Below are positions 1-64,000 of a stretch of DNA of 64,000 bases, one piece after another; positions within the stretch are counted from its first letter, which is position 1, and every line of letters begins with the position of its first letter. A program made the position numbers and the translations under genes. The stretch is from Acidobacteriota bacterium (GTDB lineage Bacteria > Acidobacteriota > UBA6911), in NCBI GenBank assembly GCA_016933615.1, contig JAFGAO010000140.1, forward strand, positions 5,320 through 69,319, in the 5' to 3' direction. The notes under the pieces were generated by a model, which saw only the letters and a program-made list of their open reading frames with translations, had not been told where the DNA came from and ran no database searches.

Positions 1-1
1 A

Positions 2-1114
2 CACTCCATAACCGGGACCGAGCCTGCAGAGACCCGCCGGGCGGTCGACGCGGCCGTCAAAAAAACCGGCTGGGCCGGCAGCTACTTCGTGGACGCGGAC
101 CATATCAACCTGGGCAACGTCGACGGCTTCATGGAATGCAGCGATTATTTCACCATCGATGTCGCCGAATACATCGGCAAAGCCGCGCCGGCCGGGGAGA
201 TCCGTCAATTCGTGGACGCCAATAAAAAATATGTCGGCGAGCTCGCGGTCCACAATTCCGTCCGCGCCTTCCCCGTGTCGGAGGAAATGCTTTATCGGGT
301 CGCCGGCAAGTACCTGCACGCCGTGAAGGAGGCCGGGAAAATCTACCGGCACATCCGCGGCAGGAAGCGGGAGAATCCTTTTGTCGTTGAGGTGTCCATG
401 GATGAAGCCGATGCGCCGCAGGCGCCGCCCGAACTGCTTTTCATACTGGCGGCGATCTCGGCCGAGGATATCCCGGTCCGGGCCATCGCGCCGAAATTCA
501 GCGGACGGTTCAACAAGGGAATCGATTATGTCGGGGACATCGGCCGGTTCCGGCAAGAGTTTGAAGAGCTTCTGGCCGCAATCCGATTCGCCGTGGCCGA
601 GTTCGGACTGCCGGACGATCTCAAGATAAGCGTCCACACCGGGAGCGACAAATTTTCCATATACCCGGTGATAAAGAATGCCATCAGGAAATACGACGCC
701 GGCATCCACGTGAAAACGGCCGGGACCACGTGGCTGGAAGAGCTGGCCGGGCTGGCCGAAGCGGATTCCCCGGGGCTGGCGATGGCGAAGGAAATCTATT
801 CCAGATCCCATGCAAGGCTGGATGCGCTTCGTTCCGACTATAGCGCCGTGATCGATATAGACCCCGCCCGGCTGCCGCCCGTTTCCACCGTCAGCCTTTG
901 GAGCGGCAAAGAGTTCGCCGATGCGCTGCGGCACGAACAGGGCTGTCCGGCTTACAATCCGCATTTCAGGCAGCTGCTGCACATCGGGTTTAAAATCGCG
1001 GCCGGCATGGGCGAGCGGTTCCTGAACGAAGTCAAAAAAAACGAAGCCGTCATATCGAAGAACGTAACCGAAAACCTTTTCACAAGGCACATCAGGAGAC
1101 TGTTTCTGGAATGA
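2..1114 (+). CDS. uxaE: Tagaturonate/fructuronate epimerase, UxaE family (5'-truncated by window edge)
   Basis: Frame is open from nt 2 (HSITGTEPAETRRAVDAAV...YFVDADH). UxaE-type motifs DADH, HTGSDKFSIYP and HVKTAGTTWLE. Confidence 0.85.
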   Translation, partial: HSITGTEPAETRRAVDAAVKKTGWAGSYFVDADHINLGNVDGFMECSDYFTIDVAEYIGKAAPAGEIRQFVDANKKYVGELAVHNSVRAFPVSEEMLYRVAGKYLHAVKEAGKIYRHIRGRKRENPFVVEVSMDEADAPQAPPELLFILAAISAEDIPVRAIAPKFSGRFNKGIDYVGDIGRFRQEFEELLAAIRFAVAEFGLPDDLKISVHTGSDKFSIYPVIKNAIRKYDAGIHVKTAGTTWLEELAGLAEADSPGLAMAKEIYSRSHARLDALRSDYSAVIDIDPARLPPVSTVSLWSGKEFADALRHEQGCPAYNPHFRQLLHIGFKIAAGMGERFLNEVKKNEAVISKNVTENLFTRHIRRLFLE

Positions 1115-3246
1115 CGCGACATCGGCGCAGCCTGTTTTTCATCCTGTTTCTTTTCGCAATGTCGGAGGCATCCTGTTCCCGGTCCGGCGGCGAAGCCATC
1201 GACCGGGAAAAGCTCGTCGAGCGGCACTTCCCCCGGCTCAGCGAAGCGGACCCGCTCAGCCCGTTCACCGTGGGCAACGGGGAGTTCGCCTTCACGGCGG
1301 ACATCACGGGTCTTCAGACTTTTCCCGATTTTTACGAAAAAGGAATCCCGCTCGCCACTCAGTCAAACTGGGGCTGGCACACTATTCCCGGCCGTCAAAA
1401 CTACACCCTGGGGGACGCCACGGCGCTTTGGGATTCCTGCGGGCGGCAGGTTCCATACGCATCCCTGCAAAACACGGAGGCGGGACAGTGGCTGCGCGCC
1501 AATCCGCATAGGCTCAACCTGGGCCGGATCGGCTTTTTCCTTTCCGATCCCAACGGTAAAGAAATTACAATCCGCGACTTGAAGAACATAAACCAGACAG
1601 CCGATCTCTGGCAGGGCGTGATACGGAGCCATTTCGAGATCGGGGGCGAATCCGTTGATGTGGAAACGGCCTGTCATCCGGACATCGACCAAATCAGTGT
1701 GAGGATTCGATCCGCTCTTCTCAAGACCGGACGGATCGGGATTCGGTTCGACTTTCCCTATGGAAGTACGGCATGGGGCAAGAATGCGGCCGACTGGGAA
1801 AGACTCGAAGCGCACCATTCGGAAATCATATTCCAGGGCAAGCAGTCCGTTGTCATCGAACGCATTCTGGATGCAGACCGGTATCTTACGGTCATTCAGT
1901 GGTCCGACAACGACGCCCTTTCCCTGAATACCGAACACGCGTTTTCGCTTTCCAGCCCCGGCACGGACCGCTTCGATTTCAACGCGTACTTTTTAAAAAG
2001 TGTAGCGAATGAACCGGCCCCCTCTACGACGGAAACATTTGAGGCGTCCAAAAACCACTGGCGGAACTTCTGGGAATCCGGCGGCGCCGTAGACCTGTCT
2101 GAAAGTAAAGACAGCCGCGCACTGGAACTGGAAAGACGCATCGTCCTGTCGCAGTATCTGACGGCAGTCCAGTGCAGCGGTCACCTGCCGCCGGCGGAAA
2201 CCGGCCTGACCGCCAACAGCTGGTACGGCAAGTTCCACCTGGAAATGCACTGGTGGCACGGAGTTCATTTCGCTCTCTGGAGCCGCCCGGAGGTGCTGGA
2301 AAGAAGTTTTAGTTGGTACAGGTTCATCATGCCGAGAGCCAAAGAAACAGCCCAGAAACAGGGCTATGAAGGTGTGCGCTGGCCCAAGATGGTATCGGTC
2401 GAAGGCAGGGAGGGGCCTTCTTCAGTCGGTGTATTCCTTATCTGGCAGCAGCCGCACCCCATCTATTACGCGGAGTTGCTTTACCGCCGCAATAAAGACC
2501 ATGCCCTACTGGAAAAGTACCGGGAGATCGTTTTTGCAACCGCGGATTTCATGGCCTCCTACGCGCATTGGGACGAAGAATCAGGCCAATATAACCTTGG
2601 GCCTCCGCTTATTCCGGCGCAGGAAATCTACCGGCCCGCGGAAACGGTAAATCCAACCTTCGAGCTGGCGTACTGGAAGTACGGCCTGGAAACGGCTCAG
2701 CTGTGGCGGGAACGCCTCGGAATGCAGCGCGTAGAAAAATGGGACCATGTCCTCGAGCATCTTCCGCCACTGCCGCAGAAAAACGGGCTTTACCAGAACG
2801 CCGAGATGGCTCTCGACACTTTTGAGGACGCAAGTCAGCGCAGGGACCACCCTGCGCTGCTGGGCGCTTTGGGGATGCTTCCCGGCGATGCCGCGGATAT
2901 GGAAACCATGCGCAACACGCTCAAGCGGGTTCTCGAGTCCTGGGACTGGCAGAGCACCTGGGGCTGGGATTATCCCCTGATGGCCATGACGGCCGCAAGG
3001 GTCGGAGAACCCGAATCGGCCATCGATGCACTGATGATGGACGCGCCCAAAAACAGGTATCTGAAAAACGGTCACAACTACCAGGATGAACGATTGCCGG
3101 TTTACCTGCCCGGCAACGGGGGCCTGCTCACGGCCGTAGCCATGATGGCGGCCGGATGGGAAGGGGCCCCGGACGTCGAGGCTCCGGGATTCCCGAAAGA
3201 CGGAAACTGGATGGTGAAATACGAAGGGCTGAGCCCGCTGCCTTAA
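1111..3246 (+). CDS. Secreted glycoside hydrolase, GH65-like/(alpha/alpha)6-barrel, specificity unknown
   Basis: 711 aa with an N-terminal signal. Motifs VGNGEFAFTADITGLQTF, WYGKFHLEM, WGWDYP, YLPGNGGLL. ATGA overlap with the uxaE stop. Confidence 0.7.
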   Translation: MTRHRRSLFFILFLFAMSEASCSRSGGEAIDREKLVERHFPRLSEADPLSPFTVGNGEFAFTADITGLQTFPDFYEKGIPLATQSNWGWHTIPGRQNYTLGDATALWDSCGRQVPYASLQNTEAGQWLRANPHRLNLGRIGFFLSDPNGKEITIRDLKNINQTADLWQGVIRSHFEIGGESVDVETACHPDIDQISVRIRSALLKTGRIGIRFDFPYGSTAWGKNAADWERLEAHHSEIIFQGKQSVVIERILDADRYLTVIQWSDNDALSLNTEHAFSLSSPGTDRFDFNAYFLKSVANEPAPSTTETFEASKNHWRNFWESGGAVDLSESKDSRALELERRIVLSQYLTAVQCSGHLPPAETGLTANSWYGKFHLEMHWWHGVHFALWSRPEVLERSFSWYRFIMPRAKETAQKQGYEGVRWPKMVSVEGREGPSSVGVFLIWQQPHPIYYAELLYRRNKDHALLEKYREIVFATADFMASYAHWDEESGQYNLGPPLIPAQEIYRPAETVNPTFELAYWKYGLETAQLWRERLGMQRVEKWDHVLEHLPPLPQKNGLYQNAEMALDTFEDASQRRDHPALLGALGMLPGDAADMETMRNTLKRVLESWDWQSTWGWDYPLMAMTAARVGEPESAIDALMMDAPKNRYLKNGHNYQDERLPVYLPGNGGLLTAVAMMAAGWEGAPDVEAPGFPKDGNWMVKYEGLSPLP

Positions 3247-3263
3247 AACGGTTCTGATATGCA

Positions 3264-4190
3264 CTACTCGCGGGGCGGGTCGCCGTCATAGCCGCCGGAC
3301 GGGTTGAGAAAAATCCTGCCAGGCTCTCCCGGCAGCGGCAGCATCCAGTCGGGACTGCTGTGCGGGTAAAGCAGCCTGGCCTGCCACTGGATGGCGAAAT
3401 CCTCGGCCTTCATGCCGGGATAGCGTTTGTAAACGCCCTCGACCAGATCCTCCGCGGAATTGACACTGCTGTAGACCTCCTCATAGTCTTCCAGGTAACG
3501 AATGGACCAGTCCACGCAATCGGTATAGGTTCGGGAAGGGTCTTCCCGGACTTCCTCCATGATCCCGATCTTCTCTTCGTCGCAATGGCCCGGTATGATG
3601 ATTCTGGCGTCGAATTCTTTCAGCCTTGCAATATCCTTGCGCCAGAGAACTCTTCGCGCGACATTGCTCTCGATCGGCCAGATGTGGCAGCCGTGAAACG
3701 CGATGTCCGTGGCGCACGCCACCCTGATTGAGGGCACCCAGACCGCGGAATTGTTGATGCTGTCCCCTTCCCAGCCGTCCGAAAACCGGATTTCCTCCCC
3801 TTCCAGTTCAAGCCTGTTTTCCTTCATCGGCATGGGGATGATGGTTGCCGGCGGAATTTCACCGGGCCCGAAACGGTCGATCGCCCACAGGTCCACCTTG
3901 TCGCTGGAGGTGTAGACAATATCTTTGACCACGCTCGGCAAAGCCACGATTTTTGCTTGGGGAAATGCGTGCTTCAACACCGCCAGGCCGAAGTGGTGGT
4001 CGGGGTGGAAGTGGGAGACATAGATGTGCGTCAGACGTTTCCTCATGGGCAGAATCTCGGAGACCATACGGTAGGAATCGCTCAGGATCTGCGAGGCGTC
4101 TATCAGGACCGCATCCTTCTCGCCGTAAAACAAGGTAGAATTGCTGTTGAATCCGAGATAGCTGTGCAGGAAAACCCTGAATTTCAGCAT
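3264..4190 (-). CDS. MBL-fold metallo-hydrolase
   Basis: SHFHPDHHFG (HxHxDH) and IIPGH motifs. Confidence 0.8.
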   Translation of the reverse strand: MLKFRVFLHSYLGFNSNSTLFYGEKDAVLIDASQILSDSYRMVSEILPMRKRLTHIYVSHFHPDHHFGLAVLKHAFPQAKIVALPSVVKDIVYTSSDKVDLWAIDRFGPGEIPPATIIPMPMKENRLELEGEEIRFSDGWEGDSINNSAVWVPSIRVACATDIAFHGCHIWPIESNVARRVLWRKDIARLKEFDARIIIPGHCDEEKIGIMEEVREDPSRTYTDCVDWSIRYLEDYEEVYSSVNSAEDLVEGVYKRYPGMKAEDFAIQWQARLLYPHSSPDWMLPLPGEPGRIFLNPSGGYDGDPPRE

Positions 4191-4362
4191 TGCTTTGACT
4201 CCTCTTTGGAGAATCCCGTTATCATAGGCCCCAATAGGTGTGTTCTTCTAATTTATTCCTGCAACTCAGGGCTCGGGTAATGGGAAAACGCATCCGACCC
4301 GCATAAACATCGTCATGAACCGGTTCGGGGCCCCGGAGCGGCATAGGTCCGGAAATCAAACG

Positions 4363-5526
4363 CTATTTCTTAAGAATTTCTCCCTGCCACAGTGCCTTCA
4401 GAAAATCACGTACGGGTAAAACATGCACCCCCCCTTCCCTCAAAACTCTGTCGCCGAGATAGATGCCGTAGGCCCGGGAAATCATCCCGGCCGTCACGGC
4501 CCGGTGCAGGGCTGAGGAATACTTCCGTTGCCAGACGGAAGCGCTTTTTATCTCGATCCCGATGTTCGCGTCCCCACGGGTCCATATGAAATCGATCTCG
4601 ACGCCCGCCGGAGTGCGCCAATAAGTGATTTCCCCTCCAACTCCCAGGTACATCATCGCCGATCGCAGTTCATGCAGAAGCAGCGTTTCCATCAGCGAGC
4701 CCTTCTCGAAATCGGCCAATGATTCCCTCAACCGGTTTGACAGGACCCGGACCACCCCGGTGTCGAAAAAATAGAACTTGGCCCGGTTCGCCTCTCTTAC
4801 CTTTGCCCGTGGCCGCCATCCCGGCACCCAGATTCCCACCAGGGTATCCACAAGCGTTTCAAAGTAACGCTGGACGGTCGTGCGCGCCACGCCGGCATCC
4901 CGGGCAATCCCTGCGACATTGACAACTTGTCCGTTCATCATAGCCGCGATCTTCAAAAATCGGCCGAAAGAACCAAGATCTTTGACCAGGGCTTCCTGCT
5001 GTATCTCCTCCCTGATGTATGTGCCGGCATAGGCCTCGAGAAGATCCACGGCCAGTTCAGATTTTTGATGGATTGCGGGAAGCATGCCAATGGATAAAAG
5101 CTCTAATATGTTCCCGGGAAAGCCCAATTCCCTTGAGGTTAGAGGAAACATACGCCGCTCGATCACCCTTCCCGCAAGAAGATCCGCATCCATTCTGCGG
5201 AGTTTCCGGGCGCTCGAACCGCTAATGGCAAAGCGATACGCGTCTCCATGAATTGAGATAAGGTCGTGAACCTCCCGCAACAAGGAAGGGAGTCGCTGCA
5301 CTTCGTCGATAACCACCCAGTCCCCGGGGGATCGGGCCTCGACGGCGCCACGAAACAGTTCGGGATTTTGAAGCAGCGGAAGATACTCGCGATCCAGGAT
5401 AAGATTGAACCAGAGAGCGTCTCCGAGATTTTCACGCAGCCAGGTGGTTTTTCCCGTGCTTCGCGGACCGAACAGAAAGAAGGAATGATTCGGAATCAGA
5501 AGATTTCTTGCATACATAGCGGGCAT
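4363..5526 (-). CDS. AAA_14 ATPase with DUF4143 domain (start may be ATG at 5517)
   Basis: Walker A GPRSTGKTT, Walker B VIDEVQ, SGSS motif, KFYFFDTG, C-terminal EIDF...IEIKS (PD-(D/E)xK-like). Confidence 0.9.
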   Translation of the reverse strand: MPAMYARNLLIPNHSFFLFGPRSTGKTTWLRENLGDALWFNLILDREYLPLLQNPELFRGAVEARSPGDWVVIDEVQRLPSLLREVHDLISIHGDAYRFAISGSSARKLRRMDADLLAGRVIERRMFPLTSRELGFPGNILELLSIGMLPAIHQKSELAVDLLEAYAGTYIREEIQQEALVKDLGSFGRFLKIAAMMNGQVVNVAGIARDAGVARTTVQRYFETLVDTLVGIWVPGWRPRAKVREANRAKFYFFDTGVVRVLSNRLRESLADFEKGSLMETLLLHELRSAMMYLGVGGEITYWRTPAGVEIDFIWTRGDANIGIEIKSASVWQRKYSSALHRAVTAGMISRAYGIYLGDRVLREGGVHVLPVRDFLKALWQGEILKK

Positions 5527-5754
5527 TTTACAATGTAATCTGCCCTCTGACTAGTCATTTTATTTCGAGTCCGGGTATTCCGCCCGGCATGGTGCGACGG
5601 GAAATATCGTTTACGGCCCTGAAGCATAATATTTATGCGTTCCCTTTCGATCCCCAAGGAGCCCGCCGTCCGAAGAAAACATCCTCTTGAATGCTTATTT
5701 TCACTGCAAATGCATGAAGAAGGAATATAGAATTGCGTGCCGGGGAGGTTCTGC

Positions 5755-7698
5755 ATGGCGTCGGATGGTTCCTTGCCGGAGATAACGCTTAAAGCCATAA
5801 TATTGGGTGTCCTGTTGTCGGTGATACTGTCGGCGGCCAATGCCTACCTGGGATTGTTTGCCGGGATGACGGTCTCGGCATCCATTCCCGCGGCCGTCGT
5901 GTCCATGGGAATCCTGAGGCTGTTCCGCAGGAGCAATATCCTGGAAAACAACATCGTACAGACAGCGGCTTCCGCCGGCGAAGCCCTGGCTGCCGGCGTG
6001 ATCTTCACGATCCCGGCCCTGGTGATCATGGACTCCTGGGAATCCTTCGACTACCGGCGGGTCACGATCATCGCCGGTTTCGGCGGTCTCCTGGGGGTGC
6101 TTTTCACCATCCCGCTACGCCGGGCCCTCATCGTGGAGGACGGCCTGAAGTTCCCGGAGGGGATCGCGACAGCCGAGGTGCTGGAGTCGGGCCAAAAGGG
6201 CGGCAAAGACATCTGGATTATAGTGAAATCCGCACTGGCGGGGGGGCTCTTTAAACTGGGCGCCGGCAGCGGTTTCGGCCTGCTTCCCGACACCGTCGAG
6301 GCGGCCCGGCGGTTCGGGGGAACCGTCGGGTACCTGGGAACCAACCTGAGCCCGGCCCTGCTTGCGGTAGGATATATCGTCGGGCTCAATATCGCGGTGC
6401 TGATCGTTCTGGGAGGAGCTCTCAACTGGCTCGTCGCCGTCCCGATCTGCGCCGTTATGCAGGAATGGCCCCTCAGAAACGGCGCCGCCATGGCTCCGCT
6501 CGATTTTGCCAACATTATCTGGTCTTCCCAGACCCGCTACCTGGGCGTGGGAGGCATGCTTGTCGGGGGCCTCTGGACCGTCTTCAAGCTGCGCTCCAGC
6601 ATTCTTGGAGGAATCCGCGGCGGCCTGGCCGCCTATCAAAATGCGAAGGACTCCGGACCCGCGCTGCCCCGGACAGAGATGGACATGCCCATGAAGTGGA
6701 TACTGATTCTCATCATAGGCTCCATAGCACCCCTGTTTCTGCTTTACCGGGCTTTCGTGGCCGACATTACCGTTTCCGCGGCCATGGCCCTGATCATGCT
6801 GGCTGCAGGGTTTCTTTTCGCGGCCGTGGCCGGTTACATGTCCGGGATTGTCGGGGCTTCCAACAATCCCATATCCGGGGTCACCATCGCCACGGTTACC
6901 GTCTCGGCCCTTTTACTCGTGCTTCTGATGGGTTCGGGCAATGCGCAGGGGCCGTCCGCCGCCATCCTGATAGGGGCGGTGATATGCTGCGCCGCCTCCA
7001 TAGCGGGGGACAACCTGCAGGACCTCAAGACCGGATATATCGTCAAGTCTACCCCCTGGAAGCAGCAGGTCATGCAGATGGTGGGGACCGTATCCGCGGC
7101 ACTGGTTCTGGCGCCCATCCTGACGCTGCTGCTCAAGGCCTACGGCTTCGCCGGGCACTCTTCCGCCCGGGCCAATCCATTGATTGCGGCCCAGGCCAAC
7201 CTCATGGCTTCCGTGTCCCGGGGCGTGTTCTCGGGCGATCTGCCCTGGGATTTCGTGGGGATCGGCGCTCTTCTGGCCGCGCTGATCATTGTCCTGGACG
7301 AATACCTGCTGCGCAGGGGCAGCTCCTTCCGCACCCCGGTGCTGGCCGTCACCATCGGGATTTACCTGCCCCTGCAGCTGGAAACACCGATCCTGGCCGG
7401 CGGCATCGTATGGTATTTTGTGAAACTCCACCAGCAGCGGAAACAGCACACCCCGGACATTGTCGAAAAGTCCGGCCGCCGGGGCCTGCTTTTCGCGTCC
7501 GGCCTGATCACGGGGGAAGCCATTGTCGGCATTCTGCTCGCCATTCCGATTGTAGCCACCGGCAAACCCGATTTTATGATATTCTTCAAGCACCCTCCCG
7601 CTCTCGTCAGCCGGACGTTTTCCGCCCTGGGGTTGGTGCTTCTGGGCATGATTGCCCTCTGGCTTTACCGGTTGGCGCGCGAACCCGGGACGGAATAG
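5755..7698 (+). CDS. OPT family oligopeptide transporter
   Basis: Polytopic membrane protein with ANAYLGLFAGMTVSASIPAAV, ENNIVQT, FPEG and DNLQDLKTG. GGGGAGG Shine-Dalgarno before ATG 5755. Confidence 0.92.
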   Translation: MASDGSLPEITLKAIILGVLLSVILSAANAYLGLFAGMTVSASIPAAVVSMGILRLFRRSNILENNIVQTAASAGEALAAGVIFTIPALVIMDSWESFDYRRVTIIAGFGGLLGVLFTIPLRRALIVEDGLKFPEGIATAEVLESGQKGGKDIWIIVKSALAGGLFKLGAGSGFGLLPDTVEAARRFGGTVGYLGTNLSPALLAVGYIVGLNIAVLIVLGGALNWLVAVPICAVMQEWPLRNGAAMAPLDFANIIWSSQTRYLGVGGMLVGGLWTVFKLRSSILGGIRGGLAAYQNAKDSGPALPRTEMDMPMKWILILIIGSIAPLFLLYRAFVADITVSAAMALIMLAAGFLFAAVAGYMSGIVGASNNPISGVTIATVTVSALLLVLLMGSGNAQGPSAAILIGAVICCAASIAGDNLQDLKTGYIVKSTPWKQQVMQMVGTVSAALVLAPILTLLLKAYGFAGHSSARANPLIAAQANLMASVSRGVFSGDLPWDFVGIGALLAALIIVLDEYLLRRGSSFRTPVLAVTIGIYLPLQLETPILAGGIVWYFVKLHQQRKQHTPDIVEKSGRRGLLFASGLITGEAIVGILLAIPIVATGKPDFMIFFKHPPALVSRTFSALGLVLLGMIALWLYRLAREPGTE

Positions 7699-7768
7699 AA
7701 ATGTGCCGAGTGCCTGCTATAGTGTCAGAGGTTTTATTCAGTGATTTCTTAAGATAGGAGGAATTCCC

Positions 7769-8626
7769 GTGAAAAACAGTTACACCCGACGCGAAGCCCT
7801 GGAGCTGGGGCTGGGAGCGGTCGCGCTTGCCACATCGAGCGCGGCGGTTTCCGCCGCCCAGACGCCGGACAGGGCCGCCGCGAAGAAGCAAAGCGCCGCG
7901 CCCTCGTTGGCCGATTTCAACAAATACGGTCAGGATCTGGAAACAGCCTTGATCCTGAGGACGTCCCCGGTCGCCGTGAAAATGATCCGGACGGAAGCGG
8001 AGGTCCCGAAAGAAGCCTTCCGGCCCAAAAGGGACGGGAAGTATCACATCGCCCAATGCCAGGCCTTCGGCATGTCCCGGAGGGAAGGGAAAACGGTGGC
8101 CATGCTGAAGGAGGATCACTGGTGCCCGACCGCCCTCATCGCATACGGAATGGTGCCCATGCCGGAAAACAGGTCCATGTACGGAGAATCCTACAGGACT
8201 TTCGAGACCGGGAAATATGCCGGCATAGTCACGGCGCCCCTGAAGAGCGCCACTTTTACGCCGGACGTCGTTCTCATCTACTCGAATCCCGGGCAGATCC
8301 GGGCGCTGCTTCTGACGGTGTACGGCGGCGGCGAGGAGCAGGTCAGCAGCCACATGTTTCTGCCCTCCTGCGGGCATTGCGTCGTGGATCCCATGCAGAC
8401 CGGGAAATACTGCATCGTGCTCCCGGACCCCGGGGAGCACCAGCGAGCCCTGACTCTGGAAGAGGAGTTGATATTCGCCGTGCCGCAGGAGAGGATGCCG
8501 GCGATGATGGCGGCGGTCAACGGCAGGGGCTTCTCCCACAGGGGCCGCTACATGTCCATGCTTCCCGATTTCGAGCAGCCGCAGTTTTACAAGGACATGT
8601 TCAAAAGCTGGGGGTTGGATACCTAA
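7769..8626 (+). CDS. DUF169 family protein with twin-arginine (Tat) signal peptide
   Basis: N-terminus TRREALELGLGAVALA...AAQ. DUF169-like PVAVKM, CQAF...RR and PDPGE. Confidence 0.75.
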   Translation: MKNSYTRREALELGLGAVALATSSAAVSAAQTPDRAAAKKQSAAPSLADFNKYGQDLETALILRTSPVAVKMIRTEAEVPKEAFRPKRDGKYHIAQCQAFGMSRREGKTVAMLKEDHWCPTALIAYGMVPMPENRSMYGESYRTFETGKYAGIVTAPLKSATFTPDVVLIYSNPGQIRALLLTVYGGGEEQVSSHMFLPSCGHCVVDPMQTGKYCIVLPDPGEHQRALTLEEELIFAVPQERMPAMMAAVNGRGFSHRGRYMSMLPDFEQPQFYKDMFKSWGLDT

Positions 8627-8644
8627 TAAAAAGGAGAAAACATC

Positions 8645-9229
8645 ATGCGTATGTTCAGGGTCCCCGGCCTGAAGCCGGGAATTCTTGTCCGTGCCGCGCT
8701 TGCGGCGGCCGCGCTGCTGCTGCTTGCAGCGCCGGTTCCGGCAGCAGGCGATGACGCGACGGTGACGATGGAAACGCTGCTGGACCGGATCCAGATCGAG
8801 GATCTGCTTGTGAGATACTACGCCGACCTGTCCGCCGGCGAGGGCCACGACATGGCCCAGTTCTACACCGAGGACGCCGTTCTCGACGTCAACGGGATGA
8901 TCGCAAAGGGCCGCGCGGCCATTGAGAAGATGTACGGCGGATTGGGGGAAGGCGGATCGGACCAGACGGGAAACAGGGTTCACATGCTTTTGACCAACCC
9001 GGTCATTATCGTTAAAGGGGACACCGCCAGAGCGTGGGTCATCTGGACCGGCATCATAAACGAAAACGTTCGTTTGAGGCCCCGCTTCATGGAGCAGGGG
9101 CGCGAATACGACGAGCTCGTGAAGATCGGCGGGCGCTGGTTCATCAAGAAGCGCACCATCAGCGCCGACAGCGGCATGCCGGCCATCTGGGATGAAACCT
9201 ACAAACCCAGGGAGCACCCGATAGAATAG
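8645..9229 (+). CDS. Secreted SnoaL/NTF2-like protein
   Basis: Signal peptide, DRIQIEDLLVRYY, FYTEDAVLD, YDELVKIGGRWFIKKR. Confidence 0.85.
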   Translation: MRMFRVPGLKPGILVRAALAAAALLLLAAPVPAAGDDATVTMETLLDRIQIEDLLVRYYADLSAGEGHDMAQFYTEDAVLDVNGMIAKGRAAIEKMYGGLGEGGSDQTGNRVHMLLTNPVIIVKGDTARAWVIWTGIINENVRLRPRFMEQGREYDELVKIGGRWFIKKRTISADSGMPAIWDETYKPREHPIE

Positions 9230-9345
9230 GCTTCAAGGCTTTGAAGCGGCAGTCTCGACTCAAGCCCGATTGGGAAATTTCATACGGAGTCTTCCGTCCA
9301 TAGAACAGACCGGGCGGGGCATCTGGACATGCTCCCGGCCGGTCT
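9230..9345. terminator. Two hairpins between convergent genes (probable bidirectional terminator region)
   Basis: GCTTCAA-ggct-TTGAAGC (9230-9247) and AGACCGG...CCGGTCT (9307-9345). No clear U-tract. Confidence 0.5.
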
Positions 9346-11739
9346 TTATGGACGCAGGGTATTGATTTCCCTCTGCGGCGAAAGAGCTTTGTTTACTTTA
9401 TTTACGACGACATCCCTGCCCAGGCGGAAAGAAGCCGTCTGTTTGATATCCCTCGAAGAGGCGCCGGCTTTGACCGTATATTCACCCGCCTCGGCCAGCC
9501 AGCTTGAGGAAGCGGTATCAAACGAAGCCAGATCCCCCGCACTCAGTTCAAAGGTCAGCGTCTGCTTTTGTCCCGGCTCCAGCAGTTCGGTTTTATCAAA
9601 AGCGACGAGTTCCTCCCGGGGCTTGTCCAGTTGCCCGGCGGGAGCGCTTAAATAAACCTGGACCACCTCTTTCCCGGCAACCGGGCCGGCGTTCTCAATA
9701 TCGACGGAAACCGGGATCGAATCCTCGAATTCGCCGGAGCCGAGATTGAGGTTGCTGTAGGCAAACCGGGTGTAGGACAGGCCGTAACCGAATTCGTAGG
9801 CAACTTTCCTGTCGAAGCTGTTGTAGTAGCGGTAGCCGACATAAATGTCTTCCCCGTAGACGACTTCCGCCTTGCGCCCGGCCATCCGGGGCATGAAGGA
9901 CGCATTGGGATCTCCGGCCGCAGCCTTGGCCTCCTCGCTTTCTATTAAAATGCCCGGGAAATTCCCGGCCGACGGCACATCCGCATAGGAAAGCGGAAAT
10001 GAGGCTGCCAGCCTGCCGGAAGGGTTGACTTTGCCGCTGAGGACGTCGGCGATCGAGTGGCCCGCCTCCTGGCCGGGCTGCCACGCCAGCAGGATGGCGC
10101 CGGGATCATTCCTCCAGCTTGCCGTCTCGATCACGCCCCCGACATTGAGGACAACCACGGTATTTTTCCCCTTGTCCTGAAAGGTTTTGGAAACAGAGCG
10201 GATCAGGGACTTCTCCCACTCGGTCAGATAAAAATCCCCCTCTTCATCTTTACGGTCGGATCCTTCCCCCGAGTTTCTGCCTATGGTAATCAATGCAATG
10301 TCCGCCTCGGCGGACGCCCTGTTCACCAGGCTGATCCTTACGTCCATCTCGGCAATGGGCCGCCGCCCCATGAACCAGGACCGCCTCTCGGTCCCGGCCG
10401 CCTGCTTTGCCCTTTCTTCCTTTATATAGCCCGAATACAGATCCTGTAAGGCCTTGTGGACCGAATAGCCGGCCGCATCCAGGCCCTCTATTAAAGACAC
10501 GCTGTAGGCCTCGTTGACATCGCCGCTGCCCGTTCCGCCGGTGATAATTTCATAGGAGGTATTGCCGAAAGCAGCAACTGTTTTAATTCCGTCCGCGAAA
10601 GGAAGGACTCCCGGATCGTTTTTCAGCAGAACCATGCCTTCGGCTCCCGCCCGGCGGGCCACGGCCGCGTGAGCCTTGAGATCCGGCTGATTGGAATACG
10701 GGTACTGCCGGTAACGCGGGCTCTTAAAAAGAATACGCAGAATCCGCGCGGCATTTTCATCCAGAACGCCCTCATCCAGCTGCCCCTCCTTGACCGCCGC
10801 GATGATGGCTTGCGCCTGCCTGGCGTTTCCGGGCATCAGGAGGTCGTTACCCGCCTTCATCTGGGCGACGGGGTCCGAGCCGCCTCCCCAGTCGGTCATG
10901 ACAAAGCCCTGGAAGCCCCAGTCCTGGCGCAGTATTTTCGTCAGAAGATCGTGGCTTTCGCTTGCGTAGGTCCCGTTGATCTTGTTGTAGGACGACATCA
11001 CGGTCCACGGTTCCGCCTCCTCGACCGCGATGCGGAACCCTTCCAGGTAGAGCTCGCGCAGAGCCCTTTCGCTTGCGATGGTGTCCACGAATGACCGGTT
11101 GGCCTCCTGGTTGTTGGCGGCAAAGTGCTTGATCGCCGTCCCGACACCCTGCGACTGCACGCCTTTCACCATCGCGGCGGTCATCCTCCCGGCAATCAGG
11201 GGATCCTCGGAATAGTATTCGAAGTTTCTTCCGCACAGGGGATTGCGGTGAAGATTCAGCGCCGGTGCCAGGAGTATATCAGCCCCATACTCGAGCACTT
11301 CTTTTCCCATGGCCTGGCCCACCCGGTAAACCAGTTCCGTGTCCCAGCTCGAAGCCAGCAGGGTCGAAATTGGAAAAGCGGTGCAATAGTAAGTTACGGT
11401 ATCGTCTGCCCGGGTGGGACTGATTCTCAAACCGGCCGGCCCGTCCGCCAGGACCATCGGGGTTATTCCCAGTTGTTCAAATGCGGCGGTTGTGCCGGCG
11501 GCGCCCGGAACCAGTTCCCGGGTGCGGGCAACCGCGTTTTCCCCATCCTGGCCGGGCATGTTCCTTCCGGCTCCGACAACCAGCGCGGCTTTTTCTTCCA
11601 GGGTCATCTTGGCAATGATCTCGCCTATCTTCTTCTGTTCCGCCAGAGCTGCTTTTTCTTCCGGCGATTTACACGAAACCAGGCACAATGCCAACAGCAG
11701 CGACAAAATTACGCCGACAATCGTTTTTTTATGCTCCAT
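9346..11739 (-). CDS. GH3 beta-glucosidase-like lipoprotein with fibronectin-III C-terminus
   Basis: Lipobox LVSC. Motifs ADGPAGLR, GRNFEYYSEDP, KHFAANNQE, nucleophile VMTDW, YEFGYGLSYT. Confidence 0.95.
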   Translation of the reverse strand: MEHKKTIVGVILSLLLALCLVSCKSPEEKAALAEQKKIGEIIAKMTLEEKAALVVGAGRNMPGQDGENAVARTRELVPGAAGTTAAFEQLGITPMVLADGPAGLRISPTRADDTVTYYCTAFPISTLLASSWDTELVYRVGQAMGKEVLEYGADILLAPALNLHRNPLCGRNFEYYSEDPLIAGRMTAAMVKGVQSQGVGTAIKHFAANNQEANRSFVDTIASERALRELYLEGFRIAVEEAEPWTVMSSYNKINGTYASESHDLLTKILRQDWGFQGFVMTDWGGGSDPVAQMKAGNDLLMPGNARQAQAIIAAVKEGQLDEGVLDENAARILRILFKSPRYRQYPYSNQPDLKAHAAVARRAGAEGMVLLKNDPGVLPFADGIKTVAAFGNTSYEIITGGTGSGDVNEAYSVSLIEGLDAAGYSVHKALQDLYSGYIKEERAKQAAGTERRSWFMGRRPIAEMDVRISLVNRASAEADIALITIGRNSGEGSDRKDEEGDFYLTEWEKSLIRSVSKTFQDKGKNTVVVLNVGGVIETASWRNDPGAILLAWQPGQEAGHSIADVLSGKVNPSGRLAASFPLSYADVPSAGNFPGILIESEEAKAAAGDPNASFMPRMAGRKAEVVYGEDIYVGYRYYNSFDRKVAYEFGYGLSYTRFAYSNLNLGSGEFEDSIPVSVDIENAGPVAGKEVVQVYLSAPAGQLDKPREELVAFDKTELLEPGQKQTLTFELSAGDLASFDTASSSWLAEAGEYTVKAGASSRDIKQTASFRLGRDVVVNKVNKALSPQREINTLRP

Positions 11740-11768
11740 TGCCTTTCCCCTCTCTGCGGCAATCGTTC

Positions 11769-12968
11769 CTATTTGAAAAGCAGGGGCGCTATTTCAGAAA
11801 GATAAATGCGCCAGTTCGCCCAGGTATGCCCGCCGCTGCTTTCACGGAAAGTGTGCTTGAAGTTCAATTTGTTCAAAGCCGTGTCCAGATTCTGCGAACC
11901 TTCGTAAGCCAGGCGGTCGTCCACTCCGCAACCGATCCAGTACAGCCTGTTTCCCGATTTGAGATTCTTAAGCTGATTTTCCACGGTCTCGTCGACGTTT
12001 CTTGCCCCGGCGCTGAACACCCCGATGTAACCAAACATGCCGGGGTTGTCGATCGTAATCCGGAATGCGTGGCCGCCTCCCATGGACAACCCTGCTATGG
12101 CGCGGCGGTCCTTGCCGGCCAGGACGCGGTAGTTTTTCTCGATGAAAGGCACGATGTCGGCGGCCAGGCTTTTTTCAAACATGCCGGTAAACTTCGCCCG
12201 ATCCTCGCGGCTCATGCCGGCGATGCCGGCCGGCGCCGGGACCTCGCCGGGAGTTGCAGCCTGGTAGGCGTTGCCGTTGGGCATCACCACGAGCATGGGC
12301 AGCGCTCTTCCCTGCGATATGAGGTTGTCCAGTATCTGGCAGGCGCGGCCCAGGGTGCTCCAGGCATCTTCATCACCGCCGCCGCCGTGAAGGAGGTAGA
12401 AGACAGGGTATTTATCGCTGCCGCCTTCATAGCCCGGGGGCGTGTAGACGTACATTCGGCGCGTCATATCGAGCGTCGGGGACGGATACCAGGCCTTGGC
12501 CAGGGTGCCGTGGGGAACGTCCTTTACTTCGTACAGCGCGGATTCCCTCCCCGGAACCAGCAGGATGCAGTCCACCCTTTGCCCGTCGCGCTTGTGGTTG
12601 GAATTGCCGGGGTCCAGGACCTTCACCCCGTCCACATTGAAGGAATACCCGTAGAACTCCGGTGCCAGGGGGCCGACGGTAACGGACCACACGCCTTCAT
12701 CGTCCCGGACCATTTTTTCGACGGCGCCGAAACCTTCCATCCACTCTCCGCCGAGGGTCACTTCTTTGGCATCCGGAGCGGAGAGCCGGAAAGTAACCTT
12801 GTTGTCCGCATGAATTTCCGGGGAAACCAGGGCGGGTGCGCGCATGAAAGCCGCCGGCGCCTGTTTCTGCTTCGGAGCCTGCTGCGCCAAAGCCGTGGAG
12901 CAAAGGCTCAGCGCCAAAACGGTCATGAAAACACCGAATCCCAGCCGCAGTTCTCTGTTTTGTGCCAT
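11769..12968 (-). CDS. Secreted esterase (CBM48-like N-domain plus CE1-type alpha/beta hydrolase)
   Basis: Signal peptide, YPVFYLLHGGG, nucleophile GLSMGG, catalytic His in GGHTWANW. Confidence 0.9.
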   Translation of the reverse strand: MAQNRELRLGFGVFMTVLALSLCSTALAQQAPKQKQAPAAFMRAPALVSPEIHADNKVTFRLSAPDAKEVTLGGEWMEGFGAVEKMVRDDEGVWSVTVGPLAPEFYGYSFNVDGVKVLDPGNSNHKRDGQRVDCILLVPGRESALYEVKDVPHGTLAKAWYPSPTLDMTRRMYVYTPPGYEGGSDKYPVFYLLHGGGGDEDAWSTLGRACQILDNLISQGRALPMLVVMPNGNAYQAATPGEVPAPAGIAGMSREDRAKFTGMFEKSLAADIVPFIEKNYRVLAGKDRRAIAGLSMGGGHAFRITIDNPGMFGYIGVFSAGARNVDETVENQLKNLKSGNRLYWIGCGVDDRLAYEGSQNLDTALNKLNFKHTFRESSGGHTWANWRIYLSEIAPLLFK

Positions 12969-13043
12969 GACGGGACCCTCCGATTCACTGTTTGCCGATT
13001 TACACGATTGTCTAATACCGTTGAAGCATCATAATATGAGCGC

Positions 13044-13328
13044 ATGCGAAATAGAAAGCAAAACCAGCCGATTTCCTGCATCGCGGAAACCCGGGAATTC
13101 ACGAACACGCTCACCATGTCGGACCGGCGCATCGCCGACAGGATGTCCTCTTACCTGGCGAATTTCATCGCGACCGTTGATCCCGACGGCGCAGGGCCGC
13201 CTCCGCGGGTTCCCGCAGGCGACAAACCTGCAGTCATGGAAGTGGGAGACAAAAACGGCCCGATCCCGGCGGCCGGCAATGCCGCCAGGTATGCCTTTTT
13301 TGAAAAGCACCTCTCCGTCGACGAGTAA
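13044..13328 (+). pseudogene. C-terminal remnant of a type-B carboxylesterase
   Basis: DRRIADRMSSYLANFIATVDPDGAGPP resembles the carboxylesterase C-terminal D..LA..MSSYWANF..TGDPNG.GLP. No GxSxG. Confidence 0.6.
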
Positions 13329-13441
13329 ATGCCTGGTCAATTCCGCTTCATTCCGTTTAAGATAATCCGGACCCTCAGGGATCGGGTTTTGAGGATGGGG
13401 CATTAAAGGAGGCGCCGGACTTTTACAGGCATAAGGTTTCC

Positions 13442-14866
13442 ATGGAAGACTTCAGCCGGTTTATCGGGCAGATACTGGACGGATTCAATACCTACATCGG
13501 CACCTACGCACTCATGATACTGCTGGTCCCGGTGGGCATCCTCTTCACCGTAATGCTGCGCGGCATCCAGATCACGCGCCTCTCTCACGCCGTTTCCATC
13601 GTCCGCGGCAGGTACGACAACCCGGACGACACCGGAGACATCAACCACTTCCAGGCCCTGTCGGCGGCCCTGTCGGCCACTGTCGGCACCGGCAACATCG
13701 CCGGGGTGGCCCTGGCGATCTACTACGGCGGGCCTGGCGCCGTGTTCTGGCTCTGGATCACGGGCTTCTTCGGAATGGCCACCAAGTATGCCGAATGCAC
13801 ACTGGCCCAGAAGTACCGGAAGGTCCATTCCGACGGTTCCATTTCCGGCGGCCCGATGTATTACATCGAAACGGGAACAAAAAAGTATATTGGACCAGTC
13901 GCCAAACCAATGGCGGTTTTTTGCGCCCTGGGAGGAATTGTCTGCTCTATCGGCACCGGCAATATGGCCCAGAGCAACTCCATGGCGGATGCCGTCCACC
14001 AGATGATCATTCCTGTCGCCGGTGGATTCCAGATCCCTCATTTTGCGATGGGAGGGATCCTGGCGCTGCTGGTCTGGCTCGTGATCGTGGGGGGCATCCG
14101 GCGCATCGGAACCGTGGCGGAGAAGCTTGTGCCCCTCATGTCCGGCATTTACGTTGCCGGAGCCCTTGCCGTTATCATGATGCATATCGAAGCGATTCCC
14201 GAAATGTTCCGGCTGATCTTTGAGGGAGCGTTCACCGGAACGGGCGCGACGGGGGGATTCGTCGGCTCGACCTTCCTGCTCTCCATGCGCTACGGGATCG
14301 CCCGGGGCATATTCAGCAACGAGGCGGGCCAGGGTTCCGCCCCCATAGCCCATGCCGCGGCCAAGACGGAGTACCCGGTCCGGGAGGGCCTCGTGGCCCT
14401 GCTCGAGCCTTTGGTGGACACGCTGATTATCTGCACTCTCACCGCCATGGCGATTCTGGTCACCGGATCCTGGACTTCGGGCGAGATGGGGGCGTCCATG
14501 ACCTATACGGCGTTCGGCGGCACACTGGGAACCGTCGCCGGCGTCTCAGTCGGCGGCGCGGTCGTCTCCATCGGCCTTCTTCTGTTCGCCTTCACCACGG
14601 CCATTTCGTGGTCCTATTACGGGGACCGGTGCGTAGTCTACCTCTTCGGACGCAGGCATGTGACGCTCTACAGGTATGCCTACTGCGCCTTTGTTTTCGT
14701 CGGCGCCGTCTGGGCCAAGGACCTGGTCTGGCAGTTTGTCGATACGGCGATCGTCTTCATGGCCGTTCCCAACCTGGTGGCGCTCATCATCCTGGCCCCG
14801 GCCGTGAAAAGAATGACGCACGAGTACTTCAGGCAGGATCACCATCCGGTCGTCCGATCAGAGTGA
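13442..14866 (+). CDS. Alanine/glycine:cation symporter (AGCS family)
   Basis: ATVGTGNIAGVA, GGPGAVFW, GGPMYYI, RGIFSNEAGQGSAPIAH. Confidence 0.95.
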   Translation: MEDFSRFIGQILDGFNTYIGTYALMILLVPVGILFTVMLRGIQITRLSHAVSIVRGRYDNPDDTGDINHFQALSAALSATVGTGNIAGVALAIYYGGPGAVFWLWITGFFGMATKYAECTLAQKYRKVHSDGSISGGPMYYIETGTKKYIGPVAKPMAVFCALGGIVCSIGTGNMAQSNSMADAVHQMIIPVAGGFQIPHFAMGGILALLVWLVIVGGIRRIGTVAEKLVPLMSGIYVAGALAVIMMHIEAIPEMFRLIFEGAFTGTGATGGFVGSTFLLSMRYGIARGIFSNEAGQGSAPIAHAAAKTEYPVREGLVALLEPLVDTLIICTLTAMAILVTGSWTSGEMGASMTYTAFGGTLGTVAGVSVGGAVVSIGLLLFAFTTAISWSYYGDRCVVYLFGRRHVTLYRYAYCAFVFVGAVWAKDLVWQFVDTAIVFMAVPNLVALIILAPAVKRMTHEYFRQDHHPVVRSE

Positions 14867-15037
14867 CAACCCAAACCGGTCCGCATACAAAAGGCGGCTC
14901 AGCAGATCCCTGTCACCGGCAGGGATTTCCGGGCGGCGCAATCCATTCGGCAACGGACTCGTTGTAAATAACGCGTTTGCTGAAGAGCCGCTGCCCGTTT
15001 ACCTTGACCATCTCATCTTCGTAATGGCCGTATCGGG

Positions 15038-16228
15038 TTAAGGCTGCACCCGGATCATGACGACGCCGTGCGGATCCACCCGGGAAACGAAGCGGCCTTT
15101 GAAAACCCCAAGATCTTCCCTCGCCCACAGGTCGCGCACTTCGGCTTCCATTTCAGGAGCCAGGCCGATCTGCTCCCAGGAAACCGATACCGGCGCCTTC
15201 ACGCTTCCGCGGTTGAAAAGAATCACGGCGCGGGCCGCGCCGCTCAGGGGCTTCATCCAGACCTCCACCGCGCCCCCGTCGTGGATCTTGCGACCCTGAA
15301 TGCCGAGCGGATCCTGGTCCACAGCGATCACTTCCCTGTTCGTGAGAATGTCCTTCGTTTCCGGCGTCATGTCGCGGAGGTCGTTTCCGGCCATCAACGG
15401 CGCGGCCAGCAGGCACCAGAAGCTGAAGTGGGACCTGTACTCCGCCGCCGTCATTTTCCCGTTGCCCACCTCGAGCATATCGGGATCGTTCCAGTGCCCG
15501 GGGCCCCCGTAGGGATAAAGATTCTCCTGCAGGTCGATGATGTGAAGCATGCCCATCCCGCCCCAGGATTGACTGCATTCCCAGCAGTCCTGTATGTCCC
15601 CGGTCGTGCGCCATAGGTGCCCGACGCCGGGCGCCCAGAGCCAGGGCTGCGTGCTCCCCCATTCGCAGATGGAAAAAACTATCGGCCGGCCGGCATCCCG
15701 GAGCGCGCGGCTCATCCTGGTATAGGCTTCGCGCGTATCCATGCCCTCGGTGTTGCACCAGTCGTATTTCAGGTAATCGACGCCCCAGGCGGCATACTGC
15801 CGTGCATCCTTTTCCTCGAACCCTCTGCTCCCCGGACGCCCCTGGCAGGTTTTCGTCCCGGCATCGGAATAAAGGCCGAACTTCAATCCCTTCGAATGCA
15901 CGTAATCCGCCAGCGCCTTCATCCCCGAGGGGAAGCGTTCGGGATCGGGCGCGATATTGCCGTTTTCATCGCGCGCAACCTGCCAGCAGTCGTCGATCAC
16001 GACGTACTCGTAGCCGGCATCCTTCATGCCGCTCGAAACCATCGCGTCCGCCGTTTCCCGGATGAGCTCTTCGCTGACGTCGCACGCAAATTTATTCCAC
16101 GAATTCCACCCCATGGGCGGGGTCTTCGCAAGGCCGTCAAACGCCGGCTCTTCGGCCCGCAAGTGCGGCACTGCAAAAAGAAAAGCGAAAATACACAACG
16201 CCCGAATTCTTCGAATCTGTCCTGTCAT
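15038..16228 (-). CDS. GH27 alpha-galactosidase, secreted
   Basis: PPMGWNSW, IDDCW, nucleophile LKYDWC, WRTTGDI, NDPDMLEVG. Signal peptide follows ATG 16228. Confidence 0.95.
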   Translation of the reverse strand: MTGQIRRIRALCIFAFLFAVPHLRAEEPAFDGLAKTPPMGWNSWNKFACDVSEELIRETADAMVSSGMKDAGYEYVVIDDCWQVARDENGNIAPDPERFPSGMKALADYVHSKGLKFGLYSDAGTKTCQGRPGSRGFEEKDARQYAAWGVDYLKYDWCNTEGMDTREAYTRMSRALRDAGRPIVFSICEWGSTQPWLWAPGVGHLWRTTGDIQDCWECSQSWGGMGMLHIIDLQENLYPYGGPGHWNDPDMLEVGNGKMTAAEYRSHFSFWCLLAAPLMAGNDLRDMTPETKDILTNREVIAVDQDPLGIQGRKIHDGGAVEVWMKPLSGAARAVILFNRGSVKAPVSVSWEQIGLAPEMEAEVRDLWAREDLGVFKGRFVSRVDPHGVVMIRVQP

Positions 16229-16429
16229 GTCGATTTGTCCCCGAAAGTGAATTCCCGGCCGGATTTGTGCCGGTCCATTATTGCGCATGCCTCGATATTT
16301 TTCACGCCCGAAACGCGACCCGCTTTCGAATTTTCTGCCGGCCCTTCTGGATATTGAAGTAAAATCAAGCCTGCAAACCCTGGAAACCAAAAAACTAAAC
16401 CATCGAACCTGCGGGACGGAAAGGGAACC

Positions 16430-18067
16430 ATGAACTTATCAGGAACAAACCTACGGTCACTCATTCTACCGGTTGCATTCATTGCGGCGCTCGCCCTGCT
16501 TTCGGGTTGCGGATCCAAGGGTTCGCTTCCCGGTTCGGAAGCCGGCGCGGTGGCAGTCGAAACATCCAACGGACCGGTCCGGGGCCGCGCGGAGGACGGA
16601 AATATATTTGTATTCAAGGGCCTGCGCTACGGCAAGCCTCCTGTCGGAGACCTCCGCTTCAAACCGCCTGTCCGCCCGGAGCCCTGGGCGGAGCCGGCGG
16701 ACGCTTACGAATACGGGAACCGGGCCGTACAGGCCGCCGGCCCGGCTGCGGACCCGGCCGATACGCCCGGGATGGGCGAAGACTGCCTTTTCCTGAACGT
16801 CTGGACGCCGGGCCTAGACGGCAAAAACCGCCCGGTCATGGTCTGGCTGCACGGCGGGGGATTTTCTTCGGGATCCGGGGGCGACACCTTATGTGAGGGG
16901 AAAAACCTTGCCCGCAAAGGGGACGCCGTGGTCGTTACGGTCAACCACCGCCTGAATGTCTTCGGTTTCCTTCAGCTCGGCGATGCCTGGGGGCCGGATT
17001 ACGCATCGTCGGGGCAGGCGGGCATGCTCGACATCGTGCTCAGCCTCGAGTGGGTGCGCGACAACATCGCCCGCTTCGGCGGCAATCCCGGCAACGTCAC
17101 GATATTCGGGGAAAGCGGCGGCGGGCGCAAGGTGGCCATGCTGATGGCGATGCCCCCTGCCGCCGGGCTGTTCCACAAGGCGATTGTTCAGAGCGGTTCC
17201 GGACTGGACGCTCCGTCAAAGGATGAAGCCGTGGCGCTGGGACGCGCATTGCTCGAGCAGCTTGGAATCGCCGAGGGGGATACGGAGGCGCTGGCAAAAG
17301 CGGAAACCCGGGCCGTCTTCGACGCCCAGCAGGCGGCATCTCCGGCTTTGTCCTCCCCCGATCTGTCATCGCCGGGGCAGCTGACGGTCCCGGCACGGGG
17401 ATTCGTTCCCTGCATAGACGGCATCGCCCTGCCGCGCAAACCCTTCATCCCGGACGCTCCGGCGATATCGGCCGGCATACCGCTGCTGATCGGCTCGAAC
17501 AAGGACGAAATGTCCATCTTCCGCACGGGCGACCCGAAGTTCGGCAAATACACCGACGGGGAGTTCGCGGCGCACGTCCGCAATGTCCTGCCCAACAGGG
17601 CGGAGTCGCTGATACCGGCCCTGCGTTCCGCTTTCCCGGACTATTCGCCCAGTGACCTGGTCGTTGCCGTCGAAAGCATGAAGGGCTACTGGGCAGCGAC
17701 GGTCATGCAGGCGGAACGGAAAGCCGCCCAGGGCGCCGCGCCGGTCTACGTCTATTTCCTGGCCTGGGAAACCCGGGCCGACAACGGGCGGCTGCGCGCG
17801 CATCACGCTCTGGACGTCCCGCTGGTTTTCAACAATGTCGAAACCATGCGCGATATGGTCGGCCCCGGGCCCGAGCCGCAGCGCATGGCCGATCTCATGA
17901 GCTCCGCCTGGGCCGCTTTCGCGCGCACCGGGAACCCCGGCACGGAAGGGCTCCCGGACTGGCCGGCCTATGACCTGGAAAACCGTTCGACCATGATTTT
18001 CGATACCGAAAGCCATATTCAGACAAAACCTTATGAGGAAATACGCCGGATCCTGGTGCAAAATTAA
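16430..18067 (+). CDS. Type-B carboxylesterase/lipase lipoprotein
   Basis: Lipobox LSGC, EDCLFLNVWTP, WLHGGGF, FGESGGG, catalytic His in HHALD. Confidence 0.93.
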   Translation: MNLSGTNLRSLILPVAFIAALALLSGCGSKGSLPGSEAGAVAVETSNGPVRGRAEDGNIFVFKGLRYGKPPVGDLRFKPPVRPEPWAEPADAYEYGNRAVQAAGPAADPADTPGMGEDCLFLNVWTPGLDGKNRPVMVWLHGGGFSSGSGGDTLCEGKNLARKGDAVVVTVNHRLNVFGFLQLGDAWGPDYASSGQAGMLDIVLSLEWVRDNIARFGGNPGNVTIFGESGGGRKVAMLMAMPPAAGLFHKAIVQSGSGLDAPSKDEAVALGRALLEQLGIAEGDTEALAKAETRAVFDAQQAASPALSSPDLSSPGQLTVPARGFVPCIDGIALPRKPFIPDAPAISAGIPLLIGSNKDEMSIFRTGDPKFGKYTDGEFAAHVRNVLPNRAESLIPALRSAFPDYSPSDLVVAVESMKGYWAATVMQAERKAAQGAAPVYVYFLAWETRADNGRLRAHHALDVPLVFNNVETMRDMVGPGPEPQRMADLMSSAWAAFARTGNPGTEGLPDWPAYDLENRSTMIFDTESHIQTKPYEEIRRILVQN

Positions 18068-18068
18068 T

Positions 18069-18560
18069 ATGATAGAAGCGGCGGCCGTTCTGTCGGAGAT
18101 AAGGAAAAACGGGGCGACCCACGTCGTCGGCATCCCGGACAACGGCTCGCGCGCACTGTATCGGATGCTGTGGACGGATCCGGACATCCGCGTGGTTTCC
18201 GTCACCCGCGAGGGGGAGGCTTTTGCCCTGGCTGCGGGCCTTTTCCTTGGCGGGGCGAGACCGACGGTTCTCATCCAGAACACGGGCTTCTACGATTCGG
18301 GGGACGCATTCCGAGGCACCGTCGTCAACATGGCGATCCCGCTCGTCATGATCATGGGCTACCGCGGCTACGAGACGATGTCCGGCGCAGGCACCGCCGA
18401 CACGGCCGCGACCTTTTTCGAGCCGGTCCTGAAAGCCTGGGACGTCCCCTGCTACGTGATGCGCTCTTCGTCGGACAGCCGCCTGATTTCCGCGGCATTT
18501 TCCAGGAGCGGGGCGGACTCGCTTCCGGTTGCCGTGATCTACCCGGGAGAGATGCGCTGA
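18069..18560 (+). CDS. TPP-dependent decarboxylase alpha subunit (ComD/sulfopyruvate decarboxylase-like)
   Basis: VVGIPD, VTREGEAFALAAG, IQNTG. Starts 1 nt after the esterase stop. Confidence 0.8.
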   Translation: MIEAAAVLSEIRKNGATHVVGIPDNGSRALYRMLWTDPDIRVVSVTREGEAFALAAGLFLGGARPTVLIQNTGFYDSGDAFRGTVVNMAIPLVMIMGYRGYETMSGAGTADTAATFFEPVLKAWDVPCYVMRSSSDSRLISAAFSRSGADSLPVAVIYPGEMR

Positions 18561-19123
18561 TGCTGGACAAATATGCCTGCCTTCGAAAACTTTTCTCCCT
18601 GCGCCGGGACGAAATCGTCGTGACCACGATGAGCGTCGCCGCCCCCTGGGCCCGCCTTTCGGACGGCCCCCTCGATTTCGCCATGGTGGAAAGCTCCATG
18701 GGCCAGGCTCCCGCCTTCGGGCTCGGCCTCGCCCTGGCCCGGCCCGAGCGCCGCGTCATCGTGCTCAACGGCGACGGCAGCACGCTGATGTGCCTGGGGA
18801 CGCTGGTCACAATGGCTCAAAACCCGGCGGACAATTTGATCCTGGTGATCGTAGAAAACGGCACCTACGAGGTGACGGGGAATCAGCCTATACCCGGCGC
18901 CGGGCTCGTGGATTTTGAAACCCTTGCCCGCGGCGCCGGTCTGGCCCATGTGCACACGATAGAAGACGCCGGGGATTTTGACGCCTGCCTGCCTTTGCAT
19001 TTCAAAGGCCCGGGACCGCGGGTTTTCACATGGAAGGTCCGCGGCGCCGAAGAGCCCGTACCCAAGCCCCGGGCCTACATCAGGCAGCGCGCCCTTGAAC
19101 TGCGGCAGGCTCTGGGTCAGTAA
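18560..19123 (+). CDS. TPP-dependent decarboxylase beta subunit (ComE-like)
   Basis: SMGQAPAFGLGLALA and TPP motif GDGS(x~26)N. ATG overlaps the alpha-subunit TGA. This frame lies inside track ORF 18170..19123. Confidence 0.85.
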   Translation: MLDKYACLRKLFSLRRDEIVVTTMSVAAPWARLSDGPLDFAMVESSMGQAPAFGLGLALARPERRVIVLNGDGSTLMCLGTLVTMAQNPADNLILVIVENGTYEVTGNQPIPGAGLVDFETLARGAGLAHVHTIEDAGDFDACLPLHFKGPGPRVFTWKVRGAEEPVPKPRAYIRQRALELRQALGQ

Positions 19124-20217
19124 CCGGACATGGTCACGTCCCGGGCTTCGCTCGAGATGCCGTCCTCGTAGCTGCTCCATCCCGAATTCATGCCGTATGG
19201 AGGAGGAATCAGCAGCGCTTCAATTCTCCGGATGAGACCTTTTTCGATTTTGAACAGCTCGGCGATCTGCCAGCTGTTGGGCTCCATCGGGCCGGCGGTC
19301 ACCTCCCGTCCGTCCGGAAGCGTGAAGGTCCTGTCCTTGCCCAGCGCGTGATCGAAAAAGACGAAACTGAACACCAAGCCGCGCTCCCGGTCGACGGCCA
19401 CGAAGCGGCGGTCGCGAATGCGCCAGACGAAGTGCAGCAATCCGGATTCGAACTGCTCCCTGCAGCCCCAGTTGGCCGAATACATGGTGGCGGTTTTGGG
19501 ATCCGGCATGGTCTGCCCTTCGCGCAGGGGGACGTTGGTCGTCTGCATGCCTCCCTCCAGGCGGTCGCAGTCGTCCGTAAACGGGTACTCGCCCTTGCCG
19601 TCGTTCTTCTCCATGCCTGAAAAATACATGTTGGCCGTCCTGATGAGGTCTTCCCGCGACATCCTTTCCTCCGGGGGTATGGTCTCGAGATAAACCGGGT
19701 GCGGCTCGCCCATTTCCTCGTAGAGATCCGCCCCGCTGGGGGAACGGGGAGCCGAGCCGGAGGCCGGAGGTCCCGCAGGCGTTCTGGGGCGAGCCACCAG
19801 GGTTTCGATTTCGGTTATCTTGCGGTCCTTGACTCTCAGCCGGACGGCGAACTGGGAATGCACGCCCTCCCCGGTGCGTCCTTCCTCCCGGATGGTCGCG
19901 ATACAGGCGACCTGCCCGGCGTCGGGATCGGTGACGAACAGGCGGTATCTTCCCCTGCCGGTCATGATCTTCCAGTGGGCGTCGGGAAGGGGCAGCCGCA
20001 CGCCGTTTTCCGTGAATTTCACGTCCTCGGAGAGCGGCAGCAGGCCCGGGTCGCGCGCGACGGCCGCGTCCAGGTACTGCTCGACGAATCCCTCCAGGCA
20101 GGCGCGATCGCAGGGCTCGGCGGCCGACTGCTCCGTGGTGCTTTCCGAAGAACATCCCGCCGTGACGGCAGCCGCAAGCAGAAATACCGCAAAAAGAATC
20201 CAGGTCTTGCGCATCAT
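19117..20217 (-). CDS. Secreted hypothetical lipoprotein (paralog of 36560..37591)
   Basis: Lipobox TAGC, CDRACL...YL, VKFTENG, PYGMNSGW shared with the paralog. Confidence 0.75.
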   Translation of the reverse strand: MMRKTWILFAVFLLAAAVTAGCSSESTTEQSAAEPCDRACLEGFVEQYLDAAVARDPGLLPLSEDVKFTENGVRLPLPDAHWKIMTGRGRYRLFVTDPDAGQVACIATIREEGRTGEGVHSQFAVRLRVKDRKITEIETLVARPRTPAGPPASGSAPRSPSGADLYEEMGEPHPVYLETIPPEERMSREDLIRTANMYFSGMEKNDGKGEYPFTDDCDRLEGGMQTTNVPLREGQTMPDPKTATMYSANWGCREQFESGLLHFVWRIRDRRFVAVDRERGLVFSFVFFDHALGKDRTFTLPDGREVTAGPMEPNSWQIAELFKIEKGLIRRIEALLIPPPYGMNSGWSSYEDGISSEARDVTMSGY

Positions 20218-20312
20218 TCACACCTCTTTCTTGTTAAATGGATGCGCCAGTGTAACACGAGACGGGGTAGGACCGCGATATTCCCGATTCAAATTCGAAA
20301 CGACTTTGAAAA

Positions 20313-20346
20313 ATGAATTTATTATGAATATTTCATGAATTTTCAT
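20313..20346. promoter_or_regulatory. Three ATGAAT direct repeats at 11-bp period (candidate regulator site)
   Basis: ATGAAT at 20313, 20324 and 20335 in an AT-rich divergent intergenic region. Confidence 0.45.
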
Positions 20347-20599
20347 TTTATGCGCCGAGCTTGTTTCGGACTGTAATAGAATTGCGACGGTAAACTCAGA
20401 AAAAGCAGAAGGAAAGCTTCCGGTCGGAAGCTTTGGGGAGCCTTTGAGAAAGCAGGCCGGAGAAACGGGATTGCCCGGAACTACGGCGGAAAATCCGATC
20501 CCGCAGCCGCTTGCGGAGAAGGCTTATTCCCTCCAAGCGACTGAATGGAAAGAAGTTCATCGACAGGAATTTTCCCCTAATTCACAGGGAGGTGCGGGA

Positions 20600-21157
20600 A
20601 TGTACTGGAGCTGGCTTAAAAGCGGGTTCGCCCTTGGGTTGTGCTTCCTTTTGGCGGTCATCCTGGTCAAACCCATCGGCGTATCCACGCAATTTGTCAT
20701 TTTGGACGGCATGATCGCTTCCGTCTTCAACAGGAACCTGGTGTTCAAGGATGAGGCTTCTGAATCGGGATATGCAAGCAGCAACGCCTATTTGAACAAA
20801 TCCGGGGGCAAGTACGCGAAATCGGTGGCCAATCCTCTGAACTACAGTTTCTTATTCGTGTTGGCCATGCTGCTGGGGGGGATTATCGGCGGGATCGTTC
20901 ACCGCAGAAAAACCAAGCATCCCATCAGGCAGACACCTGAATTCCACCAGCGCCGTTTTATGAATGCCGCCGTCCTGCGCTACGTACTGGCTTTTGTAGG
21001 GGGCATCGTCGTCTTGTGGGGCGCCCGGATGGCCGGCGGCTGCACAAGCGGCAACATGATGAGCGGAATAATGCAGACCGCCGTCAGCGGGTATTTTTTC
21101 GCGGCGGCCACCTTCATCGTCGCCATACCGGTTGCGATTTTCATCTACAGGAAATAG
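20600..21157 (+). CDS. YeeE/YedE family sulfur-compound transporter, half 1
   Basis: [24 protein letters not shown] before ATG 20600. Confidence 0.85.
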
Positions 21158-21167
21158 GAGGGCTGCC

Positions 21168-21722
21168 GTGGATATCCTTCTGGCGATTCTACTGGGTGGA
21201 CTTTTCGGATTTGTCCTGCAGCGGGTAGGGGCGGCGGATCCGGATAAAATTGTCGGCATGCTGAAATTGACCGACCTGCATCTGATGAAAGCGATCCTGG
21301 CGGGCATCGGGATCGCCTCATCCCTCCTGTTCGCGGGATTGATGCTGGGGCTGGTCGACGCCGGCCATCTCGACATAAAGACCATGCACTGGGGAGTGAT
21401 TCTCGGCGGGCTTATCCTGGGAGCGGGCTGGGCGCTGGGCGGATTCTGCCCCGGAACCGGGCTCGTCGCCCTGGGCAGCGGCCGCAAGGACGCATTGTTC
21501 TTCATCCTTGGAGGCCTGGCCGGCGCGGGCATTTTCACTTCGATGTACGGCGGACTGGATGAGGCGGGATGGTTTGAAAAGCTGTTTGGCGGCGATGCCA
21601 GCCTTGTGTTCACGGGCAATTCGACGCCCGTCCTGTCGGGCAGCTGGACCGGCCTGCTGGCTATCGGCATCGGCATCGTCATGATCGTCCTCGCCAGGAT
21701 GCTGCCGGACAAATTGAGGTGA
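21168..21722 (+). CDS. YeeE/YedE family sulfur-compound transporter, half 2
   Basis: [28 protein letters not shown] before GTG 21168. Confidence 0.85.
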
Positions 21723-21787
21723 AGGGCTGATCGGCCCTTGTTGTGCGGAACCCATCGAGGCCGCATCCGGATTGAAACGACAGGCGG

Positions 21788-22978
21788 TTGGAGTGCAGAA
21801 CTCCTTTACAGCCCACCCTTGAAGAGTGGTGCGACATGGAAGAACGCTCAAAAGCGCTGTCCGACAGGGATTTTCTTATGATCAATTCTTTTGAAGTGAC
21901 CGGGAGCGAAGGCATGTTTAACCGGGATCATGTCCTGGCATGGAATGTCAGGGATCCCTTTGTCGGGGACGATATGGATGAACTTGCGCCCGAGGAAGTC
22001 TGGGAATCCCCAGCTAATCCGGCGGGAACCGGAGCCCTGTACCCGGAAAATATAACCCGGTGGGTTCGCTACATTCACGAAAACGGGGGAATCGCCGTGC
22101 ACGCCCACACGTCCGGCACAACCAATCAGGTCTACGGCGTCGACTGCATAGAGGTTTTCAACCTCAGCCACGTCAAGGACGTCGCATTTTACGCGACGAT
22201 GCTTGGGTATCCCGAGGATCTGGCCTACTGCCTGGGTTTGACCTTCAACAACTTCGCCCTCTACGGAGAACGCGACCTCTCCATTCCGGTTGATTTTCCG
22301 GGAATGGGTTACATTCCGTTAAGTAATGCCCTCTATTACGCCACACTGGGATTTTCCGGTGTCGGCGAAATCCTTGGATCCCCCGTCGCCCCCCTGCACT
22401 CCTGGGATGACCTTCTTATGATGTACATCAACGGGGAGATGTGCAAGCCGGTCTGGGGCGTTGCCAACAGCGACGCGCACAACACCTACAACATCGAAGG
22501 CCATGTCTTTACCGGCGGCACCGGGGACACCTAAGGCGACTACAGCGGCGACTACTCCGACGTGGGCGAGGCGAAAAACGGCATTTTCGTTAAAGATATG
22601 AGCCGAGGCCGGCTGTTTTCGGCCATCCGGCACGGGCGCAGCTTCGCCACAACCGGCCCCTCAATACGCAAAACCGTGAACGGCAAAATGATGGGGGAAA
22701 CCGCCGTGGTGAGAACCTTCAAAAACGAAGTCGTGGAAATTTCCCTTGAAATAAATGCGGAATCGGTCAATGCGGTCATCGTCAAAATCGATATCGTCAA
22801 AAACGGCAATGTTATGGAAACGATCGAGCCGATGGCGCCGGTGTTCGATGAAACCCTTATCGATACTCAAATCGACGGCGACTGTTATTACAGAGTGGAA
22901 GTAACAACCTATGACCTGGCAACCGGGAAATACCAATTTGCCTTTTCCAATCCGGTATTCGTCAGGGCCATTCAATAA
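21788..22978 (+). pseudogene. PHP-domain (CehA/McbA-like) metallohydrolase, 5'-truncated with in-frame TAA at 22532-22534
   Basis: Track ORFs 21788 and 22562 share a frame. FEVT...HVLA, AHAH, IEVFN, NSDAH, then after the stop GRSFATTGP...YYRVEV. N-terminal HxH motif is absent. Confidence 0.65.
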
Positions 22979-23259
22979 ATATTCACAAACACTTTCTGCA
23001 GAAACGCAAAGGAAACGCCGGAACAACTGTCGATACAGGTTGCCGGGCAAACAGAACCGGCAGGCTGTATCGACATGAAAAAGCGCAACGAAGCGCCTGT
23101 ATCTTTCCCGCGGAAGAATCCCTCTCCCATTGTTACAACTCTATCCTTATTAAAAAAACAAAGCCCAGTCCTGGGCTTCCTAGATCTCTCTTAGAAAGCC
23201 CCCCGTTTTTCCATGCCGCACGGGGATAACGGTTTGCGGTTTCCCGTGACGAACACAGG

Positions 23260-23634
23260 GTGTTAAGATTATTTTTTTATATTCGAGATTCTTTGGGTTT
23301 TTTTGCGATGCCTTCTTGTACCGCCCCCCTGAAGGCTTTCCTCGAGGGCGGGGGATTGCACGTTTTTCTTTTCAGCCACAAGAACCTCATGGGAGCCAAT
23401 CACCCCGACACGCTCTTCGGCTCGAACCCGGCCTCCAACGCCGAAGCTCAGAACGCCTACATGAAGAGCGCTTCCGAAAATGGAGTCCGCTATCATTTCT
23501 GGGGCCACGGCCACAACCACCTGCGTTCCCTGGTCAGCAGCCCGGACGGGATCTCGAGGCTGCAGAACATCATCCCATCGTCGAACAGCTATAAATTCTA
23601 TATCCCCAAGAAACCTTTCATCGATGAAAGCTAA
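23260..23634 (+). pseudogene. Internal fragment of a calcineurin-like metallophosphoesterase
   Basis: HVFLFSHKNL...GHGHNH...SPDG...SYKFY. The N-terminal DxH and GD motifs are missing. Confidence 0.5.
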
Positions 23635-24811
23635 CAGTCGACCCGCAATAAGGCTGGTAATTCTGCTTGGTGTCGTGAGTCTTTTCGCGGATGTAACCTA
23701 TGAAGGCGCACGCAGCATTACCGGTCCGTTTCTTGCGCTTCTGGGCGCGAATGCCGTAATCGTAGGTTTCGTTTCCGGATTCGGCGAACTGATCGGCTAT
23801 TGCATACGCCTGATTTCAGGCTATTTCGCGGATCGGACGGGAAGGTATTGGGGGATAGCCATTTTCGGATACGCCGTAAATTTGATCGCCGTGCCGCTCC
23901 TTGCTTTGGCCGGCAGCTGGCAAATGGCGGCTTTCCTGATAGTTGCTGAGCGTTTGGGCAAGGGGGTGCGGACCCCCGTACGGGACGTGATGCTGTCTCA
24001 TGCCGCTTCGGAAATGGGAAGAGGGTGGGGGTTTGCGCTTCATGAAGCAATGGACCAGGTCGGGGCTATGCTGGGACCCTTAATCGTGGCGGGAATTCTA
24101 TACTTCCAGGGAACTTACCGTGCGGGATTCGCCATCCTTCTGGTGCCGGCTATTTTTGCGATTTGTTTATTAACAGTCGCTGCATTGCTGTATCCTCGAC
24201 CTCGCGGTCTTGAGTCGTCCGCTCCGCAAAATCGCACGGAAGGACTTTCAAAAACCTACTGGATCTATCTGGCTGCAATGACCATGATTGCCGCGGGTTA
24301 CGCGGATTTTCCCCTGATAGCTTTTCATTTTCAAAAGAGCGAGACAGTCCCGGGCGAATGGATTCCTGTTTTCTATGCGGTGGCCATGGGAGTCGATGCA
24401 ATTGCGGCTTTGATATTCGGACGTTTTTTCGATCGCAAGGGATTCGCCGTTCTGATCGGTCCTGTCGTCGTTTCGCTTTTTTTCGCCCCCCTGGTTATGT
24501 TCGGAGGTTTTTGGATGAGTCTCGCCGGCATGATCCTATGGGGGACTGGTATGGGCGCGCAGGAATCGGTCATGAGGGCGGCCGTTGCTGGAATGGTCCC
24601 GCCCGACAAACGAGGCACGGCTTATGGCCTATTCAATACCGGATACGGCGTCTTCTGGTTTCTTGGGAGCGTATTGATGGGCTATCTTTACGATCGATCG
24701 CTCCTTTGGATGGTTGGGTTCTCGATGCTTTCACAATCGGCTTCAGTCCCTTTCCTATTGCTGGTTCGGAAAAAGACCGAATCCGGGCCGGGCATCCGGC
24801 GATCCCGTTAA
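23624..24811 (+). CDS. MFS transporter
   Basis: About 12 hydrophobic segments. SLFADVTYEGARS, ERLGKGVRTPVRD, HEAMDQVGA, RGTAYGLFN. Confidence 0.92.
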   Translation: MKANSRPAIRLVILLGVVSLFADVTYEGARSITGPFLALLGANAVIVGFVSGFGELIGYCIRLISGYFADRTGRYWGIAIFGYAVNLIAVPLLALAGSWQMAAFLIVAERLGKGVRTPVRDVMLSHAASEMGRGWGFALHEAMDQVGAMLGPLIVAGILYFQGTYRAGFAILLVPAIFAICLLTVAALLYPRPRGLESSAPQNRTEGLSKTYWIYLAAMTMIAAGYADFPLIAFHFQKSETVPGEWIPVFYAVAMGVDAIAALIFGRFFDRKGFAVLIGPVVVSLFFAPLVMFGGFWMSLAGMILWGTGMGAQESVMRAAVAGMVPPDKRGTAYGLFNTGYGVFWFLGSVLMGYLYDRSLLWMVGFSMLSQSASVPFLLLVRKKTESGPGIRRSR

Positions 24812-24856
24812 TCCCCGCATATGTATGGCAGAATTTGTTATACGGAGGTCCATCAA

Positions 24857-25010
24857 ACGCGCTATCTGATTATTACCGATATTCACGGAAATATCGACGC
24901 CCTCAACGCGATTGAGGAGCCGGTTGACAATCTATTGATCCTCGGCGATCTTGTTGACTATGGCGCTGCACCTGAGGAGTCTGTATGCTGGGCACACGAC
25001 AGGAATGCCA
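24857..25010 (+). pseudogene. N-terminal remnant of a YfcE-like metallophosphoesterase (start mutated to ACG)
   Basis: GGAGG-8nt-ACG, then RYLIITDIHGN...ILGDLVDYG. Homology is lost before the GNHD motif. Confidence 0.7.
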
Positions 25011-25430
25011 CCCGAATCAGAATGGCTCGCTGCGGCCTACAAACATGGCGAAAGAATCGGTGAAGCGGAGGTCCGGACCGCAGGGGAGCCTGCAAGGCTC
25101 GACCTCACACCGGACCGGACGGAGCTTTCCGCTGACGGAACCGATCTTTCCTATATCCTGGTCGAGGCCGCGGACCGGGACGGCGTGTTCTGCCCCCTTG
25201 CCGACAACCCGGTCACGTTCGGGATCGAAGGCCCCGCGGAAATAGCCAGGACCGGCAACGGGAACCCGCTTTCCTTCGAACCTTTCCGGGACAAACAACG
25301 CCGCCTGTTTCACGGCAAGGCCATGCTCATCATCCGCACCCGCGCCGAGGCGCCGGGGCGCATCCGGGTTACCGCGTCCAGCCCGGGCTACGAACCGGCG
25401 GCCGTTACCCTGCGGTCCAAACGAAAATAA
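25011..25430 (+). pseudogene. C-terminal remnant of a GH2 beta-galactosidase-type enzyme
   Basis: AAAYKHGE...TAGEPARL...ADGTDLSYI...GNGNP...LFHGKAMLII. No catalytic domain. Confidence 0.75.
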
Positions 25431-25563
25431 AAAGGCAAGAGTAGCCGGGGATGTTCTGAAAAGAAAAGGGATCGCTTTCCACAGGCCGGAGGGGCTTCCC
25501 GATGCACGGGTGTCCCGGTTTCCGGAAGGCGCGACTCGCCGGCATCGCACCAAACGCCGATTC

Positions 25564-26613
25564 CTAGCGGACCGCGATCCTGCCTGGAGGCCCCGGAACA
25601 ACCCGGCCGATGACGGCCGCCTCTTCGATCCCCTGGTCGTGCATACGATGCAGCAACGCCCCGGCATTCTTTTCCGGGAGGGATATCAGCAATCCTCCGG
25701 AAGTTTGGGGATCAAAAAGTATATCCACCAGGTGCCGGGGGACGTCTTTTGAAATCTCAACCACATCCTTGAGATAATCCCTGTTGCGATACAACCCGCC
25801 CGGCACCATACCCATTTCGGACAACTCTGCGGCTTCGGGGAAAAAGGGGACGGCGGAAGAATCCAATTCTATACAGGCGTCCGTGCACCGGATCATTTCC
25901 GAGGCATGCCCGAGCAGCCCGAAACCGGTAATGTCGGTGCAGGCGCTTGGGTTTTCCAGGACCATCTGTTCCGAAGCTTTCCTGTTTAAGGCGCACATGG
26001 ATGCCACGATGCGGGACACGGCCTTTTCCCCGGCCATTTCCCCTTTAATGGCGGTGCTGATGATTCCGGTTCCCAGGGGCTTGGTCAGAATCAGGCGGTC
26101 CCCCGCTTTGGGCCTGTTGTTGAAAACCACAGCGGACGGATGAATTATTCCCGTAACGGACAGGCCGTATTTCAGTTCGGCATCCTCGACCGTGTGCCCC
26201 CCGAGCAGAATCACGCCGGCTTCATCCATTTTTTCCTGGCCTCCCCTGAAAATCTCGCGCAACACCGAAATTTCCAGAGTCTTGACGGGAAAGCACACGA
26301 TATTCAAAGCGGTGAGCGGTTTGCCCCCCTTGGCATAGATATCGCTCAAAGAGTTGGCCACGGCGATGCGGCCGAAGTCGAACGGGTCGTCGACAATCGG
26401 AGTGAAGAAATCGACGGTCTGAACAAGGGCCAGGTCCGCAGTAAGTTTATAGACGCCGGCATCCTCGGCGCTTTCCATCCCCGCGATCAGGTTTGGATCT
26501 GAAATAGACGGCATGCCGGCAAGCGCCTGGGCAAGATCTCCCGGACCTATTTTACAGGCTCACCCGGCCCCGCTGACCATCTGGCTAAGACGTGGCTTTT
26601 CCCTGCTCTGCAT
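25564..26613 (-). CDS. selD: Selenide,water dikinase (selenophosphate synthetase), selenoprotein with Sec18
   Basis: ATG 26613 reads MQSREKPRLSQMVSGAG-TGA(26560-26562)-ACKIGPGDL, in frame with the track ORF 25564..26514 (DAGVY, QTVDFF, LGGHT, TDITGFGLLGH, DPQTSGGLL). Confidence 0.95.
26525..26559 (-). promoter_or_regulatory. Bacterial SECIS-like hairpin directly 3' of the selD UGA
   Basis: GCCTG...CAGGC lower stem. Upper stem AGGTC/GATCT begins 11 nt after the UGA, with a G-rich loop CGGGA. Confidence 0.7.
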
Positions 26614-26632
26614 GGTCGCTCCCAAAATCGGT

Positions 26633-26854
26633 TTATTTTTGCGGTGGAGTCAGCGTCAGGACGTACTCGTCGCCCGATACGGTTTTTTCTTCTATCGAGT
26701 ATTTCCGGCTTTGGGCCAGACGGGACACATTTTCCTTGGACACTTCCGTTTCCACCAGCACGGTCAGCATATCCTTGGGGTTGTCCCGCATCGCCTTCTG
26801 GGTCTTCACTACGGGGATGGGGCACGAAAATCCCCGAACATCTATTTCAATCAT
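26633..26854 (-). CDS. TusA/SirA/YedF-like sulfur or selenium carrier
   Basis: IDVRGFSCPIPVVKT (CPxP motif), 73 aa from ATG 26854. Confidence 0.9.
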   Translation of the reverse strand: MIEIDVRGFSCPIPVVKTQKAMRDNPKDMLTVLVETEVSKENVSRLAQSRKYSIEEKTVSGDEYVLTLTPPQK

Positions 26855-27746
26855 CGTTTTCTCCTTCAACAACGCAAACGCCTGTCCATTGGCAAAGGTT
26901 TTCCTTAAAAACATCAGGGAAAAACTCAATGATCCGGCTTATCTTTGTGGCAGGCGTCGCCCGGGCCCTTTGACCCGCCGCCCGATTCGCGCGGGCGGCG
27001 AGCATTGCGGACGGGGCAGGGTCTATGCCTGCATCGACAAAAGCCGCAATCAAACCGCTTATGGTATCGCCGGTGCCGCCGATGGCTTCCATAGCCGGCA
27101 CATCGGGCTCGGCGACAGTTTCCAAAATATTCCCGTCTTTGACCACATAATCCACGGCTCCCTTCACCAGGAGCAGTTTCGCCGCGCTTCCGTTTTGATA
27201 GGCCGCTCGAATCAACTCCGGCGTCCTGTTTCCTTCAATATTGAAAAGATGCTTTTTTATGTAAGCCGGATGCGTGGCGGCAGGGTCGGCCAAAAACGCG
27301 AGCTCCGAAGCGTCCGGCGTAAAGACATCGAATGCCGTTGCCAGACCCGCCGCCTTGGCCGAATACATGGAAGCCGCATCGGCTATCATGACCGGCCTCT
27401 CGGCACAGCCATCCACCGCGGCGCACAATCGCCTTGTCAGGGGCATGTCGGGCAGCCAGTAATGAAGCGCCAGTACATCCGGCCTTATGCCGGCGATATT
27501 TTGTATCAGGTATTCGTAAATCTCCCGGCTGCCCGTCCCCAGGCCGATATCCCCCGCCAGAAGGGCGTGGGGCGGGTCCGTTTTCAGGTAGTCGGCAGCC
27601 GACAACGCGGCTCGGATCATGGCGCCGGTACCCTGGGTACAGGGAACCTGCCGGTCCCCGACGATAAAGGAGTCGCCGTCGGCCCGCACCCGGCCGAAAG
27701 TCAGAGGCATATCTTCGAGCGGAATCGTGCCGCAAATGATCAGCAT
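26847..27746 (-). CDS. Ribokinase-fold protein (YjeF-C/NAD(P)HX-dehydratase-like), function unknown
   Basis: IADA, FTPDASE, LLVKG and anion-hole motif IGGTGD. Overlaps both neighbours. Confidence 0.75.
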   Translation of the reverse strand: MLIICGTIPLEDMPLTFGRVRADGDSFIVGDRQVPCTQGTGAMIRAALSAADYLKTDPPHALLAGDIGLGTGSREIYEYLIQNIAGIRPDVLALHYWLPDMPLTRRLCAAVDGCAERPVMIADAASMYSAKAAGLATAFDVFTPDASELAFLADPAATHPAYIKKHLFNIEGNRTPELIRAAYQNGSAAKLLLVKGAVDYVVKDGNILETVAEPDVPAMEAIGGTGDTISGLIAAFVDAGIDPAPSAMLAARANRAAGQRARATPATKISRIIEFFPDVFKENLCQWTGVCVVEGENDD

Positions 27747-28282
27747 GCAGCTCCCCCTTTTTCATAAAGGGCCAGCCCTTCTTCCATGGCCCTTTCCAGC
27801 ATAAGGGCGCAAAGCGTGTACCCGAGGTCGTCCGGATGGGGCGCTTCCTGCAATTTCTTATCGATCATGGACGCGTGCATATAGGGAATATCCGGGCATC
27901 CGCCGCCCGAGACATTGACGATGATCCCGCTCCGCTTTTCAAACGTGAGCTTCATGTTCGCGGCCTTGACCATGACCCATTCGCCGAAGTCGGTCACTTT
28001 GACGATATTAAGTATTTCGGGCGAGTCGAAATTGAGCGGAACCATCTCTACAAATCCCGTAGTATTCCGCTGTAGCGTCCGTTCGATCCCGAGTTTCTCC
28101 ACCAGTTTGACCGCAACGGCCAGATCGCAGCCTTTGCGCAGCTCCGGCGGCGGCGCGACCAGTTGAACCCTGTATCCCGCCTTTTTAAGGACCCTCTCCG
28201 CCTTCATGGCATCGGAGACTTCCCTGAAAAGAATCAGGCCCTCACCTTCAAAATCCTTGTTCTTGCGCTTTATGAACTTCAT
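27740..28282 (-). CDS. DUF3343 domain protein with C-terminal GGGCPD domain
   Basis: AMKAERVLKK...PPPELRKGCDLAV in the N-half, VSGGGCPDIPY in the C-half. Confidence 0.75.
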   Translation of the reverse strand: MKFIKRKNKDFEGEGLILFREVSDAMKAERVLKKAGYRVQLVAPPPELRKGCDLAVAVKLVEKLGIERTLQRNTTGFVEMVPLNFDSPEILNIVKVTDFGEWVMVKAANMKLTFEKRSGIIVNVSGGGCPDIPYMHASMIDKKLQEAPHPDDLGYTLCALMLERAMEEGLALYEKGGAAC

Positions 28283-28316
28283 GCATACCCGCCTGTCTCA
28301 TCCGACCGGATGGGAT

Positions 28317-29384
28317 TCACGCCCGCTCCGTCAAGAAAGAGGCGACGACAATACAGACAATCAGACCGATGATCACCGCCACAGGCCCCCAGGCCCCTGT
28401 TCCGGCGGGACTGGAAGCGAGCAGGAAGTTGTGAGAAACGGCGGCGCCGGCCAGGTAACCCATGACGGTTATGGCCGCATCCGAATCCCCTTCACCGGAA
28501 AGAATGCAGTTGCGCAGGGGACAGCCCCCGATAAGGGTAGCCGCCAGCCCCACCAGGGACATTCCGAGGAAATTCCAGAGGTGCATCGTGTGGGAAACCG
28601 GCTGATCCTCAAATCCCCAGTGGTAGATCCCTTCCGCGCCGAAATTGCCGGCTGCGTAATTGGTCGCGATCGCGGCAACGAAGAATGCAATGACGCCGCT
28701 GATCAGATACGTGTCCTTAACCAGGAAAATATCGCGCCAGGCGCCGACGAAACACATGCGGGTCTTCTGCGCCATGAAACCGACAGCCAGCCCGACGATA
28801 AGAGCGAGGATAATCGGAGCGAATGCCGCCCCGGGGCCTTTCTCGCTTTGAAAAATGAACCCGGGTTTAAAAAAGGCCATAAGGAGCAGTCCGACCATGA
28901 TGGCCGGCATCATCCAGCCGACGACCGGTTTCATACGGGAAGCGCGTCCGAAATGGAATCCCCGCTTCAGGAAAAAAATCCCGACGAGAGCGCCCGCCAC
29001 CAGACCCAGAAGCGCAATAACGCCGTTGAGGTCTCCTCCGGCGATCCGGAGCATCATGCGTATCGGGCAGCCCAGAAATACCAGCGCCCCGATCATGACG
29101 AAGGCGCCCATGAGAAAGCGCAGGATCGGTGACGAGCCTCCCCTGGAGCGGAATTCGCCGAATATCAGAGAACTGATGAACGCGCCCAGGATGAACCCCA
29201 TGATCTCGGGACGCAGGTATTGCACGACAGCGGCGCGGTGAATCCCGACGGCGCCCGCAATATCACGGAGGAAACAGGCGACGCAGATGCCCATGTTCGC
29301 CGGGTTTCCCCAGTTGACCATCAGTGCGCCGAGAATTCCGAATACGATGCCCGCAATAATCATGAATATTTTTTTGGTTTTCAT
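28317..29384 (-). CDS. yedE: YedE family putative selenium transporter
   Basis: GNPANMGICVACFLRD, FLGCP, MCFVG, GGCPLR. First gene of the selD operon. Confidence 0.9.
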   Translation of the reverse strand: MKTKKIFMIIAGIVFGILGALMVNWGNPANMGICVACFLRDIAGAVGIHRAAVVQYLRPEIMGFILGAFISSLIFGEFRSRGGSSPILRFLMGAFVMIGALVFLGCPIRMMLRIAGGDLNGVIALLGLVAGALVGIFFLKRGFHFGRASRMKPVVGWMMPAIMVGLLLMAFFKPGFIFQSEKGPGAAFAPIILALIVGLAVGFMAQKTRMCFVGAWRDIFLVKDTYLISGVIAFFVAAIATNYAAGNFGAEGIYHWGFEDQPVSHTMHLWNFLGMSLVGLAATLIGGCPLRNCILSGEGDSDAAITVMGYLAGAAVSHNFLLASSPAGTGAWGPVAVIIGLIVCIVVASFLTERA

Positions 29385-29501
29385 TCTCCGCTCCTCCACA
29401 ACCCCCGGGAATCCTGTTTGGAAATGTTGAAGTCAGACCTCTTTCTCCGCTTGATAAATCCCATGCAATGGCGTAGAAAAAGACGGTACAGGGAAACCAT
29501 G

Positions 29502-29540
29502 ATAAATAATATTTATATTTTTGCAATATATATTTTATAT
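29502..29540. promoter_or_regulatory. Two LysR-type ATA-N9-TAT (T-N11-A) boxes
   Basis: ATAAATAATATTTAT (29502-29516) and ATATATATTTTATAT (29526-29540) between the divergent yedE and lysR genes. Confidence 0.6.
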
Positions 29541-29641
29541 ACCGTGCGCCCCGGCCCCGGCGGCACCGAGTTGCCTCGAGTAGCCTTCCGGGTTCTCTGT
29601 CCGGCAGTCGGCGTGAAACGGAGAACGGGAAACCGGGAATA

Positions 29642-30547
29642 ATGAATCTGGACTACCTTATAACTTTCAGAAACGTCGCGCGCTTGGGCAGTTTTTCAGA
29701 AGTAGCCCTGAAAATGGGGCTCAGCCAGCCCGCGGTTTCTTTCCAGATTCGGAAACTGGAGCAGAAGTTCGGAATCCGATTACTGGACAGGACCCAGAAG
29801 GCCATCAAACTCACAGTCGCGGGCAAACGCCTTCTTCAATTCATAGAATCGATCGAGGGGGACCTCGGACGGCTTGAAAACGATTTTGAAAAAATGAGGC
29901 AGGATATTTCCGGGGATCTTTGGATCATTGCCAGCACCATTCCCAGCGAATATATTCTGCCGGGCCTTTTGGCGGAATTCAAAGAGATGCACCCGACCGT
30001 GCGGGTGAAGGTGGACACGCTCGACTCCCTGGACGCCGTCAAAGGCGTGCTCGAAGGCAAGTACGAGGTGGGATTCTGCGGGATCAAGCCGGGCGAACAG
30101 GGTTTGGAATCCTTCAGGGTCTGCGGCGACGAAATCGTCCTGATCGTGTTTCCGGATCACCCCTTCGCCCAAAGAAACTGGATATCTTATTCCGAGCTGG
30201 AAGCCGAACACCTTATTTTCCGAAGCGAAACATCGGGTACGCAGCAGAGCCTGGAGAAACTCGCGGCACAATCAAAAATAAAATTCAAAAAACTGACCCC
30301 TCATCTCATCATGGGCAGCACGCAGGCCGTCGTCTCGGCCGTCGAGGCGGGGGCCGGTGTCGCGTTCATATCAAAATCGGCGATTAAAAAGAGCCTGGAA
30401 CTCGGCCTCGTCCGGCAGGTGGCGATAAAGGGATTCAGCCTGAAACGGGACTTCTACTGCTTCTATCCCAGGGAACGGATCGTGTCCCGCCTGATCAAAG
30501 AATTCATAGCCTTTATTCGAAAGGAAACCTCCTCCGGCGGACTCTGA
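29642..30547 (+). CDS. LysR family regulator (selenium-metabolism-associated/CysL-like)
   Basis: HTH GSFSEVALKMGLSQPAVSFQIRKLE plus substrate-binding domain. Divergent from yedE. Confidence 0.92.
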   Translation: MNLDYLITFRNVARLGSFSEVALKMGLSQPAVSFQIRKLEQKFGIRLLDRTQKAIKLTVAGKRLLQFIESIEGDLGRLENDFEKMRQDISGDLWIIASTIPSEYILPGLLAEFKEMHPTVRVKVDTLDSLDAVKGVLEGKYEVGFCGIKPGEQGLESFRVCGDEIVLIVFPDHPFAQRNWISYSELEAEHLIFRSETSGTQQSLEKLAAQSKIKFKKLTPHLIMGSTQAVVSAVEAGAGVAFISKSAIKKSLELGLVRQVAIKGFSLKRDFYCFYPRERIVSRLIKEFIAFIRKETSSGGL

Positions 30548-30664
30548 CCTTCCCGCCCGCCCACGACCGCGCTTCCAATACTGCAATTTTTCACCGCTAT
30601 CCCTGCATCCTGTTTCTCTTCATGTATTTCCGGAGGATTCTCACATCCTGCGCCCCTGCTATCT

Positions 30665-30679
30665 ATTAATTATATTTAT
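30665..30679. promoter_or_regulatory. LysR-type box upstream of the porin
   Basis: ATTAATTATATTTAT is 13/15 identical to the box at 29502. Confidence 0.5.
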
Positions 30680-30789
30680 TATACTCATAATAATTATCTT
30701 GACATAAATTTAAAATAAAACTAAAAACAACCTCCGGATCATTCAAAATTTCTTCAATTCGGGACAAAGAACCTGGCAGTTCCGGTTCG

Positions 30790-32031
30790 ATGAAAACGCA
30801 ATTTCTAAAGAAAGGAATCCAGATGATGCATCTATTCATATCGAATGTTCAAACCGGGCGCCGCCGAATGTCCGACGTACCGAAAAAGTCAAACCCCAGA
30901 ACGTTGCGGCGGCCGGTCCAAACCGCCGTATGCGTTTCCATGATCCTTTTCCATCTGTCGTTTTCCTCCCCGGCGCGCGCGGGAGTGAAGATCAATCTGG
31001 ACGACAACCGATGGATCGAGCTGGGCATGCGGATGCAGGCATGGTACCAGGCGGTCGACGCCGGGGACAGCGCCGCGATTCACGACTTCATGATACGCAG
31101 GCCGTATTTTTATGTGCAGGGCCAGGCGCACCCCGATGTCACGTTTTTCGCCCACATCGCCGGGGACCGGATCGGACAGGACGGCCTCGACAGCCCGGGA
31201 GTCGGGCTGGGCTCGGGGCTGGCCATCCGCGACGGATGGATCGCCTATTCTCCCGCGGACGAATTCAAGGTCCAGGCGGGCCGCATGTATGTTCCCTTCA
31301 CCCGCGCCTTCGGCACGGAAAGCACCTTCGCCCTCCTGACGCTGGATCTGCCCTACGAGCAGGGCGGCGTGCGCGGGGCGCCCTTCTTCCCGTCCAAAGT
31401 GGGCCGGGACGACGGCGTCGTCGCCTGGGGCAATCTCGCAAAGGGTCTCGTGCAGTACCGGTTCGGTCTTTTTGAAGGCCAGGGAGCCGCGCAGAATCCG
31501 GACCGGAACCTGCGCACATCCGGAAGGGTCTCCCTGAGCCTTCTCGACCCCGAGACTTCCTGGTTCAACAGCGGCAACTACCTGGGCGAAAAAAAGGTGC
31601 TGTCGTTCGGATTCGGATTCGACAGGCAGGCATGCCTGCAATGGGGGGAACGCCCCGCGGACGACTACTTCGGATGGACGGCCGACCTTTTCCTGGATCA
31701 TCCGGCCGGCGCCGGGACAGTAGTTGTCGAAGGCGCCTACATCGACATCCAGAACGCCCAGAACCTGGCGGACGCCAAAAATTATTACGGCCAGGCGGGC
31801 TACCTCTTCCCAAAGATTGCGGACAAAGTGGAGCTCCAGCCCTATGCCAGGTTTGAAAAAACAAACAGGGAGCAAATGGCGGATACCGTTTATGCGAGCG
31901 GCGGCATGAACGTGTTTTTCAGGAAACACAGCCTCAAGCTGACTTTCGACTTCACCAAGGTTTCCCAGGGAGCCGAAACATCCGAGGAGGATAAATCCCT
32001 CTTTACGGTTCAATTCCAGGCCGCCCTGTAG
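30790..32031 (+). CDS. Outer-membrane beta-barrel porin, phosphate-selective O/P-like (true start probably 30823 or 30868)
   Basis: Signal ends SPARA-G. Amphipathic strands, FKVQAGRMYVPFTR, terminal strand FTVQFQAAL. Confidence 0.75.
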   Translation: MKTQFLKKGIQMMHLFISNVQTGRRRMSDVPKKSNPRTLRRPVQTAVCVSMILFHLSFSSPARAGVKINLDDNRWIELGMRMQAWYQAVDAGDSAAIHDFMIRRPYFYVQGQAHPDVTFFAHIAGDRIGQDGLDSPGVGLGSGLAIRDGWIAYSPADEFKVQAGRMYVPFTRAFGTESTFALLTLDLPYEQGGVRGAPFFPSKVGRDDGVVAWGNLAKGLVQYRFGLFEGQGAAQNPDRNLRTSGRVSLSLLDPETSWFNSGNYLGEKKVLSFGFGFDRQACLQWGERPADDYFGWTADLFLDHPAGAGTVVVEGAYIDIQNAQNLADAKNYYGQAGYLFPKIADKVELQPYARFEKTNREQMADTVYASGGMNVFFRKHSLKLTFDFTKVSQGAETSEEDKSLFTVQFQAAL

Positions 32032-32607
32032 CGGGAAACACGGCGCTCGCTCGAACCAAATTCCTGATGCGAATACAGGATCCGCTTGCGCAGTTTACCG
32101 CTCACTCCGGCCGGCTTCCGGTCGGGATTCCCCGGGGGCGGGAAACACCCAAGCGGCTTGAGGCGTTGTCTTCTCCGCGGGGCCGGCATATTCCGGCGCC
32201 GCGGTATCCGTTCGCCGGGATCGTCTCTTACCGGCGGAGTGTTTGGAGATGACGCTTTTTCACGAAAAGCCGCTCCCGGGATATCCCTGAAAAATCCTTC
32301 CATCGGCGTTCATGGTCAGACACTGGACGTTTCCATGGGGAGCCGAACCGCCCCTGCGTCACTGTGAAATAATCCCGTTATTGTTATGTACTGGATCTCA
32401 ATTAATGTTATGCTTTGACCTGTCCGGTGGAGGACAGCCACTGCTTGTGCGCGGCGCGATGAGTTGTCATCAGCTTTCCTCGCTCATCCCTTCCCAATCA
32501 ATCCTGCATTGTGCCGCAATCCATCGTATCATCGTCAACGGGACCGTAACTTGTTGTAAGTTAATTGGCCGGAGCGTTCTCAATTCCGGCTTCCAGGAGG
32601 TTTTGCA

Positions 32608-32943
32608 ATGGGGAAAAATATTTATGTCGGCAACCTGCCTCACTCGACCGGAGAAGCGGATTTGAAGGAACTGTTCGAGCAGAAGGGGAAGGTGGAATCC
32701 GTAAATTTGATCCGCGATTACGATACCGGAAGGTCCAAAGGATTTGCATTCGTGGAGATGGCCACCGAAGAGGATGCCGCCAAGGCCATCGAGGCCTTGA
32801 ACGCTTTTTCACTCGAGGGACGCAACCTCACAGTGAATGAAGCGCGCCCCAAGCCCGATAGAGGAAGAGGCTTTGGCGGAGGAAGAGGCGGCCCCCGCAG
32901 GAATTCCGACAGGGGACGCGGCGGTTTCCGCAGCAGGGGATGA
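32608..32943 (+). CDS. RRM RNA-binding protein with RGG tail
   Basis: RNP2 IYVGNL, RNP1 KGFAFVEM, C-terminal RGG/RG repeats. Confidence 0.95.
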   Translation: MGKNIYVGNLPHSTGEADLKELFEQKGKVESVNLIRDYDTGRSKGFAFVEMATEEDAAKAIEALNAFSLEGRNLTVNEARPKPDRGRGFGGGRGGPRRNSDRGRGGFRSRG

Positions 32944-32997
32944 AACGGCCTGCGATAACCCGATCAAAAAACAATCGGTTTTCCTTGAGGACTTTCC

Positions 32998-34506
32998 ATG
33001 CGGATCCATCTGGTGAATCCGAGCGACGTGTCTTTCGGAGTGGGTGTCATCACTCCAAGGTGGCTGTATGTATTGGCCGGTGCGACCCCGCGCCGTTATG
33101 GCGATCCTCTGATCACCGACGAGACGCTCAGGCCTTTTGATGCGGATCGCGTCCAGCCTTCCGATATCGTCGGAATCGGCATTCACACCAGCAACGCCCG
33201 GCGCGGCTATGAATTGGGGCGGCTGGTTCATGAGCGCGGCGGGATTCCCGTTTACGGAGGCATTCATGCAAGCATTTTCCCGGAGGAGCCGCGCACATAT
33301 GGCAACGCCGCGGCGGTCGTACGCGGAGACGGGGATAAAGTATGGGCCGACGTTCTGTCGGATTACATTCGCGGCTCCATTCAGCCCCTGTATGAAGGCG
33401 GAACGATTGCGGCTTCGGACTTCGCTTCCGCCCGCTGGGAATTGATGCCTCAGGGATCCTACATGTGGGCGTCCGTTCAGACGGTCCGCGGGTGCCCGAA
33501 ACACTGTTCGTTCTGTTCGGTCTGGCGCACCGACGGCCGGATGCCGCGCCAGCGGCCGGTGCAGGCGGTAATCGAAGAGGCCGTGACGCTGCGCCGCATG
33601 GGATACAGATTCATCGCATTGGCCGATGACAATTTCTACACCGTCAGCCTCGAGGATCTGGAGCGGGCAGCCCGCCGGAGCGACAAAAGTCACTACCACA
33701 GGCTTCTTTCCCTAAGGCAGGAACGCTTTCAACTGATGGACATGCTCTCGAAGATCGACAGCAATATCATATATTTCACTCAAATCACCATGGAAGCCGC
33801 CGAAGACGAGGCGTTTCTGCACGCCATGCGACGGGCGGGCATCAAGGGAGCGCTTGTCGGGATAGAGTCGGTTTCCGACGAGGGGCTGAGCAGCACCTTT
33901 AAAAGCTTCAACGCGACGGGGGAAAACCTTGTCGCAAAATTGCAGAAGTTCCGCAGTTTCGACATTCACGTGCTCGGCTCATTCATTTTCGGCCTGCAGA
34001 GCGACACTCCCGAAACATTCTCCGCCACAGCGGACCTCGCGGACCGCGCGGGTCTGACATTCGCGCAATTTGTTCCGCTTACGCCCCTTCCCGGCACCAT
34101 TGATTTTGAAAAATGGCAAAAGGGAATGATTGAGCAGAATGTGAGAATTGACGGCATCCCCATCCACAACCACTGGCTGATTCCGGATGGCCGCAGGCCT
34201 AAGATCTATATCCCTCATCCTGTTATGAATGCGGATGAAATTCTCCGCCGGACGCAGCATGTCTGGGATTCCTTTTACGGCATATCCAAGATTTGGAATC
34301 GGTCGCGCTGCGTGTCCAAAATCCGGAACCGTTTGGCCTTTGTTTTCATCTCCAAGCTCTACCGGCAAATGTACGCCAGGACCGGCATTTCCACCGACAG
34401 CGCCCGTAAATCCAATGCCGTGAAATGGACGCGGTTTATCGGAAAACTCTGCCGGCCCCTGTTCTCGGCCCCTGCGCTGCCTGAATTACAGGTTCCGACC
34501 GATTAA
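32998..34506 (+). CDS. B12-binding-domain radical SAM protein
   Basis: RGCPKHCSFC (CxxxCxxC), DDNF, GIES, GSFIFG. Confidence 0.9.
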   Translation: MRIHLVNPSDVSFGVGVITPRWLYVLAGATPRRYGDPLITDETLRPFDADRVQPSDIVGIGIHTSNARRGYELGRLVHERGGIPVYGGIHASIFPEEPRTYGNAAAVVRGDGDKVWADVLSDYIRGSIQPLYEGGTIAASDFASARWELMPQGSYMWASVQTVRGCPKHCSFCSVWRTDGRMPRQRPVQAVIEEAVTLRRMGYRFIALADDNFYTVSLEDLERAARRSDKSHYHRLLSLRQERFQLMDMLSKIDSNIIYFTQITMEAAEDEAFLHAMRRAGIKGALVGIESVSDEGLSSTFKSFNATGENLVAKLQKFRSFDIHVLGSFIFGLQSDTPETFSATADLADRAGLTFAQFVPLTPLPGTIDFEKWQKGMIEQNVRIDGIPIHNHWLIPDGRRPKIYIPHPVMNADEILRRTQHVWDSFYGISKIWNRSRCVSKIRNRLAFVFISKLYRQMYARTGISTDSARKSNAVKWTRFIGKLCRPLFSAPALPELQVPTD

Positions 34507-34510
34507 AATC

Positions 34511-35737
34511 CTATGGGCACCGCTGTGCGCGGATTCTTCTTTTCTTGCCGGCCACGCTGAGTCGAAAGCGCCTGCGCATCGGTTGCGCATTCAGTGGAAG
34601 TGCCGCCGGCCGGAAATGGGGAACTTCAAGGCCGGGCAACTGGCAGCGTTCGATGCGTTTGCCCAGCGACTTTTCGATCTGGAAAACAAGCAATTCATCT
34701 TTTCCCACGATGAATGTGTGGGCTTCTCCGGCTCGTTTGGCACGGCCCGTGCGCCCGATGCGGTGCGTGTAGGCATCGGCCGTGTCCGGCATGTCATAGT
34801 TGATGACGTGGGTAATTTCCAGGATGTCGATGCCGCGTGCGGCAATATCGGTCGCCACGAGAATATCATATTCCCCCGTGCGAAAACCTTCGATGGACGC
34901 CTGCCTGTGATTCTGGCTCATATCTCCCTGAAGGGAGGATACGCGGAAGCCCTCTTTTTTAAGGCTTGCCGCAAGACGGCTTGTGCGGTGCTTCGTGCGT
35001 GTGAAGACCAGAACCCGTCCTTCGGTATGCTTCTCAAGCAAAGTCACCAGGAGTTTTATCTTGAGCCCCTCCGAGGTGGGGTACAGCGCATGGGATACGG
35101 TTTCGACCGGCGCCATATTCCCCGACTGCACATCGACAGGGTCGTTCAAAATGCCGGAAGCCAGCCTGCGAATGTCTCCGGGCATGGTCGCGGAAAAGAA
35201 CAGTGTCTGGCGCTTTTCAGGCAAACAGGCAAGAATGCGCCGTATATCCGGAAGAAAGCCCATATCGCACATACGATCCGCCTCATCCAGAACAAAGGTT
35301 TCGACGGATGAAATATCCATACTGCCGCTTTGAACGTGATCGAGCAGCCGGCCCGGACAGGCCACGACTATCTCGACGCCCTTCCGCAAGGCTGTCAGCT
35401 GGCTGTGGATCTTCACCCCTCCATAGATGGAGACACTCCGGACCCTGTCGGTCCCGCTCAGGCTGACGATGGCCCGATGCACCTGTTCCGCAAGTTCACG
35501 CGTGGGTTCCAGGATGAGAACGCGCGGTTTTTTAGGGACGGCGCCGCCCAACCGCTGCAGTATGGGCAGCACAAAAGCCGCGGTTTTCCCGGTTCCTGTG
35601 GGCGCCAATCCCACAATGTCCCTTCCTTGCAGGATGACGGGGATCGCCTGCCTTTGAATGGGTGTCGGTATTGCGTATCCGGCGTCCTCGATGGCCGCCC
35701 GGATAGGGTTTTTGAAGCCGAACTGATCGAAATTCAA
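34511..35737 (-). CDS. DEAD-box RNA helicase (RhlE-like)
   Basis: Q motif PTPIQ, TGTGKT, PTRELA, DEAD, SAT, ARGID, HRIGRTGR. AAGGAG precedes TTG 35737. Confidence 0.93.
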   Translation of the reverse strand: MNFDQFGFKNPIRAAIEDAGYAIPTPIQRQAIPVILQGRDIVGLAPTGTGKTAAFVLPILQRLGGAVPKKPRVLILEPTRELAEQVHRAIVSLSGTDRVRSVSIYGGVKIHSQLTALRKGVEIVVACPGRLLDHVQSGSMDISSVETFVLDEADRMCDMGFLPDIRRILACLPEKRQTLFFSATMPGDIRRLASGILNDPVDVQSGNMAPVETVSHALYPTSEGLKIKLLVTLLEKHTEGRVLVFTRTKHRTSRLAASLKKEGFRVSSLQGDMSQNHRQASIEGFRTGEYDILVATDIAARGIDILEITHVINYDMPDTADAYTHRIGRTGRAKRAGEAHTFIVGKDELLVFQIEKSLGKRIERCQLPGLEVPHFRPAALPLNAQPMRRRFRLSVAGKKRRIRAQRCP

Positions 35738-36080
35738 CAAGTACTCCTTGACTCTCAATGAGCCAAGTCGCACTCTCAGCCCGATTTTTAATATGGGAAT
35801 TCGTTTCTTTTATTGCGGTGCATTCGCGAAATCCACGAATCGCGGAAATAATACCATCTTCATTACGGCAAATCCAGCAGGGAATAGCTTATTAAAAATT
35901 AAAATCTTTCGTTCGGAGTCCAGTCTCGTGTTTGGACAAACGGTTATGAGGCTGGCATTCCGCCTGAAAGAGGAGTATTATTTGCATTCATGCAATCCAA
36001 GAATTCAATGCGCCGTTTTTAACGCCCAGCCGGAACTGGAATAAGGAATTGGAAAAATCGAGGCGGGAAAGGGTCCTATT

Positions 36081-36392
36081 TTGAAAGATCTTGTTCTAAG
36101 ACTTAAATTTCTGGGCGTGATCCCGCAGTCCGGATACACGGAATACGGATTCCATCTCGAGAATGAAGATAAAAGCCGCCGGCTCCTGGTTTTGACGATA
36201 CAGAACAATTTGTTTCAGCAGAATGCCTTGAAGCTTCAGGAGGCTCCGGATCTGTGCTACCAGAAAGTTCTTGCCGGCCTGGAGGGCGAAACAGGCGATT
36301 GCCCGATTCCCGCCCGAATGCCCGTCACCGCCGCCGACATCGTCCAGTACAGGGATTTGCATCCTACGGCAAAGTCCCGAAAGCATTACTGA
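36081..36392 (+). CDS. Small hypothetical protein
   Basis: Protein-like 103-aa ORF (EYGFHLE...LQEAPDLCYQK) in an otherwise empty interval. No family recognised. Confidence 0.55.
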   Translation: MKDLVLRLKFLGVIPQSGYTEYGFHLENEDKSRRLLVLTIQNNLFQQNALKLQEAPDLCYQKVLAGLEGETGDCPIPARMPVTAADIVQYRDLHPTAKSRKHY

Positions 36393-36559
36393 TTATTTCA
36401 AAACCGACAGCTTTGTTGAAATACGGGACAATGCAAGTTTCGCGGGCATCCGCTTCTTTTTTACTTTCCTATAACCATTCTCCTGAAGGTTGTTTTACAA
36501 TACCCGGGTCCGGGCCGTCCTATCAACAAATTTGCGGGTTTCGAGGAAAGGAAATCGGG

Positions 36560-37591
36560 ATGAAATTACAAAAATGGATTATCGTTTCTACTCTGGCTGT
36601 TTCGCTTGCCGCGCTTTGGACTTCGGGTTGCACGACGACTGCACCCGGTTGTGACCGGCAGTGCCTGGCGGATCTCATGCAACAATACATCGAGGCGCTG
36701 CCGACCCATGATCCCAAGGGTTTGCCGTTCGCGGAAGAGGTCAAATTCACCGAGAACTCCGCGGAAAACGTGGAATCGCTCGAGATCGGGAAAGGGTTGT
36801 GGGAAACCGCGACGGGAGGCCCGACGGAGTTTCAGATCTATGCCGCCGATCCTGAAGCCCAGGCGGCCGCCTGCATCGTGGTCATGAAAGAGGACGAGAA
36901 AGACATCATACTCGGAGCGCGCATCAAACTCGAAAACGGCAAGATCACCGAAGCCGAGCATATGGTGGTTCGCGGCGGCGGAACGAGCAAGATGCCTTAC
37001 AGCGAAATGCCCAACCTGCAGCAGGCCCGGCCCGGTTTCTCGGAAGACATACCGGAGGCCGAACGCATGACGCGGGAGGATCTGCTCCGAATCGGGCTTT
37101 CCTACTACGACGCGCTCACCTCGGAAGACGGCACGCGCGCGCCGTTCTCCCCGAAATGCGAACGCCGCGAGAACGGAATGACGACCGCCGGCGGCACTCC
37201 TCCCGCTCCCAAGGAAAAGGCTGCCCCGGAAGGCGCCATGCCCACCGGAGGATTCGGGGGCATTCCCAGAGACTGCGAAGGGCAGCTCAGCGCCGGCGTC
37301 TTCTCGTACATCACCGAAATCAAGCCGCGCATGGTGGTCGCGGACATGCAGAAAGGAATTTCCGTCGGTTTTTCAATGTTCCGCCACGACGGCACCAGAA
37401 GGCTGCCCGAGGATGCGGAGCCGGGAGCGGACAACAAAACGCAATGGGGGCAATTCAACCTGGCCGCGGTGCATGTCTACAAAATCAGAAACGGCGAACT
37501 CTATGAAATAGAGGCCCCCGGGGCCATTCTGCCCTACGGCGTCAAATCCGGCTGGGAATCGGAAGAGCAGATTTTCCCGAAACCGGAATAA
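36560..37591 (+). CDS. Secreted hypothetical lipoprotein (paralog of 19117..20217)
   Basis: Lipobox TSGC, CDRQCL, VKFTEN, CERRENG, PYGVKSGW. ATG 36560 with upstream purine-rich SD. Confidence 0.75.
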   Translation: MKLQKWIIVSTLAVSLAALWTSGCTTTAPGCDRQCLADLMQQYIEALPTHDPKGLPFAEEVKFTENSAENVESLEIGKGLWETATGGPTEFQIYAADPEAQAAACIVVMKEDEKDIILGARIKLENGKITEAEHMVVRGGGTSKMPYSEMPNLQQARPGFSEDIPEAERMTREDLLRIGLSYYDALTSEDGTRAPFSPKCERRENGMTTAGGTPPAPKEKAAPEGAMPTGGFGGIPRDCEGQLSAGVFSYITEIKPRMVVADMQKGISVGFSMFRHDGTRRLPEDAEPGADNKTQWGQFNLAAVHVYKIRNGELYEIEAPGAILPYGVKSGWESEEQIFPKPE

Positions 37592-37769
37592 CGGGCGGCG
37601 TCCGCTGCCGGGATCGGCACAAGCCGCTCCCGGCAGCGGCAATACCGCCGGCAGGGCTGGCTTGGCTGGGGATCTTGGCTCCGTTGAAACGATCGCTTTG
37701 AATAATTATTTTCTCGGGAATCCTGAGAGCCGCAAAAGCGCGCGTATGGACCGCGTCCCTTAAGAGCGT

Positions 37770-38105
37770 CTAGCAACCTTCAAGGGCTTTTTTCTCGTCG
37801 TCGAAAACGTCGAATATGACCAGCAGCTTCGCGACCACAAGCAGCGTGTGCACTTTCTGGTTCAGGTTCAGAAGAGGCAGCTTGACTCCCTGGTTCTTTG
37901 CGTGAATGAAGCAGCTGATCATTTCACCGATCCCGCTGCTGTCTATGTAGTCGACATCCTTAAGATTCAGGACGACTTTCGGCGTGCCGCCCTTGACCGC
38001 CTCGCGGACCGAATTGCGCAGCTCGGCCGTGGCAGGGCCGAGTACCAGCGGCCCGCTGCAGTCCAATACTTTACACCTGCCTACCGTGCGTGTTGCGATT
38101 TTCAT
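37770..38105 (-). CDS. STAS-domain anti-sigma-factor antagonist
   Basis: VVLNLKDVDYIDSSGIG with the phosphorylatable Ser. Confidence 0.92.
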   Translation of the reverse strand: MKIATRTVGRCKVLDCSGPLVLGPATAELRNSVREAVKGGTPKVVLNLKDVDYIDSSGIGEMISCFIHAKNQGVKLPLLNLNQKVHTLLVVAKLLVIFDVFDDEKKALEGC

Positions 38106-38179
38106 AAAGCAAATCTCCTATAAATTGTGCCGTCGTTTTCTATGCACCTGTCCGGTTCATTGCAACGGAACCTTTTCTT

Positions 38180-38384
38180 AATGTCGCTGCGGACCGTCGC
38201 TCCTTTTCCTGCAAGCCGCTCCGGGGCCATGCAGGCGGGGCGTTTCGGCGATCCTCTCGGCCCGGGATTCATCCCCAAGCGCCATGGCAAGCCCGAAATC
38301 CGCGATGCGGACCCGGCCATGCCCGTCAAGCAGGATGTCGGCCGGTTTCGGATCCCGGTGCAGCACGCCCCGCTCATGCGCCAC
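38180..38384 (-). pseudogene. Frameshifted internal remnant of a Hanks-type Ser/Thr kinase
   Basis: [12 protein letters not shown]...IADFGLA in one frame, then PACMAPE...TVRSDI in another (shift near 38240). Confidence 0.8.
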
Positions 38385-38402
38385 CGACAGTCCCGCTACC
38401 GG

Positions 38403-38969
38403 TTACCTGAATTTCCGGGGCCGGTACGTGTCTTTCCAAACCGGCGGCAGATTGCTGTCCGAGGTGATATACCGCTTTTTGAAGTACCAGCGCCCGTCGC
38501 GCTTCACGAGCTCGCTGTATTCGCGTCCCTGGTCCACCATCACGGGAGGTTTGGTTATGTCTTCGTTCAGGACGCCGCTCCAGATGGCCCATACCGTCGC
38601 GGTATCCCCGTCCACGCTGATGACCGGATTGTTGAGCAGCATGTGAAGTCTGCTGCCGACGTGGGCGTTCTCCTCATCCAGGCCGCCGTACATTTTCGCG
38701 ATAGCCTCGCGGCCTTTTGCGATCATTCCGTTGACATCGAAGACCGCATCCTCGGTGAAGTTCGCGGCAAGATCGTGGCCGGATCCCGACGATATGTCCA
38801 CGTAGTATCGTATAAGCATATCCTCAATCCGGATACGGTCCAGCAGTGTCTCCTCGGTTACGATTTTATCCCCGGCGACTGCCGGCGCCGCCGAAAAAAC
38901 CAGGATTGCCCCAATCACGACAAGGCAAAATGCGCCCGGTTTTGTTCCCGGGATGTTCTTGAAACTCAT
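38403..38969 (-). CDS. Secreted SnoaL/NTF2-like protein (paralog of 8645..9229)
   Basis: TLLDRIRIEDMLIRYY...DVNGMIAKGREAI...GRWYFKKR. Confidence 0.85.
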   Translation of the reverse strand: MSFKNIPGTKPGAFCLVVIGAILVFSAAPAVAGDKIVTEETLLDRIRIEDMLIRYYVDISSGSGHDLAANFTEDAVFDVNGMIAKGREAIAKMYGGLDEENAHVGSRLHMLLNNPVISVDGDTATVWAIWSGVLNEDITKPPVMVDQGREYSELVKRDGRWYFKKRYITSDSNLPPVWKDTYRPRKFR

Positions 38970-38980
38970 TTTCCCCTCCT

Positions 38981-40216
38981 TTACAAGCTGCAGTCATAAT
39001 AACCGCGGCACACATCAAAGCGCCCCAGCTGGGCGCCGCCCTCCCAGAGCTGTATGATCTTGCAATCGCGCCAGTATTTTTCCACGTCGTAATCCCTGAC
39101 GTAGCCGTAGGATCCCATCAGCTCCATGGCCTTGTTGGTAACCATGACGGCGACATCCGACGCATAGCATTTTGCGATGCTCGCCCTGGACAGCATGAAA
39201 TCGGAAGAAACGGGTCCGTAGGTTTCCGGATGGTCGTACATGTAAGCGGCCGCGAGATAGTATGTTCTCGCGGTTTCGATCCCGATCGCCATGTCCGCCA
39301 GGATCCCGGCGGCTATGGAGTGCCGGCGGATCGGCTTGTCCGCGACGATTCTTTCTCCCGTGTATTTCAATACCGTTTCAAAAGCTCCCTGGGCGTTTCC
39401 CACCGCCAAAGCCCCGGTATTGATTCGGGCCAACAGCACGTTGTTATGGAACAGCTCCGCATCCCGGCCCGGGCCGGCGGCGCGAAATTCCCTGGGCACG
39501 CGGACGTTTTCCAGATACATCATGCAGTTTTTGTCTCCCTGCATCCCGGCCTTGTTTTCAAACTTGCCGAAGGTAAGCCCCTCGCAGGAACCTGGGACGT
39601 AAACCAGGGCGATACCCTCATCCCCCGCATCGGGATCCGTGGTGCAAAGAACGCAGTAGGCGTCGGAAACCCCGCTGTTGGAAGCCCAGGCCTTCTGCCC
39701 GTTAAGGACCCATTCGTCCCCATCCAGGCGAGCCAGGGTCCTGATCTTTCGTCCCTGCAGGGAAGGATTCTCGATGTCGCAGCCGCCGCCGCCGTGCCTT
39801 CCTCCGGGCTCGGTCATGGCGAAACAGCCCATCTTGAGGCCGGGGCCGCAAAACATGGGGGCGAAATGATCCAGCACCGTTTTATTCCCCGCTAAAATAG
39901 CCGGAAGAAAAGCCCATGTGGTTACCGTCGCCGCCGTAGCGATACCGCTGTCGCCCCGGGCAAGCTCCTCATGCATGATGCCGGCCGAAACCACGGAAAT
40001 GCCGCCCCCACCCCCGTATTCCCTGGGAAAAGCCGCTTTCTGAACCCCCATATCCGTCAGGCCCTGAAGGATTCTGCCGACGATCCTGTGATCCCGGTCG
40101 TCGTCGACCCTCTGTCTCACGGGCATAATTTCCTTATCAACAAAGCCCCGAAACATATCCCTGGCCATGGGATCCTCTTCCCTGAGAAAAAGATCCAAAT
40201 ATTTATGATCCGTCAT
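38981..40216 (-). CDS. Acyl-CoA dehydrogenase
   Basis: CFAMTEPG, LNGQKAWASN, GSYGYVRDYDVEKYWRD...IWEG-like QLWEG. Confidence 0.93.
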   Translation of the reverse strand: MTDHKYLDLFLREEDPMARDMFRGFVDKEIMPVRQRVDDDRDHRIVGRILQGLTDMGVQKAAFPREYGGGGGISVVSAGIMHEELARGDSGIATAATVTTWAFLPAILAGNKTVLDHFAPMFCGPGLKMGCFAMTEPGGRHGGGGCDIENPSLQGRKIRTLARLDGDEWVLNGQKAWASNSGVSDAYCVLCTTDPDAGDEGIALVYVPGSCEGLTFGKFENKAGMQGDKNCMMYLENVRVPREFRAAGPGRDAELFHNNVLLARINTGALAVGNAQGAFETVLKYTGERIVADKPIRRHSIAAGILADMAIGIETARTYYLAAAYMYDHPETYGPVSSDFMLSRASIAKCYASDVAVMVTNKAMELMGSYGYVRDYDVEKYWRDCKIIQLWEGGAQLGRFDVCRGYYDCSL

Positions 40217-40486
40217 GTCTGCCGTGCCTCCTCCCGGAGGAAAAGCCCGCCCTGGAATTGAAAACCGGCGGCTTTCGTCCGGGACCGGGAAGATCTCCGC
40301 TTCGCTCCCATGCCTCCCATGGAAAACGGATGGATTTCCGTCAAAATGTTTTCTGGCAACTATTTTACTATTGGGGTTTGATTTTACTGCAGTTCAAAAA
40401 AAAGCGGTAATAATTCAAGTGCGCCGGGGCGATGGATCCGATATTTACGGCGGCGTTGCCGTTGAAATCCGCCCGTGCCCGCCCGG

Positions 40487-41698
40487 TCAGCTCCGCAGCC
40501 ACAGCCAGGCCGCAGCCGGAATAAGAGTTAGGAGAGTAACCGGTATCCCCACCTTCGCGTGTTCTTTCCATGTAACCGTAATCCCGCACAGCCGGGCCTG
40601 TTCGACCACAATGATATTGGCGATGCTCCCCACGATGATGAGATTTCCCGCCAGTGTGCTGGATAGGGCGAGGACAGCCCCGCTCATGGGATGTCTGGCC
40701 GCGGGAAGAAGCAGCATGGTCGCCGGTACGTTGGAAACCAGGTTGGACAGGACCGCCGTTATTCCAAAAAGCCATCCCGGCTGAACCGCATCGACCCCGA
40801 AACGTTCAAGCGCCTCCAGGACCGCGTCCAGCACCCCCGTGGATACCAGCACCGAATTCACGACAAACAGCCCGGAAAAAAGCACCAGCAGGGGCCAGTC
40901 CACCAGGCCCAGGAATTTCCTCGAGGCCATTCTGCGGCTGGCCAACAGAATCCCCGCCGCTGCAAGAGCCACAATCTCGCGCGGGAACGAAGTAAAGAGA
41001 AACATCGCGATCAGGCTTCCCAGCACGAAAAATCCTTTCCGCGTCTGCCATGCGTTGTAGGGCGGGGCTCCGGCTTCATCCGCCGGGGATTGCCCGGTCC
41101 AATCCGCTTCGATGCGCCGGCCGGTAACGGCCCAGACTGCAACAAGGCCCAGAAGAACGGGAACGCAGGCATCGAGGAGATACCCGGCGAAAGAAAGGGA
41201 AAGGGCCTGGCCGATCAGCATATTCTGGGGATTCCCGATCAGCGTCGCGGCGGAGCCGACATTGGACGCGCAGGCCAATGCCAGCAGGAACGGGACCGGG
41301 TTCAGGCGTCTCCGCACACAAATCCGGATCAACACGGGCGTCATCGCCAGGCATACGATGTCGTTTGCCAGGACGGCGGAGAGTGCGCCGGAACAGGCGA
41401 TCAGATATGCCAGGAACGCCTTCGGGGACGCTTCCATTTCCCCGAGGCGGCGTGTCAGGCGCGCATAAAAACCGCCCATCCGGAACTGTGCCGAAATGAC
41501 CATCAGTCCGAGAAGCAGGGCGATCGTGGAAACGTCGATGGACTGCCAGGCGTCTCCGGGCCGGATCCTCCCGGCGGCGACAAGGACAATCGCTCCCAAA
41601 AGCGCGATGCCCGTGCGATCCAGGGCCAGGCACGGGATCCGGCCGAGCATCATTCCGGCGTACACAAATGCGAATACGGCTATTACGATCGAATCCAT
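40487..41698 (-). CDS. ArsB/NhaD-superfamily anion transporter (YbiR-like)
   Basis: AVLANDIVC, ASNVGSAATLIGNPQN, SNLVSNVPA, AGNLIIVGSIAN. Confidence 0.9.
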   Translation of the reverse strand: MDSIVIAVFAFVYAGMMLGRIPCLALDRTGIALLGAIVLVAAGRIRPGDAWQSIDVSTIALLLGLMVISAQFRMGGFYARLTRRLGEMEASPKAFLAYLIACSGALSAVLANDIVCLAMTPVLIRICVRRRLNPVPFLLALACASNVGSAATLIGNPQNMLIGQALSLSFAGYLLDACVPVLLGLVAVWAVTGRRIEADWTGQSPADEAGAPPYNAWQTRKGFFVLGSLIAMFLFTSFPREIVALAAAGILLASRRMASRKFLGLVDWPLLVLFSGLFVVNSVLVSTGVLDAVLEALERFGVDAVQPGWLFGITAVLSNLVSNVPATMLLLPAARHPMSGAVLALSSTLAGNLIIVGSIANIIVVEQARLCGITVTWKEHAKVGIPVTLLTLIPAAAWLWLRS

Positions 41699-41783
41699 CG
41701 TATTTCATCCGGGGGATCCTCCAATCCGCAGTCCGGCCAATCCCCCCCAGGCCGAACCTTCCGGCCGTTTCCCCCGCATCCGG

Positions 41784-42716
41784 TCAGGGCCAGAGGCGAT
41801 ACAGGTAAACTCCGTAAAGCACGAGCAGCATCAACCCTTCCAGACGGGTAATCCTGTATCCGGTCCGGATCAAAGGGAGCAGGAACAAGGTCAGAACAAC
41901 CATGGCTCCCAGATCGAACATGCCGATGTTTTCAACGTGAACGGGAGAAATCCATGCCGTCAGGCCGAGAATCGACAGGATATTGAAGATGTTGGAACCC
42001 AGGATGTTGCCGACCGCGATGTCCTCCTCCTTCCTCACGGCCGCCATCACCGAAGTGGCCAGCTCCGGAAGGCTCGTTCCGGCGGCGACGATCGTCAATC
42101 CTATGATCGCTTCCGAAACCTGAAACCGTTCCGCCAGTCCCACGGCCCCGTCGACAAAAAGCCGGGAACCCAGCACCAGGCCGAATAAACCTCCCAGAAT
42201 GAATAAAATTTGCAGGCCGAGCGGGCCCTTTTTGCGTTCCTCCAATGCGGAACTATGAAATTTTTCGGCTTCTTTTTTCCCGTAGAGAATGGTGAAAACC
42301 GTGTACCCGACGATGCCGCAGAAAAGAGCCGCCCCTTCCAGGCGGCCGACCCTGTCATCCCAAAGCAGCACCGGAACCAGAAGGGTCGCGGCCACCACGA
42401 TCGGCATGTCGATTCTCAGTATTTTCAGGTTTGCTTTCAGCGGGCGAATCAGCGCCGCGAGCCCCAGGATAACGGCGATGTTGAACAGGTTGGACCCGAC
42501 GACATTCCCGACTGCGATATCCCCCGATCCGCGCATGTTCGAAGAAATGCTGACAACCATCTCCGGGGCGCTGGTTCCGAACGCGACCACCGTCAATCCG
42601 ACGACAAGCGCAGGAACCTTGAGATGCAATGCCAGTTTGGAGCTCCCGCTTACGAGCAGCTCCGCACCCGCCGCGAGAAGAGCCAGCCCTGCGGCGATCA
42701 AAAGAAATATTCCCAT
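41784..42716 (-). CDS. Calcium/sodium antiporter (CaCA, YrbG-like)
   Basis: Two alpha repeats GTSAPE...GNVVGSN and GTSLPE...GNILGSN. Confidence 0.93.
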   Translation of the reverse strand: MGIFLLIAAGLALLAAGAELLVSGSSKLALHLKVPALVVGLTVVAFGTSAPEMVVSISSNMRGSGDIAVGNVVGSNLFNIAVILGLAALIRPLKANLKILRIDMPIVVAATLLVPVLLWDDRVGRLEGAALFCGIVGYTVFTILYGKKEAEKFHSSALEERKKGPLGLQILFILGGLFGLVLGSRLFVDGAVGLAERFQVSEAIIGLTIVAAGTSLPELATSVMAAVRKEEDIAVGNILGSNIFNILSILGLTAWISPVHVENIGMFDLGAMVVLTLFLLPLIRTGYRITRLEGLMLLVLYGVYLYRLWP

Positions 42717-42830
42717 AGATTCTTTCGATCCAATACGCGTCGAATTCCGGGTTTAAGGCCGCGGATCGCGCCTTTTTTCATCCATCAACAATATACAAAG
42801 AACTTAGGCCAGGCAAGCCCGGCGGCGGAA

Positions 42831-42923
42831 CCCTAAAAACGCCCTAAGACCCAGTGGCGAGTGCTCCCATAACCGAAACCCTTCTACGCCGCTGTTTTTT
42901 GCGGCCTTAGAGCGTTTTTAGGG
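42831..42923. repeat. 18-bp inverted repeat (17/18 match) enclosing 57 bp
   Basis: CCCTAAAAACGCCCTAAG (42831-42848) and CTTAGAGCGTTTTTAGGG (42906-42923). Confidence 0.65.
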
Positions 42924-43088
42924 CGGAAACGCCGCGCTGGAAAAGCGCCTTAATCCACACGGCACATCGGAACCGCCCCGTGAAAAAGCGATAAAAACCC
43001 GGAAAGAGCGCACCGGGCTCACGGGGCCCTGAATGCATATCGGGAACATCCGGAGGAGGGGCACGAAGGGGGGACCGAACCGGGCCAT

Positions 43089-43649
43089 TCACTTCGGTTC
43101 TATATCGATGTTTACCCTGGCTCCGTGGATGAGCGTATTGTATACGGGTGAAAATTGGCTCAGCTTCTTCAGCAGTTTCAGGTTTTCGGTATCCGTCTTC
43201 ACCCTGAACTTCATGCGGATGTCCGTATAACCCTTGGGCACGTCAGGGTCGAGGCCCAGGAACCCGTTCAGGTCGATGTCGCCTTCCAGCTCCGATTCCA
43301 TTTCCTCTATAGGGATCCCTTTGACAGCTGCGTGGGCGACAAGGGACGTTGTCACGCAGCTCGCGAGCGCATGGAGCAGATGCTCCACCGGGTTTGCGGC
43401 GTTGTCCCCCCCGGCCAGAATCGGCGGTTCGTCGGCGTGCATTTCAAAATCATGCTTATGGCGCTGTTCGCTTTTGGCGCCGTAAAAATCTGTAACCGTC
43501 GTGCAGTTGTGATTCCCCTCAACCCATTTGTTCCGGGCGCGGAATCTGCATTTGCCGAGCCCGGGATCCTTCCGGATCGCTTGCACCGTCTCGGCGAGGA
43601 CACTCAAATCAATTCCGTTGACACGGTCCGTCGTTATTTCTGTAGCCAT
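43089..43649 (-). CDS. OsmC/Ohr family protein
   Basis: ADEPPILAGGDNAANPVEHLLHALASC, LEGDIDL, SPVYNT. Start uncertain (43649 or 43658). Confidence 0.88.
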   Translation of the reverse strand: MATEITTDRVNGIDLSVLAETVQAIRKDPGLGKCRFRARNKWVEGNHNCTTVTDFYGAKSEQRHKHDFEMHADEPPILAGGDNAANPVEHLLHALASCVTTSLVAHAAVKGIPIEEMESELEGDIDLNGFLGLDPDVPKGYTDIRMKFRVKTDTENLKLLKKLSQFSPVYNTLIHGARVNIDIEPK

Positions 43650-43985
43650 TGTTTCCATCCTTTCAAGAAATCCAACCTCGGCGGGGGCTTGTATTTTCAA
43701 GTGGATATCGACGGCTATCGCTAGGCCCATTCATACAAGCCGCCTCCTTTTTTTTTGGAACCAGCCAATTGTCGAATGCCTGCATCTCCGGGATATTCCC
43801 GGGATTCCGGGCATTATTTTGAAAATTCTTGAAATGTCATAGACGCTATTTATTATTTTCTAATGGTCTACAACATTGATGATCTTTGTTTCCAATTTAG
43901 TTTCTATGCGGCGGGATATCAATAGGTTCAAATACCCATTTCTGTTTGGGTAAAAATGCGGATCCCGGGATCATGAAGAGGTCCT

Positions 43986-44090
43986 TCATGCCGGGGATTC
44001 ATAAAACTTTCCTTCCGGGACATCCTCATCGGGACATTCAGGCCCGCATGCACCGCAGCGGATGCAATCTTCATTAACGGGGCATGCCGT
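43986..44090 (-). pseudogene. Degraded 2[4Fe-4S] ferredoxin remnant
   Basis: AAGGGGG-7nt-ACG (former ATG), then ACPVNEDCIRCGACGPECP. The second cluster motif is lost. Confidence 0.65.
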
Positions 44091-44164
44091 GATTTTTCCC
44101 CCTTTTTCGGCCGCAGCCGTCATTCCGTCTGTTCCGTGACGCGGGGATATTTTCCGGGGAACCG

Positions 44165-44614
44165 CTAAAGATGATAATCCCCCGCAGCTTCCGGCTGGTA
44201 CAAGATCTCCTCGACCTTCAGTCGCCTCAATCCGGCGGGGACGTTCCATTCGATGATATCCCCAACCCGATATCCGATTAAGGCGGTTCCAATGGGCGCC
44301 AAAATGGAGATCTTCCGGTTCTGAATATCGGCATAACGCGGAAATACCAGCGTATAAGTGATTTCCTCGCCCGTATCCTCGTCCTTTAGGCGGATCTTCG
44401 AATTCATCGTAATCACGTCATGGGGGATCTCTTCCGGCGATACGATCTCCGCCCGCTCCAATTCTTCCGACAATTTCTGCAGGTGGTGTTTATCGCGACT
44501 TTGCGGATTCGCTTGTTGAATAAGAGCCTGGAGCCGATCAAGATCGAATTCAGTGATGTAAATGCCCGGTTTCCTCTCTGACGATTGCACTTTCCCTCCT
44601 CCTTGACAGATCAT
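44165..44614 (-). CDS. rnk: Regulator of nucleoside diphosphate kinase (GreA/B family)
   Basis: IYITEFDLDRL, DVITMNS, ISILAPIGTALIG, YQPEAAG. Confidence 0.9.
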   Translation of the reverse strand: MICQGGGKVQSSERKPGIYITEFDLDRLQALIQQANPQSRDKHHLQKLSEELERAEIVSPEEIPHDVITMNSKIRLKDEDTGEEITYTLVFPRYADIQNRKISILAPIGTALIGYRVGDIIEWNVPAGLRRLKVEEILYQPEAAGDYHL

Positions 44615-44653
44615 TCATGCGGAATCTTTCGAATGCCTGTCCTGCACATAAGC

Positions 44654-45097
44654 TTATCCCGTCGTTTTTTCAGGGCCTGCAAGTTCGCCGAGCCATAAAG
44701 CAACCTTGTCGAGGAGTCTCTGCTCCTCATACAGAAAGGGCTTTTCATCGTCAGGCACCGGTTCCGGCAGCAGGTACACTTCCAACATTCCGATTTGCAA
44801 TTCTTCTTTGCCGATGGGGGCCGATTGTTTCAGCGATGATTGCTGAAAACGCGGCGATTTGTAATCCCGCTCTCCCAGGATGATACGGGTACACCTCACC
44901 TTCGGATGCTGCCATCCGTATGGCATTTCCCTGACAATGAAATCAAGCTTCTGGTCTATAGAGTCCTTTCCGGTCAGGGAAGCCGTTATCGCACAAAGGC
45001 ATTCAAGCTCCTTGACTCGTTCATTCAAATCTTTAGTCCGCTTCCTAAGGGCTCCTTCAAGCCACCCGCATTCACGAATCTTTGCCTGCAAGGCCAT
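44654..45097 (-). CDS. Stand-alone GAF-like sensory fragment (possibly pseudogene)
   Basis: LNERVKELECL...GWQHP...LEVY...PFLYEEQRLL is typical of signalling-protein input modules. No output domain. Confidence 0.55.
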   Translation of the reverse strand: MALQAKIRECGWLEGALRKRTKDLNERVKELECLCAITASLTGKDSIDQKLDFIVREMPYGWQHPKVRCTRIILGERDYKSPRFQQSSLKQSAPIGKEELQIGMLEVYLLPEPVPDDEKPFLYEEQRLLDKVALWLGELAGPEKTTG

Positions 45098-45529
45098 TAT
45101 TTCTTCTTGCGCTTCCTTTTATGCCAGCTCCAAATTTTTTTCTTGCCCGGCATCTGAAGAAGCGGGCCGGGATTTCTTCCATCGAGTAAAATCGCGACAT
45201 CTCATCTGCAATGCACCTCTTCAAACCGCGGCAACCCATTCCATGGCTGCGGGATCCCCATTGAAAAGACTTACCGCCAGGCTTACGGGATACTATAAAA
45301 ATATAACACAATCAGGAATTCAGCATCTTGAGTGCCACGGGGAAAATGAATGCCCGTCTTAGAACCTCGTTCCCTATGGAATCCCGCCTTCTTGTTTCCG
45401 ACAAAAAATCGTGGTCCTTATGTCGATCCTCAATTATTGCAGTCCGCGAGATCGATAGTGAGAGGTACGGGTTGGGCAGAAATCAAAGGTTATCCCTGCC
45501 GGGCAAACCGGACCTTCCCGAAAGGCATC

Positions 45530-45555
45530 CGGAAAGAGGTGAGAATCGAACTCCC
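45530..45555 (-). other. tRNA 3'-end-like fragment with tRNA-Sec 8/5 geometry (possible att remnant)
   Basis: Minus strand reads GGGAG-TTCGATT-CTCAC-CTCTTTCC-G. No 5' half in the flank. Confidence 0.35.
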
Positions 45556-45580
45556 AGCCATATCAATTCCGGTTTCCCCG

Positions 45581-46195
45581 CTAGGCCGTTTTACGGATTT
45601 CCATGATGGACGAAGAGACGACCCGAATGGAAGAACGTATCAGCAGCAGCGCCAGGCAAATCGCCACAACAATATCGGGCCAGACGGAGCCGGTCATCCA
45701 GACCCCTCCCGCCGCGGCGAAGACCGAAAGATTTGATGCAATATCGTTTCGCGAGCATTCCCACACGGAACTCATGTTCAAATCCTCATGCCTGTGCCGC
45801 CAGAGCAGGTAAAGGCAGAGGGAGTTCGCGATAAGCCCTAAAACGCTGAATGCGCCCATAACCTCGAAGACGGGCACTTCGGGTTCGTAAAATTTATAGA
45901 CTATCTGCGAAATAACGGCGCACGCGGCCAGAAATATCAGGCAACCCTTGAAAAGCGCCACCTTCGCCTTGACCGCAGCGCCCCTGGAAACGGCGTAAAG
46001 ACTGAGGCCGTAGGTCAAAGCGTCTCCAAGATTGTCCAGGCTGTCGGCAAGCAATGCGGCGGATTTGCCGTAAAGCGCCGCCGACGCAATCACCAGGAAC
46101 ATGACGCCGTTGACGGCGAGCACGATTCGCAGCGTTCCTCTCTGTCCTGCGAGGAGAGCATCGATAGTGCAACCGTCATCGCAGCAGTCTTTCAT
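45581..46195 (-). CDS. Cation diffusion facilitator (CzcD-like, TM domain only)
   Basis: [31 protein letters not shown]. Cys-rich N-terminus. Confidence 0.88.
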
Positions 46196-47657
46196 TCTCT
46201 CCGCCTTTCTTGATTCCGCGACCGGCGGCGGAATCGTTCCATTTCAGGGCAGCGACCTGACCCTGCCGCGCCAGGTCGGCCGCTTCCCCCAGTATGCGCG
46301 CCGCTTCCTGGGGCGCATGAAAACCCATGGAGTTCTCGGCCGCAATGAAATCGAGCCGCCACTGCGCCTTGCGCTGCAACTCCAGGGCCGGGGCCAGTTG
46401 AGCCCCGGATGCGCCGGAAGCTTTTGCTTCCAGGATCGCATCGATCAGGTCGACCGCCGCCGCGCCCGCGTTCTGCAGCAGCCGGTAGTTGCTGTCCTGA
46501 ATATCCGCCACTCTTGCGCCGATCTCGCCTTCAGAGAACTTGTGGCAGGTCTGGCAGGCTCTGTTGATGTTCAGAAGCGGACTGCGCACCCAATGGTCGG
46601 AGACTTTGGCCGCCCCGTCCCGCACATAGGGCATGTGGCAGTCCGCGCAGGCCACCCCGCTCCAGGCATGGATTCCCCTGCTCCACAGCTCGAATTCCGG
46701 GTGCTGCGCCTTGAGAACGGGCGCTCCCGTCTCCGCGTGCCTGTAGTCAAAGAATCTTTGGCCGTCTTCCAGTACGGTTCCTTCCCAGAACTTTTCAGTC
46801 TCTTCGACCGAAAGCCCGTTGCCCCAGGGGTAGGTGAGCTTGAAAGCGCTCGAGCAGTAATACTCCACATGGCATTGCGCGCACACGAGCGTGCGCATTT
46901 CCGTCCTGGTCGCATCGCGGTTGATGTCGTAGGGCCGTTCCTTCGAACCTTCGCGCCACCGCTGCACCGAAGGCATGAACGGCACTTCGCCGTCCCCGGA
47001 GGCGAGCGCTTCCATCGCCTGCAAAAGCGCGGGACGCGTAACCCGCAGTTCCATGGAATCCGGGTCGTGGCAATCGACGCAGGAAACCGGGTTTGCATGG
47101 CCCATGTCGTGAAGCATTTTATTGGCATCCTGATAGGGCATCGCGTACGTCTTTTCAAAACCGGCTGTCGCATCTCCATCGCCCAGTTTGCGGTAGAGCG
47201 GCATCACCGAAGCGTGGCAGTGCAGGCAGGAAGCGGACTGGGGCCGGGTCAATCGCCGGGTCCGCTCCTGGTCCTCGAGCATGTAGGCGTGGCCGCGGCG
47301 GTCCCGGTAATCGATGGAGAAGGCGTACCCCAAAAAGATTCTTTTCAGCCAGGGATCGCGCTCTATCTTCTCTTCGGGCAGCGCTTCGCTTCCGCCGTGG
47401 CCGCCGTAGCGCGTTGCGGTGTGCCGGGCCGTCAGCCTGTAGGTATCGTATTGCCTGGGCCAATTTTTCCCCCACTCCTGCGGATCGGTCGTATCTTCGC
47501 CGACCTCGACGACGCGGACGAACGGAGTCCTCTCCTCCACTTTTTTCTCGAATATGTTCAGCAGCAGTGCCGTCACCAGCGCCGTAGCACCTATGGCGAG
47601 GGCCACAAGCGCCGCATAGGGCCACATTCGTGAAGACGGGTTTGCTGATCCGGTCAT
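46176..47657 (-). CDS. nrfA: Pentaheme cytochrome c nitrite reductase (ammonia-forming), CxxCH heme-1 variant
   Basis: Five motifs CLHCH, CVDCH, CAQCH, CADCH, CQTCH. Also [29 protein letters not shown]. Confidence 0.93.
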
Positions 47658-48166
47658 CGTTCCTCCATTTTCCCATCGAGTTCTTCGGCAGGGGTGCGCA
47701 TCGGCCCTCCAAGCCCGGCAGCCTCTCCGTGGCCGACGGCATCGTGGCAGCGAACGCAGCGGGGCGCCCCCTCGGTATATGCGAACGATTCCGCGCTCAG
47801 CAGGTCGGCATGGCAGCGCAGGCAGTTGTTCTGCAGTATTTCGATATTCTTCGGCTTGATCATAATCGGTTCATGAAAATTCTGCATCGTGAACCCTTTG
47901 GAATGGCTCCAGCCGTTTTCGGCCTTTACGAAATATTTAACGGGGAATTCCGCGGGCAGATGGCAGTCCGCGCAGGTCGCGGCGGTGTGATGGCTGGCTT
48001 TCTGCCACGCGTCATATTGAGGACGCATGATGTGACAGTGGACGCAGGCGGCCGGATCCGTGCTCAGATAAGACAGGCCCTCGGCATAATGCAGGGTTAT
48101 CCCTCCCAGGCCTAGCAACACCCCCAGAAGCGTGAAAGCCGTGATCCGGAGCGCCTTCGTTTTCAA
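47654..48166 (-). CDS. nrfH: Tetraheme quinol dehydrogenase NrfH
   Basis: N-terminal TM helix, four CxxCH motifs, 4-nt overlap with nrfA. Confidence 0.93.
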
Positions 48167-48208
48167 TGAGCCGTCCCCCCTGCGAACCGATCCATGGCTG
48201 GAAGCGAT

Positions 48209-48778
48209 TCATGGATTTGCAATGGGCGCGTTTACGGATGTCAGGACGCCCAATGTGGAGTAGACATATTTTCTCCGCCCGATAAATGTCAATTGTACAC
48301 CACTGCGATCAAACGATCCGGTCTCCAGGGAGGACGGCAATGCATCGCTGCCGAAGGCAGCGGCGTCATTGTCCGTCAATTCAATGGCAAAAGAAGCGGG
48401 GATTTCGTTTCCGGCAGCCGGCCCGGAAACAGCGGCGCCGGCAAAAAAGGAATCCGCCGCAGCAAGATTTTTTACGCCGATGATATTGTTGGGCCCTTCA
48501 GGGTCGATGACCCATAGGAAAGGATCGCCGCCGGTAAAAATAGCCAGGCTTCCCGACTTGATCGCCCCGATGTAGCTGCCGGATTCGGGATCCCCGGGAT
48601 CGGCGTCCTCCGTCGCGCGTTCAAAAGAAAAGACGATCTCAAAGGTCTGACCGCTGAAATAAGAATACTCGCCGTCCAGCTCATGGATGGACCCCCTGAA
48701 ACTGAAGGTCGCTTCTTCCCCTCTGGCCGGGATGCAAATCATTACAGCCAGAACAAGCGCACCCGGAAGATACTTCAT
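48209..48778 (-). CDS. Secreted hypothetical protein
   Basis: Signal peptide (…IPARG-E), GGAGG SD, beta-rich composition. Stop lies 42 nt before nrfH. Confidence 0.65.
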   Translation of the reverse strand: MKYLPGALVLAVMICIPARGEEATFSFRGSIHELDGEYSYFSGQTFEIVFSFERATEDADPGDPESGSYIGAIKSGSLAIFTGGDPFLWVIDPEGPNNIIGVKNLAAADSFFAGAAVSGPAAGNEIPASFAIELTDNDAAAFGSDALPSSLETGSFDRSGVQLTFIGRRKYVYSTLGVLTSVNAPIANP

Positions 48779-48982
48779 GGCTCACCTCCCGATCGCGGCA
48801 TCCAGTCTCCGCAATCGATTATCGATTTAAGAGTTTCACTATCCCAAAACAACGGAAATTTTCACCTCCGCCGGTCCGGGTGTTTTTTCACCGCCACGGG
48901 GATTTGCCCTGAATCGGATACGCGTGCGGCAAACAGACTCCCGGAACCGCCATAAGATTACCCGAACGGGATTCCGGGTTCC

Positions 48983-49050
48983 TTGATCCGGCTCAAGTTT
49001 CGGGCCACCGGACAAAACCGGGGAATTTTCCGATTCTTGATGCGGATCAA
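48983..49050. promoter_or_regulatory. Two FNR/DNR-type Crp-family boxes
   Basis: TTGAT-ccgg-CTCAA (48983-48996) and perfect TTGAT-gcgg-ATCAA (49037-49050). TATTAA at 49073-49078 fits class II (-41.5) geometry toward qNor. Confidence 0.8.
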
Positions 49051-49180
49051 GGATTTCTTTTCGGCCTGTCCCTATTAATTGGGTTGCCTGTGCAAGTGCC
49101 CGTGCACTATTCTGTTCCCAATCAAGGCACGGAAAACTGACAGAACGTTCATTGCCCATCAACCGTCAAGGAGGTGAACG

Positions 49181-51457
49181 ATGTCGACGGAAACCCTGAA
49201 AAAAGCGGCGATTATTTGTTTCATCATTGCCTTGGGAGGGCTGCTCCTGGGAGGGCTGTTCGCCAACCGTGAGGCCCCCCCGTATCCCGGCCGCGTTCTG
49301 GCGCCGGACGGGGCCGTCCTTTTCACCGCAGCGGACATCCTCGCCGGACAGGACGTCTATCAGCGTTACGGGCTGATGGACCACGGCAGCGTCTGGGGCC
49401 ACGGCTCCCAGCGCGGGATGGAATTTTCCGCCGTGACCCTGCACCGCGCCGGAGAAAAAGTCCGGGAACAGCTTTCGATTGCGGCTTACGGGCGCCGCTA
49501 CGGCGAACTGGCGGGCGAAGAGAAGGACCTCATCGACATACGCACGCGCCGCAGCATGAAGGCAAACAACTATGACCCTGCCGCAGGCACCCTGCAACTG
49601 GATGCCCCCCAGGCGGCAGCCCTCGAGGACGCGCTTGAATTCTGGGAACGCACGTTTCGCGACGGCGATGGCGGTTACGGGTTCCTGCCGGGACAGATCC
49701 CGACCCGTGAGGAGCGGACGCAGCTGGGCCGCTTCTTCTTCTGGACCGCTTGGGTCGCCTCCGCTGCAAGACCCGGCGCCGAATACAGCTACACCAACAA
49801 CTGGCCCCACGAGCCCGAAGTCGGCAATGTCGCCACGACGGAAACATATATCTGGACATTGGGCGGGATCATTTCCCTGTTCATCACCCTGGGGCTTTTC
49901 ATCTTCTGGGTGCACCGGGACGGTCTCTGGTACGGGCCGGCCAAGGGGGTCCCGCTGGCGGAAAAGCTTGTTGACATGCCGCTGACGTCCAGCCAGATGA
50001 AAGCGGCCAAATACTTTCTCGTCGTCATCCTGCTTTTCCTGCTTCAGACGAGCTTCGGCGGGCTCCTGGCGCACTATACCGTGCATCCGGGAAGCTTCTA
50101 TATCCCCATAGTGGGCTCGCTCATCCCCTACAGCTGGGCCAAGACCTGGCACCTGCAGCTGGCCATATTCTGGATAGCCACCACATGGGTGGCATCGTCG
50201 ATCTACCTGGCTCCGATTGTGGGCGGACGGGAACCCAGAAAACAGGGGCTTCTTGTCCAGATCCTGTTCGCGGCCGTGCTCCTGGTGGCCGTCGGAAGCC
50301 TTGGAGGCGAAGTGCTGGGGATCAAGGGATTGTTCGGGGACGCCTGGTTCTGGATCGGGCACCAGGGCTGGGAATTCCTCGAACTGGGCCGGCTGTGGCA
50401 GATACTGCTTTTCGCCGGGCTGCTCGCATGGCTGGTCATCGTCTACCGCGCCGTAAAGAACCGTTCGGCCAAATTCCCGGACGAAGATTTCAGGAAACTG
50501 GTCAATTTCTACGTGCTGAGCGCCGCCCTGGTCGTCCTCTTTTTCGCCTTCGGCCTCCTGTTCAGCCGCGGCACGCACATCACCGTGGCCGACTACTGGA
50601 GATGGTTCGTCGTCCATATTTGGGTCGAAAGCATTTTCGAGTTCTTCGGCGTCGCCGTTATCTCCGTGCTGCTGGTGTCGATGGGACTCGCTTCCGCGAA
50701 GGGAGCCCTGAGGGTGGCCTATTTCACCGCTGCGCTCGTTTTCCTGAGCGGCATCCTTGGAACCGCGCACCATTACTTCTGGTTTGGAGGCCCCTCTCTC
50801 TGGCTCGCGATCGGCTCCGTCTTCTCCTCCATGGAGCCGGTCCCGCTTTTCGGCCTGGTGGTCCGCGGTCTGCTGGAATACAAGTCCATCCGGAAAGAAG
50901 GCCGGGATTTCGCCTACAAATGGCCCATGTATTTTCTGGTCGCCAGCTCGTTCTGGAACTTCCTCGGGGCCGGCGTTTTCGGATTCCTGATCAACCTGCC
51001 GCTGGTCAACTATTTCGAACACGGAACCTACCTGACCGTCAACCACGGGCACGGGGCGCTGTTCGGGGTCTACGGCATGCTGTCCATTGCGCTGCTGCTG
51101 TTTTCCTGGCGCGGACTGGTCGAACGCAAACACTGGAACGACCGGATCCTGGGAATATCGTTCTGGGGGCTCAACGGCGGCCTGCTGGTCATGACGCTCA
51201 TGACGCTTTTCCCGGTCGGCGTCGCCCAGGCGTGGACGAGCTACAAAGAAGGTCTGTGGATGGCGCGCGACGTCGGCTTTTTCGAAAGGCCCATCGTCGC
51301 AGTACTGGGGCAGTTGCGGATTGTTCCCGACACGATCATCATCGTGATCGGAATCCTTCCCCTGACCTACTTCCTTTTTAAAACATTCCCGCACCTCAAG
51401 GCCCAGGAAATCAAGGAGGAAGAGTCCGTGTGGGACCGGTTGGGAGTGAAACCGTAA
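49181..51457 (+). CDS. norZ: Quinol-dependent nitric oxide reductase (qNor)
   Basis: 758 aa. GSVWGHG, YTNNWP, HLQL, HIWVESIFE, GTAHHYFW, NHGHGALFGVYG. Confidence 0.95.
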   Translation: MSTETLKKAAIICFIIALGGLLLGGLFANREAPPYPGRVLAPDGAVLFTAADILAGQDVYQRYGLMDHGSVWGHGSQRGMEFSAVTLHRAGEKVREQLSIAAYGRRYGELAGEEKDLIDIRTRRSMKANNYDPAAGTLQLDAPQAAALEDALEFWERTFRDGDGGYGFLPGQIPTREERTQLGRFFFWTAWVASAARPGAEYSYTNNWPHEPEVGNVATTETYIWTLGGIISLFITLGLFIFWVHRDGLWYGPAKGVPLAEKLVDMPLTSSQMKAAKYFLVVILLFLLQTSFGGLLAHYTVHPGSFYIPIVGSLIPYSWAKTWHLQLAIFWIATTWVASSIYLAPIVGGREPRKQGLLVQILFAAVLLVAVGSLGGEVLGIKGLFGDAWFWIGHQGWEFLELGRLWQILLFAGLLAWLVIVYRAVKNRSAKFPDEDFRKLVNFYVLSAALVVLFFAFGLLFSRGTHITVADYWRWFVVHIWVESIFEFFGVAVISVLLVSMGLASAKGALRVAYFTAALVFLSGILGTAHHYFWFGGPSLWLAIGSVFSSMEPVPLFGLVVRGLLEYKSIRKEGRDFAYKWPMYFLVASSFWNFLGAGVFGFLINLPLVNYFEHGTYLTVNHGHGALFGVYGMLSIALLLFSWRGLVERKHWNDRILGISFWGLNGGLLVMTLMTLFPVGVAQAWTSYKEGLWMARDVGFFERPIVAVLGQLRIVPDTIIIVIGILPLTYFLFKTFPHLKAQEIKEEESVWDRLGVKP

Positions 51458-51469
51458 AGAAAAACCTGA

Positions 51470-51823
51470 TTATTGCGGGGTCCAGAATTCCAGCCGCCTC
51501 CCGTCCGGATCCCGCAGCTCAAACAGGCGTGCGCCCCAGGGGTGCACCCGGACCGCGGAAACTTCCCTGCAGCGCTCCGCCAGCATGGCGCGGACTTTAT
51601 CCACATTTCCGACCCTGAAGGAAAGGAGGGCGCCCCGGGGATTGTCGTTCTTCAAGCTCCTGAGCAGGCCGATGAGCGATCCCGGCGCAACGCGGACCTC
51701 GACGAATCCGGGTTTGACATCCGCTTCCTCAAATCCCAGGATATCCCGGTAGAAGGAAACGCACGCTTCCCAGTTCCGGCAATGAAGAATCGCATGAAAA
51801 CTTTCAACCGGTATCGGATCCAT
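51470..51823 (-). CDS. VOC/glyoxalase family protein
   Basis: FYRDILGF, HPWGARLFELRDPDGRRLEF. Confidence 0.85.
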   Translation of the reverse strand: MDPIPVESFHAILHCRNWEACVSFYRDILGFEEADVKPGFVEVRVAPGSLIGLLRSLKNDNPRGALLSFRVGNVDKVRAMLAERCREVSAVRVHPWGARLFELRDPDGRRLEFWTPQ

Positions 51824-52092
51824 GGACGAACTCCCGTAATTTTTTACCGCCGCCGGCGTCTATTTTATTCCTTTGAACCGCTGTTCAAAAGCGCGATCAA
51901 AAATCCGGAGACGGCGCCCCGGGTCCACAGGGCGCTCAACGAAAAAATCAACGAATACCTCACGGCCCCCTCGGAAACGCTGTTCGCAATCGACACGGCG
52001 GGGCTTCGTGGATGAAGGGACACCCTCCCTTTTCAGGCAAACGGGAAGGGGAGCCTCCCTGTCATTACATCCTTATATTTTAATAATCAAGC

Positions 52093-52121
52093 TTGATTTT
52101 TAAAATATAATAGCCTATGAT
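52093..52121 (+). promoter_or_regulatory. Sigma70-type promoter placing the TSS at or near the ATG (leaderless)
   Basis: TTGATT-17nt-TATGAT-6nt-ATG(52128). No Shine-Dalgarno. Confidence 0.55.
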
Positions 52122-52127
52122 CCCGCT

Positions 52128-53405
52128 ATGTTTTCACGCCGGATTGAAAAGAAATTATTGAAAACATTGGAAGATTTTCGCTGCGTAGCCCTGACGGGCG
52201 CCCGTCAGGTCGGGAAAAGCTATCTTCTCAGCCGAATCTGCCGGGATCAGGAGGGCATATACCGGACCCTCGATGACCCAAGGGTGCTTGAGGAGGCCAA
52301 TTCGGACCCGGTGGGTTGGCTGCGGCACAATCGCAGGCGAGGCAAACTTCTGGTTATCGACGAAGCGGCCAAATCTCCCCGGATTTTTTCGGCCGTCAAA
52401 GTGATTGTCGATGAGGAAGATCCCGTACCGACAAAGATCCTGCTTTCCAGCAGCGGCAACTATCTCCTGATGAGGCGAATAAAAGAATCCCTCGCCGGAA
52501 GGATTGGCCTGGTCTATCTCTACCCTCTCTCGTGGAGTGAAATCGGCGACGGTGTTCCCTCCCGTATTTCAAAACTCGCCGAACCGGATTCCATCCAGAC
52601 CGGTTCGGTTCCCGGCATGAGCGCGATTGAAATCGACAGAAGCCGTGAAAATATACTCACCTTCGGAGGATTTCCGGAAATTCAGGAGAAGTCGGATGCC
52701 GGATTCTTAAGGGAGTGGTCGAACCAATACTTCAATACCTACATCCTGCCGATGGCCGTTGAATTCTTCAGTGTAAGCAAGCAACACGCCTTTCAGAAGG
52801 TTTTTTACCAGATGTGTCTTCGAACATCCAATCTGCTCAATTACAGCGATGTAGCCGGACCAAGCGGCATCAGTTCGGTGACGGTAAAAAATTACATCGA
52901 ATACTTTACCGCAATGATGATCTGCTTCGAACTGCCCCAGTTCTACCTGAATCCGATCAAAAGACTCGTCAAGTCCCCGAAGATACACATCATTGATCCA
53001 ATCCTTGTTAACACCGGTTTCGGCAATGTCGGCAGCCTGACGCTGCAAAAAAACACCGGGGCGATAGGACAGCTCTACGAGTCATGGATTGTGTCGGAAT
53101 TGATAAAATGCGCCCATTACGAATCCATTTTCCCCGACTTCTTCACCTGGCGTACCCAGGACGGGGCCGAAGTGGACCTGGTTTTGAGACTTCAGGGACA
53201 TTACGTGCCGATCGAAATAAAATACAAAAAAAGGCTGAGCAAAAGGGATTTATCGGGATTACGGTCCTGGTTTGAAGTACACGATTCCGAGACTCCGGCC
53301 GCCTATATCGTCTACCCGGGAAACAAATTTTATCGGCTCTCCGGGAAGATCTGGGCCTTGCCGGATTTTCTTCTACTGGGAGCGTTCGACAGCCGGCGCA
53401 CCTGA
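52128..53405 (+). CDS. AAA_14 ATPase with DUF4143 domain (second copy)
   Basis: GARQVGKS, VIDEA, SSSG, KRLVKSPK, RTQDGAEVD...IEIK. Confidence 0.9.
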   Translation: MFSRRIEKKLLKTLEDFRCVALTGARQVGKSYLLSRICRDQEGIYRTLDDPRVLEEANSDPVGWLRHNRRRGKLLVIDEAAKSPRIFSAVKVIVDEEDPVPTKILLSSSGNYLLMRRIKESLAGRIGLVYLYPLSWSEIGDGVPSRISKLAEPDSIQTGSVPGMSAIEIDRSRENILTFGGFPEIQEKSDAGFLREWSNQYFNTYILPMAVEFFSVSKQHAFQKVFYQMCLRTSNLLNYSDVAGPSGISSVTVKNYIEYFTAMMICFELPQFYLNPIKRLVKSPKIHIIDPILVNTGFGNVGSLTLQKNTGAIGQLYESWIVSELIKCAHYESIFPDFFTWRTQDGAEVDLVLRLQGHYVPIEIKYKKRLSKRDLSGLRSWFEVHDSETPAAYIVYPGNKFYRLSGKIWALPDFLLLGAFDSRRT

Positions 53406-53565
53406 AAAACCAACCGTGCCAGTCGCCAGCCGGCCGACCGGGGGGCATACCGGGACCGAACCCAATGCCGTTGGCTGGAGAAAATTTATGAAAAACAGGC
53501 TTTTCCATGCCTCCGGAACAGGTCCTTGAAGCATGCCGGAACTGAGGCTGCATGCGGCTTCGGAG

Positions 53566-53590
53566 AAAAATCCGTTCGGGCGAACGGATT
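53566..53590 (-). terminator. Rho-independent terminator of the Spy/CpxP gene
   Basis: AATCCGTTC-gccc-GAACGGATT hairpin running into a T-tract on the minus strand, about 10 nt after the stop. Confidence 0.7.
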
Positions 53591-53599
53591 CAAATACGC

Positions 53600-54055
53600 T
53601 CAGTTTGCGCCCAGCTCCCGGAAACGCTGCAGCCTCCGGTTCAAAATATCCATTCGATTCCGCTGCCTGTCCTGCAATGCAGCCAGTTGTTCCGGAGTCA
53701 ATTCCGATTCGATCTGATCCGCAATCGCCCGCCTCAGCTCCATTATTCGGGCCTGCGCTGCTCCAAAATCACCGGGTGCATCCGCCTCCTCATTAAACAG
53801 GGCAATCCGGGCCCTCAGGAGATTTTCCCTCGCGGCGGCAATCTGCGGCTTATTCGCCTGTAAAATGGCCCTGATCGCCTCCCTTTGTTCGATGCTGAGC
53901 TCGAGACTCCTGACGAACTGCCGGATGCCGAAATTTCCCGCAAGCTCACGTCGGAATTGCGACCGGTTCCTGTGCTGCGCGCCTACCGCGGCCGCAAACA
54001 CAAGAATCAAAAGCGCCGAACCTGCTACAATCGCCTTGAATTTCAGGTTTCCCAT
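53600..54055 (-). CDS. Spy/CpxP family periplasmic chaperone
   Basis: Signal peptide, LELSIEQRE and LTPEQ motifs, helical composition. Confidence 0.8.
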   Translation of the reverse strand: MGNLKFKAIVAGSALLILVFAAAVGAQHRNRSQFRRELAGNFGIRQFVRSLELSIEQREAIRAILQANKPQIAAARENLLRARIALFNEEADAPGDFGAAQARIMELRRAIADQIESELTPEQLAALQDRQRNRMDILNRRLQRFRELGAN

Positions 54056-54392
54056 ATTTTACTCCTCCTGTCCGAACCTAAAGGTCCTTTATTCTTTAAA
54101 CACGGGAAACGGCAGAAAGTTTCGGCGGACCGGCGCCTTTGCACAAAATGATTCAGTTCCCTCAAATCCGGGCATCCCCGGAGGCGAGTTCTTCGGCATA
54201 CCGGCGGATGCAGGGGGCGCGATGCTCCAGGAACCTGTTGAAGGCCGCTCTCTTCTTTCCTCCAGGATGAAACCGGGCGGGGGCAAAGGGATTATTCCGG
54301 ATTGAAACGCGAAAGCGCCGAGCCGGCAGCGTCTGTATTCACGAAGAAGCCTTCCCGCAATTTTCCCGCCGTTTACGGGGGGGCGAGAGCGG

Positions 54393-54890
54393 TTATTTGC
54401 CTGGTTTTCGCAGGTCGTCTTCAACCACTACGCCGTTCTCTTCGGCCCATTCGGTGACGAACTCCCTTTGAGCTTCTTCGAGGTAGTCGTACCATGACTG
54501 CTGAATTCCAAGCCTGTGCACCGTATCCTTGAAACGACGGAACGCCCCGCGCCCCTTTATGGCGCGCAACAGCCGGTTTGCGGTTTCATCGTCTTCGACG
54601 GAGCCGATGAAGTGTTCCATCACCTCGTACTCGTTAAACTCAAAATCGTCCGGAGGCGCGATAAAGCGGCTGCCGTCATCGGCCACGATCTCCTTGGCCA
54701 TTTCATATTCCGCCTCCTGCCAATCCGCAAGGTCGTCCGGATCCAGCGCTTCCCCCTCTTCAAGGCAGGAGATCATCCTTCCCCCAACGGAAACGCATGC
54801 ACCCGTCTTCCGGTCAAAATAGGTGCAAAAATCTTCCGAAGGCATATCCAGGGCAAATATTAGGTCGCTTAACCTGGCAGGCGGATTCAT
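54393..54890 (-). CDS. UPF0158 family protein
   Basis: YFDRKTG, YEVMEHFI, AIKGRGAFRRFKD, WAEENG. Confidence 0.85.
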   Translation of the reverse strand: MNPPARLSDLIFALDMPSEDFCTYFDRKTGACVSVGGRMISCLEEGEALDPDDLADWQEAEYEMAKEIVADDGSRFIAPPDDFEFNEYEVMEHFIGSVEDDETANRLLRAIKGRGAFRRFKDTVHRLGIQQSWYDYLEEAQREFVTEWAEENGVVVEDDLRKPGK

Positions 54891-55225
54891 ATGCCTCGCT
54901 CCTCTCCCTTGCATCGTTAAACCAGAATAGTCCTTTGTAGTCAAGACCGGCAATGACGGCGCGGGCCAGGCCCCTCCGATTCCCGTCATTCAGGGTAAAC
55001 CGGGGCTCCTTCGATGTTCGCCACGCCGTGCCCGGATGCGGAATCATTTCGCCGTTTCCTAATGGATTGCCCGGTTTCGATTGGACATAGACTGGGTTCT
55101 CGACGAACTCAGGCTCGAGGAACTGAAAAGGGGAACCGGGCGGCAGTAGCCGCGGACGGATTGACGGCATCGGTCCGGCGGCGCCGGTTTTCGCCTTAAG
55201 AAAAAGACTGCGGGAAATTTTCAGC

Positions 55226-56155
55226 TCAAGCTCCGCAGCATTTCTTGTATTTTTTCCCGCTGCCGCATGGACACGGATCGTTCCTTCCGATTTTGGCCGG
55301 CCGCACGGGAGGAGGTTCCTCCGGATTCCGCGGCTCGAATTCCGGATCCGGCAAATTCATGAATATTGAGCCCTTATTTCGCAAAAGAGCCTGCTTGAAC
55401 AGCGCCTTCAGCCTCCTGTGCCGCTTTTTCAACTCACCGTTCAATCCCCTCCAGGAACTCTTCAATCCGTCCATCAATTCCTGCAAAGTGGGTTGGCAGG
55501 CTTCGGGAGTCCCAAGCCGTTCGAATGTTTTTTTCTGATAGTCGTAGCGAACCGCCGGCGGATTCTTTTTATTTTCACGCGCCGGAACGCCCGTCTGATC
55601 GAGCATAACAAATTGCAGGATCGCCTCGTGGCAGTTGCAATCCGGATTCACGCAATAATCGTCGGCCGCCACCCATTTTCCCTTCCCGAAGGGAAAAGCC
55701 AGAGCGGCTCCAAGTGGGAAAATCTCCCCGTAGCCGACCACGGTAGAATCGCCTCGGAGCACTTCGGGAGGAAATTCAGCATCCAGGCGCCGGACATCGC
55801 AGTTTTCGATCTGGCGCTTCTTTTCGAGCATCAGGAACTCGGACAGATAATTCCAATCCTTGTCCTGCAGTTCCGCCGCCACCGCTTCGGCAAAAGCCTC
55901 TGAGTCCGGAGAGCGTTTTCCGGCAGCGTCGCGATATGGGGCGCGTTTTGCGACATCCAGGGCGAATTGAACCCGGTCTCCTTGCGAATTACTGCCGTTG
56001 TTTGCCGGGAGGCATTCAAAGTCTATGAAACAACAACCGCAGCATGGATTGTTGCAAACTCCCAGGCGGGCGGACCAGCGGCTGCCCGCATAAGGGCCAC
56101 TCTCCATCAGCAGTACGTGCGCCTCTTCGACCGGATCGTAGAGAAGAACCGACAT
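55226..56155 (-). CDS. SEC-C motif protein with additional Cys clusters
   Basis: C-terminal [20 protein letters not shown]. Internal CNNPCCGC and CVNPDCNC. Confidence 0.85.
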
Positions 56156-56190
56156 TTTTCTCTCCTTGCATGTGTCAGCTGAAATTCCAT

Positions 56191-57804
56191 TTATTTGATC
56201 GCTACCCGGATCTGAGTGAAGGAATGCGCCGGGAACGAGAAGGTAAATGAGCCCCCTCCCGTTTCCATGGTGGAAGCCGCGGGCCGATATTTGTCTTTGT
56301 CGTTTTCGGTATAGGGCGATTCGACATCCTCGCTGTTGATGGTGCTTATTGCCGCCGTTCCTGAAAATTCTCCGGTATCGCTGATAATATCAGCCGTGAT
56401 CGCCTTATCCATATTCCGGTTCACGACGTTCATTACCAGGGTTTTTTCGTCTTCCGAATAGGCGGATGAAACGTCCAGATAAGGAATATCCCTGTAAATT
56501 TCACCGTCGAATGTCTCGCAATCCACGTAGGTATCCAGCGACGCGCCTTTCACGTTTGTCGAAAACAACTTGTACATGTAGAAAAAGGGGGCCTTGTATG
56601 TCCGTCCCTCCCTGCCCCGCGACAGGAGGCTGGTAAACATTGTAAAGTTCGCCCTTTTTACGAAATCGGCGTGCCGCAGGAAGGTATTGAAATGCAGCGC
56701 TCCCGCCAGCGTGCTCATGTGGTTTTGTCCCCGCAGCCCCCATTCCGTAAAGGCGATGTAAAACGGCTTGCCGGGGACGCGATTTTTGATTTTCGCTATT
56801 TTGATCTGATTCTCGGTTGTGGAAATATAATCGTTGAAATGCCTTTCCCAGTCCCCCAGAAACACGTGCGGCACCCTGTCGTTTTCAATGTCGTTGCGGA
56901 GGCCGGTGCCCCAGTAGCGGTGAACGGCAATGTATTCCACGTTCCTTTGCGCAATCAGCCCGTCGATTACGTCCCCGTTCCATTGCACCCATTCCGCGTC
57001 CTCCCCGTCGTGGAATACCCAGGAGGATCCCATGGCGATAAAAACGGGCTGGGTGCAGGTTTTGCAGCCCCGGTTGACGAAATACATGATCGTGGCGGCG
57101 TCCCTGGCATAGGCGACATACTCTTCCGAGCTCAGGGCCACCGCCTGCCACGGCTCTCCGTCCACTTCGTTCCCGAGGTGCCAGTACTTCACGCCGTAGG
57201 GCTCGGGGTGGCCGTATCGGGCCCTTAAATCGGCATAATACGAGCCCGCCGGGGAATTCACGTATTCTATCCAGTTCCGATTGTCTTCGAGCGTGGCGGT
57301 GGTCACGTTGATGCAGATGGAACTCTCCACCCCCATGGCTTCCGCCAGCTGCAGCCATTCATCGGTCCCTACCCGGTTCCGGTCCAGCACGTTCCAGGCA
57401 AGCTCCCTCCTGACCGGCCGGTCTTCCTTGGGGCCGATGCCGTCCTTCCAGTTGTAGGTGAGAGTGTAATTGCCCCCGGGCCAGCGCATATTGGGGAGCT
57501 GCAATTCCCTGGCTGCCTCTATGTAATCGGTCCGGAATCCGTCTTCATTAGCCAGGGGGTGCTCCGGATCGTAAAGCATGCCGTCCATGGAATTGACGAT
57601 GGGTTCCATGAAAACCCCGTATAGGTTCCGGTCGATGTCCCCGATCGTCCGGAGTATATCTATTTTAATTGTGGCGTTCTGAGGGTAGGCGGGGTTTGCA
57701 TTTGCCAGAAAAACAATCGCCAGAACGCCCGCAGCCTCGAAATACTTTCCAATGCAGCGGCGAAAAGATCCGGACCGGTTTATTTTCATTTTCATCGCCT
57801 CCAT
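56191..57804 (-). CDS. GH51 alpha-L-arabinofuranosidase, secreted
   Basis: RWPGGN, acid/base LGNEVDG, nucleophile FTEW, C-terminal FPAHS. Confidence 0.92.
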
Positions 57805-57971
57805 CGGGTTTGAAAGATTTTTTCAAATTTCATCGGGTTCGGCACAATCCCGGCAGAGCCGGGGCGCGGGCTTCCGTCGCTCGGCCGCCGCGGGCGGGCC
57901 GGAGCGCATCGAAGAAGCTTCCCTGCCGGTTCCGTGGGTCCGCCCCGCAAAATCAGGAAGTATTTCGGGTT

Positions 57972-58973
57972 CTAATTATTCGGCTCTTCGCTTTCATCCG
58001 CCCGGTTGAGCGGGGCGCCGCAGGCAATTGCACTGACCATCGCCGAATAATTCGACCTTGTCGGATAGGGGAAGCTCTCCGCGCTTTCCGTCTCTGATTC
58101 CGGGTCCATATCGGACATGGGAACCGGCTCCATGGTATCGAGGTACTCCCTGGCAGTCCGCAGGACCTCCTCCGCTCCGGGAGAAGCCTCGATTTCGACA
58201 ACCGTGTCCTTGTGCCAACCGCCCAGAACCTCTTCGGACAGCGCTTCATAATCCCTTTGACCGATCGCGTGCCTGTCGTAATCGCCGACAGGCAATCCGT
58301 GATCCACGGTCTCCCTGAGCCGGATATTGTAGCGGATGACCGTGTGGAACACCTTGTCTTCAAATTTCTCCCGGACCCTCTCGAGCACTTCCTGGGAATA
58401 GCGCGTCCTTGCGTCGAACATGGTTACAAGCGCCCGGGGCGTAACTTCATGGCCGGATGCGTTTTTGATCATGACCATCATATCCGTCAGCTTGGCAATC
58501 CCCCGGAGGGAAAAGAGGCTCATGTCGATGGGCAGGATCGCCTCAGAAGCGGCGCGGAGGGCATTGAAGCTCAGGTGCCCGATGCTGGGCGGACAATCGA
58601 CGATTATGAAATCGAAGGGTTTCTCCAGGCGCGCGATCGCCTCCAGGAGCCTTTTTTCCCTGCCGTCCACGAGCGCCAACTCCTGCTCCACGGCGCACAG
58701 CAGCGTGTCCGACGGCGCGATGTCGAAATTCTCCTTGACCGGAACGACGACATCGTCGAGCCCTACCCGGCCCGTTTGCGTCGGAGAAACCGCATGATAT
58801 ATGTTCTGCTCCGGGTCGCAGTCTATGTTAAGCCCCATCGTGGCGTGGGACTGGGGGTCAAAGTCGATCAGTAGCACCTTTTGCCCTTTCGATGCCAGAC
58901 AAGACGAAAGATTGATGGCCGTGGTGGTTTTTCCGCATCCTCCCTTTTGATTCGCAACCGCAATGATTCGCAT
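57972..58973 (-). CDS. ParA/Soj family ATPase with acidic C-terminal extension
   Basis: Deviant Walker A KGGCGKTT, IDFDPQS, IVDCPP, IRYNIRLRE. Confidence 0.93.
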   Translation of the reverse strand: MRIIAVANQKGGCGKTTTAINLSSCLASKGQKVLLIDFDPQSHATMGLNIDCDPEQNIYHAVSPTQTGRVGLDDVVVPVKENFDIAPSDTLLCAVEQELALVDGREKRLLEAIARLEKPFDFIIVDCPPSIGHLSFNALRAASEAILPIDMSLFSLRGIAKLTDMMVMIKNASGHEVTPRALVTMFDARTRYSQEVLERVREKFEDKVFHTVIRYNIRLRETVDHGLPVGDYDRHAIGQRDYEALSEEVLGGWHKDTVVEIEASPGAEEVLRTAREYLDTMEPVPMSDMDPESETESAESFPYPTRSNYSAMVSAIACGAPLNRADESEEPNN

Positions 58974-59059
58974 TCAATCTCCTTTCCCGCTTTCCGCTTT
59001 TATGAAACAAAAACCTTTAATGGACAACAACGAGAGCAATCCGACGCCGGCTTCTCGCT

Positions 59060-59671
59060 CTACGCTTCAGGTGAAATCTCCCATGCGCGCTCAAAGAGAA
59101 TCCCGCATTCCCCCGGCATGGCTACAACGCGGAATGCAACGCAGCAGACTTCCGGGGACGTGCTGCGCCGGGCGACACATTTGAGCAAAGGTGAAAAACC
59201 GGGGGCGACAAGAAACAACCGCGGCCGGGCGGAAAAGTTTATCGCGCGCCCCCTGTACATGCGCCTGACAATCGGCGTATTGCGCACGATCCAGTCCGAA
59301 TATGCAATGCCCAGGAGAAGCGATTCGTCCTTCCGGGCCACATCGACGTTCACGATGCAAAGCCGGTCCCGGCTGTCGACGGCCACCAAATCGATGCAGC
59401 CGAACGGGGCGCAGGGTATGTTTTCATCTATCGCGTACAAGCCGTCCTCGAGAACGGCCGCATTCCCTTTTAAAAATCCCAGGACCAACTCCCGGCCGAC
59501 AGCCGGAGAGTCGTGCAATAGAAAAGGAGTCCCGGATGGAGCCCGTTCGGATGGAGCTTTTACCGGCGGGATGCCGGTAATTTCCGCTTTTTCAGCCGGT
59601 TTGTCGGCCGATTGCGTTAGAAACAGGCGAGATAAATCTTCCAACCCCCGGGAGAGCCGCTTTTCCGTCAA
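59060..59671 (-). CDS. Hypothetical ParA-associated protein: N-terminal LSRGLEDL peptide, low-complexity linker, degenerate PD-(D/E)xK/NucS-like domain
   Basis: Probable TTG start at 59671 (track start 59794). GCIDLVAVD...RLCIV...RLFLVAP. Confidence 0.6.
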   Translation of the reverse strand: MTEKRLSRGLEDLSRLFLTQSADKPAEKAEITGIPPVKAPSERAPSGTPFLLHDSPAVGRELVLGFLKGNAAVLEDGLYAIDENIPCAPFGCIDLVAVDSRDRLCIVNVDVARKDESLLLGIAYSDWIVRNTPIVRRMYRGRAINFSARPRLFLVAPGFSPLLKCVARRSTSPEVCCVAFRVVAMPGECGILFERAWEISPEA

Positions 59672-60189
59672 ACGGCTCTCTTGGGCGGAGTCTTCAACCG
59701 GTTTGTTTCGCTGCAGGTCCAAGTTATTAAAAGTAAGCGTATTAGCGCAAAAAATGGGTTTCAAACGGCGGTTATTCGCTTCGAATTCAATCACGGAATC
59801 GCCGGCATTTAATGTGGCATTTCCCTCTATTGCCGCTCTATGGATCCACTTTCCAATGCCGGTTCCATCTTATCAATAAAATCGGCAAAAACAACTATTT
59901 GTTGGGGGAAATATTTTTTATGCCCCAATATGTCGTGGTAATTGGCAATCTGAAAGAGTAGAGGGAACGGAGCTGGATTTCAATGAATGTTTCCCGCGGA
60001 AGGATGATCCCCGGCGCCGCGGCCGACCGGCCGGAACAGGGGGGTCGACAACGATGCCGCGCGGCTTTCTTTGAAAGAGGGCGGCCCACCCTTCCGAAAA
60101 CGGCGCAGCGAAAGGACACCGGCAATGTTCTTGGTTCAAACCCGTATGCCGGTTTCTGCCGTTTTCAAGGAATTACCGCTGCGAAGCGA

Positions 60190-61122
60190 TTATTCGACTG
60201 CAAAAGCGCCCAGGTGAACGACACGGTCATCGACCACAAGTGCGGCCCCGGTCAGATTTTTCCCCGAAAGGCGGACATCTTTCCCTTCGCCGACCGCGTC
60301 GAACTCTTCCTTTCCGGCTTCGACGATGGACTCCAAAAACGCAGCGACATCCTGCGGGGTGCAAGCCGCTTCTTCCCCGGGCCGATCCCCCGCACCCCGG
60401 TCAATCGCATCAAGGCCGTAGCCGTGCAAAAGCTTTGGAAAGAGCTTCTTCAGAGTTTCGGACGAGTCGAACAGGTCCAGCCCGACTATCTTTCCATTAA
60501 TCGCAAACAGCGCACCCGACTGCCCTGCAAGGGATGAAAAGCAACGGGAATAATCCTCGAGCCCGGCCTTCGCATGATTGTAAATATCGCGCACGGCGGA
60601 TGTGTCCGAGAAAACGCCGAACCTCGAAGACTTCTCGGCGATATCGCGCCACACCCGTACCTGATCCGAGTCCCTGCGGCCAGCGGAATGCAGCGAGTTG
60701 CTGACCTGGGCCATCTTCCGGGCGCGCCCTTCGGCGAAATAGGCGCTTTCGGATGATGAAAAGCCTGCGCTGGTGTGACGCCACCGGCCCGCTTCCACGC
60801 AGGAAACCGGGATGATCACGACTTTGCCGCCCGCCACCAGGATACTGAGATTGAGCACCCGGTTCTGCTTCGCTCCGATCAGCTGCTCGCCGTCGAGCAG
60901 GAAAACCGGCTGAGAGCCGGAATTGACGAATTTCAGTTCAGGCACGCTTCCCCCTTCGCTGACCTCCGTCACCTCGGAGCATTTCCGCTCGAGCGCCTCA
61001 TCCAGGGTCAGGTAATCCGTCCCCTTCAAATCGATTCCAAACAGGGGGAAAACCGTCAGGTTCCTGTAAGACGCCGGCTCGCCGACACGGATATTTTTTA
61101 CTACATCACGGATCCATTCCAT
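60190..61122 (-). CDS. ARPP-1 (DUF6569) family protein
   Basis: GGSVPEL...LLDGEQLIGAKQNRVLN...IPVSCVEAGRW, QVRVW, FPKLLHGYGLDA. Confidence 0.8.
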   Translation of the reverse strand: MEWIRDVVKNIRVGEPASYRNLTVFPLFGIDLKGTDYLTLDEALERKCSEVTEVSEGGSVPELKFVNSGSQPVFLLDGEQLIGAKQNRVLNLSILVAGGKVVIIPVSCVEAGRWRHTSAGFSSSESAYFAEGRARKMAQVSNSLHSAGRRDSDQVRVWRDIAEKSSRFGVFSDTSAVRDIYNHAKAGLEDYSRCFSSLAGQSGALFAINGKIVGLDLFDSSETLKKLFPKLLHGYGLDAIDRGAGDRPGEEAACTPQDVAAFLESIVEAGKEEFDAVGEGKDVRLSGKNLTGAALVVDDRVVHLGAFAVE

Positions 61123-61282
61123 AATCCCTCCCGGTCTGTGTGGAACCAGAGTTCAATGATTTTAAAATCGCGGTCCTGCTGCAAGAATGTATGAATTATA
61201 TCAAGGATTTTTGATAAATTAAGGGTGTTTTATCGTAACCGGAGAAAGAATGGTCCGCTGTTAACCCGATATAAGAAATCTC

Positions 61283-64000
61283 ATGAACAATCTACCGGAC
61301 AATCCGGGAGACCCGGAACGGCTGCGCGAGAAATACGGGCGGTTGCTGCGTGAATACGAACGCATAAAAGCTGAAAACAGGCGCCTCAAAGAACGGTTCG
61401 GGCTTGGAGAATCTGACAATGCCGCAAATTTCGCACCCGGATTGAAGCAGGGGAAAAACAGCCCTGATGCGGAAACAATCGACGATATCCCCAATTCGAT
61501 CATATCCAACACATCCGATTCGTCTGAAAAAATCAGGTTGTACATGACTCTTTTTAAAGGCCGGGACGATGTGTACGCCAGGAGGTGGGAGAACAGGAAG
61601 AAAGGAACATCCGGATATTCACCCGTATGCCTGAACGAATGGGTTCCCGGAATATGCGCCAAACCGGAATCTTCCTGTTCCCGGTGCACCCAAAAATCCT
61701 ATGCCGTCCTCGATGAGGCTGTGATCGAAAACCACCTGAGAGGAAACATTGTCGCCGGCATTTACCCCCTTTTCCCGGATGAAACCTGCTGGTTTTTAGC
61801 GATCGATTTCGACGAAGCGGACTGGCAAAAGGACATCCATGCACTGAGAGGGGTTTGTGCGGAATATGCAATTCCTTATGCCGTGGAACGATCCCGGTCC
61901 GGCACAGGCGGCCACATCTGGTTTTTCTTTGAAAATCGGATACCGGCGGCCCTGGCAAGAAAGCTCGGAACCGCGCTCCTGACATATTCCATGAACAGAC
62001 GGCACGAGATCCGATTCCAATCCTACGACCGCCTTTTCCCCAGCCAGGACACGCTTCCCAAAGGCGGTTTCGGGAACCTGATCGCCCTTCCACTGCAAAA
62101 AGCCGCGAGGGAGAACAACAACAGCGAATTCGTGGATGAAAATTTCCGCTCCTATCCCGACCAATGGGCGTTTCTGTCCACTGTCCGGAAGCTTTCCGAA
62201 GAAAGCGTCGAACATCTGATATCGAAGCTCTGCGCCGGTCAGGAACTGGGGGAACTTAAAATCGACCCTGAAGAGGATGACGGGGAAAAGGGAAAACCCT
62301 GGGAAATCAGAAAAACCCCGATCTCCAGAAACGACTTCCCCGGCCGGATTGAAATTGTCCGCGCAAATATGCTCTTTGTCCCGAAGGCCGGAATCTCCCA
62401 AAGGGGGCTCAATCACATAAAGAGGCTGGCATCTTTCAAGAACCCGATGTTTTTCAGACAACAGGCCATGCGCCTGTCGACATACGGACATCCCAGGGTC
62501 ATCTCGTGCGCGGACGAAACCGAAGACTATCTATGCCTGCCGAGAGGGTGCGGGGAGGATCTGTCGAAGGAACTCGGGGAGCTTGGAATCCGTTATCTGT
62601 TCACGGATAAAACCTGGGCCGGCAGAAGCATCGATGTGGAATTCAGGGGGGAGCTTAGAGAGGAGCAATCCCTGGCGCTTCAACAACTGCTGCGGCACGA
62701 AACCGGCATACTTTCAGGAACAACCGCTTTCGGGAAAACAGTTGTGGCCCTCAAGCTGATCGCCGAAAGAAAAGTCAACACGCTCATCCTGGTCGACAAG
62801 GTCAGCCTGCTTTCGCAATGGAAAAAGAAGATTTCCGAGTTCCTGATTATAAATGAAACGCCGGCGGATCCGGCCGAAAGCGCCGGCAAGAAACGCGGAA
62901 GAAAAAAGCAAACGGACCGGGTGGGCCAGCTCGGAGCGGGACGAAACACGCTGAGCGGCATAGTGGACATTGCGGTCATGCAGTCATTGAGCAGGAAGGG
63001 GGAGGTCAGGGATTGCATACGGGACTACGGGATGATCGTGCCCGATGAATGCCATCACGCATCCGCCTTCACCTATGAAAGCATCCTGAAATCCGCCCGG
63101 GCGAAATACATCTGCGGGCTGACCGCCACACCGACTCGCAAGGACGGGCACCATCCGATTTTCTTCATGCACTGCGGCCCCATACGGTACCGGGACAATC
63201 CTCAGAAACAGGCTGCACAAAGGCCATTCGACCATTTTGTCGTCCCGCGTTTTACGTCCTTAAGAATTCCGCCGGGAACCGAGGAAAGGGAAGTTTCCAT
63301 TCAGGATTTGTACTCCGAAATTATCGACAGTGAAATCCGGAACCGACAGATCGTGGACGATGTCCTTGCAAATTACGAACTCGGCAGAAACTGCATCGTT
63401 CTCTCCCTGCGCACCGCGCATGTCGAGAAACTTGCCGTTACTTTGCGCGAATCGGTTCCCGATTCGGACGTCATCACCCTGACGGGAGGGATGGGGGCGA
63501 AAACAACACGGGAAGTCTTGGAGCGCATCTCCGATATCCCCGAGGAAAGGAAGATGATACTGGTGGCCACCGGCCATTTCATAGGGGAAGGCTTCGACGA
63601 ACCGCGCCTCGACACGCTGTTTCTCACCATGCCGATATCGTGGAAAGGCACCCTGCAGCAATATGCAGGGCGCCTCCATCGCCTGTACCGAAACAAAAAG
63701 GAGGTCCGCATTTACGATTATGTCGATGTACAGGTAGGCATGCTGGAAAGAATGTACCGGAGACGGCTCAACGGGTATGCCGCGATGGGTTACAAGGCCA
63801 AAGGGGAAGACCTTCCGTCGGCTCCGATGGACATCATTTATAATCGTGACAGCTTTTTGCCGGTTTTCATCAACGATATGGCCGCCGCACAAAGGCAAAT
63901 TCTGATCGTGAGCCCTTTTGTCAGAAGGAGACGCGCCTTGCAGATGTTGCAGCAGCTGAAGACCGCGATATCCGGCAATGTGCGTGTTGTCGTCGTTACC
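61283..64000 (+). CDS. TOTE-type archaeo-eukaryotic primase plus SF2 helicase plus start of a PLD-like domain (3'-truncated by window edge)
   Basis: Open frame from ATG 61283, not in the ORF track. LFKGRDDVYA, AIDFD, ERSRSGTGGHIW, GGFGNLIALPLQ, AFGKT, DECHH, GLTATP, EGFD, QYAGRLHR, LIVSPF. Confidence 0.9.
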   Translation, partial: MNNLPDNPGDPERLREKYGRLLREYERIKAENRRLKERFGLGESDNAANFAPGLKQGKNSPDAETIDDIPNSIISNTSDSSEKIRLYMTLFKGRDDVYARRWENRKKGTSGYSPVCLNEWVPGICAKPESSCSRCTQKSYAVLDEAVIENHLRGNIVAGIYPLFPDETCWFLAIDFDEADWQKDIHALRGVCAEYAIPYAVERSRSGTGGHIWFFFENRIPAALARKLGTALLTYSMNRRHEIRFQSYDRLFPSQDTLPKGGFGNLIALPLQKAARENNNSEFVDENFRSYPDQWAFLSTVRKLSEESVEHLISKLCAGQELGELKIDPEEDDGEKGKPWEIRKTPISRNDFPGRIEIVRANMLFVPKAGISQRGLNHIKRLASFKNPMFFRQQAMRLSTYGHPRVISCADETEDYLCLPRGCGEDLSKELGELGIRYLFTDKTWAGRSIDVEFRGELREEQSLALQQLLRHETGILSGTTAFGKTVVALKLIAERKVNTLILVDKVSLLSQWKKKISEFLIINETPADPAESAGKKRGRKKQTDRVGQLGAGRNTLSGIVDIAVMQSLSRKGEVRDCIRDYGMIVPDECHHASAFTYESILKSARAKYICGLTATPTRKDGHHPIFFMHCGPIRYRDNPQKQAAQRPFDHFVVPRFTSLRIPPGTEEREVSIQDLYSEIIDSEIRNRQIVDDVLANYELGRNCIVLSLRTAHVEKLAVTLRESVPDSDVITLTGGMGAKTTREVLERISDIPEERKMILVATGHFIGEGFDEPRLDTLFLTMPISWKGTLQQYAGRLHRLYRNKKEVRIYDYVDVQVGMLERMYRRRLNGYAAMGYKAKGEDLPSAPMDIIYNRDSFLPVFINDMAAAQRQILIVSPFVRRRRALQMLQQLKTAISGNVRVVVVT

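Follow-up and report, generated by a model that had tools for sequence, protein, structure and literature searches.

The stretch of DNA analyzed here, referred to as the window, comprises 64,000 nucleotides of a contig from an Acidobacteriota bacterium, and the features of interest within it are listed in Table 1. A minus-strand operon consists of yedE, a DUF3343 carrier gene, a gene for a kinase-fold protein, tusA, and a selD that contains selenocysteine (Sec). A lysR gene diverges from this operon across a 257-bp control region, and 278 bp separate the lysR stop codon from the downstream porin gene, which has a predicted sigma-70 promoter to itself. SelD is a selenoprotein in its own right, as its motif GAG-U-ACK is encoded with an in-frame TGA (26560-26562); when TGA is read as U, its N terminus is MQSREKPRLSQMVSGAGUACKIGPGDL. 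YedE starts with MKTKKIF at 29384. In a homologous operon (locus L084), the gene at the position equivalent to that of the tusA-like gene has a Pfam TusA match, and the homologues of the kinase-fold protein in L084 and L089 are assigned to Pfam Carb_kinase. The kinase-fold gene was found together with yedE in most selenium-linked loci.

Table 1. Genes and predicted regulatory features of the cluster (positions in the window)
Feature	Position	Strand	Evidence or remarks
selD, selenophosphate synthetase	25564..26613	-	TIGR00476 at 346.9 bits
tusA-like small sulfur/selenium carrier, CPxP motif	26633..26854	-	translation MIEIDVRGFSCPIPVV...
Carbohydrate-kinase-fold protein (YjeF C-terminal-like)	26847..27746	-	weak TIGR00196 match
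DUF3343 Se/S-carrier protein	27740..28282	-	PF11823 at 60.5 bits
yedE, putative inner-membrane selenium transporter	28317..29384	-	TIGR04112 seleno_YedE at 471.5 bits (cut-off 200)
Predicted lysR promoter, TTGATA-17-TAGAAA	29451..29479	+	inside yedE 5' leader
Predicted yedE promoter, TTGCAA-16-TATCAT	29499..29526	-	promoter scan; faces lysR promoter
Box 1, ATAAATAATATTTAT	29502..29516		perfect 6-3-6 dyad ATAAAT-AAT-ATTTAT, T-N11-A
Box 2, ATATATATTTTATAT	29526..29540		abuts yedE -35 hexamer
lysR, selenium-metabolism-associated subfamily (LysR_Se)	29642..30547	+	NF040786 at 247.4 bits (cut-off 250)
Porin-promoter box, ATTAATTATATTTAT	30665..30679		13/15 match to box 1
Second conserved AT block, T[CT]ATAA	30685..30690		just 5' of porin -35 hexamer
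Predicted porin promoter, TTGACA-17-TAAAAA	30699..30727	+	four-genome alignment
ExtI-like porin, OprP/OprO fold, 401 aa	30826..32031	+	NF040900 porin_ExtI, PF07396

The preliminary description had taken the regulator for a selenium LysR, and the assignment to LysR_Se is supported by several observations. NF040786 was the best-scoring family for the lysR product, approximately 90 bits ahead of any other, with a score that falls just short of the curated cut-off. The product shares approximately 60% identity with proteins carrying the LysR_Se name at NCBI, and the approximately 60%-identical homologue from L084 passes the NF040786 cut-off at 266 bits. LysR genes of the same family adjoin porin/yedE operons in six other loci (L011, L013, L080, L028, L089, and L012), all scoring 257 to 303 bits on this model. 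Members of the family are typically found near selD, yedE, or Sec genes, and here lysR is divergent from yedE...selD, a layout shared with loci L003 to L005 and L084. The regulator thus adjoins yedE and selD as described for LysR_Se/HrsM by Lin et al. (2015; PMC5322559). Among 300 Acidobacteriota, no LysR orthologue other than the window's own was identified at an E value of 1e-50 or better; the nearest relatives of the lysR product are of the Dehalococcoidales type, and the yedE-selD-lysR cluster of the window looks to have been acquired from Dehalococcoidales.

Two ATA-N9-TAT boxes 24 bp apart had been noted between yedE and lysR, and both were found, their starts separated by 24 bp. The ATA-N9-TAT rule is a loose one here, with a third, overlapping match at 29515-29529. 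Matches to it were 13 times denser in lysR flanks than elsewhere in the loci, a figure given little weight because it compares intergenic with mostly coding DNA. Box 1 is the best candidate for a LysR operator. Its overlap with the predicted yedE promoter takes in the -10 hexamer and spacer; it is kept in L003 to L005, and its reverse complement adjoins lysR in L098. Box 2 ranks only 30th to 50th genome-wide with an independent matrix (described below), which marks it as weak or degenerate; in loci of the Dehalococcoidales type, it is the box 2 position that holds the best dyad. The hexamers and 17-nt spacing of the predicted lysR promoter are kept in L003 to L005 and in the Dehalococcoidales-type loci L084, L085, L087, and L098, and the counterpart of the yedE promoter in L085 is TTGCAC-17-TATAAT. 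Transcription is predicted to start near 29486 for lysR and near 29492 for yedE. The yedE promoters of two Syntrophales loci (L089 and L012) have a different conserved element made of GTTATAA repeats; the operator is thus lineage-specific. No Rfam family matched the control regions, either at gathering thresholds or at E values up to 1.

The porin gene, whose start had been placed at 30790, probably begins at the ATG at 30826, which is preceded by an AAAGGA ribosome-binding site and gives a protein of the same length as its homologues. The box reported in its promoter does match box 1 at 13 of 15 positions, but it reads ATT-N9-TAT and so falls outside the ATA-N9-TAT rule. In all four orthologous promoters (the window and L003 to L005) it lies at a fixed offset, 18 to 19 nt 5' of an invariant TTGACA -35 hexamer, contrary to the concern that it might be unconserved, and this includes L005, where the intergenic DNA around it can no longer be aligned. 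The -10 hexamer reads TAAAAA or AATAAT, and the predicted transcription start of the porin lies near 30734. Five of the six columns of the second AT block are invariant in the four-genome alignment (A3) and the linkers on both sides vary; this block is possibly the activation-site half of an operator. In L011 and L013, which have the order LysR-porin-yedE, a dyad of the form ATAG[GA]-N5-TCTAT abuts the porin -35 hexamer.

Classical LysR-type activators, such as that of the CysB sulfur-starvation regulon, use a recognition site at -65 and an activation site at -35. The porin promoter has this architecture, with a T-N11-A dyad centred at approximately -62 from the predicted transcription start and the second AT block approximately 20 bp further downstream, by the -35 hexamer. 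The window lysR also resembles the classical regulators in being divergent from its putative target operon and in appearing to be self-regulating. In contrast, the best dyad at yedE covers the -10 hexamer and spacer, an arrangement more like repression, and the pair of divergent promoters overlap, facing one another. The geometry therefore differs between the two places, and the porin promoter, with its perfect TTGACA, may need no activator.

To gauge the likeness between the boxes, composition-preserving shuffles (n = 5,000) were made of the 76-nt AT-rich porin promoter, and a match of 13/15 or better to one or the other box, counting both strands, arose in 446 to 584 of them (9 to 12%). On the question of an AT-rich chance match, raised in the preliminary description, the identity by itself is therefore weak evidence, but a matrix built independently of the porin promoters and of this genome's own sites, from six lysR-adjacent dyads of other genomes (three of them from close relatives), supports the site. 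When 3.62 million positions of the 3.62-Mb genome were scanned with this matrix, box 1 ranked first and the porin box second, and the score of the latter was matched by 26 to 34 of 5,000 local shuffles (0.5 to 0.7%). Stretches with at least 36 A or T in 40 positions occur only 17 times in the genome, and two of these flank this lysR. A degenerate pattern matched only the two lysR-flanking sites in the L005 genome; as these sites had helped to define the pattern, the informative part is the lack of any other match in that genome. No further regulon targets were found among the next-best matrix hits, which are near genes for flagellin, histidine biosynthesis, ABC transporters, and other unrelated functions or fall within coding regions. 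The 15-mer of L003 recurs in a third exact copy, surrounded by terminator hairpins where two genes converge, and this copy is probably a chance occurrence.

From these data the porin box is likely to be a real LysR operator that places the porin under LysR control. The strongest alternative, which we consider unlikely although deserving of weight, accepts a selenium porin and reads the box as an AT-rich UP-element or curved DNA belonging to a strong constitutive or otherwise regulated promoter, with its likeness to box 1 due to AT-only composition and the shared ancestry of four close genomes. The motif consists of A and T only and lies within an AT-only stretch, and the shuffle frequency of the 13/15 match and the perfect -35 hexamer are both in line with such a reading, as are the restriction of the lysR-porin layout to four genomes, three of which are close relatives, the additional exact copy of the L003 15-mer, which stands in a terminator region between converging genes and has no obvious function, and the location of the genome's other matrix hits away from selenium genes. 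However, composition and ancestry do not readily account for a second rank genome-wide with a matrix from outside (local-shuffle p of approximately 0.005 to 0.007), nor for the pattern of conservation, in which the blocks TAT.AAT....TTTAT and then T[CT]ATAA are separated by variable linkers and persist in the diverged L005. Unrelated lineages with LysR_Se, porin, and yedE also carry a T-N11-A dyad at the porin promoter.

Comparison of the porin with ExtI and OprO/P, as the preliminary description had envisaged, supported the proposed porin identity. The only NCBIfam match was the ExtI model NF040900, aligned over its full length (residues 49-403 to model positions 11-393 of 403), but at 135.1 bits it is under the cut-off of 150. 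The Pfam family PF07396 (Porin_O_P) matched at 28.8 bits (cut-off, 20.9) with only residues 77-173 aligned, and most homologues of the porin have PF07396 in precomputed Pfam annotation. The signal peptide ends in ...SSPARA. An AlphaFold2 model (pLDDT, 73.6; pTM, 0.72) had as its top three PDB matches 2o4v (OprP) and 4rjx and 4rjw (both OprO), with TM scores of 0.62 to 0.64 and E values of about 1e-12, in agreement with an OprP/OprO fold. Eleven arginines are invariant across 16 porin homologues, and this abundance of conserved arginines, together with PF07396 and the best structural match, is what likens the window porin to OprP/OprO of Pseudomonas aeruginosa; many conserved arginines are expected of an anion-selective channel. 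In porins of the OprP/OprO type, phosphate selectivity is conferred by an arginine ladder together with a lysine cluster, and expression is induced when phosphate is scarce. The sequence identity to these proteins, in contrast, is only 13 to 15%, and the neighbours in the window are selenium genes and not pst/pho. A second O/P porin of the genome (C236) shares 27% identity and has uninformative neighbours, with no pst genes.

ExtI of Geobacter sulfurreducens is encoded in the extHIJKLMNOPQS cluster (PMC5877670; Jahan et al. 2019 BBRC, cited in PMC13510729) and has been implicated in selenite/tellurite uptake (PMC5877670). The published reports connect ExtI with selenite/tellurite reduction, and not with selenoprotein synthesis, and place the cluster under Fur (PMC5877670; PMC13510729). 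Both porins are O/P-type beta-barrels, and for both the passage of selenite or another chalcogen oxyanion over the outer membrane is proposed. The window porin differs in lacking an adjoining rhodanese (ExtH) or multihaem cytochromes, its neighbours being lysR, yedE, and a gene for a B12/radical-SAM protein, and in its linkage to LysR_Se and to the yedE-selD route of selenium assimilation. These neighbours place it in a paralogous, YedE-linked branch and not among the orthologues of ExtI. A homologue at 53% identity (P0056) is named ExtI by NCBI.

A synteny search for the porin next to yedE-selD, which had been suggested at the outset, revealed that the linkage is widespread. At least one of yedE, carrier, kinase, and selD was located within 10 kb of the porin in 35 of 80 homologous loci, and in 22 of the 40 loci (55%) that were flanked on each side by 3 kb or more of sequence. 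In 19 loci, yedE lies on the same strand no more than 400 nt downstream of the porin, and a selenium-type LysR stands beside the porin in six of the 80. The selenium-linked loci display at least three gene orders (porin-yedE, yedE...porin as in L089, and lysR-porin) and represent at least three phyla, the porin-yedE/selD link recurring in Acidobacteriota, Thermodesulfobacteriota, and Planctomycetota. On the porin tree, the selenium-linked label takes at least nine changes and is more clustered than in all 500 label shuffles. Strict co-occurrence of the porin with YedE was ruled out, as two genomes (G011 and G166) possess the porin and lack YedE.

Its family and its genomic neighbours make it very probable that the porin serves selenium uptake as the outer-membrane step. 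It is improbable, by comparison, that it is a general anion/chalcogen channel (for phosphate, sulfur oxyanions, or polysulfide) whose position by lysR and yedE has no selenium meaning. Membership in a Pfam phosphate-porin family and the OprP/OprO fold fit such a channel, and the contexts of some relatives suggest that the channel may be unspecific for selenium: besides G011 and G166, one porin adjoins SQR-like and DsrE genes (L077), one adjoins rhodanese, cysteine desulfurase, and TehB-like methyltransferase genes (L050), and one has nothing selenium-related beside it (L020). Set against this are the selenium genes near more than half of the well-flanked loci and the at least nine independent events on the tree, when yedE, typically a single-copy gene, would by rough estimate fall within 10 kb by chance in less than 1% of cases, given a genome of approximately 4 Mb. 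The operon-like spacing to yedE in 19 loci argues in the same direction. Furthermore, Geobacter ExtI is not induced by phosphate limitation (PMC5877670), no Pho-box-like sequence was seen by eye at 30600-30826, and no pst/pho genes adjoin the porin; phosphate may still play some part in its regulation. Finally, transcription of the porin mainly by read-through from lysR, following the regulator's autoregulation, is suggested by the shared strand and by the failure to find a terminator-like hairpin at 30548-30700, but it is highly improbable given that the 278-bp gap contains a near-consensus promoter and a leader of approximately 90 nt, both conserved, and that lysR genes are normally low in expression and porins abundant.

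The segment 29502-32031, with the gene identities, linkage, motif statistics, and motif conservation described above, is best explained as a module for control and entry within a selenium-assimilation cluster. A selenium-uptake porin and a LysR operator at its promoter, both together, constitute the reading that we favour on balance. The refuting conditions named in the preliminary description, as far as sequence analysis could address them, all turned out in favour of its interpretation. The anion-type porin would pass selenium species over the outer membrane, YedE would carry selenium across the inner membrane, and the carriers would hand it on to SelD; the transported species may be selenite, or HSe-/seleno-sulfide in sulfidic habitats. 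A LysR tetramer would bind the dyad ATAAAT-N3-ATTTAT (T-N11-A) at two places. At the first, box 1 and the weaker box 2, it would cover the yedE core promoter, downstream of the predicted lysR start, and at the second it would occupy the near-copy at approximately -62 of the porin promoter along with the AT block by the -35 hexamer. With LysR at both places, levels of the channel, transporter, carriers, and SelD would change in concert as selenium status changes, and we infer a complete envelope-to-selenophosphate pathway under one LysR. As a guess, a reduced selenium metabolite might turn the system off when selenium is abundant. OprP offers an analogy, since it is co-regulated with Pst under PhoB, pairing a nutrient-specific porin with the inner-membrane importer of the same nutrient.

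A different arrangement was identified in relatives. In a same-genus genome and in related Acidobacteriota, LysR is replaced by a leader reading frame with two UGA codons located 5' of porin-yedE (same-genus genome G300, loci L006 to L010, and metagenome contigs L090 and L093). This leader is 44 to 45 codons long, has its two UGA codons in frame as U-x-U, and is followed 3' by a SECIS-like hairpin; a predicted three-strand switch can hide or expose the ribosome-binding site of the porin. A count by codon position gave 6, 11, and 11 variable sites for positions 1, 2, and 3, and the other frames are also nearly stop-free. The leader matched no Rfam family at gathering thresholds or at E values up to 1. 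In this device, the ribosome itself would gauge whether selenocysteine insertion is possible. Tentatively, the porin could be the regulated gate of selenium assimilation, fitted within one acidobacterial genus with two unrelated devices, namely, the LysR_Se operator (in the window and L003 to L005) and the translated leader.

LysR_Se, YedE, and DUF3343 have been proposed as selenium genes, with the porin unmentioned (Lin et al. 2015, PMC5322559), and published models of bacterial selenium assimilation, comprising YedE, YedF, DUF3343, SelD, and LysR_Se, have no outer-membrane step (PMC5322559). Full-text literature searches found no link between YedE and a porin, and no description of a bacterial LysR_Se operator or outer-membrane target was found in the literature. 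The ATAAAT-N3-ATTTAT dyad and a porin target are put forward here as putative elements of LysR_Se regulation. For the outer-membrane selenium step, the ExtI-like porin provides a concrete candidate, and the candidate channel and 15-bp dyad open the route from envelope to selenophosphate, and its control, to experiment. If this proposal is true, ExtI would represent a single branch within a broader chalcogen-porin family.

The yedE, DUF3343 carrier, kinase-fold, tusA and selD genes of the window form one operon on the minus strand. selD is itself a selenoprotein gene, with an in-frame TGA (26560-26562, minus strand) in the motif GAG-U-ACK; translated with this TGA as U, it reads MQSREKPRLSQMVSGAG-U-ACK. 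From its likely start, the porin comprises 401 aa, a length shared with its homologues.

Features of the window and leaders of related porin-yedE loci (L006 to L010, L090, L093 and L099)
Feature	Position	Strand	Remarks
selD	25564-26613	minus	start ATG 26613 (26514 in the ORF list)
tusA	26633-26854	minus	
Carbohydrate-kinase-fold protein	26847-27746	minus	
DUF3343 Se/S carrier	27740-28282	minus	
yedE	28317-29384	minus	TIGR04112, 471 bits
Predicted lysR promoter	29451-29479	plus	TTGATA-17-TAGAAA, in the yedE-lysR spacer
Predicted yedE promoter	29526-29499	minus	TTGCAA-16-TATCAT
Box 1	29502-29516		
Box 2	29526-29540		
lysR	29642-30547	divergent from yedE	best family NF040786 (selenium-associated LysR), 247.4 bits (cut-off, 250)
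Porin box (predicted operator)	30665-30679		
Predicted porin promoter	30699-30704, 30722-30727	plus	TTGACA, 17-nt spacer, TAAAAA
Porin	from 30826	same strand as lysR, downstream	likely start ATG 30826; ribosome-binding site AAAGGA
Leader	L006:9685-9819		approximate
Leader	L007:9646-9780		approximate
Leader	L008:9605-9739		approximate
Leader	L009:9688-9825		approximate
Leader	L010:668-805		approximate
Leader	L093:1762-1896		approximate
Leader	L099:1967-2104		approximate
Leader	L090	reverse	approximate

The porin was compared with ExtI and OprO/P, as the preliminary description had suggested. Pfam returned a partial match to Porin_O_P (28.8 bits), while the sole NCBIfam match, "selenite/tellurite reduction operon porin ExtI," covered the full length at 135 bits, under the cut-off of 150. 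The closest structures to an AlphaFold2 model (pLDDT, 73.6) were OprP (2o4v) and OprO (4rjw and 4rjx), with TM scores of 0.62 to 0.64, and 11 arginines were invariant across 16 homologues sharing 48 to 85% identity with the window's porin. ExtI of Geobacter sulfurreducens is a porin-like protein required for selenite/tellurite reduction and a suggested uptake channel, and phosphate limitation did not induce it (PMC5877670); PMC13510729 cites a later study that followed this up for selenite uptake. Although alike over their full length, the two differ in that ExtH and cytochromes are absent beside the window's porin. Because of this absence and the score below the cut-off, the porin was treated as a YedE-linked sister branch rather than an ExtI ortholog.

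Comparative genomics provides the strongest evidence. The synteny search suggested earlier, for the porin next to yedE and selD, covered 80 homologous porin loci from GTDB genomes: yedE, DUF3343, kinase or selD lay within 10 kb of the porin in 35 of them, and in 22 of the 40 loci flanked on either side by 3 kb or more. In 19 loci, yedE follows the porin on its strand at a distance of no more than 400 nt. The order porin-yedE-carrier-kinase occurs in many Thermodesulfobacteriota, other Acidobacteriota and one Phycisphaerales genome, yedE-...-yedF-porin, divergent from LysR, in a Syntrophales locus (L089), and lysR-porin in the window's clade. On the maximum-likelihood porin tree the selenium-linked label requires at least nine changes, and its clustering exceeds that of all 500 label shuffles. 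All LysR proteins found next to such operons (L011, L013, L080, L028, L089 and L012) score 257 to 303 bits, above the NF040786 cut-off. L011 and L013 have the order LysR_Se-porin-yedE, and the only promoter available to yedE is that of the porin. In these Thermodesulfobacteriota-type promoters (L011:1930-1990 and L013:9550-9610), an ATAG[GA]-N5-TCTAT dyad abuts the porin TTGAC -35 hexamer, with a second, half-conserved copy ~32 nt upstream; the dyad differs from the window's ATAAA-N5-TTTAT by one base per half-site. Lin et al. (2015; PMC5322559) nowhere use the words "porin," "outer membrane" or "binding site," and no paper linking YedE to a porin in selenium uptake came up in full-text searches. 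The earlier inference of a porin acting in selenium uptake and sharing the LysR was supported by all in silico tests available, and a function of the porin in selenium uptake is very likely.

The yedE promoters of two Syntrophales loci (L089:3000-3070 and L012:4180-4250) share GTTATAA ... TTATAACTTTTATGAATTTGA instead of an ATAAAT dyad.

The weakest link in the sequence evidence is that the candidate operator motif is AT-only. Both boxes described for the yedE/lysR spacer are present, and the 13/15 match between box 1 and the porin site was reproduced; however, the porin site reads ATT-N9-TAT and so departs from the ATA-N9-TAT rule that the preliminary description gave for the other two boxes. 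The rule is loose in this DNA, since a third, overlapping match starts at 29515. The sequence of box 1, ATAAAT-AAT-ATTTAT, forms a perfect dyad that conforms to T-N11-A. An identity of 13/15 was reached by 9 to 12% of shuffles of the 76-nt AT-rich porin promoter and is by itself weak evidence. Only 17 equally AT-rich stretches exist in the 3.6-Mb genome, two of which flank lysR. Another of these islands (52073-52112) lies just upstream of ORF 52128-53405.

Three further tests bear on an AT-rich accident. When the lysR-porin spacers of the window and of three other genomes (L003, L004 and L005), in all of which lysR diverges from yedE and is followed by the porin, were aligned, the blocks TAT.AAT....TTTAT, T[CT]ATAA and an invariant CTTGACA followed in this order, separated by variable linkers. 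The conservation expected of a genuine box was thus seen as a fixed position in all four spacers, its end lying 18 to 19 nt upstream of the -35 hexamer; L005 keeps this spacing although its LysR is only 66% identical and the surrounding spacer is unalignable. Similar dyads adjacent to selenium-type lysR genes were also found in L098 (ATAAATATTATTTAT, which is box 1 in reverse complement; LysR 63% identical), L012 (ATAAAAAAATTTTAT; 54%) and L085 (ATAAATATAACTTAT; 61%). A matrix built from these three dyads and box 1 of L003 to L005, excluding the window's genome and porin promoters, placed box 1 at rank 1 and the porin site at rank 2 over all 3.62 million positions of that genome, with box 2 at 30th to 50th; the score of the porin site was attained by only 26 to 34 of 5,000 local shuffles. 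Finally, a degenerate pattern fitted to eight sites was counted in four genomes. It matched only the two lysR-flanking positions in the L005 genome, where the informative part is the lack of any other match, as both sites helped define the pattern; the other three genomes held 3 to 17 further sites. Footprint, independent matrix and genome-wide count agree in indicating that the predicted porin box is more than an AT-rich accident.

The porin box is centered at about -62 relative to the predicted start, and the second AT block adjoins the -35 hexamer. The region near -62 is the classical location of the LysR recognition site, and at the porin promoter LysR would occupy an activator-type position. 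The lysR promoter hexamers (TTGAT[GA]-17-TA.AA.) are kept from Acidobacteriota to Dehalococcoidales-type loci. Box 1 overlaps the -10 hexamer and spacer of the predicted yedE promoter, downstream of the predicted lysR start, and box 2 lies directly against the -35 hexamer of that promoter; thus, a bound LysR would cover the core promoter of yedE, an arrangement suggestive of repression or remodelling as well as autoregulation. The direction of control is a guess. Control of the porin by LysR through the predicted, AT-only operator dyad is probable. The predicted promoters of lysR and yedE point toward one another, their starts ~5 nt apart and each inside the other's leader.

In a sister acidobacterial clade (L006 to L010), in L090 and L093, two metagenome contigs that differ in sequence, and in G300 (L099), of the same genus as the window, porin-yedE has no adjacent LysR and is preceded by a conserved leader instead. 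Its promoter (CTTGACA-17-CATTATAG) is followed by a ribosome-binding site (AAGGAG) and a frame of 44 to 45 codons that starts with ATG or GTG, has TGA as its codons 8 and 10 (U-x-U-C-E-L) and ends in a TAA or TGA stop whose position is aligned. The second TGA is followed, 15 nt on, by a SECIS-like hairpin (GGCTCCCCGTGCGGGAAGCC) of nearly invariant sequence (3 of 21 sites vary, versus 20 of 42 in the preceding 14 codons). A segment just past the stop pairs strongly with the 3' portion of the frame (-22 to -26.5 kcal/mol, reached by 0 to 1 of 300 shuffles; one U-A to C-G compensatory change) and is also complementary to the ribosome-binding site of the porin, GCGAAAGGGA (-11.5 to -19.8 kcal/mol, with weaker support in L010). 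No Rfam family matched the leader. Judged from these pairings, the leader is a candidate three-strand translational switch for sensing selenocysteine, with the middle strand complementary to the porin ribosome-binding site; its state would be set by ribosome read-through, or its failure, at the two UGA codons. The porin of L099 (G300:C165, 2249-3097) matches in two pieces, at 36% and 53% identity, reflecting either a strongly diverged middle or a frameshift.

Between window positions 25564-30547 and L084:1648-6903, a Dehalococcoidales-type locus (yedE-carrier-kinase-tusA-selD plus lysR) that shares the divergent layout but lacks a porin, identities were 78% for YedE, 69% for SelD, 69% for the carrier, 63% for the kinase and 61% for LysR. 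The window's YedE is only 52 to 54% identical to those of other Acidobacteriota, and its porin nests inside an acidobacterial clade. Thus, a selenium operon of the porin-free type seems to have been horizontally transferred and then joined to a native porin, in whose promoter the dyad of the incoming LysR would now lie.

Some porin branches without selenium genes adjoin other chalcogen (sulfur, selenium, tellurium) genes. In a Bacteroidota locus without yedE (L077:8089-11795), the porin lies by genes for an SQR-like flavoprotein, DsrE and a Tll0287-like protein; in an alphaproteobacterial one, likewise without yedE (L050:7788-13472), it lies by those for a DedA-rhodanese fusion, a TehB-like methyltransferase and a class-V aminotransferase of the cysteine desulfurase or Sec-lyase type; the porin neighborhood of a further locus, L020, held nothing telling. 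Because of such contexts, and because the porin is present without a seleno-YedE in two acidobacterial genomes, the most fitting description of the family is that of chalcogen-anion porins, among which selenium assimilation forms a large branch.

Follow-up and report, generated by a model that had tools for sequence, protein, structure and literature searches.

What does a ParA-class ATPase do at a locus where no ParB is encoded, and what is the protein encoded by the gene that precedes it? The spatial organisation of chromosomes, plasmids, carboxysomes, chemoreceptor arrays and division sites depends on ParA/MinD ATPases, and many of these ATPases stay 'orphans', their partners being so diverse that they go unrecognised. 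The locus analysed here lies in a 64,000-nucleotide stretch of DNA from an Acidobacteriota bacterium (contig JAFGAO010000140.1), referred to as the window. An earlier note, made from the sequence alone, had proposed that the ParA at this locus works with a non-ParB partner carrying a ParB-like activating peptide and that the two form a positioning system.

Gene layout

The features of the locus are as follows.

57972..58973, (-): Soj/ParA-class ATPase gene, 333 aa and stop
57975..58220, (-): acidic C-terminal tail of ParA, residues 252-333 (82 aa), mostly disordered
58926..58946, (-): deviant Walker A K10-G-G-C-G-K15-T16 (translation KGGCGKT)
58974..59059, (-): spacer between partner gene and parA, 86 bp, read off the sequence
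59060..59671, (-): partner gene, 203 aa from TTG 59671 (ORF list and sequence)
59081..59518, (-): NucS-C-like PD-(D/E)xK fold, residues 52-197, with degenerate active site (AF2 and Foldseek)
59342..59392, (-): active-site remnant DLVAVDSRDRLCIVNVD (translation)
59522..59611, (-): flexible Pro/Ala/Ser/Glu-rich linker, residues 21-50 (composition and AF2)
59612..59662, (-): putative ParB-like ParA-activating peptide, residues 4-20, KRLSRGLEDLSRLFLTQ (translation)

The longest partner ORF spans 59060-59794 (-) and opens at GTG 59794. TTG 59671 is the likely start; it is preceded by a Shine-Dalgarno-like stretch (AAGAGAG) and gives a product of 203 aa, MTEKRLSRGLEDLSRLF. An alternative start at TTG 59722 gives 220 aa and fits homologues that open with LDLQR. 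The 'M' of the N-terminal sequence read in the earlier note is accordingly encoded by TTG. Within the spacer, GGAAAGGAG precedes the parA ATG. No promoters, terminators or centromere-like repeats above chance were found near the operon. An AEP primase-helicase gene and an ARPP-1 gene (60190-61122; Pfam) lie just upstream of the pair in the window, and a primase-helicase gene is also upstream of the pair in locus L004.

The ParA ATPase and its acidic tail

Analysis of the ATPase revealed a match to AAA_31 (9e-49), and also to CbiA, in Pfam. Its closest solved relatives are M. xanthus ParA (8RAY, 3.4e-45) and Thermus Soj (1WCV, 2.7e-39), and the core was modelled with pLDDT ~90 (AF2). The deviant Walker A is unchanged throughout the ParA alignment (A5). 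Arginines equivalent to the non-specific DNA-binding R189 and R218 of B. subtilis Soj and to R238 of M. xanthus ParA are retained in the aligned segments DARTRY and NIRLRE; the earlier note had likewise described basic residues at the position of the non-specific DNA-binding motif. In M. xanthus ParA, R238 is a non-specific DNA-binding arginine and the ParB-binding pocket involves V116, L150, L152, L155, L187 and L192, together with Y81, E82, D110 and E117 (PMC12462528). Alignment mapping of this pocket on the window ParA revealed that Y81, G151 and E117 are kept, with three conservative changes (L150->I, L155->F and L187->M) and four non-conservative changes (L152->H, L192->S, E82->H and D110->L). 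The pocket appears to be only partly conserved.

The tail, previously described as an extra acidic stretch of about 80 aa, has 82 residues with a net charge of -13 and a pI of 4.05. It contains two short conserved helices, AEEVLRTAREYLDTM and SNYSAMVSAI, and outside helices 266-280 and 308-317 the pLDDT is <50 (AF2). The terminal helix SNYSAMVSAI has no basic residues and was modelled with low confidence (AF2); a MinD-type C-terminal amphipathic membrane-targeting helix appears to be absent from the tail. The tail is restricted to 22 protein clusters, where every ParA is 324-333 aa long, its motifs are invariant across 21 clusters, and its dN/dS is 0.2-0.47. A MAFFT alignment hinted that the tail is a decayed CBM48; this was rejected on profile-profile comparison, which found no homology between the tail and CBM48 (hhalign probability 0.1%).

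The partner protein

The partner belongs to no Pfam or NCBIfam family, and its 144 homologues are all annotated as 'hypothetical'. The window partner is 203-220 aa long, according to the start, and has a ParB-like peptide, KRLSRGLEDLSRLFL, which a variable Pro/Ala/Ser/Glu linker connects to a NucS-C/PD-(D/E)xK fold. Residues 1-50, including the peptide, are disordered in the AF2 model.

The ParA-binding motif of M. xanthus ParB was defined experimentally as L11-x-R13-x-L15-x-x-L18-I19, and the N-terminal ParB peptide is both necessary and sufficient for ParA activation (PMC12462528). The resemblance of the partner N-terminus to the LGRGL peptide of ParB, first seen by eye, holds at four of the five motif positions (L6-x-R8-G-L10-E-D-L13), with S14 replacing I19. 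The peptide also resembles the N-terminus of the ParB of this genome, KVLGRGLGALIPE, and genome-wide the ParB-type pattern matches only ParB and two partner paralogues. Conservation of the peptide among homologues had been set beforehand as a test, and the peptide was found to hardly vary among 48 homologues, the most distant of which share 38% identity. It is the segment of lowest entropy in the partner (mean column entropy 0.68 bit against 2.36 bit for the linker), with a dN/dS of 0.14-0.32. The linker, noted earlier as Pro/Ala-rich, consists of P/A/S/E/T at 63%, with pLDDT <50 and a dN/dS of 0.5-1.2.

Residues 52-197 were modelled with pLDDT >90 (AF2), and Foldseek matched this fold to NucS (2vld) and EndoMS (5gke) with E 4e-6 and probability 1.0. 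The nuclease-like fold without a clear E-x-K that had been described from the sequence is thus recovered as a NucS-C fold in which D94 is kept and the E-x-K position reads N108-V-D110 (E to N108, K to D110). In representatives that carry the peptide the three positions are D-D-D or D-D-E; none has D-E-K, and the catalytic lysine is missing in all of them. The nearest relatives without the peptide retain D..E-x-K and match Pfam NucS_C (PF01939). Nuclease activity of the partner, which the earlier note had named as evidence against its own proposal, is unlikely with the catalytic E-x-K replaced by (N/D)-x-(D/E). The three acidic residues that are conserved where the active site used to be could still bind a metal or a ligand. 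Relatives of the dead nuclease fused to PilZ, a c-di-GMP receptor domain, also exist.

Canonical ParABS and the ParA-CBM48 family

In line with the earlier note, which saw neither in the window, ParB and parS are absent from its contig; the ParB of this genome is encoded on another contig (C34), the only one with parS-like sites (C34:37348 and C34:37377). The term 'orphan' is valid for the ParA at this locus but not for the genome, which has a canonical ParABS on C34. Nor is this ParA a lone oddity, as it is a derivative without CBM48 of a large two-gene ParA-CBM48 family comprising at least 367 clusters. The paralogue in the same genome (contig C69) has CBM48/AMPK1_CBM at its C-terminus, above the Pfam cut-offs; this module aligns with the AMPK beta CBM (1Z0N) and keeps the FN(N/S)W, Y(K/R)(F/Y) and DG(Q/E)W motifs. 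No CBM48 was found in the window ParA by Pfam.

Comparison of the two types revealed that CBM48-type partners share 38-58% identity with window-type partners and have the peptide and the dead-nuclease domain in common, the common form of the peptide being (L)xRGLEDxSHLFLS (alignments A1 and A2). The ParAs of both types form one clade with ~43-45% identity. Window-type partners nest inside CBM48-type partners in the tree, and the window-type ParA branch is long. Gene order is inverted between the types, partner followed by ParA in the window type and ParA followed by partner in the CBM48 type. Judged from these sequence comparisons, the window type branched off from the ParA-CBM48 family and is narrow in range, with 22 clusters in one genus-level clade. 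In a third architecture the peptide is found on a MinD-like ATPase; next to it are a ParA from the clade of the other two types and a NucS-C-like protein. A ParA-CBM48-partner fusion ORF in locus L023 was considered as a 'Rosetta stone' and rejected, since it is a frameshift inside CBM48; the intact ParA is P0232.

This genome holds a canonical ParABS, a ParA-CBM48 pair and a pair without CBM48, and offers a natural test of how cross-talk between related positioning systems is avoided or put to use. The question of cross-talk is raised by the peptides of the two pairs, which are almost identical.

Linkage, distribution and selection

The link between partner and parA that the positioning proposal implied was found throughout. 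The window-type pair is adjacent in 9/9 loci with enough flank (L001, L004-L011) and the CBM48-type pair in all 15 such loci (L002, L003, L012-L014, L017-L019, L021-L025, contig C69 of this genome, L041 and L042). Both genes are under purifying selection, with a dN/dS of 0.07-0.17 for the folded parts and 0.07-0.14 for the ParA core. The distribution of the window type is patchy, covering ~10 of the 19 species of the genus and seven of the 301 genomes sampled across the phylum.

Analysis of the neighbourhood in a complete 6.9-Mb chromosome revealed the pair among ordinary metabolic genes. A set of 72,556 plasmids and one of 50,697 phages contained no relatives, the partner matched no PADLOC or PHROGs model and ParA gave only trivial P-loop matches; a plasmid, phage or defence origin was rejected for want of matches in those collections. 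No family recurred when the flanking ORFs were tallied by Pfam (85 for type II, the CBM48 type, and 53 for type I, the window type), and a conserved neighbourhood was rejected as a clue to the cargo. Since the genes next to the pair vary from locus to locus, context gives no pointer to the cargo. Nor do glycogen genes regularly adjoin the CBM48 type in Acidobacteriota; the single case is a glgC-like gene.

Proposed function of the pair

Of the readings considered, a ParA/adaptor positioning system fits the pair best; it is supported in silico by the conserved peptide, the linked genes and the absent catalytic lysine. We regard it as moderately likely that the two genes form a self-contained ParA/adaptor positioning module that branched off from a glycogen-linked ParA-CBM48 family, and the pair is probably an undescribed cargo-positioning system. 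In this module, ATP-bound ParA dimers would bind the nucleoid non-specifically, as the conserved Walker A and DNA-binding arginines suggest. The partner combines a disordered N-terminal peptide and a flexible linker of ~30 residues with a NucS-C/PD-(D/E)xK domain that is predicted to be catalytically dead. Its peptide bears the ParB signature L-x-R-G-L-x-x-(V/L), to which S-x-L-F-L is added, and the dead-nuclease domain may anchor or oligomerise, binding cargo or DNA. By analogy with M. xanthus ParA-ParB, repeated cycles would give the gradient-driven tethering and positioning that is typical of the ParA/MinD family. Against this reading stand the only partly conserved ParB-binding pocket, the varying neighbourhood, the patchy distribution, the scarcity of glycogen genes beside the CBM48 type in Acidobacteriota, the near-identity of the peptides in the two systems of this genome and the acidic triad, which could still bind a metal or a ligand.

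The CBM48 on ParA in the parent family makes glycogen a lead for the cargo, and glycogen is likely to be the ancestral one. The ancestral system most likely served for tethering or distributing particles of alpha-glucan (glycogen), because the ATPase of the parent family carries CBM48 and one such copy is present in the same genome. Replacement of CBM48 by an acidic disordered tail suggests that the cargo or output of the window copy has changed. A more specific version is offered only tentatively, as a possibility that we would not bet on: ParA-CBM48 and its partner may be an ATP-driven machine, dedicated to glycogen, that tethers its particles on the nucleoid and partitions them, and the window pair a neofunctionalised copy that uses the same peptide and adaptor for a second, non-glucan cargo within the same cell.

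Other explanations account for parts of the evidence. In a regulatory switch, the pair would act by ATP-gated sequestration or sensing, for example as a link from the state of the nucleoid, or from carbon storage, to some other process. The strongly acidic and disordered yet conserved tail, the similarity of CBM48 above all to the regulatory AMPK beta CBM, the lack of cargo genes linked to the pair and the PilZ fusions of dead-nuclease relatives are all consistent with such a switch. Within this reading, the tail could be a DNA mimic that auto-inhibits DNA binding and the ancestral CBM48 an AMPK-like glycogen sensor. We consider a switch unlikely, as all characterised ParAs with a peptide-bearing partner position cargo (PMC10241942) and nothing points to a specific regulated target. 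DNA partition, with the dead NucS-like domain as a site-specific centromere-binding protein (a ParB analogue of the ParG/ParT kind) and ParA segregating the locus or an integrated element, is quite unlikely. It leaves the glycogen-binding domain of the sister family unexplained, no iterated or palindromic centromere-like repeats were found around the operon (57700-60300), relatives are missing from the plasmid and phage collections, and the flanks vary by locus and are ordinary metabolic genes in the complete chromosome. It gains from the DNA binding of NucS/EndoMS domains, whose fold the partner matches, from the Soj-class ParA with DNA-binding residues and the ParB-like peptide, and from the primase-helicase and ARPP-1 genes just upstream, the former also in L004. 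CTP-independent non-ParB partners are known as well (PMC12260392).

A conflict or defence module, in which an ATPase and a protein with a nuclease fold would occupy a variable island next to the ARPP-1 and primase-helicase-PLD genes, is very improbable. An ARPP-1 homologue also adjoins the pair in L023, and defence-type neighbours (AAA_14/DUF4143, AbiEii-like AAA_21 and ResIII/DUF790) occur near some window-type pairs. These neighbours are inconsistent across loci, the defence and phage models returned nothing beyond P-loop matches, no peptide-bearing member has the catalytic lysine, and a ParB-type peptide with a Soj-class ParA suits positioning. That the pair is a decaying, functionless duplicate of the ParA-CBM48 system is hardly credible. 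The loss of CBM48, the long ParA branch and the narrow distribution, patchy within the genus, would fit decay; both ORFs are intact, selection analysis disfavours it with low dN/dS in the folded parts and the peptide and values below 1 in the tail, and the tail motifs are invariant.

If the window pair is indeed such a neofunctionalised copy of a glycogen machine, the peptide-on-dead-NucS protein would be a new class of portable ParA adaptor. Three features define the partner family, namely a peptide of ParB type, a flexible linker and a dead NucS-like domain; it occurs with one ParA clade in three architectures. No published description of the pair or of the ParA-CBM48/LGRGL-partner family was found, and literature searches gave no relevant paper that links ParA to glycogen, to CBM48 or to carbohydrate-binding modules. 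A motor fused to a glycogen-binding module leads to the testable and unreported hypothesis that bacteria actively position a storage polysaccharide.

Comparison with known systems

The pair shares with ParABS (M. xanthus 8RAY; PMC12462528) a Soj-class ATPase that keeps the deviant Walker A and the non-specific-DNA-binding arginines, and the partner shares with ParB a disordered N-terminal L-x-R-G-L-x-x-hydrophobic peptide. Unlike ParB, the partner has no ParB/Srx CTPase domain and no HTH but a dead NucS-C fold, there is no parS, and an invariant S-x-L-F-L continues the peptide. The ParA differs from that of ParABS in its acidic tail (CBM48 in the sister family) and in the pocket changes at L152, L192 and E82.

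In McdA/McdB-type systems the partner N-terminus activates the nucleoid-bound ATPase and the partner body links the cargo, and several ParA/MinD adaptor systems may coexist in a cell (PMC10241942, PMC7993993). As in McdA/McdB, ParC/ParP and PomXYZ, a ParA-type ATPase is combined with a non-ParB partner. The partner fold is unrelated to McdB, ParP and PomX; it is a compact alpha/beta nuclease-like domain, whereas McdB is largely disordered or coiled-coil. Cargo of the BMC or carboxysome kind was rejected, as no BMC shell genes (PF00936) were found in the 82%-complete genome. Unlike ParC/ParP, the partner has no Pfam domain (no CheW-like or array-integration domain); no chemotaxis genes were found among the neighbours and no division genes are linked. 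The sister family inverts the McdA-type design by placing CBM48, a cargo-binding module, on the ATPase itself.

With NucS/EndoMS (2VLD, 5GKE; NucS_C) the partner shares the PD-(D/E)xK fold and the G-x-ID-(L/I)-x-A-x-D and P-R-x-x-L-(V/I)-A-P motifs. It differs from them in having neither the N-terminal dimerisation/DNA-binding domain nor the catalytic D...E-x-K triad, in bearing a putative ParA-activating peptide and in being encoded beside ParA in every locus with enough flank.

Partner protein and its folded domain

The pair consists of two open reading frames in the same orientation, separated by 86 bp, with the ParA gene as the downstream one:

57972-58973, minus strand, ParA gene encoding a Soj/ParA-class ATPase of 333 amino acids (open reading frame and Pfam)
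59060-59671, minus strand, partner gene encoding 203 amino acids

The likeliest start of the partner gene is the TTG at 59671, with an AAGAGAG stretch 5' of it. The TTG at 59722 is another candidate, and 59794, the end coordinate in the earlier note, is the GTG opening the longest partner reading frame. An imperfect inverted repeat (59647-59685; 16-nt arms, 81% complementary, 7-nt loop) covers the proposed TTG 59671 and the Shine-Dalgarno-like stretch, and could occlude translation initiation of the partner gene.

Comparison of the partner with Pfam, PADLOC, PHROGs and NCBIfam matched no family. Its 144 close homologues, most of them from Acidobacteriota MAGs, are all annotated as 'hypothetical'. 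The AF2 model (48 homologues as input, mean pLDDT 80) revealed disorder at residues 1-50 and a confident alpha/beta domain at residues 52-197. Foldseek matched this domain to the NucS/EndoMS nuclease domain (2vld, 5gke; E 4e-6, probability 1.0), followed by other PD-(D/E)xK nucleases. In the active-site strand (IDLVAVD...LCIVNVD) the aspartic acid is retained and E-x-K is replaced by N-x-D, with loss of the catalytic lysine. A nuclease-like fold lacking a clear E-x-K, as noted earlier, is what the fold search and the translated sequence show.

ParB-like peptide

Analysis of 48 sequences, down to 38% identity, revealed the peptide consensus (K/R)-R-L-(A/S/G)-R-G-L-E-D-(V/I)-S-(H/Y)-L-F-L-S-Q. 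Judged by mean column entropy, the peptide is the best-conserved segment of the partner (0.68 bit; folded domain 1.26 bit, linker 2.36 bit), and distant members carry PLGRGLED(V/I)SHLFLS letter for letter. The ParA-binding motif of M. xanthus ParB was defined experimentally as L11-x-R13-x-L15-x-x-L18-I19 (PMC12462528). Four of these five positions match in the partner (L6, R8, L10, L/V13), which additionally carries an invariant S-x-L-F-L. The N-terminus of the genome's own ParB is MKKKVLGRGLGALIPE. A scan of every open frame of 100 or more amino acids with the pattern L[GAS][RK][GS]L[EGDSN][DAE][LVI], composed after the ParB and partner sequences had been seen, found three occurrences genome-wide, namely ParB and two partner paralogues, all encoded next to a Soj-like ParA. 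The observation of a ParA with a non-ParB partner carrying a ParB-like peptide was borne out. The dN/dS values against four orthologues were 0.10-0.17 for the partner domain, 0.14-0.32 for the peptide and 0.5-1.2 for the linker; for ParA they were 0.07-0.14 in the core and 0.20-0.47 in the tail.

ParA ATPase

The window ParA matched AAA_31 (9e-49) and CbiA in Pfam and no NCBIfam equivalog at cut-off. The closest solved structures are M. xanthus ParA 8RAY (3.4e-45), Thermus Soj 1WCV and H. pylori Soj. ATP-binding residues are present, with KGGCGKT as the deviant Walker A. The basic residues noted earlier at the DNA-binding position were confirmed by alignment, as arginines are retained opposite B. 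subtilis Soj R189/R218, the arginines of non-specific DNA binding, and opposite M. xanthus R238. In M. xanthus ParA, R238 is required for non-specific DNA binding (PMC12462528).

The extra acidic tail of about 80 amino acids was also found (residues 252-333; net charge -13, pI 4.05); AF2 predicted it to be disordered except for short helices at 266-280 and 308-317. Such a tail is confined to 22 protein clusters. Its origin as a CBM48 remnant was considered and rejected.

Mapping onto M. xanthus ParA (its numbering is used here) revealed that the ParB-binding pocket is partly kept: Y81, G151 and E117 are present, with L150 replaced by I, L155 by F, L187 by M, L152 by H, L192 by S and E82 by H. 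Since the pocket is only partly conserved, the docking geometry of the peptide may differ from that in M. xanthus.

Gene linkage and arrangements

The survey of homologues suggested earlier found both peptide conservation and parA linkage: ParA directly adjoins the partner in every locus with enough flank, in three arrangements.

Gene arrangements of ParA and partner-like proteins (L numbers are loci)
Type I: window, L001, L004-L011; partner then ParA; ParA of 324-333 amino acids with acidic tail
Type II: L002, L003, L012-L014, L017-L019, L021-L025, L041, L042; ParA then partner; ParA of 370-380 amino acids with a C-terminal CBM48/AMPK1_CBM domain
Type III: L045:5763-9258, L044:5913-9367, also L043 and L046; four genes
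Type III gene 1: NucS-C-like protein with C-terminal motif LSxEEL(D/E)EFDRF
Type III gene 2: MinD/FlhG-like ATPase with its own N-terminal RRLGRGL(T/G)DL
Type III gene 3: ParA of 250 amino acids, 41-44% identical to the window ParA
Type III gene 4: HhH-like protein of 343 amino acids

In some type II loci the stop and start codons overlap. A type II pair is also present in the window's own genome (contig C69), where CBM48 exceeds both Pfam cut-offs and aligns with the AMPK beta carbohydrate-binding module 1Z0N. The motifs FN(N/S)W, Y(K/R)(F/Y) and DG(Q/E)W are retained and presumably include sugar-contacting residues. The same genome has a canonical gidA-gidB-soj-spo0J cluster (contig C34), with parS-like sites at C34:37348 and C34:37377 (L033; AGTTTCACGTGAAACA, CGTTTCACGTGAAACT) immediately 5' of soj-spo0J; no perfect consensus parS was found in the genome. 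The ParA-CBM48 family comprises at least 367 clusters; source names, where given, do not go beyond 'chromosome partitioning protein' and 'AAA family ATPase', and one cluster is labelled Methylomirabilota. A 613-amino-acid frame joining ParA-CBM48 and partner (L023:1370-3208) is not a true fusion; it results from a frameshift within CBM48 (RYRYESRGF... where RYRYVVDGTW... is expected), and the intact ParA is P0232 (73 member sequences).

In the trees, type I partners fall within a single type II partner clade and type I ParAs form a long branch of their own; this gives type I the look of a derivative that evolved fast, with its genes rearranged and CBM48 lost. Occurrence is patchy, in about 10 of 19 congeneric species and in 7 of the 301 genomes that were sampled from the phylum as a whole.

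Neighbourhood of the pair

Searches of plasmids and phages found no relatives, and defence models gave no match. No BMC shell genes occur in the 82%-complete genome; around the pair there are no centromere-like repeats, and promoter and terminator signals are not unusual. No neighbouring gene family is conserved in type I and type II flanks, the one glycogen-gene neighbour seen being a glgC-like gene adjoining P0108, of the CBM48 type.

An ARPP-1 (PF20208) gene (60190-61122, minus strand) lies directly upstream of the pair, and a second, 52% identical, lies beside a distant type II pair (L023:50-662), which may be chance or point to a weak association; ARPP-1 is missing at L004, the closest relative. 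Also upstream is an AEP primase-helicase-like reading frame (61283-64000, plus strand), whose homologue at L004:5-2179 is 82% identical and occupies the equivalent place. A secreted 399-amino-acid esterase-like protein (11769-12968, minus strand) has an N-terminal CBM48-like module (PF02922, 28 bits) and no connection with the ParA system.

Other proteins related to the partner domain

Searching 1.84 billion representatives with a profile yielded 799 relatives of the partner domain. D-E-K is present in none of those with the N-terminal peptide, which mostly have D-D-D or D-D-E. Some peptide-less relatives have an intact D...E-x-K and match Pfam NucS_C; others are PilZ fusions. P0327, P0348, P0321, P0322 and P0353 are either PilZ-fused or have an intact D..E-x-K with a C-terminal extension of about 130 amino acids matching NucS_C, and the latter forms are probably active nucleases. 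Other relatives carry a C-terminal LSxEEIAEF(M/L)DFD motif, mutually exclusive with the N-terminal peptide; a C-motif form opens the type III cluster, present in four genomes from Acidobacteriota families other than the window's. One C-motif relative, P0343 (L034:441-1160; LSAEEIAEFMDFDKE), has a Cu-oxidase_4 (YfiH/PgeF-like) gene directly 3' of it; the contig is short, and its available 2.8 kb show no ParA.

The ParB-type peptide, which type III carries on its MinD/FlhG-like ATPase, is thus a movable module in this ParA clade, and the dead NucS-like domain constantly accompanies it.

Proposed mechanism

Sequence and predicted structure, within their reach, support the earlier reading of the pair as a ParA/adaptor positioning system, and we consider such a mechanism rather likely. 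ATP-dimeric ParA would bind the nucleoid, and the partner peptide would dock on the dimer edge and trigger hydrolysis, as with ParB (PMC12462528) and other adaptors (PMC10241942). The dead-nuclease domain would anchor or oligomerise the partner on cargo or DNA, and in type II CBM48 would link the ATPase to alpha-glucan. Neither a ParA tied to glycogen or CBM48 nor this partner was found described in the literature. We regard the pair as a variant on the ParA/adaptor theme; its partner family is undescribed, and its evolution clearly links it to a glycogen-binding ParA.

Follow-up and report, generated by a model that had tools for sequence, protein, structure and literature searches.

An IEE-related primase-helicase-PLD fusion gene and an orphan ARPP-1 gene abut in a variable slot of an Acidobacteriota genome

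Introduction

Near one end of the stretch of Acidobacteriota DNA analysed here (64,000 nucleotides, hereafter the window), an ARPP-1 gene stands head-to-head with a gene encoding an AEP primase-like domain, an SF2 helicase and a PLD-like domain in one chain. Do the two genes form a system, or are they neighbours by accident? A reading of the window from its letters alone had proposed them as a candidate conflict module. Its premise that the AEP-TOTE and ARPP-1 families have been tied computationally to conflict systems holds. Ribose moieties are the proposed target of ARPP-1, which would act on them or become cross-linked to them, and the ARPP systems centred on ADP-ribosylglycohydrolase (ARG) are predicted to counter viral ADP-ribosylation, some of them with nuclease and helicase effectors (Iyer, Burroughs, Anantharaman, Aravind 2022; PMC9503650).

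Sequences and samples

The genome studied is an 82%-complete MAG of 298 contigs, in which absences could reflect gaps or binning. The locus lies on contig C97 (70,249 bp), which continues 930 bp beyond the window end. The pairing was surveyed at 23 related loci, 17 of them searched by tblastn and 6 being annotated contexts, and AEP-TOTE and ARPP-1 were counted in a phylum sample of 401 Acidobacteriota genomes. Conservation was measured over 120 homologues of the fusion and 117 of ARPP-1.

The fusion gene

The sequence-only reading described an ORF of more than 906 codons with an AEP domain, an SF2 helicase and the start of a PLD domain. Pfam matches bear this out. The frame stays open for 906 codons to the window end and is complete in the contig, ending 243 bp past the window.

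61283..64000 within the window (stop codon at window-equivalent 64241-64243), + strand: AEP-helicase-PLD fusion gene assigned to the IEE family, 986 aa
61283..61525, + strand: N-terminal ~81 residues, Arg/Glu-rich, coiled-coil-like, poorly conserved, no IEE counterpart
61526..62215, + strand: AEP-TOTE Prim-Pol domain, residues 82-311, Pfam PF22548
62216..62644, + strand: conserved linker, residues 312-454, collinear with IEE residues ~279-420
62645..63802, + strand: XPB/Rad25-like SF2 helicase or translocase, residues 455-840, Pfam ResIII, DEAD and Helicase_C
63869..64000 (beginning of the domain), + strand: PLD-like single-HKD nuclease domain, residues 863-983, PLDc_2 E 2.2e-10

The same architecture is found in the 120 homologues (65-83% identity). 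Mean column identity is 0.34 in the N-terminal segment versus 0.62-0.75 elsewhere, with 0.67 in the linker. The AEP domain matched PF22548 with an E value of 1.4e-101 (339 bits against a gathering cut-off of 27), the PADLOC model of CRISPR-associated PrimPol (3.8e-93) and PDB 7NQD (CAPP; E 1.9e-8). Its catalytic residues D175 and D177 (motif A, DxD), H211 (motif B, sxH) and D249 (motif C, hD) are 100% conserved across the 120 homologues. Helicase profiles matched at residues 457-619 (ResIII/DEAD) and 690-801 (Helicase_C), and archaeal XPBII (6P4F) was matched with E 1.3e-19. Walker A K485, DECH 588-591, TATP 614 and motif VI R797 are invariant in the homologues. The HKD motif, which was to be sought in the downstream contig, sits just beyond the window at window-equivalent 64103-64156. 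It reads H941-Q-K943-FAIM-D948-EKVIWY-G955-S956-I-N958, a canonical HxK(x)4D(x)6GSxN, and is retained in at least 98% of the 120 homologues.

PADLOC recognised no catalogued system. It returned only domain-level matches (PrimPol, PbeA, MkoC and mREase_IV, with MkoC, MkoB, DrmC and DpdK on the PLD region) and no full-length system with partners.

Homology to E. coli IEE

A six-frame search matched fusion residues 79-839 to ECs_1305 of E. coli O157 Sakai, 'IS-excision enhancer IEE', with an E value of 8.4e-204. The BLASTP alignment has 43% identity over 761 aa, starting at residue 80 of the fusion and covering residues 47-776 of the 786 of IEE. IEE D142, D144, H178, D216, K451 and R735 align with fusion D175, D177, H211, D249, K485 and R797, respectively, and IEE itself matched PF22548 (1.7e-98, 329 bits). 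Because the alignment runs end to end, the catalytic residues are kept and IEE falls on the same Pfam model, we place the fusion in the IEE family. Judged by sequence, it is a PLD-tipped member of the large, catalogued IEE/AEP-TOTE family. That family is found very widely: the search turned up more than 8,000 proteins sharing words with the fusion.

The earlier statement that no functional description was known is right for the pairing; for the fusion it passes over a studied relative, E. coli IEE (PMC9943667), to which the AEP-helicase core is homologous over the full length. It was the tail-less E. coli IEE that was studied genetically and biochemically; no study of the PLD-tipped form was found in the literature. 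IEE activities may not transfer fully to the fusion, because IEE has neither the PLD tail nor the N-terminal 80 residues. The in vivo role of IEE itself may be IS excision or something broader.

The ARPP-1 gene and its usual partners

60190..61122, - strand: orphan ARPP-1 (DUF6569) gene, intact, 310 aa, PF20208 E 7e-100
61123..61282: divergent intergenic region of exactly 160 bp between ARPP-1 and the fusion, head-to-head

The divergent arrangement across 160 bp was thus as first read, and the profile matches of both genes are too strong for chance ORFs. Residues Q86, C108, E110, R113 and W114 of ARPP-1 are among 80 positions conserved in at least 98% of the 117 homologues. The protein had no match in PADLOC, NCBIfam or PDB.

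Homologues of this ARPP-1 keep other company. In the closest MAG, the ARPP-1 with 71% identity comes after its canonical ADP-ribosylglycohydrolase-phosphatase partner, with the fusion on a different contig; at locus L021, an ARPP-1 of 71% identity has an ARG plus DSP-phosphatase gene immediately upstream. Locus L028 carries an ARPP-phosphatase-ARG triple fusion, and the homologue at L029 has a WYL partner. One close homologue adjoins an RNase_H_2-containing gene of 615 aa, with a Helicase_C gene ~3.2 kb upstream. At the locus studied, Pfam found no ARG or R-P phosphatase next to ARPP-1 (82%-complete MAG), and no WYL, NrtR, HIRAN or deacetylase partner among the scanned neighbours. The sole ARG gene in this 82%-complete MAG is on contig C18 and a homologue of the phosphatase half of the ARPP system on contig C105.

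A variable slot upstream of the fusion

57972..59794, - strand: ParA-like ATPase gene (57972-58973) and 244-aa unknown gene (59060-59794), conserved left flank
59969..61265: ARPP-1 cassette of 1.3 kb, without counterpart in syntenic relatives, filling the variable slot
59989..60112, + strand: remnant of a PIN-domain gene (its 3' end), a rearrangement scar
52128..53405, + strand: AAA_14-DUF4143 ATPase gene (Pfam AAA_14 plus DUF4143), displaced by ~8 kb

Two Acidobacteriota contigs, L004 and L034, have both flanks and the fusion in common with this locus at 81-85% nucleotide identity. The left flank is 85% identical to L004:2450-4475 and L034:3509-5527; its ParA-like gene, recognised by both Pfam and NCBIfam, and the 244-aa gene are not in a module with ARPP-1. 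Blastn homology to both contigs stops at ~59953-59968 and restarts at 61266-61283. The slot between holds VapBC and AAA_14-DUF4143 in L004, AAA_14-DUF4143 in L034 and ARPP-1 here. Since homology upstream of the fusion starts only 17-26 bp before the ATG, the upstream region of the fusion is new in this genome. Promoter-like matches in the 160-bp region were no commoner than in shuffled sequence.

Two scars were found. The PIN relic has 74% nucleotide identity to L003:10085-10207, which falls inside a PIN ORF, and the second scar is what remains of a DUF4143 gene, from its 5' end. GC content is 53.3% in the fusion, 50.9% in the DUF4143 gene, 58.4% in ARPP-1 and 57.6% in the genome.

Test of the pairing

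No ARPP-1 gene was found near relatives of the fusion, either in the 17 loci searched by tblastn or in the 6 further annotated contexts. AEP-TOTE occurred in 58 and ARPP-1 in 101 of the 401 sampled genomes, and both in 12, against 14.6 expected if they were independent. Among these 12, the two are adjacent in this genome only; in the other 11 they sit on separate contigs or at distances of 62 kb to 3.7 Mb. The same-genus genome G220 carries the fusion and lacks ARPP-1. The proposed pair therefore failed the conservation test (0/23 related loci, 0/11 other co-carrying genomes), and because linkage is lacking in every other genome examined, a two-gene module is unsupported. ARPP-1 is a chance neighbour of the fusion and the two are not a system. 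Very probably, two unrelated accessory genes, an IEE-family fusion with a PLD domain and an orphan ARPP-1, have come to abut in a rearrangement-prone slot.

We infer the biochemical activities and the biological role of the fusion from IEE. By this homology, the motor would load onto single-stranded or forked DNA ends, and the AEP domain would carry out Mn2+-dependent, template-slipping DNA synthesis and microhomology-mediated bridging of ends. The PLD tail may add cutting or end-trimming, for which a second HKD copy would be needed to complete the active site. The most likely substrates of the protein are the ends or forks of mobile or invading DNA, processed in the course of IS excision and repair or of anti-element conflict, and it may work alone or with the AAA_14-DUF4143 ATPase/REase-like protein. 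The orphan ARPP-1, whose relatives belong to ADP-ribosylglycohydrolase-phosphatase-ARPP systems, occupies in this lineage the slot that the DUF4143 gene holds in syntenic relatives.

Alternative explanations

AAA_14-DUF4143 is the only recurrent neighbour of the fusion. At 6 of the 23 related loci, in Acidobacteriota and Desulfobacterota, it immediately precedes the fusion on the same strand, and of about 38 IEE-like places in the phylum sample at least 6 show this arrangement, where chance would give ~0.03. Little space separates the two genes: 7 bp in L041 and 51 bp in L034. The gene at 52128..53405, with 84.5% nucleotide identity to L004:6409-7756, is orthologous to the one that directly precedes the fusion in relatives. 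It still lies nearby in this genome. AAA_14-DUF4143 (an ATPase/REase-like sensor or loader) and IEE-PLD (the effector) could then be an obligate two-component system, whose copy here is crippled or rewired because the partner moved 8 kb away. The classing of DUF4143 as PD-(D/E)xK/REase-related (PMC3424549; preprint 10.64898/2026.10.19.760177) fits this proposal. However, only about 15-30% of family members have AAA_14-DUF4143, many intact homologues, E. coli IEE included, do without it, and the L041 copy is split. DUF4143 genes are moreover multi-copy (11 in this genome among the matches listed) and are themselves island cargo. An obligate system is thus possible but doubtful.

It is very unlikely that an integrated plasmid-like element uses the fusion as its replicative primase-helicase, with the ParA-like gene as partition ATPase and the PRiA4_ORF3 gene of relatives as a plasmid gene. 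AEP-helicase fusions are indeed common replicases of mobile elements (PMC8211822, PMC11724360), three genomes conserve ParA and its partner next to the fusion, PRiA4_ORF3 lies downstream of it in L004 and L034, and IEE is located in the integrative element SpLE1. Yet the helicase is XPB-like SF2 and not of the hexameric SF3/SF4/DnaB replicative type, a PLD nuclease tail is unexpected in a replicase, and close homologues are solitary genes in unrelated chromosomal contexts. An integrase, a rep origin, a tRNA and terminal repeats were looked for and none was found, and IEE has no reported replicative role (PMC9943667).

Very unlikely, and already largely refuted by non-conservation, is a genuine, recently assembled module of ARPP-1 and the fusion with a shared divergent promoter region, in which ARPP-1 would sense or modify lesions of ribose or of DNA ends and the Prim-Pol/helicase/PLD protein would be the effector, as in a stripped-down variant of ARG-centred ARPP systems with nuclease-helicase effectors. 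The head-to-head genes are both intact with all conserved residues kept, the shared 160 bp may allow co-regulation in this genome, and one ARPP-1 homologue has the RNase_H_2 and Helicase_C genes near it; against this stand the uniqueness of the pair, a co-occurrence slightly under the independence expectation, the other genes in the slot of syntenic relatives, the canonical ARG-phosphatase operon of the nearest ARPP-1 homologue and the different GC contents of the two genes. Should an orphan ARPP-1, improbable as this is, have been newly wired to an IEE-type enzyme through the 160-bp region as a minimal sensor-effector pair, it would recognise ribose/abasic-type adducts at DNA ends and pass them to an unwind-cut-fill enzyme. 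In a less radical form of this reading, the real and undescribed two-gene system would be AAA_14-DUF4143 and IEE-PLD, and ARPP-1 would be just one of a set of exchangeable upstream 'heads'.

With two accessory genes abutting by chance as the preferred explanation, the pairing is a local accident and not to be pursued as a system. The PLD-tipped IEE form is abundant and would unite polymerase, motor and nuclease in one chain, and its enriched cross-phylum association with AAA_14-DUF4143 offers a concrete, testable partner. Whether IEE-PLD enzymes excise and repair mobile DNA or attack it bears on how bacteria manage transposons and invaders.

Comparison with known systems

ARPP-1 here is a full-length member of the family of the ARG-centred ARPP systems, with the conserved Cys (C108) and Gln (Q86); those systems have ARG, phosphatase, WYL or NrtR regulators, whereas this locus is without all of them.

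The AEP domain of the fusion belongs to the Pfam family (PF22548) named after TOTE conflict systems (TPR, OB, TBP, Effector; Aravind, Iyer et al. 2022, as cited in PMC12458937). No TPR or CSD/S1 domain was found by Pfam in the larger ORFs between 49 kb and the fusion gene, nor beside close homologues, and PF00352 (TBP) had 0 matches in the whole 82%-complete genome, while controls in 4 archaea responded. A canonical TOTE system was rejected, with no TPR-OB and no TBP genes at the locus; the fusion is a solo effector-type protein and not part of a TOTE operon.

The AEP catalytic core is also homologous to that of CAPP (E 2e-8 to 7NQD), which includes a 'CAPP-helicase' type (Zabrady et al. 2021; PDB 7NQD/7NQF; PMC8211822) and whose non-CRISPR relatives mostly have a helicase domain and occur in mobile elements (PMC8211822). 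No CRISPR array or tandem repeats were found in 40-64 kb and no cas domains among scanned neighbours by Pfam. CAPP membership was rejected, as the fusion scores under the NCBIfam CAPP cut-off (103 versus 200 bits) and has no CRISPR-Cas context.

IEE of E. coli O157:H7 (ECs_1305/Z1568; Kusumoto 2011, as cited in PMC9943667) has AEP, linker and SF2 helicase collinear with the fusion, which keeps all the catalytic residues shown or proposed for it (PMC9943667). It is reported to be a Mn2+-dependent polymerase with MMEJ activity that enhanced IS3-family excision (Calvo et al. 2023; PMC9943667). The genes of IEE and of the fusion are alike in being accessory, patchy in distribution and located in mobile or variable DNA. 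Unlike the fusion, IEE has no ~80 extra N-terminal residues and no ~145-residue C-terminal PLD/HKD domain, and its gene comes after a DUF3987 gene in SpLE1, whereas the neighbours of the fusion differ. In E. coli, IEE co-occurs with IS629/IS3-type transposases at 94.75%. A DDE transposase lies directly upstream in only one relative (L036), and a fragmented MAG under-represents IS copies.

SauUSI (PDB 7CLG), Mokosh MkoB/MkoC and DISARM DrmC resemble the fusion in joining an SF2 motor with a single-HKD PLD nuclease; they differ in domain order and have no polymerase. Membership in these groups was rejected on the partial matches. By analogy, such helicase-PLD defence enzymes would give the fusion a plausible 'translocate and cut' logic.

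Extent and domains of the fusion gene

The sequence-only reading had described the primase-helicase-PLD fusion as an ORF open to the end of the window and adjoining a divergent ARPP-1 gene across 160 bp, and both points were borne out. The start codons of the two genes are divergent, with exactly 160 bp between them. From its start at 61283 on the plus strand, the fusion ORF runs for 906 codons without a stop up to the window end. Contig C97 extends 930 bp beyond this end and contains the stop at window-equivalent position 64243, giving a full protein of 986 aa. The HKD motif that had been sought in the downstream contig was found there in canonical form (HQKFAIMDEKVIWYGSIN; H941/K943/D948/G955-S956/N958). 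The two genes and the Pfam domains of the fusion are:

60190-61122, minus strand: ARPP-1 gene, 310 aa (PF20208, E 7e-100)
Fusion residues 82-311: AEP-TOTE (E 1.4e-101)
Fusion residues 457-619: ResIII/DEAD
Fusion residues 690-801: Helicase_C
Fusion residues 863-983: PLDc_2

A word-indexed search with the fusion scored 8,000 candidates, nearly all of them significant. The best 120 homologues were 65-83% identical and 930-1,011 aa long (119 of them at least 969 aa) and came from Acidobacteriota, Desulfobacterota and other MAGs. The same Pfam domains were present in all except one, a 930-aa protein without PLDc_2. Residues D175, D177, H211, D249, K485 and R797, the DECH box at 588-591 and the HKD motif were invariant or nearly so among these 120, and the family is large and well conserved. 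Among solved structures, the motor is nearest by sequence to archaeal XPBII/Rad25 (E 1e-19) and the AEP core to the CRISPR-associated Prim-Pol of Marinitoga (E 2e-8); 7CLG, a type IV restriction enzyme-like helicase, was also among the nearest.

A recurrent neighbour: the AAA_14-DUF4143 ATPase

Clustering of neighbouring genes across loci revealed one recurrent family, an AAA_14-DUF4143 ATPase located immediately upstream of the fusion on the same strand. It was found in 6 of 23 loci (L004, L005, L012, L013, L034 and L041), which span Desulfonema, Smithellaceae and Acidobacteriota, with the shortest gaps to the fusion in L041 (7 bp) and L034 (51 bp). At least six genomes of the phylum sample had this arrangement too (G070, G080, G151, G162, G183 and G270), and the chance expectation for such pairs is about 0.03 at about 3.2 DUF4143 copies per genome. 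The window has its own copy:

52128-53405: AAA_14-DUF4143 gene, with 84.5% identity to the gene directly next to the fusion in L004

The partner has thus been kept in the window, though moved 8 kb by rearrangement.

DUF4143 is classed as related to PD-(D/E)xK nucleases and restriction endonucleases (PMC3424549; preprint 10.64898/2026.10.19.760177). That the ATPase and the fusion make up a functional pair, as an obligate system, is a possibility raised by their repeated adjacency which we regard as doubtful; across the family the association is clearly not obligate. It is plausible that the DUF4143 protein serves the fusion facultatively, as a loader, a sensor or a second nuclease. As a multi-copy family, DUF4143 behaves like island cargo. 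At least 11 DUF4143-domain genes were counted in the genome, two in the window (4543-5010, minus strand; 52764-53225, plus strand) and nine at other contig positions. In locus L036, on a 7.66-Mb contig, a 66%-identical fusion homologue has a DDE_Tnp_1 transposase gene and an AbiEi-AbiEii pair directly in front of it (3868-9922).

Synteny and rearrangement of the locus

Two related loci, L004 from an Acidobacteria MAG and L034 from a metagenome contig, have the flanks and the fusion in common with the window at 81-85% nucleotide identity. The common layout is a ParA-like gene with an unknown gene, a variable slot, the fusion, a second variable slot and a conserved flank. The first slot holds VapBC and the AAA_14-DUF4143 ATPase in L004, the ATPase only in L034, and a 1.3-kb ARPP-1 segment (59969-61265) in the window. 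Two relics support a history of rearrangement at this locus:

59989-60112, plus strand: 3'-end relic of a PIN gene, 124 bp, just downstream of ARPP-1
64329-64500 (window-equivalent, beyond the window; L002:9649-9820): relic of a DUF4143 gene, downstream of the fusion

The first is 74% identical to the end of the PIN ORF of locus L003, which itself lies behind an M78-peptidase gene. The second comprises the promoter/upstream region and the first ~15 codons of an AAA_14-DUF4143 gene, with ATG changed to ATT, and is 75% identical to L034:5803-5905. Remnants of cassettes litter the second slot.

Further contents of this slot were recorded. Behind the DUF4143 relic lies a fragment which, by reading of the translation only, resembles the C-terminus of a BrnT-type toxin. 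In L004 and L034 (L004:11014-14509, L034:10969-12426) the second slot carries a PRiA4_ORF3 gene, similar to ORF-3 of plasmid pRiA4b, and in L004 also another AAA_14-DUF4143 gene and a protein-kinase fragment. Only 250 bp of the slot are left in the window genome, and these three are absent. Upstream, at 57972-59794 on the minus strand, a ParA-like ATPase (333 aa) is paired with a 244-aa protein without a family match; this pair also stands, at ~85% nucleotide identity, beside the fusion locus in L004 and L034, both Acidobacteriota contigs.

Rfam (E<=0.1) and tRNA scans found nothing in the 10-kb locus, no direct or inverted repeats bound the ARPP-1 segment, and matches to promoter and terminator consensus sequences did not exceed the shuffled expectation. 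The ParA and PRiA4_ORF3 context would suit a mobile-element replicase, yet the fusion is improbable in that role, since its motor is of the XPB type, it bears a nuclease tail, integrase, repeats and tRNA are missing, and its homologues are solitary in varied chromosomal contexts.

ARPP-1 and the fusion do not form a conserved pair

The ARPP-1 gene is intact, with Q86, C108 and 78 further positions that are at least 98% conserved among homologues; though intact, it is an orphan. Among MAGs with both genes the closest is JARRLM01, whose copies of the fusion (83% identity) and of ARPP-1 (71%) are on separate contigs. The gene for a 511-aa protein that combines an ADP-ribosylglycohydrolase (ARG) and a DSP-phosphatase lies upstream of ARPP-1 there, 82 bp away. 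This locus matches the canonical ARG-phosphatase-ARPP arrangement (Iyer et al. 2022, PMC9503650). The window's genome has a sole ARG gene, on contig C18, and no counterpart of the ARG half of the JARRLM01 protein was found in it. It seems that the canonical system is broken up and scattered there, or that the MAG is incomplete. A 225-aa ORF on another contig of this genome (C105:11976-12650, plus strand) matches the DSP-phosphatase half only of the JARRLM01 protein (E 4.7e-95). In locus L028 (G090:C81, 5511-8402, plus strand), the predicted ARG-centred system is encoded as one polypeptide: an open frame of 964 aa unites its three components, which are ARPP-1, a phosphatase of the DSP type and an ADP-ribosylglycohydrolase.

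Other close ARPP-1 homologues neighbour WYL-WCX, XRE-M78 peptidase, SDR and housekeeping genes, and no AEP gene is among these neighbours. By tblastn, 17 related loci taken from genomes in GTDB were all without an ARPP-1 relative, and ARPP-1 was missing from six more Pfam-annotated contexts of 66-83%-identical fusion homologues. When the identical 401 phylum genomes were searched for both, 58 had AEP-TOTE and 101 had ARPP-1; the two occurred together in 12 genomes, where independence predicts 14.6. In other genomes with both genes, these were on separate contigs or at distances of 62 kb to 3.7 Mb. G220, of the same genus, has the fusion and lacks ARPP-1. Synteny of G220 with the locus was considered and rejected, as its copy matched over 414 bp at only 67% identity and the context differs. 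A junction of the two genes hidden at contig ends of G316 was likewise rejected, since the ends do not overlap and a different coding region precedes the fusion there. GC contents (fusion 53.3%, AAA_14-DUF4143 gene 50.9%, ARPP-1 58.4%, genome 57.6%) are a weak but consistent sign of separate histories.

Related loci, synteny, the phylum sample and the closest MAG concur that the pairing is not conserved; statements on gene content of the window's genome are those of a fragmented MAG. The domain assignments of the sequence-only reading thus stood and its candidate conflict module did not: a true module of ARPP-1 and the fusion is very improbable.

Relation to IEE and possible mode of action

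A six-frame search of the E. coli O157:H7 Sakai chromosome with the fusion protein gave a single match (E 8.4e-204, residues 79-839). It was ECs_1305, annotated as 'IS-excision enhancer IEE', within element SpLE1. By BLASTP the two proteins are 43% identical over 761 residues, spanning 47-776 of the 786 residues of IEE, and IEE itself matches the AEP-TOTE Pfam model (E 1.7e-98). The catalytic residues of IEE, D142, D144, H178, D216, K451 and R735 (Calvo et al., PMC9943667), align to D175, D177, H211, D249, K485 and R797 of the fusion. By the alignment, the shared model and the matching residues, the fusion is an IEE-family enzyme with two additions, a poorly conserved N-terminal stretch of ~80 residues and a conserved C-terminal single-HKD PLD domain.

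The active site of the polymerase is intact and shares a single chain with an XPB-like ATPase and an HKD site; homology to IEE runs from end to end. Single-HKD proteins of the Nuc/BfiI type in the PLD superfamily work as dimers, and the fusion may be a dimeric enzyme. Its motor would translocate on or unwind DNA ends or forks, the PLD site would trim or cleave, and the AEP site would fill or bridge. Substrates could be transposon-excision intermediates, or invading or replicating foreign DNA. DNA synthesis by IEE depends on Mn2+, is error-prone and involves primer/template dislocation. IEE also joins 3' overhangs given at least 4 bp of homology, a reaction that takes both domains; genetic evidence shows that it promotes IS629 excision (PMC9943667). 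For the net role of the fusion, we give repair/excision and defence roughly equal weight.

Comparison with other known systems

TOTE denotes TPR, OB, TBP and Effector (Aravind, Iyer et al. 2022, as cited in PMC12458937). Pfam searches found neither a TPR-OB/CSD gene nor a TBP gene at the fusion locus, and a profile search of the entire genome (82% complete) found no TBP domain. The fusion is therefore a solo protein despite its TOTE-type AEP. As for CRISPR-associated Prim-Pols (CAPP), 40-64 kb of the window contained no CRISPR or tandem repeats, the scanned neighbours of the fusion had no cas domains, and the fusion scored under the cut-off of the NCBIfam CAPP model. AgaPP (PMC11724360) was rejected as the closest known enzyme, being a different Prim-Pol whose DUF3987 helicase is separate. 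PADLOC, a check named in the sequence-only reading, gave domain-level matches only for the fusion (PrimPol, PbeA, MkoC/MkoB, mREase_IV and DrmC) and no match for ARPP-1. The fusion adds a new member to a known and catalogued family, the founder of which, IEE, has already been studied; the PLD-tipped form of IEE and its association with DUF4143 are the useful leads.
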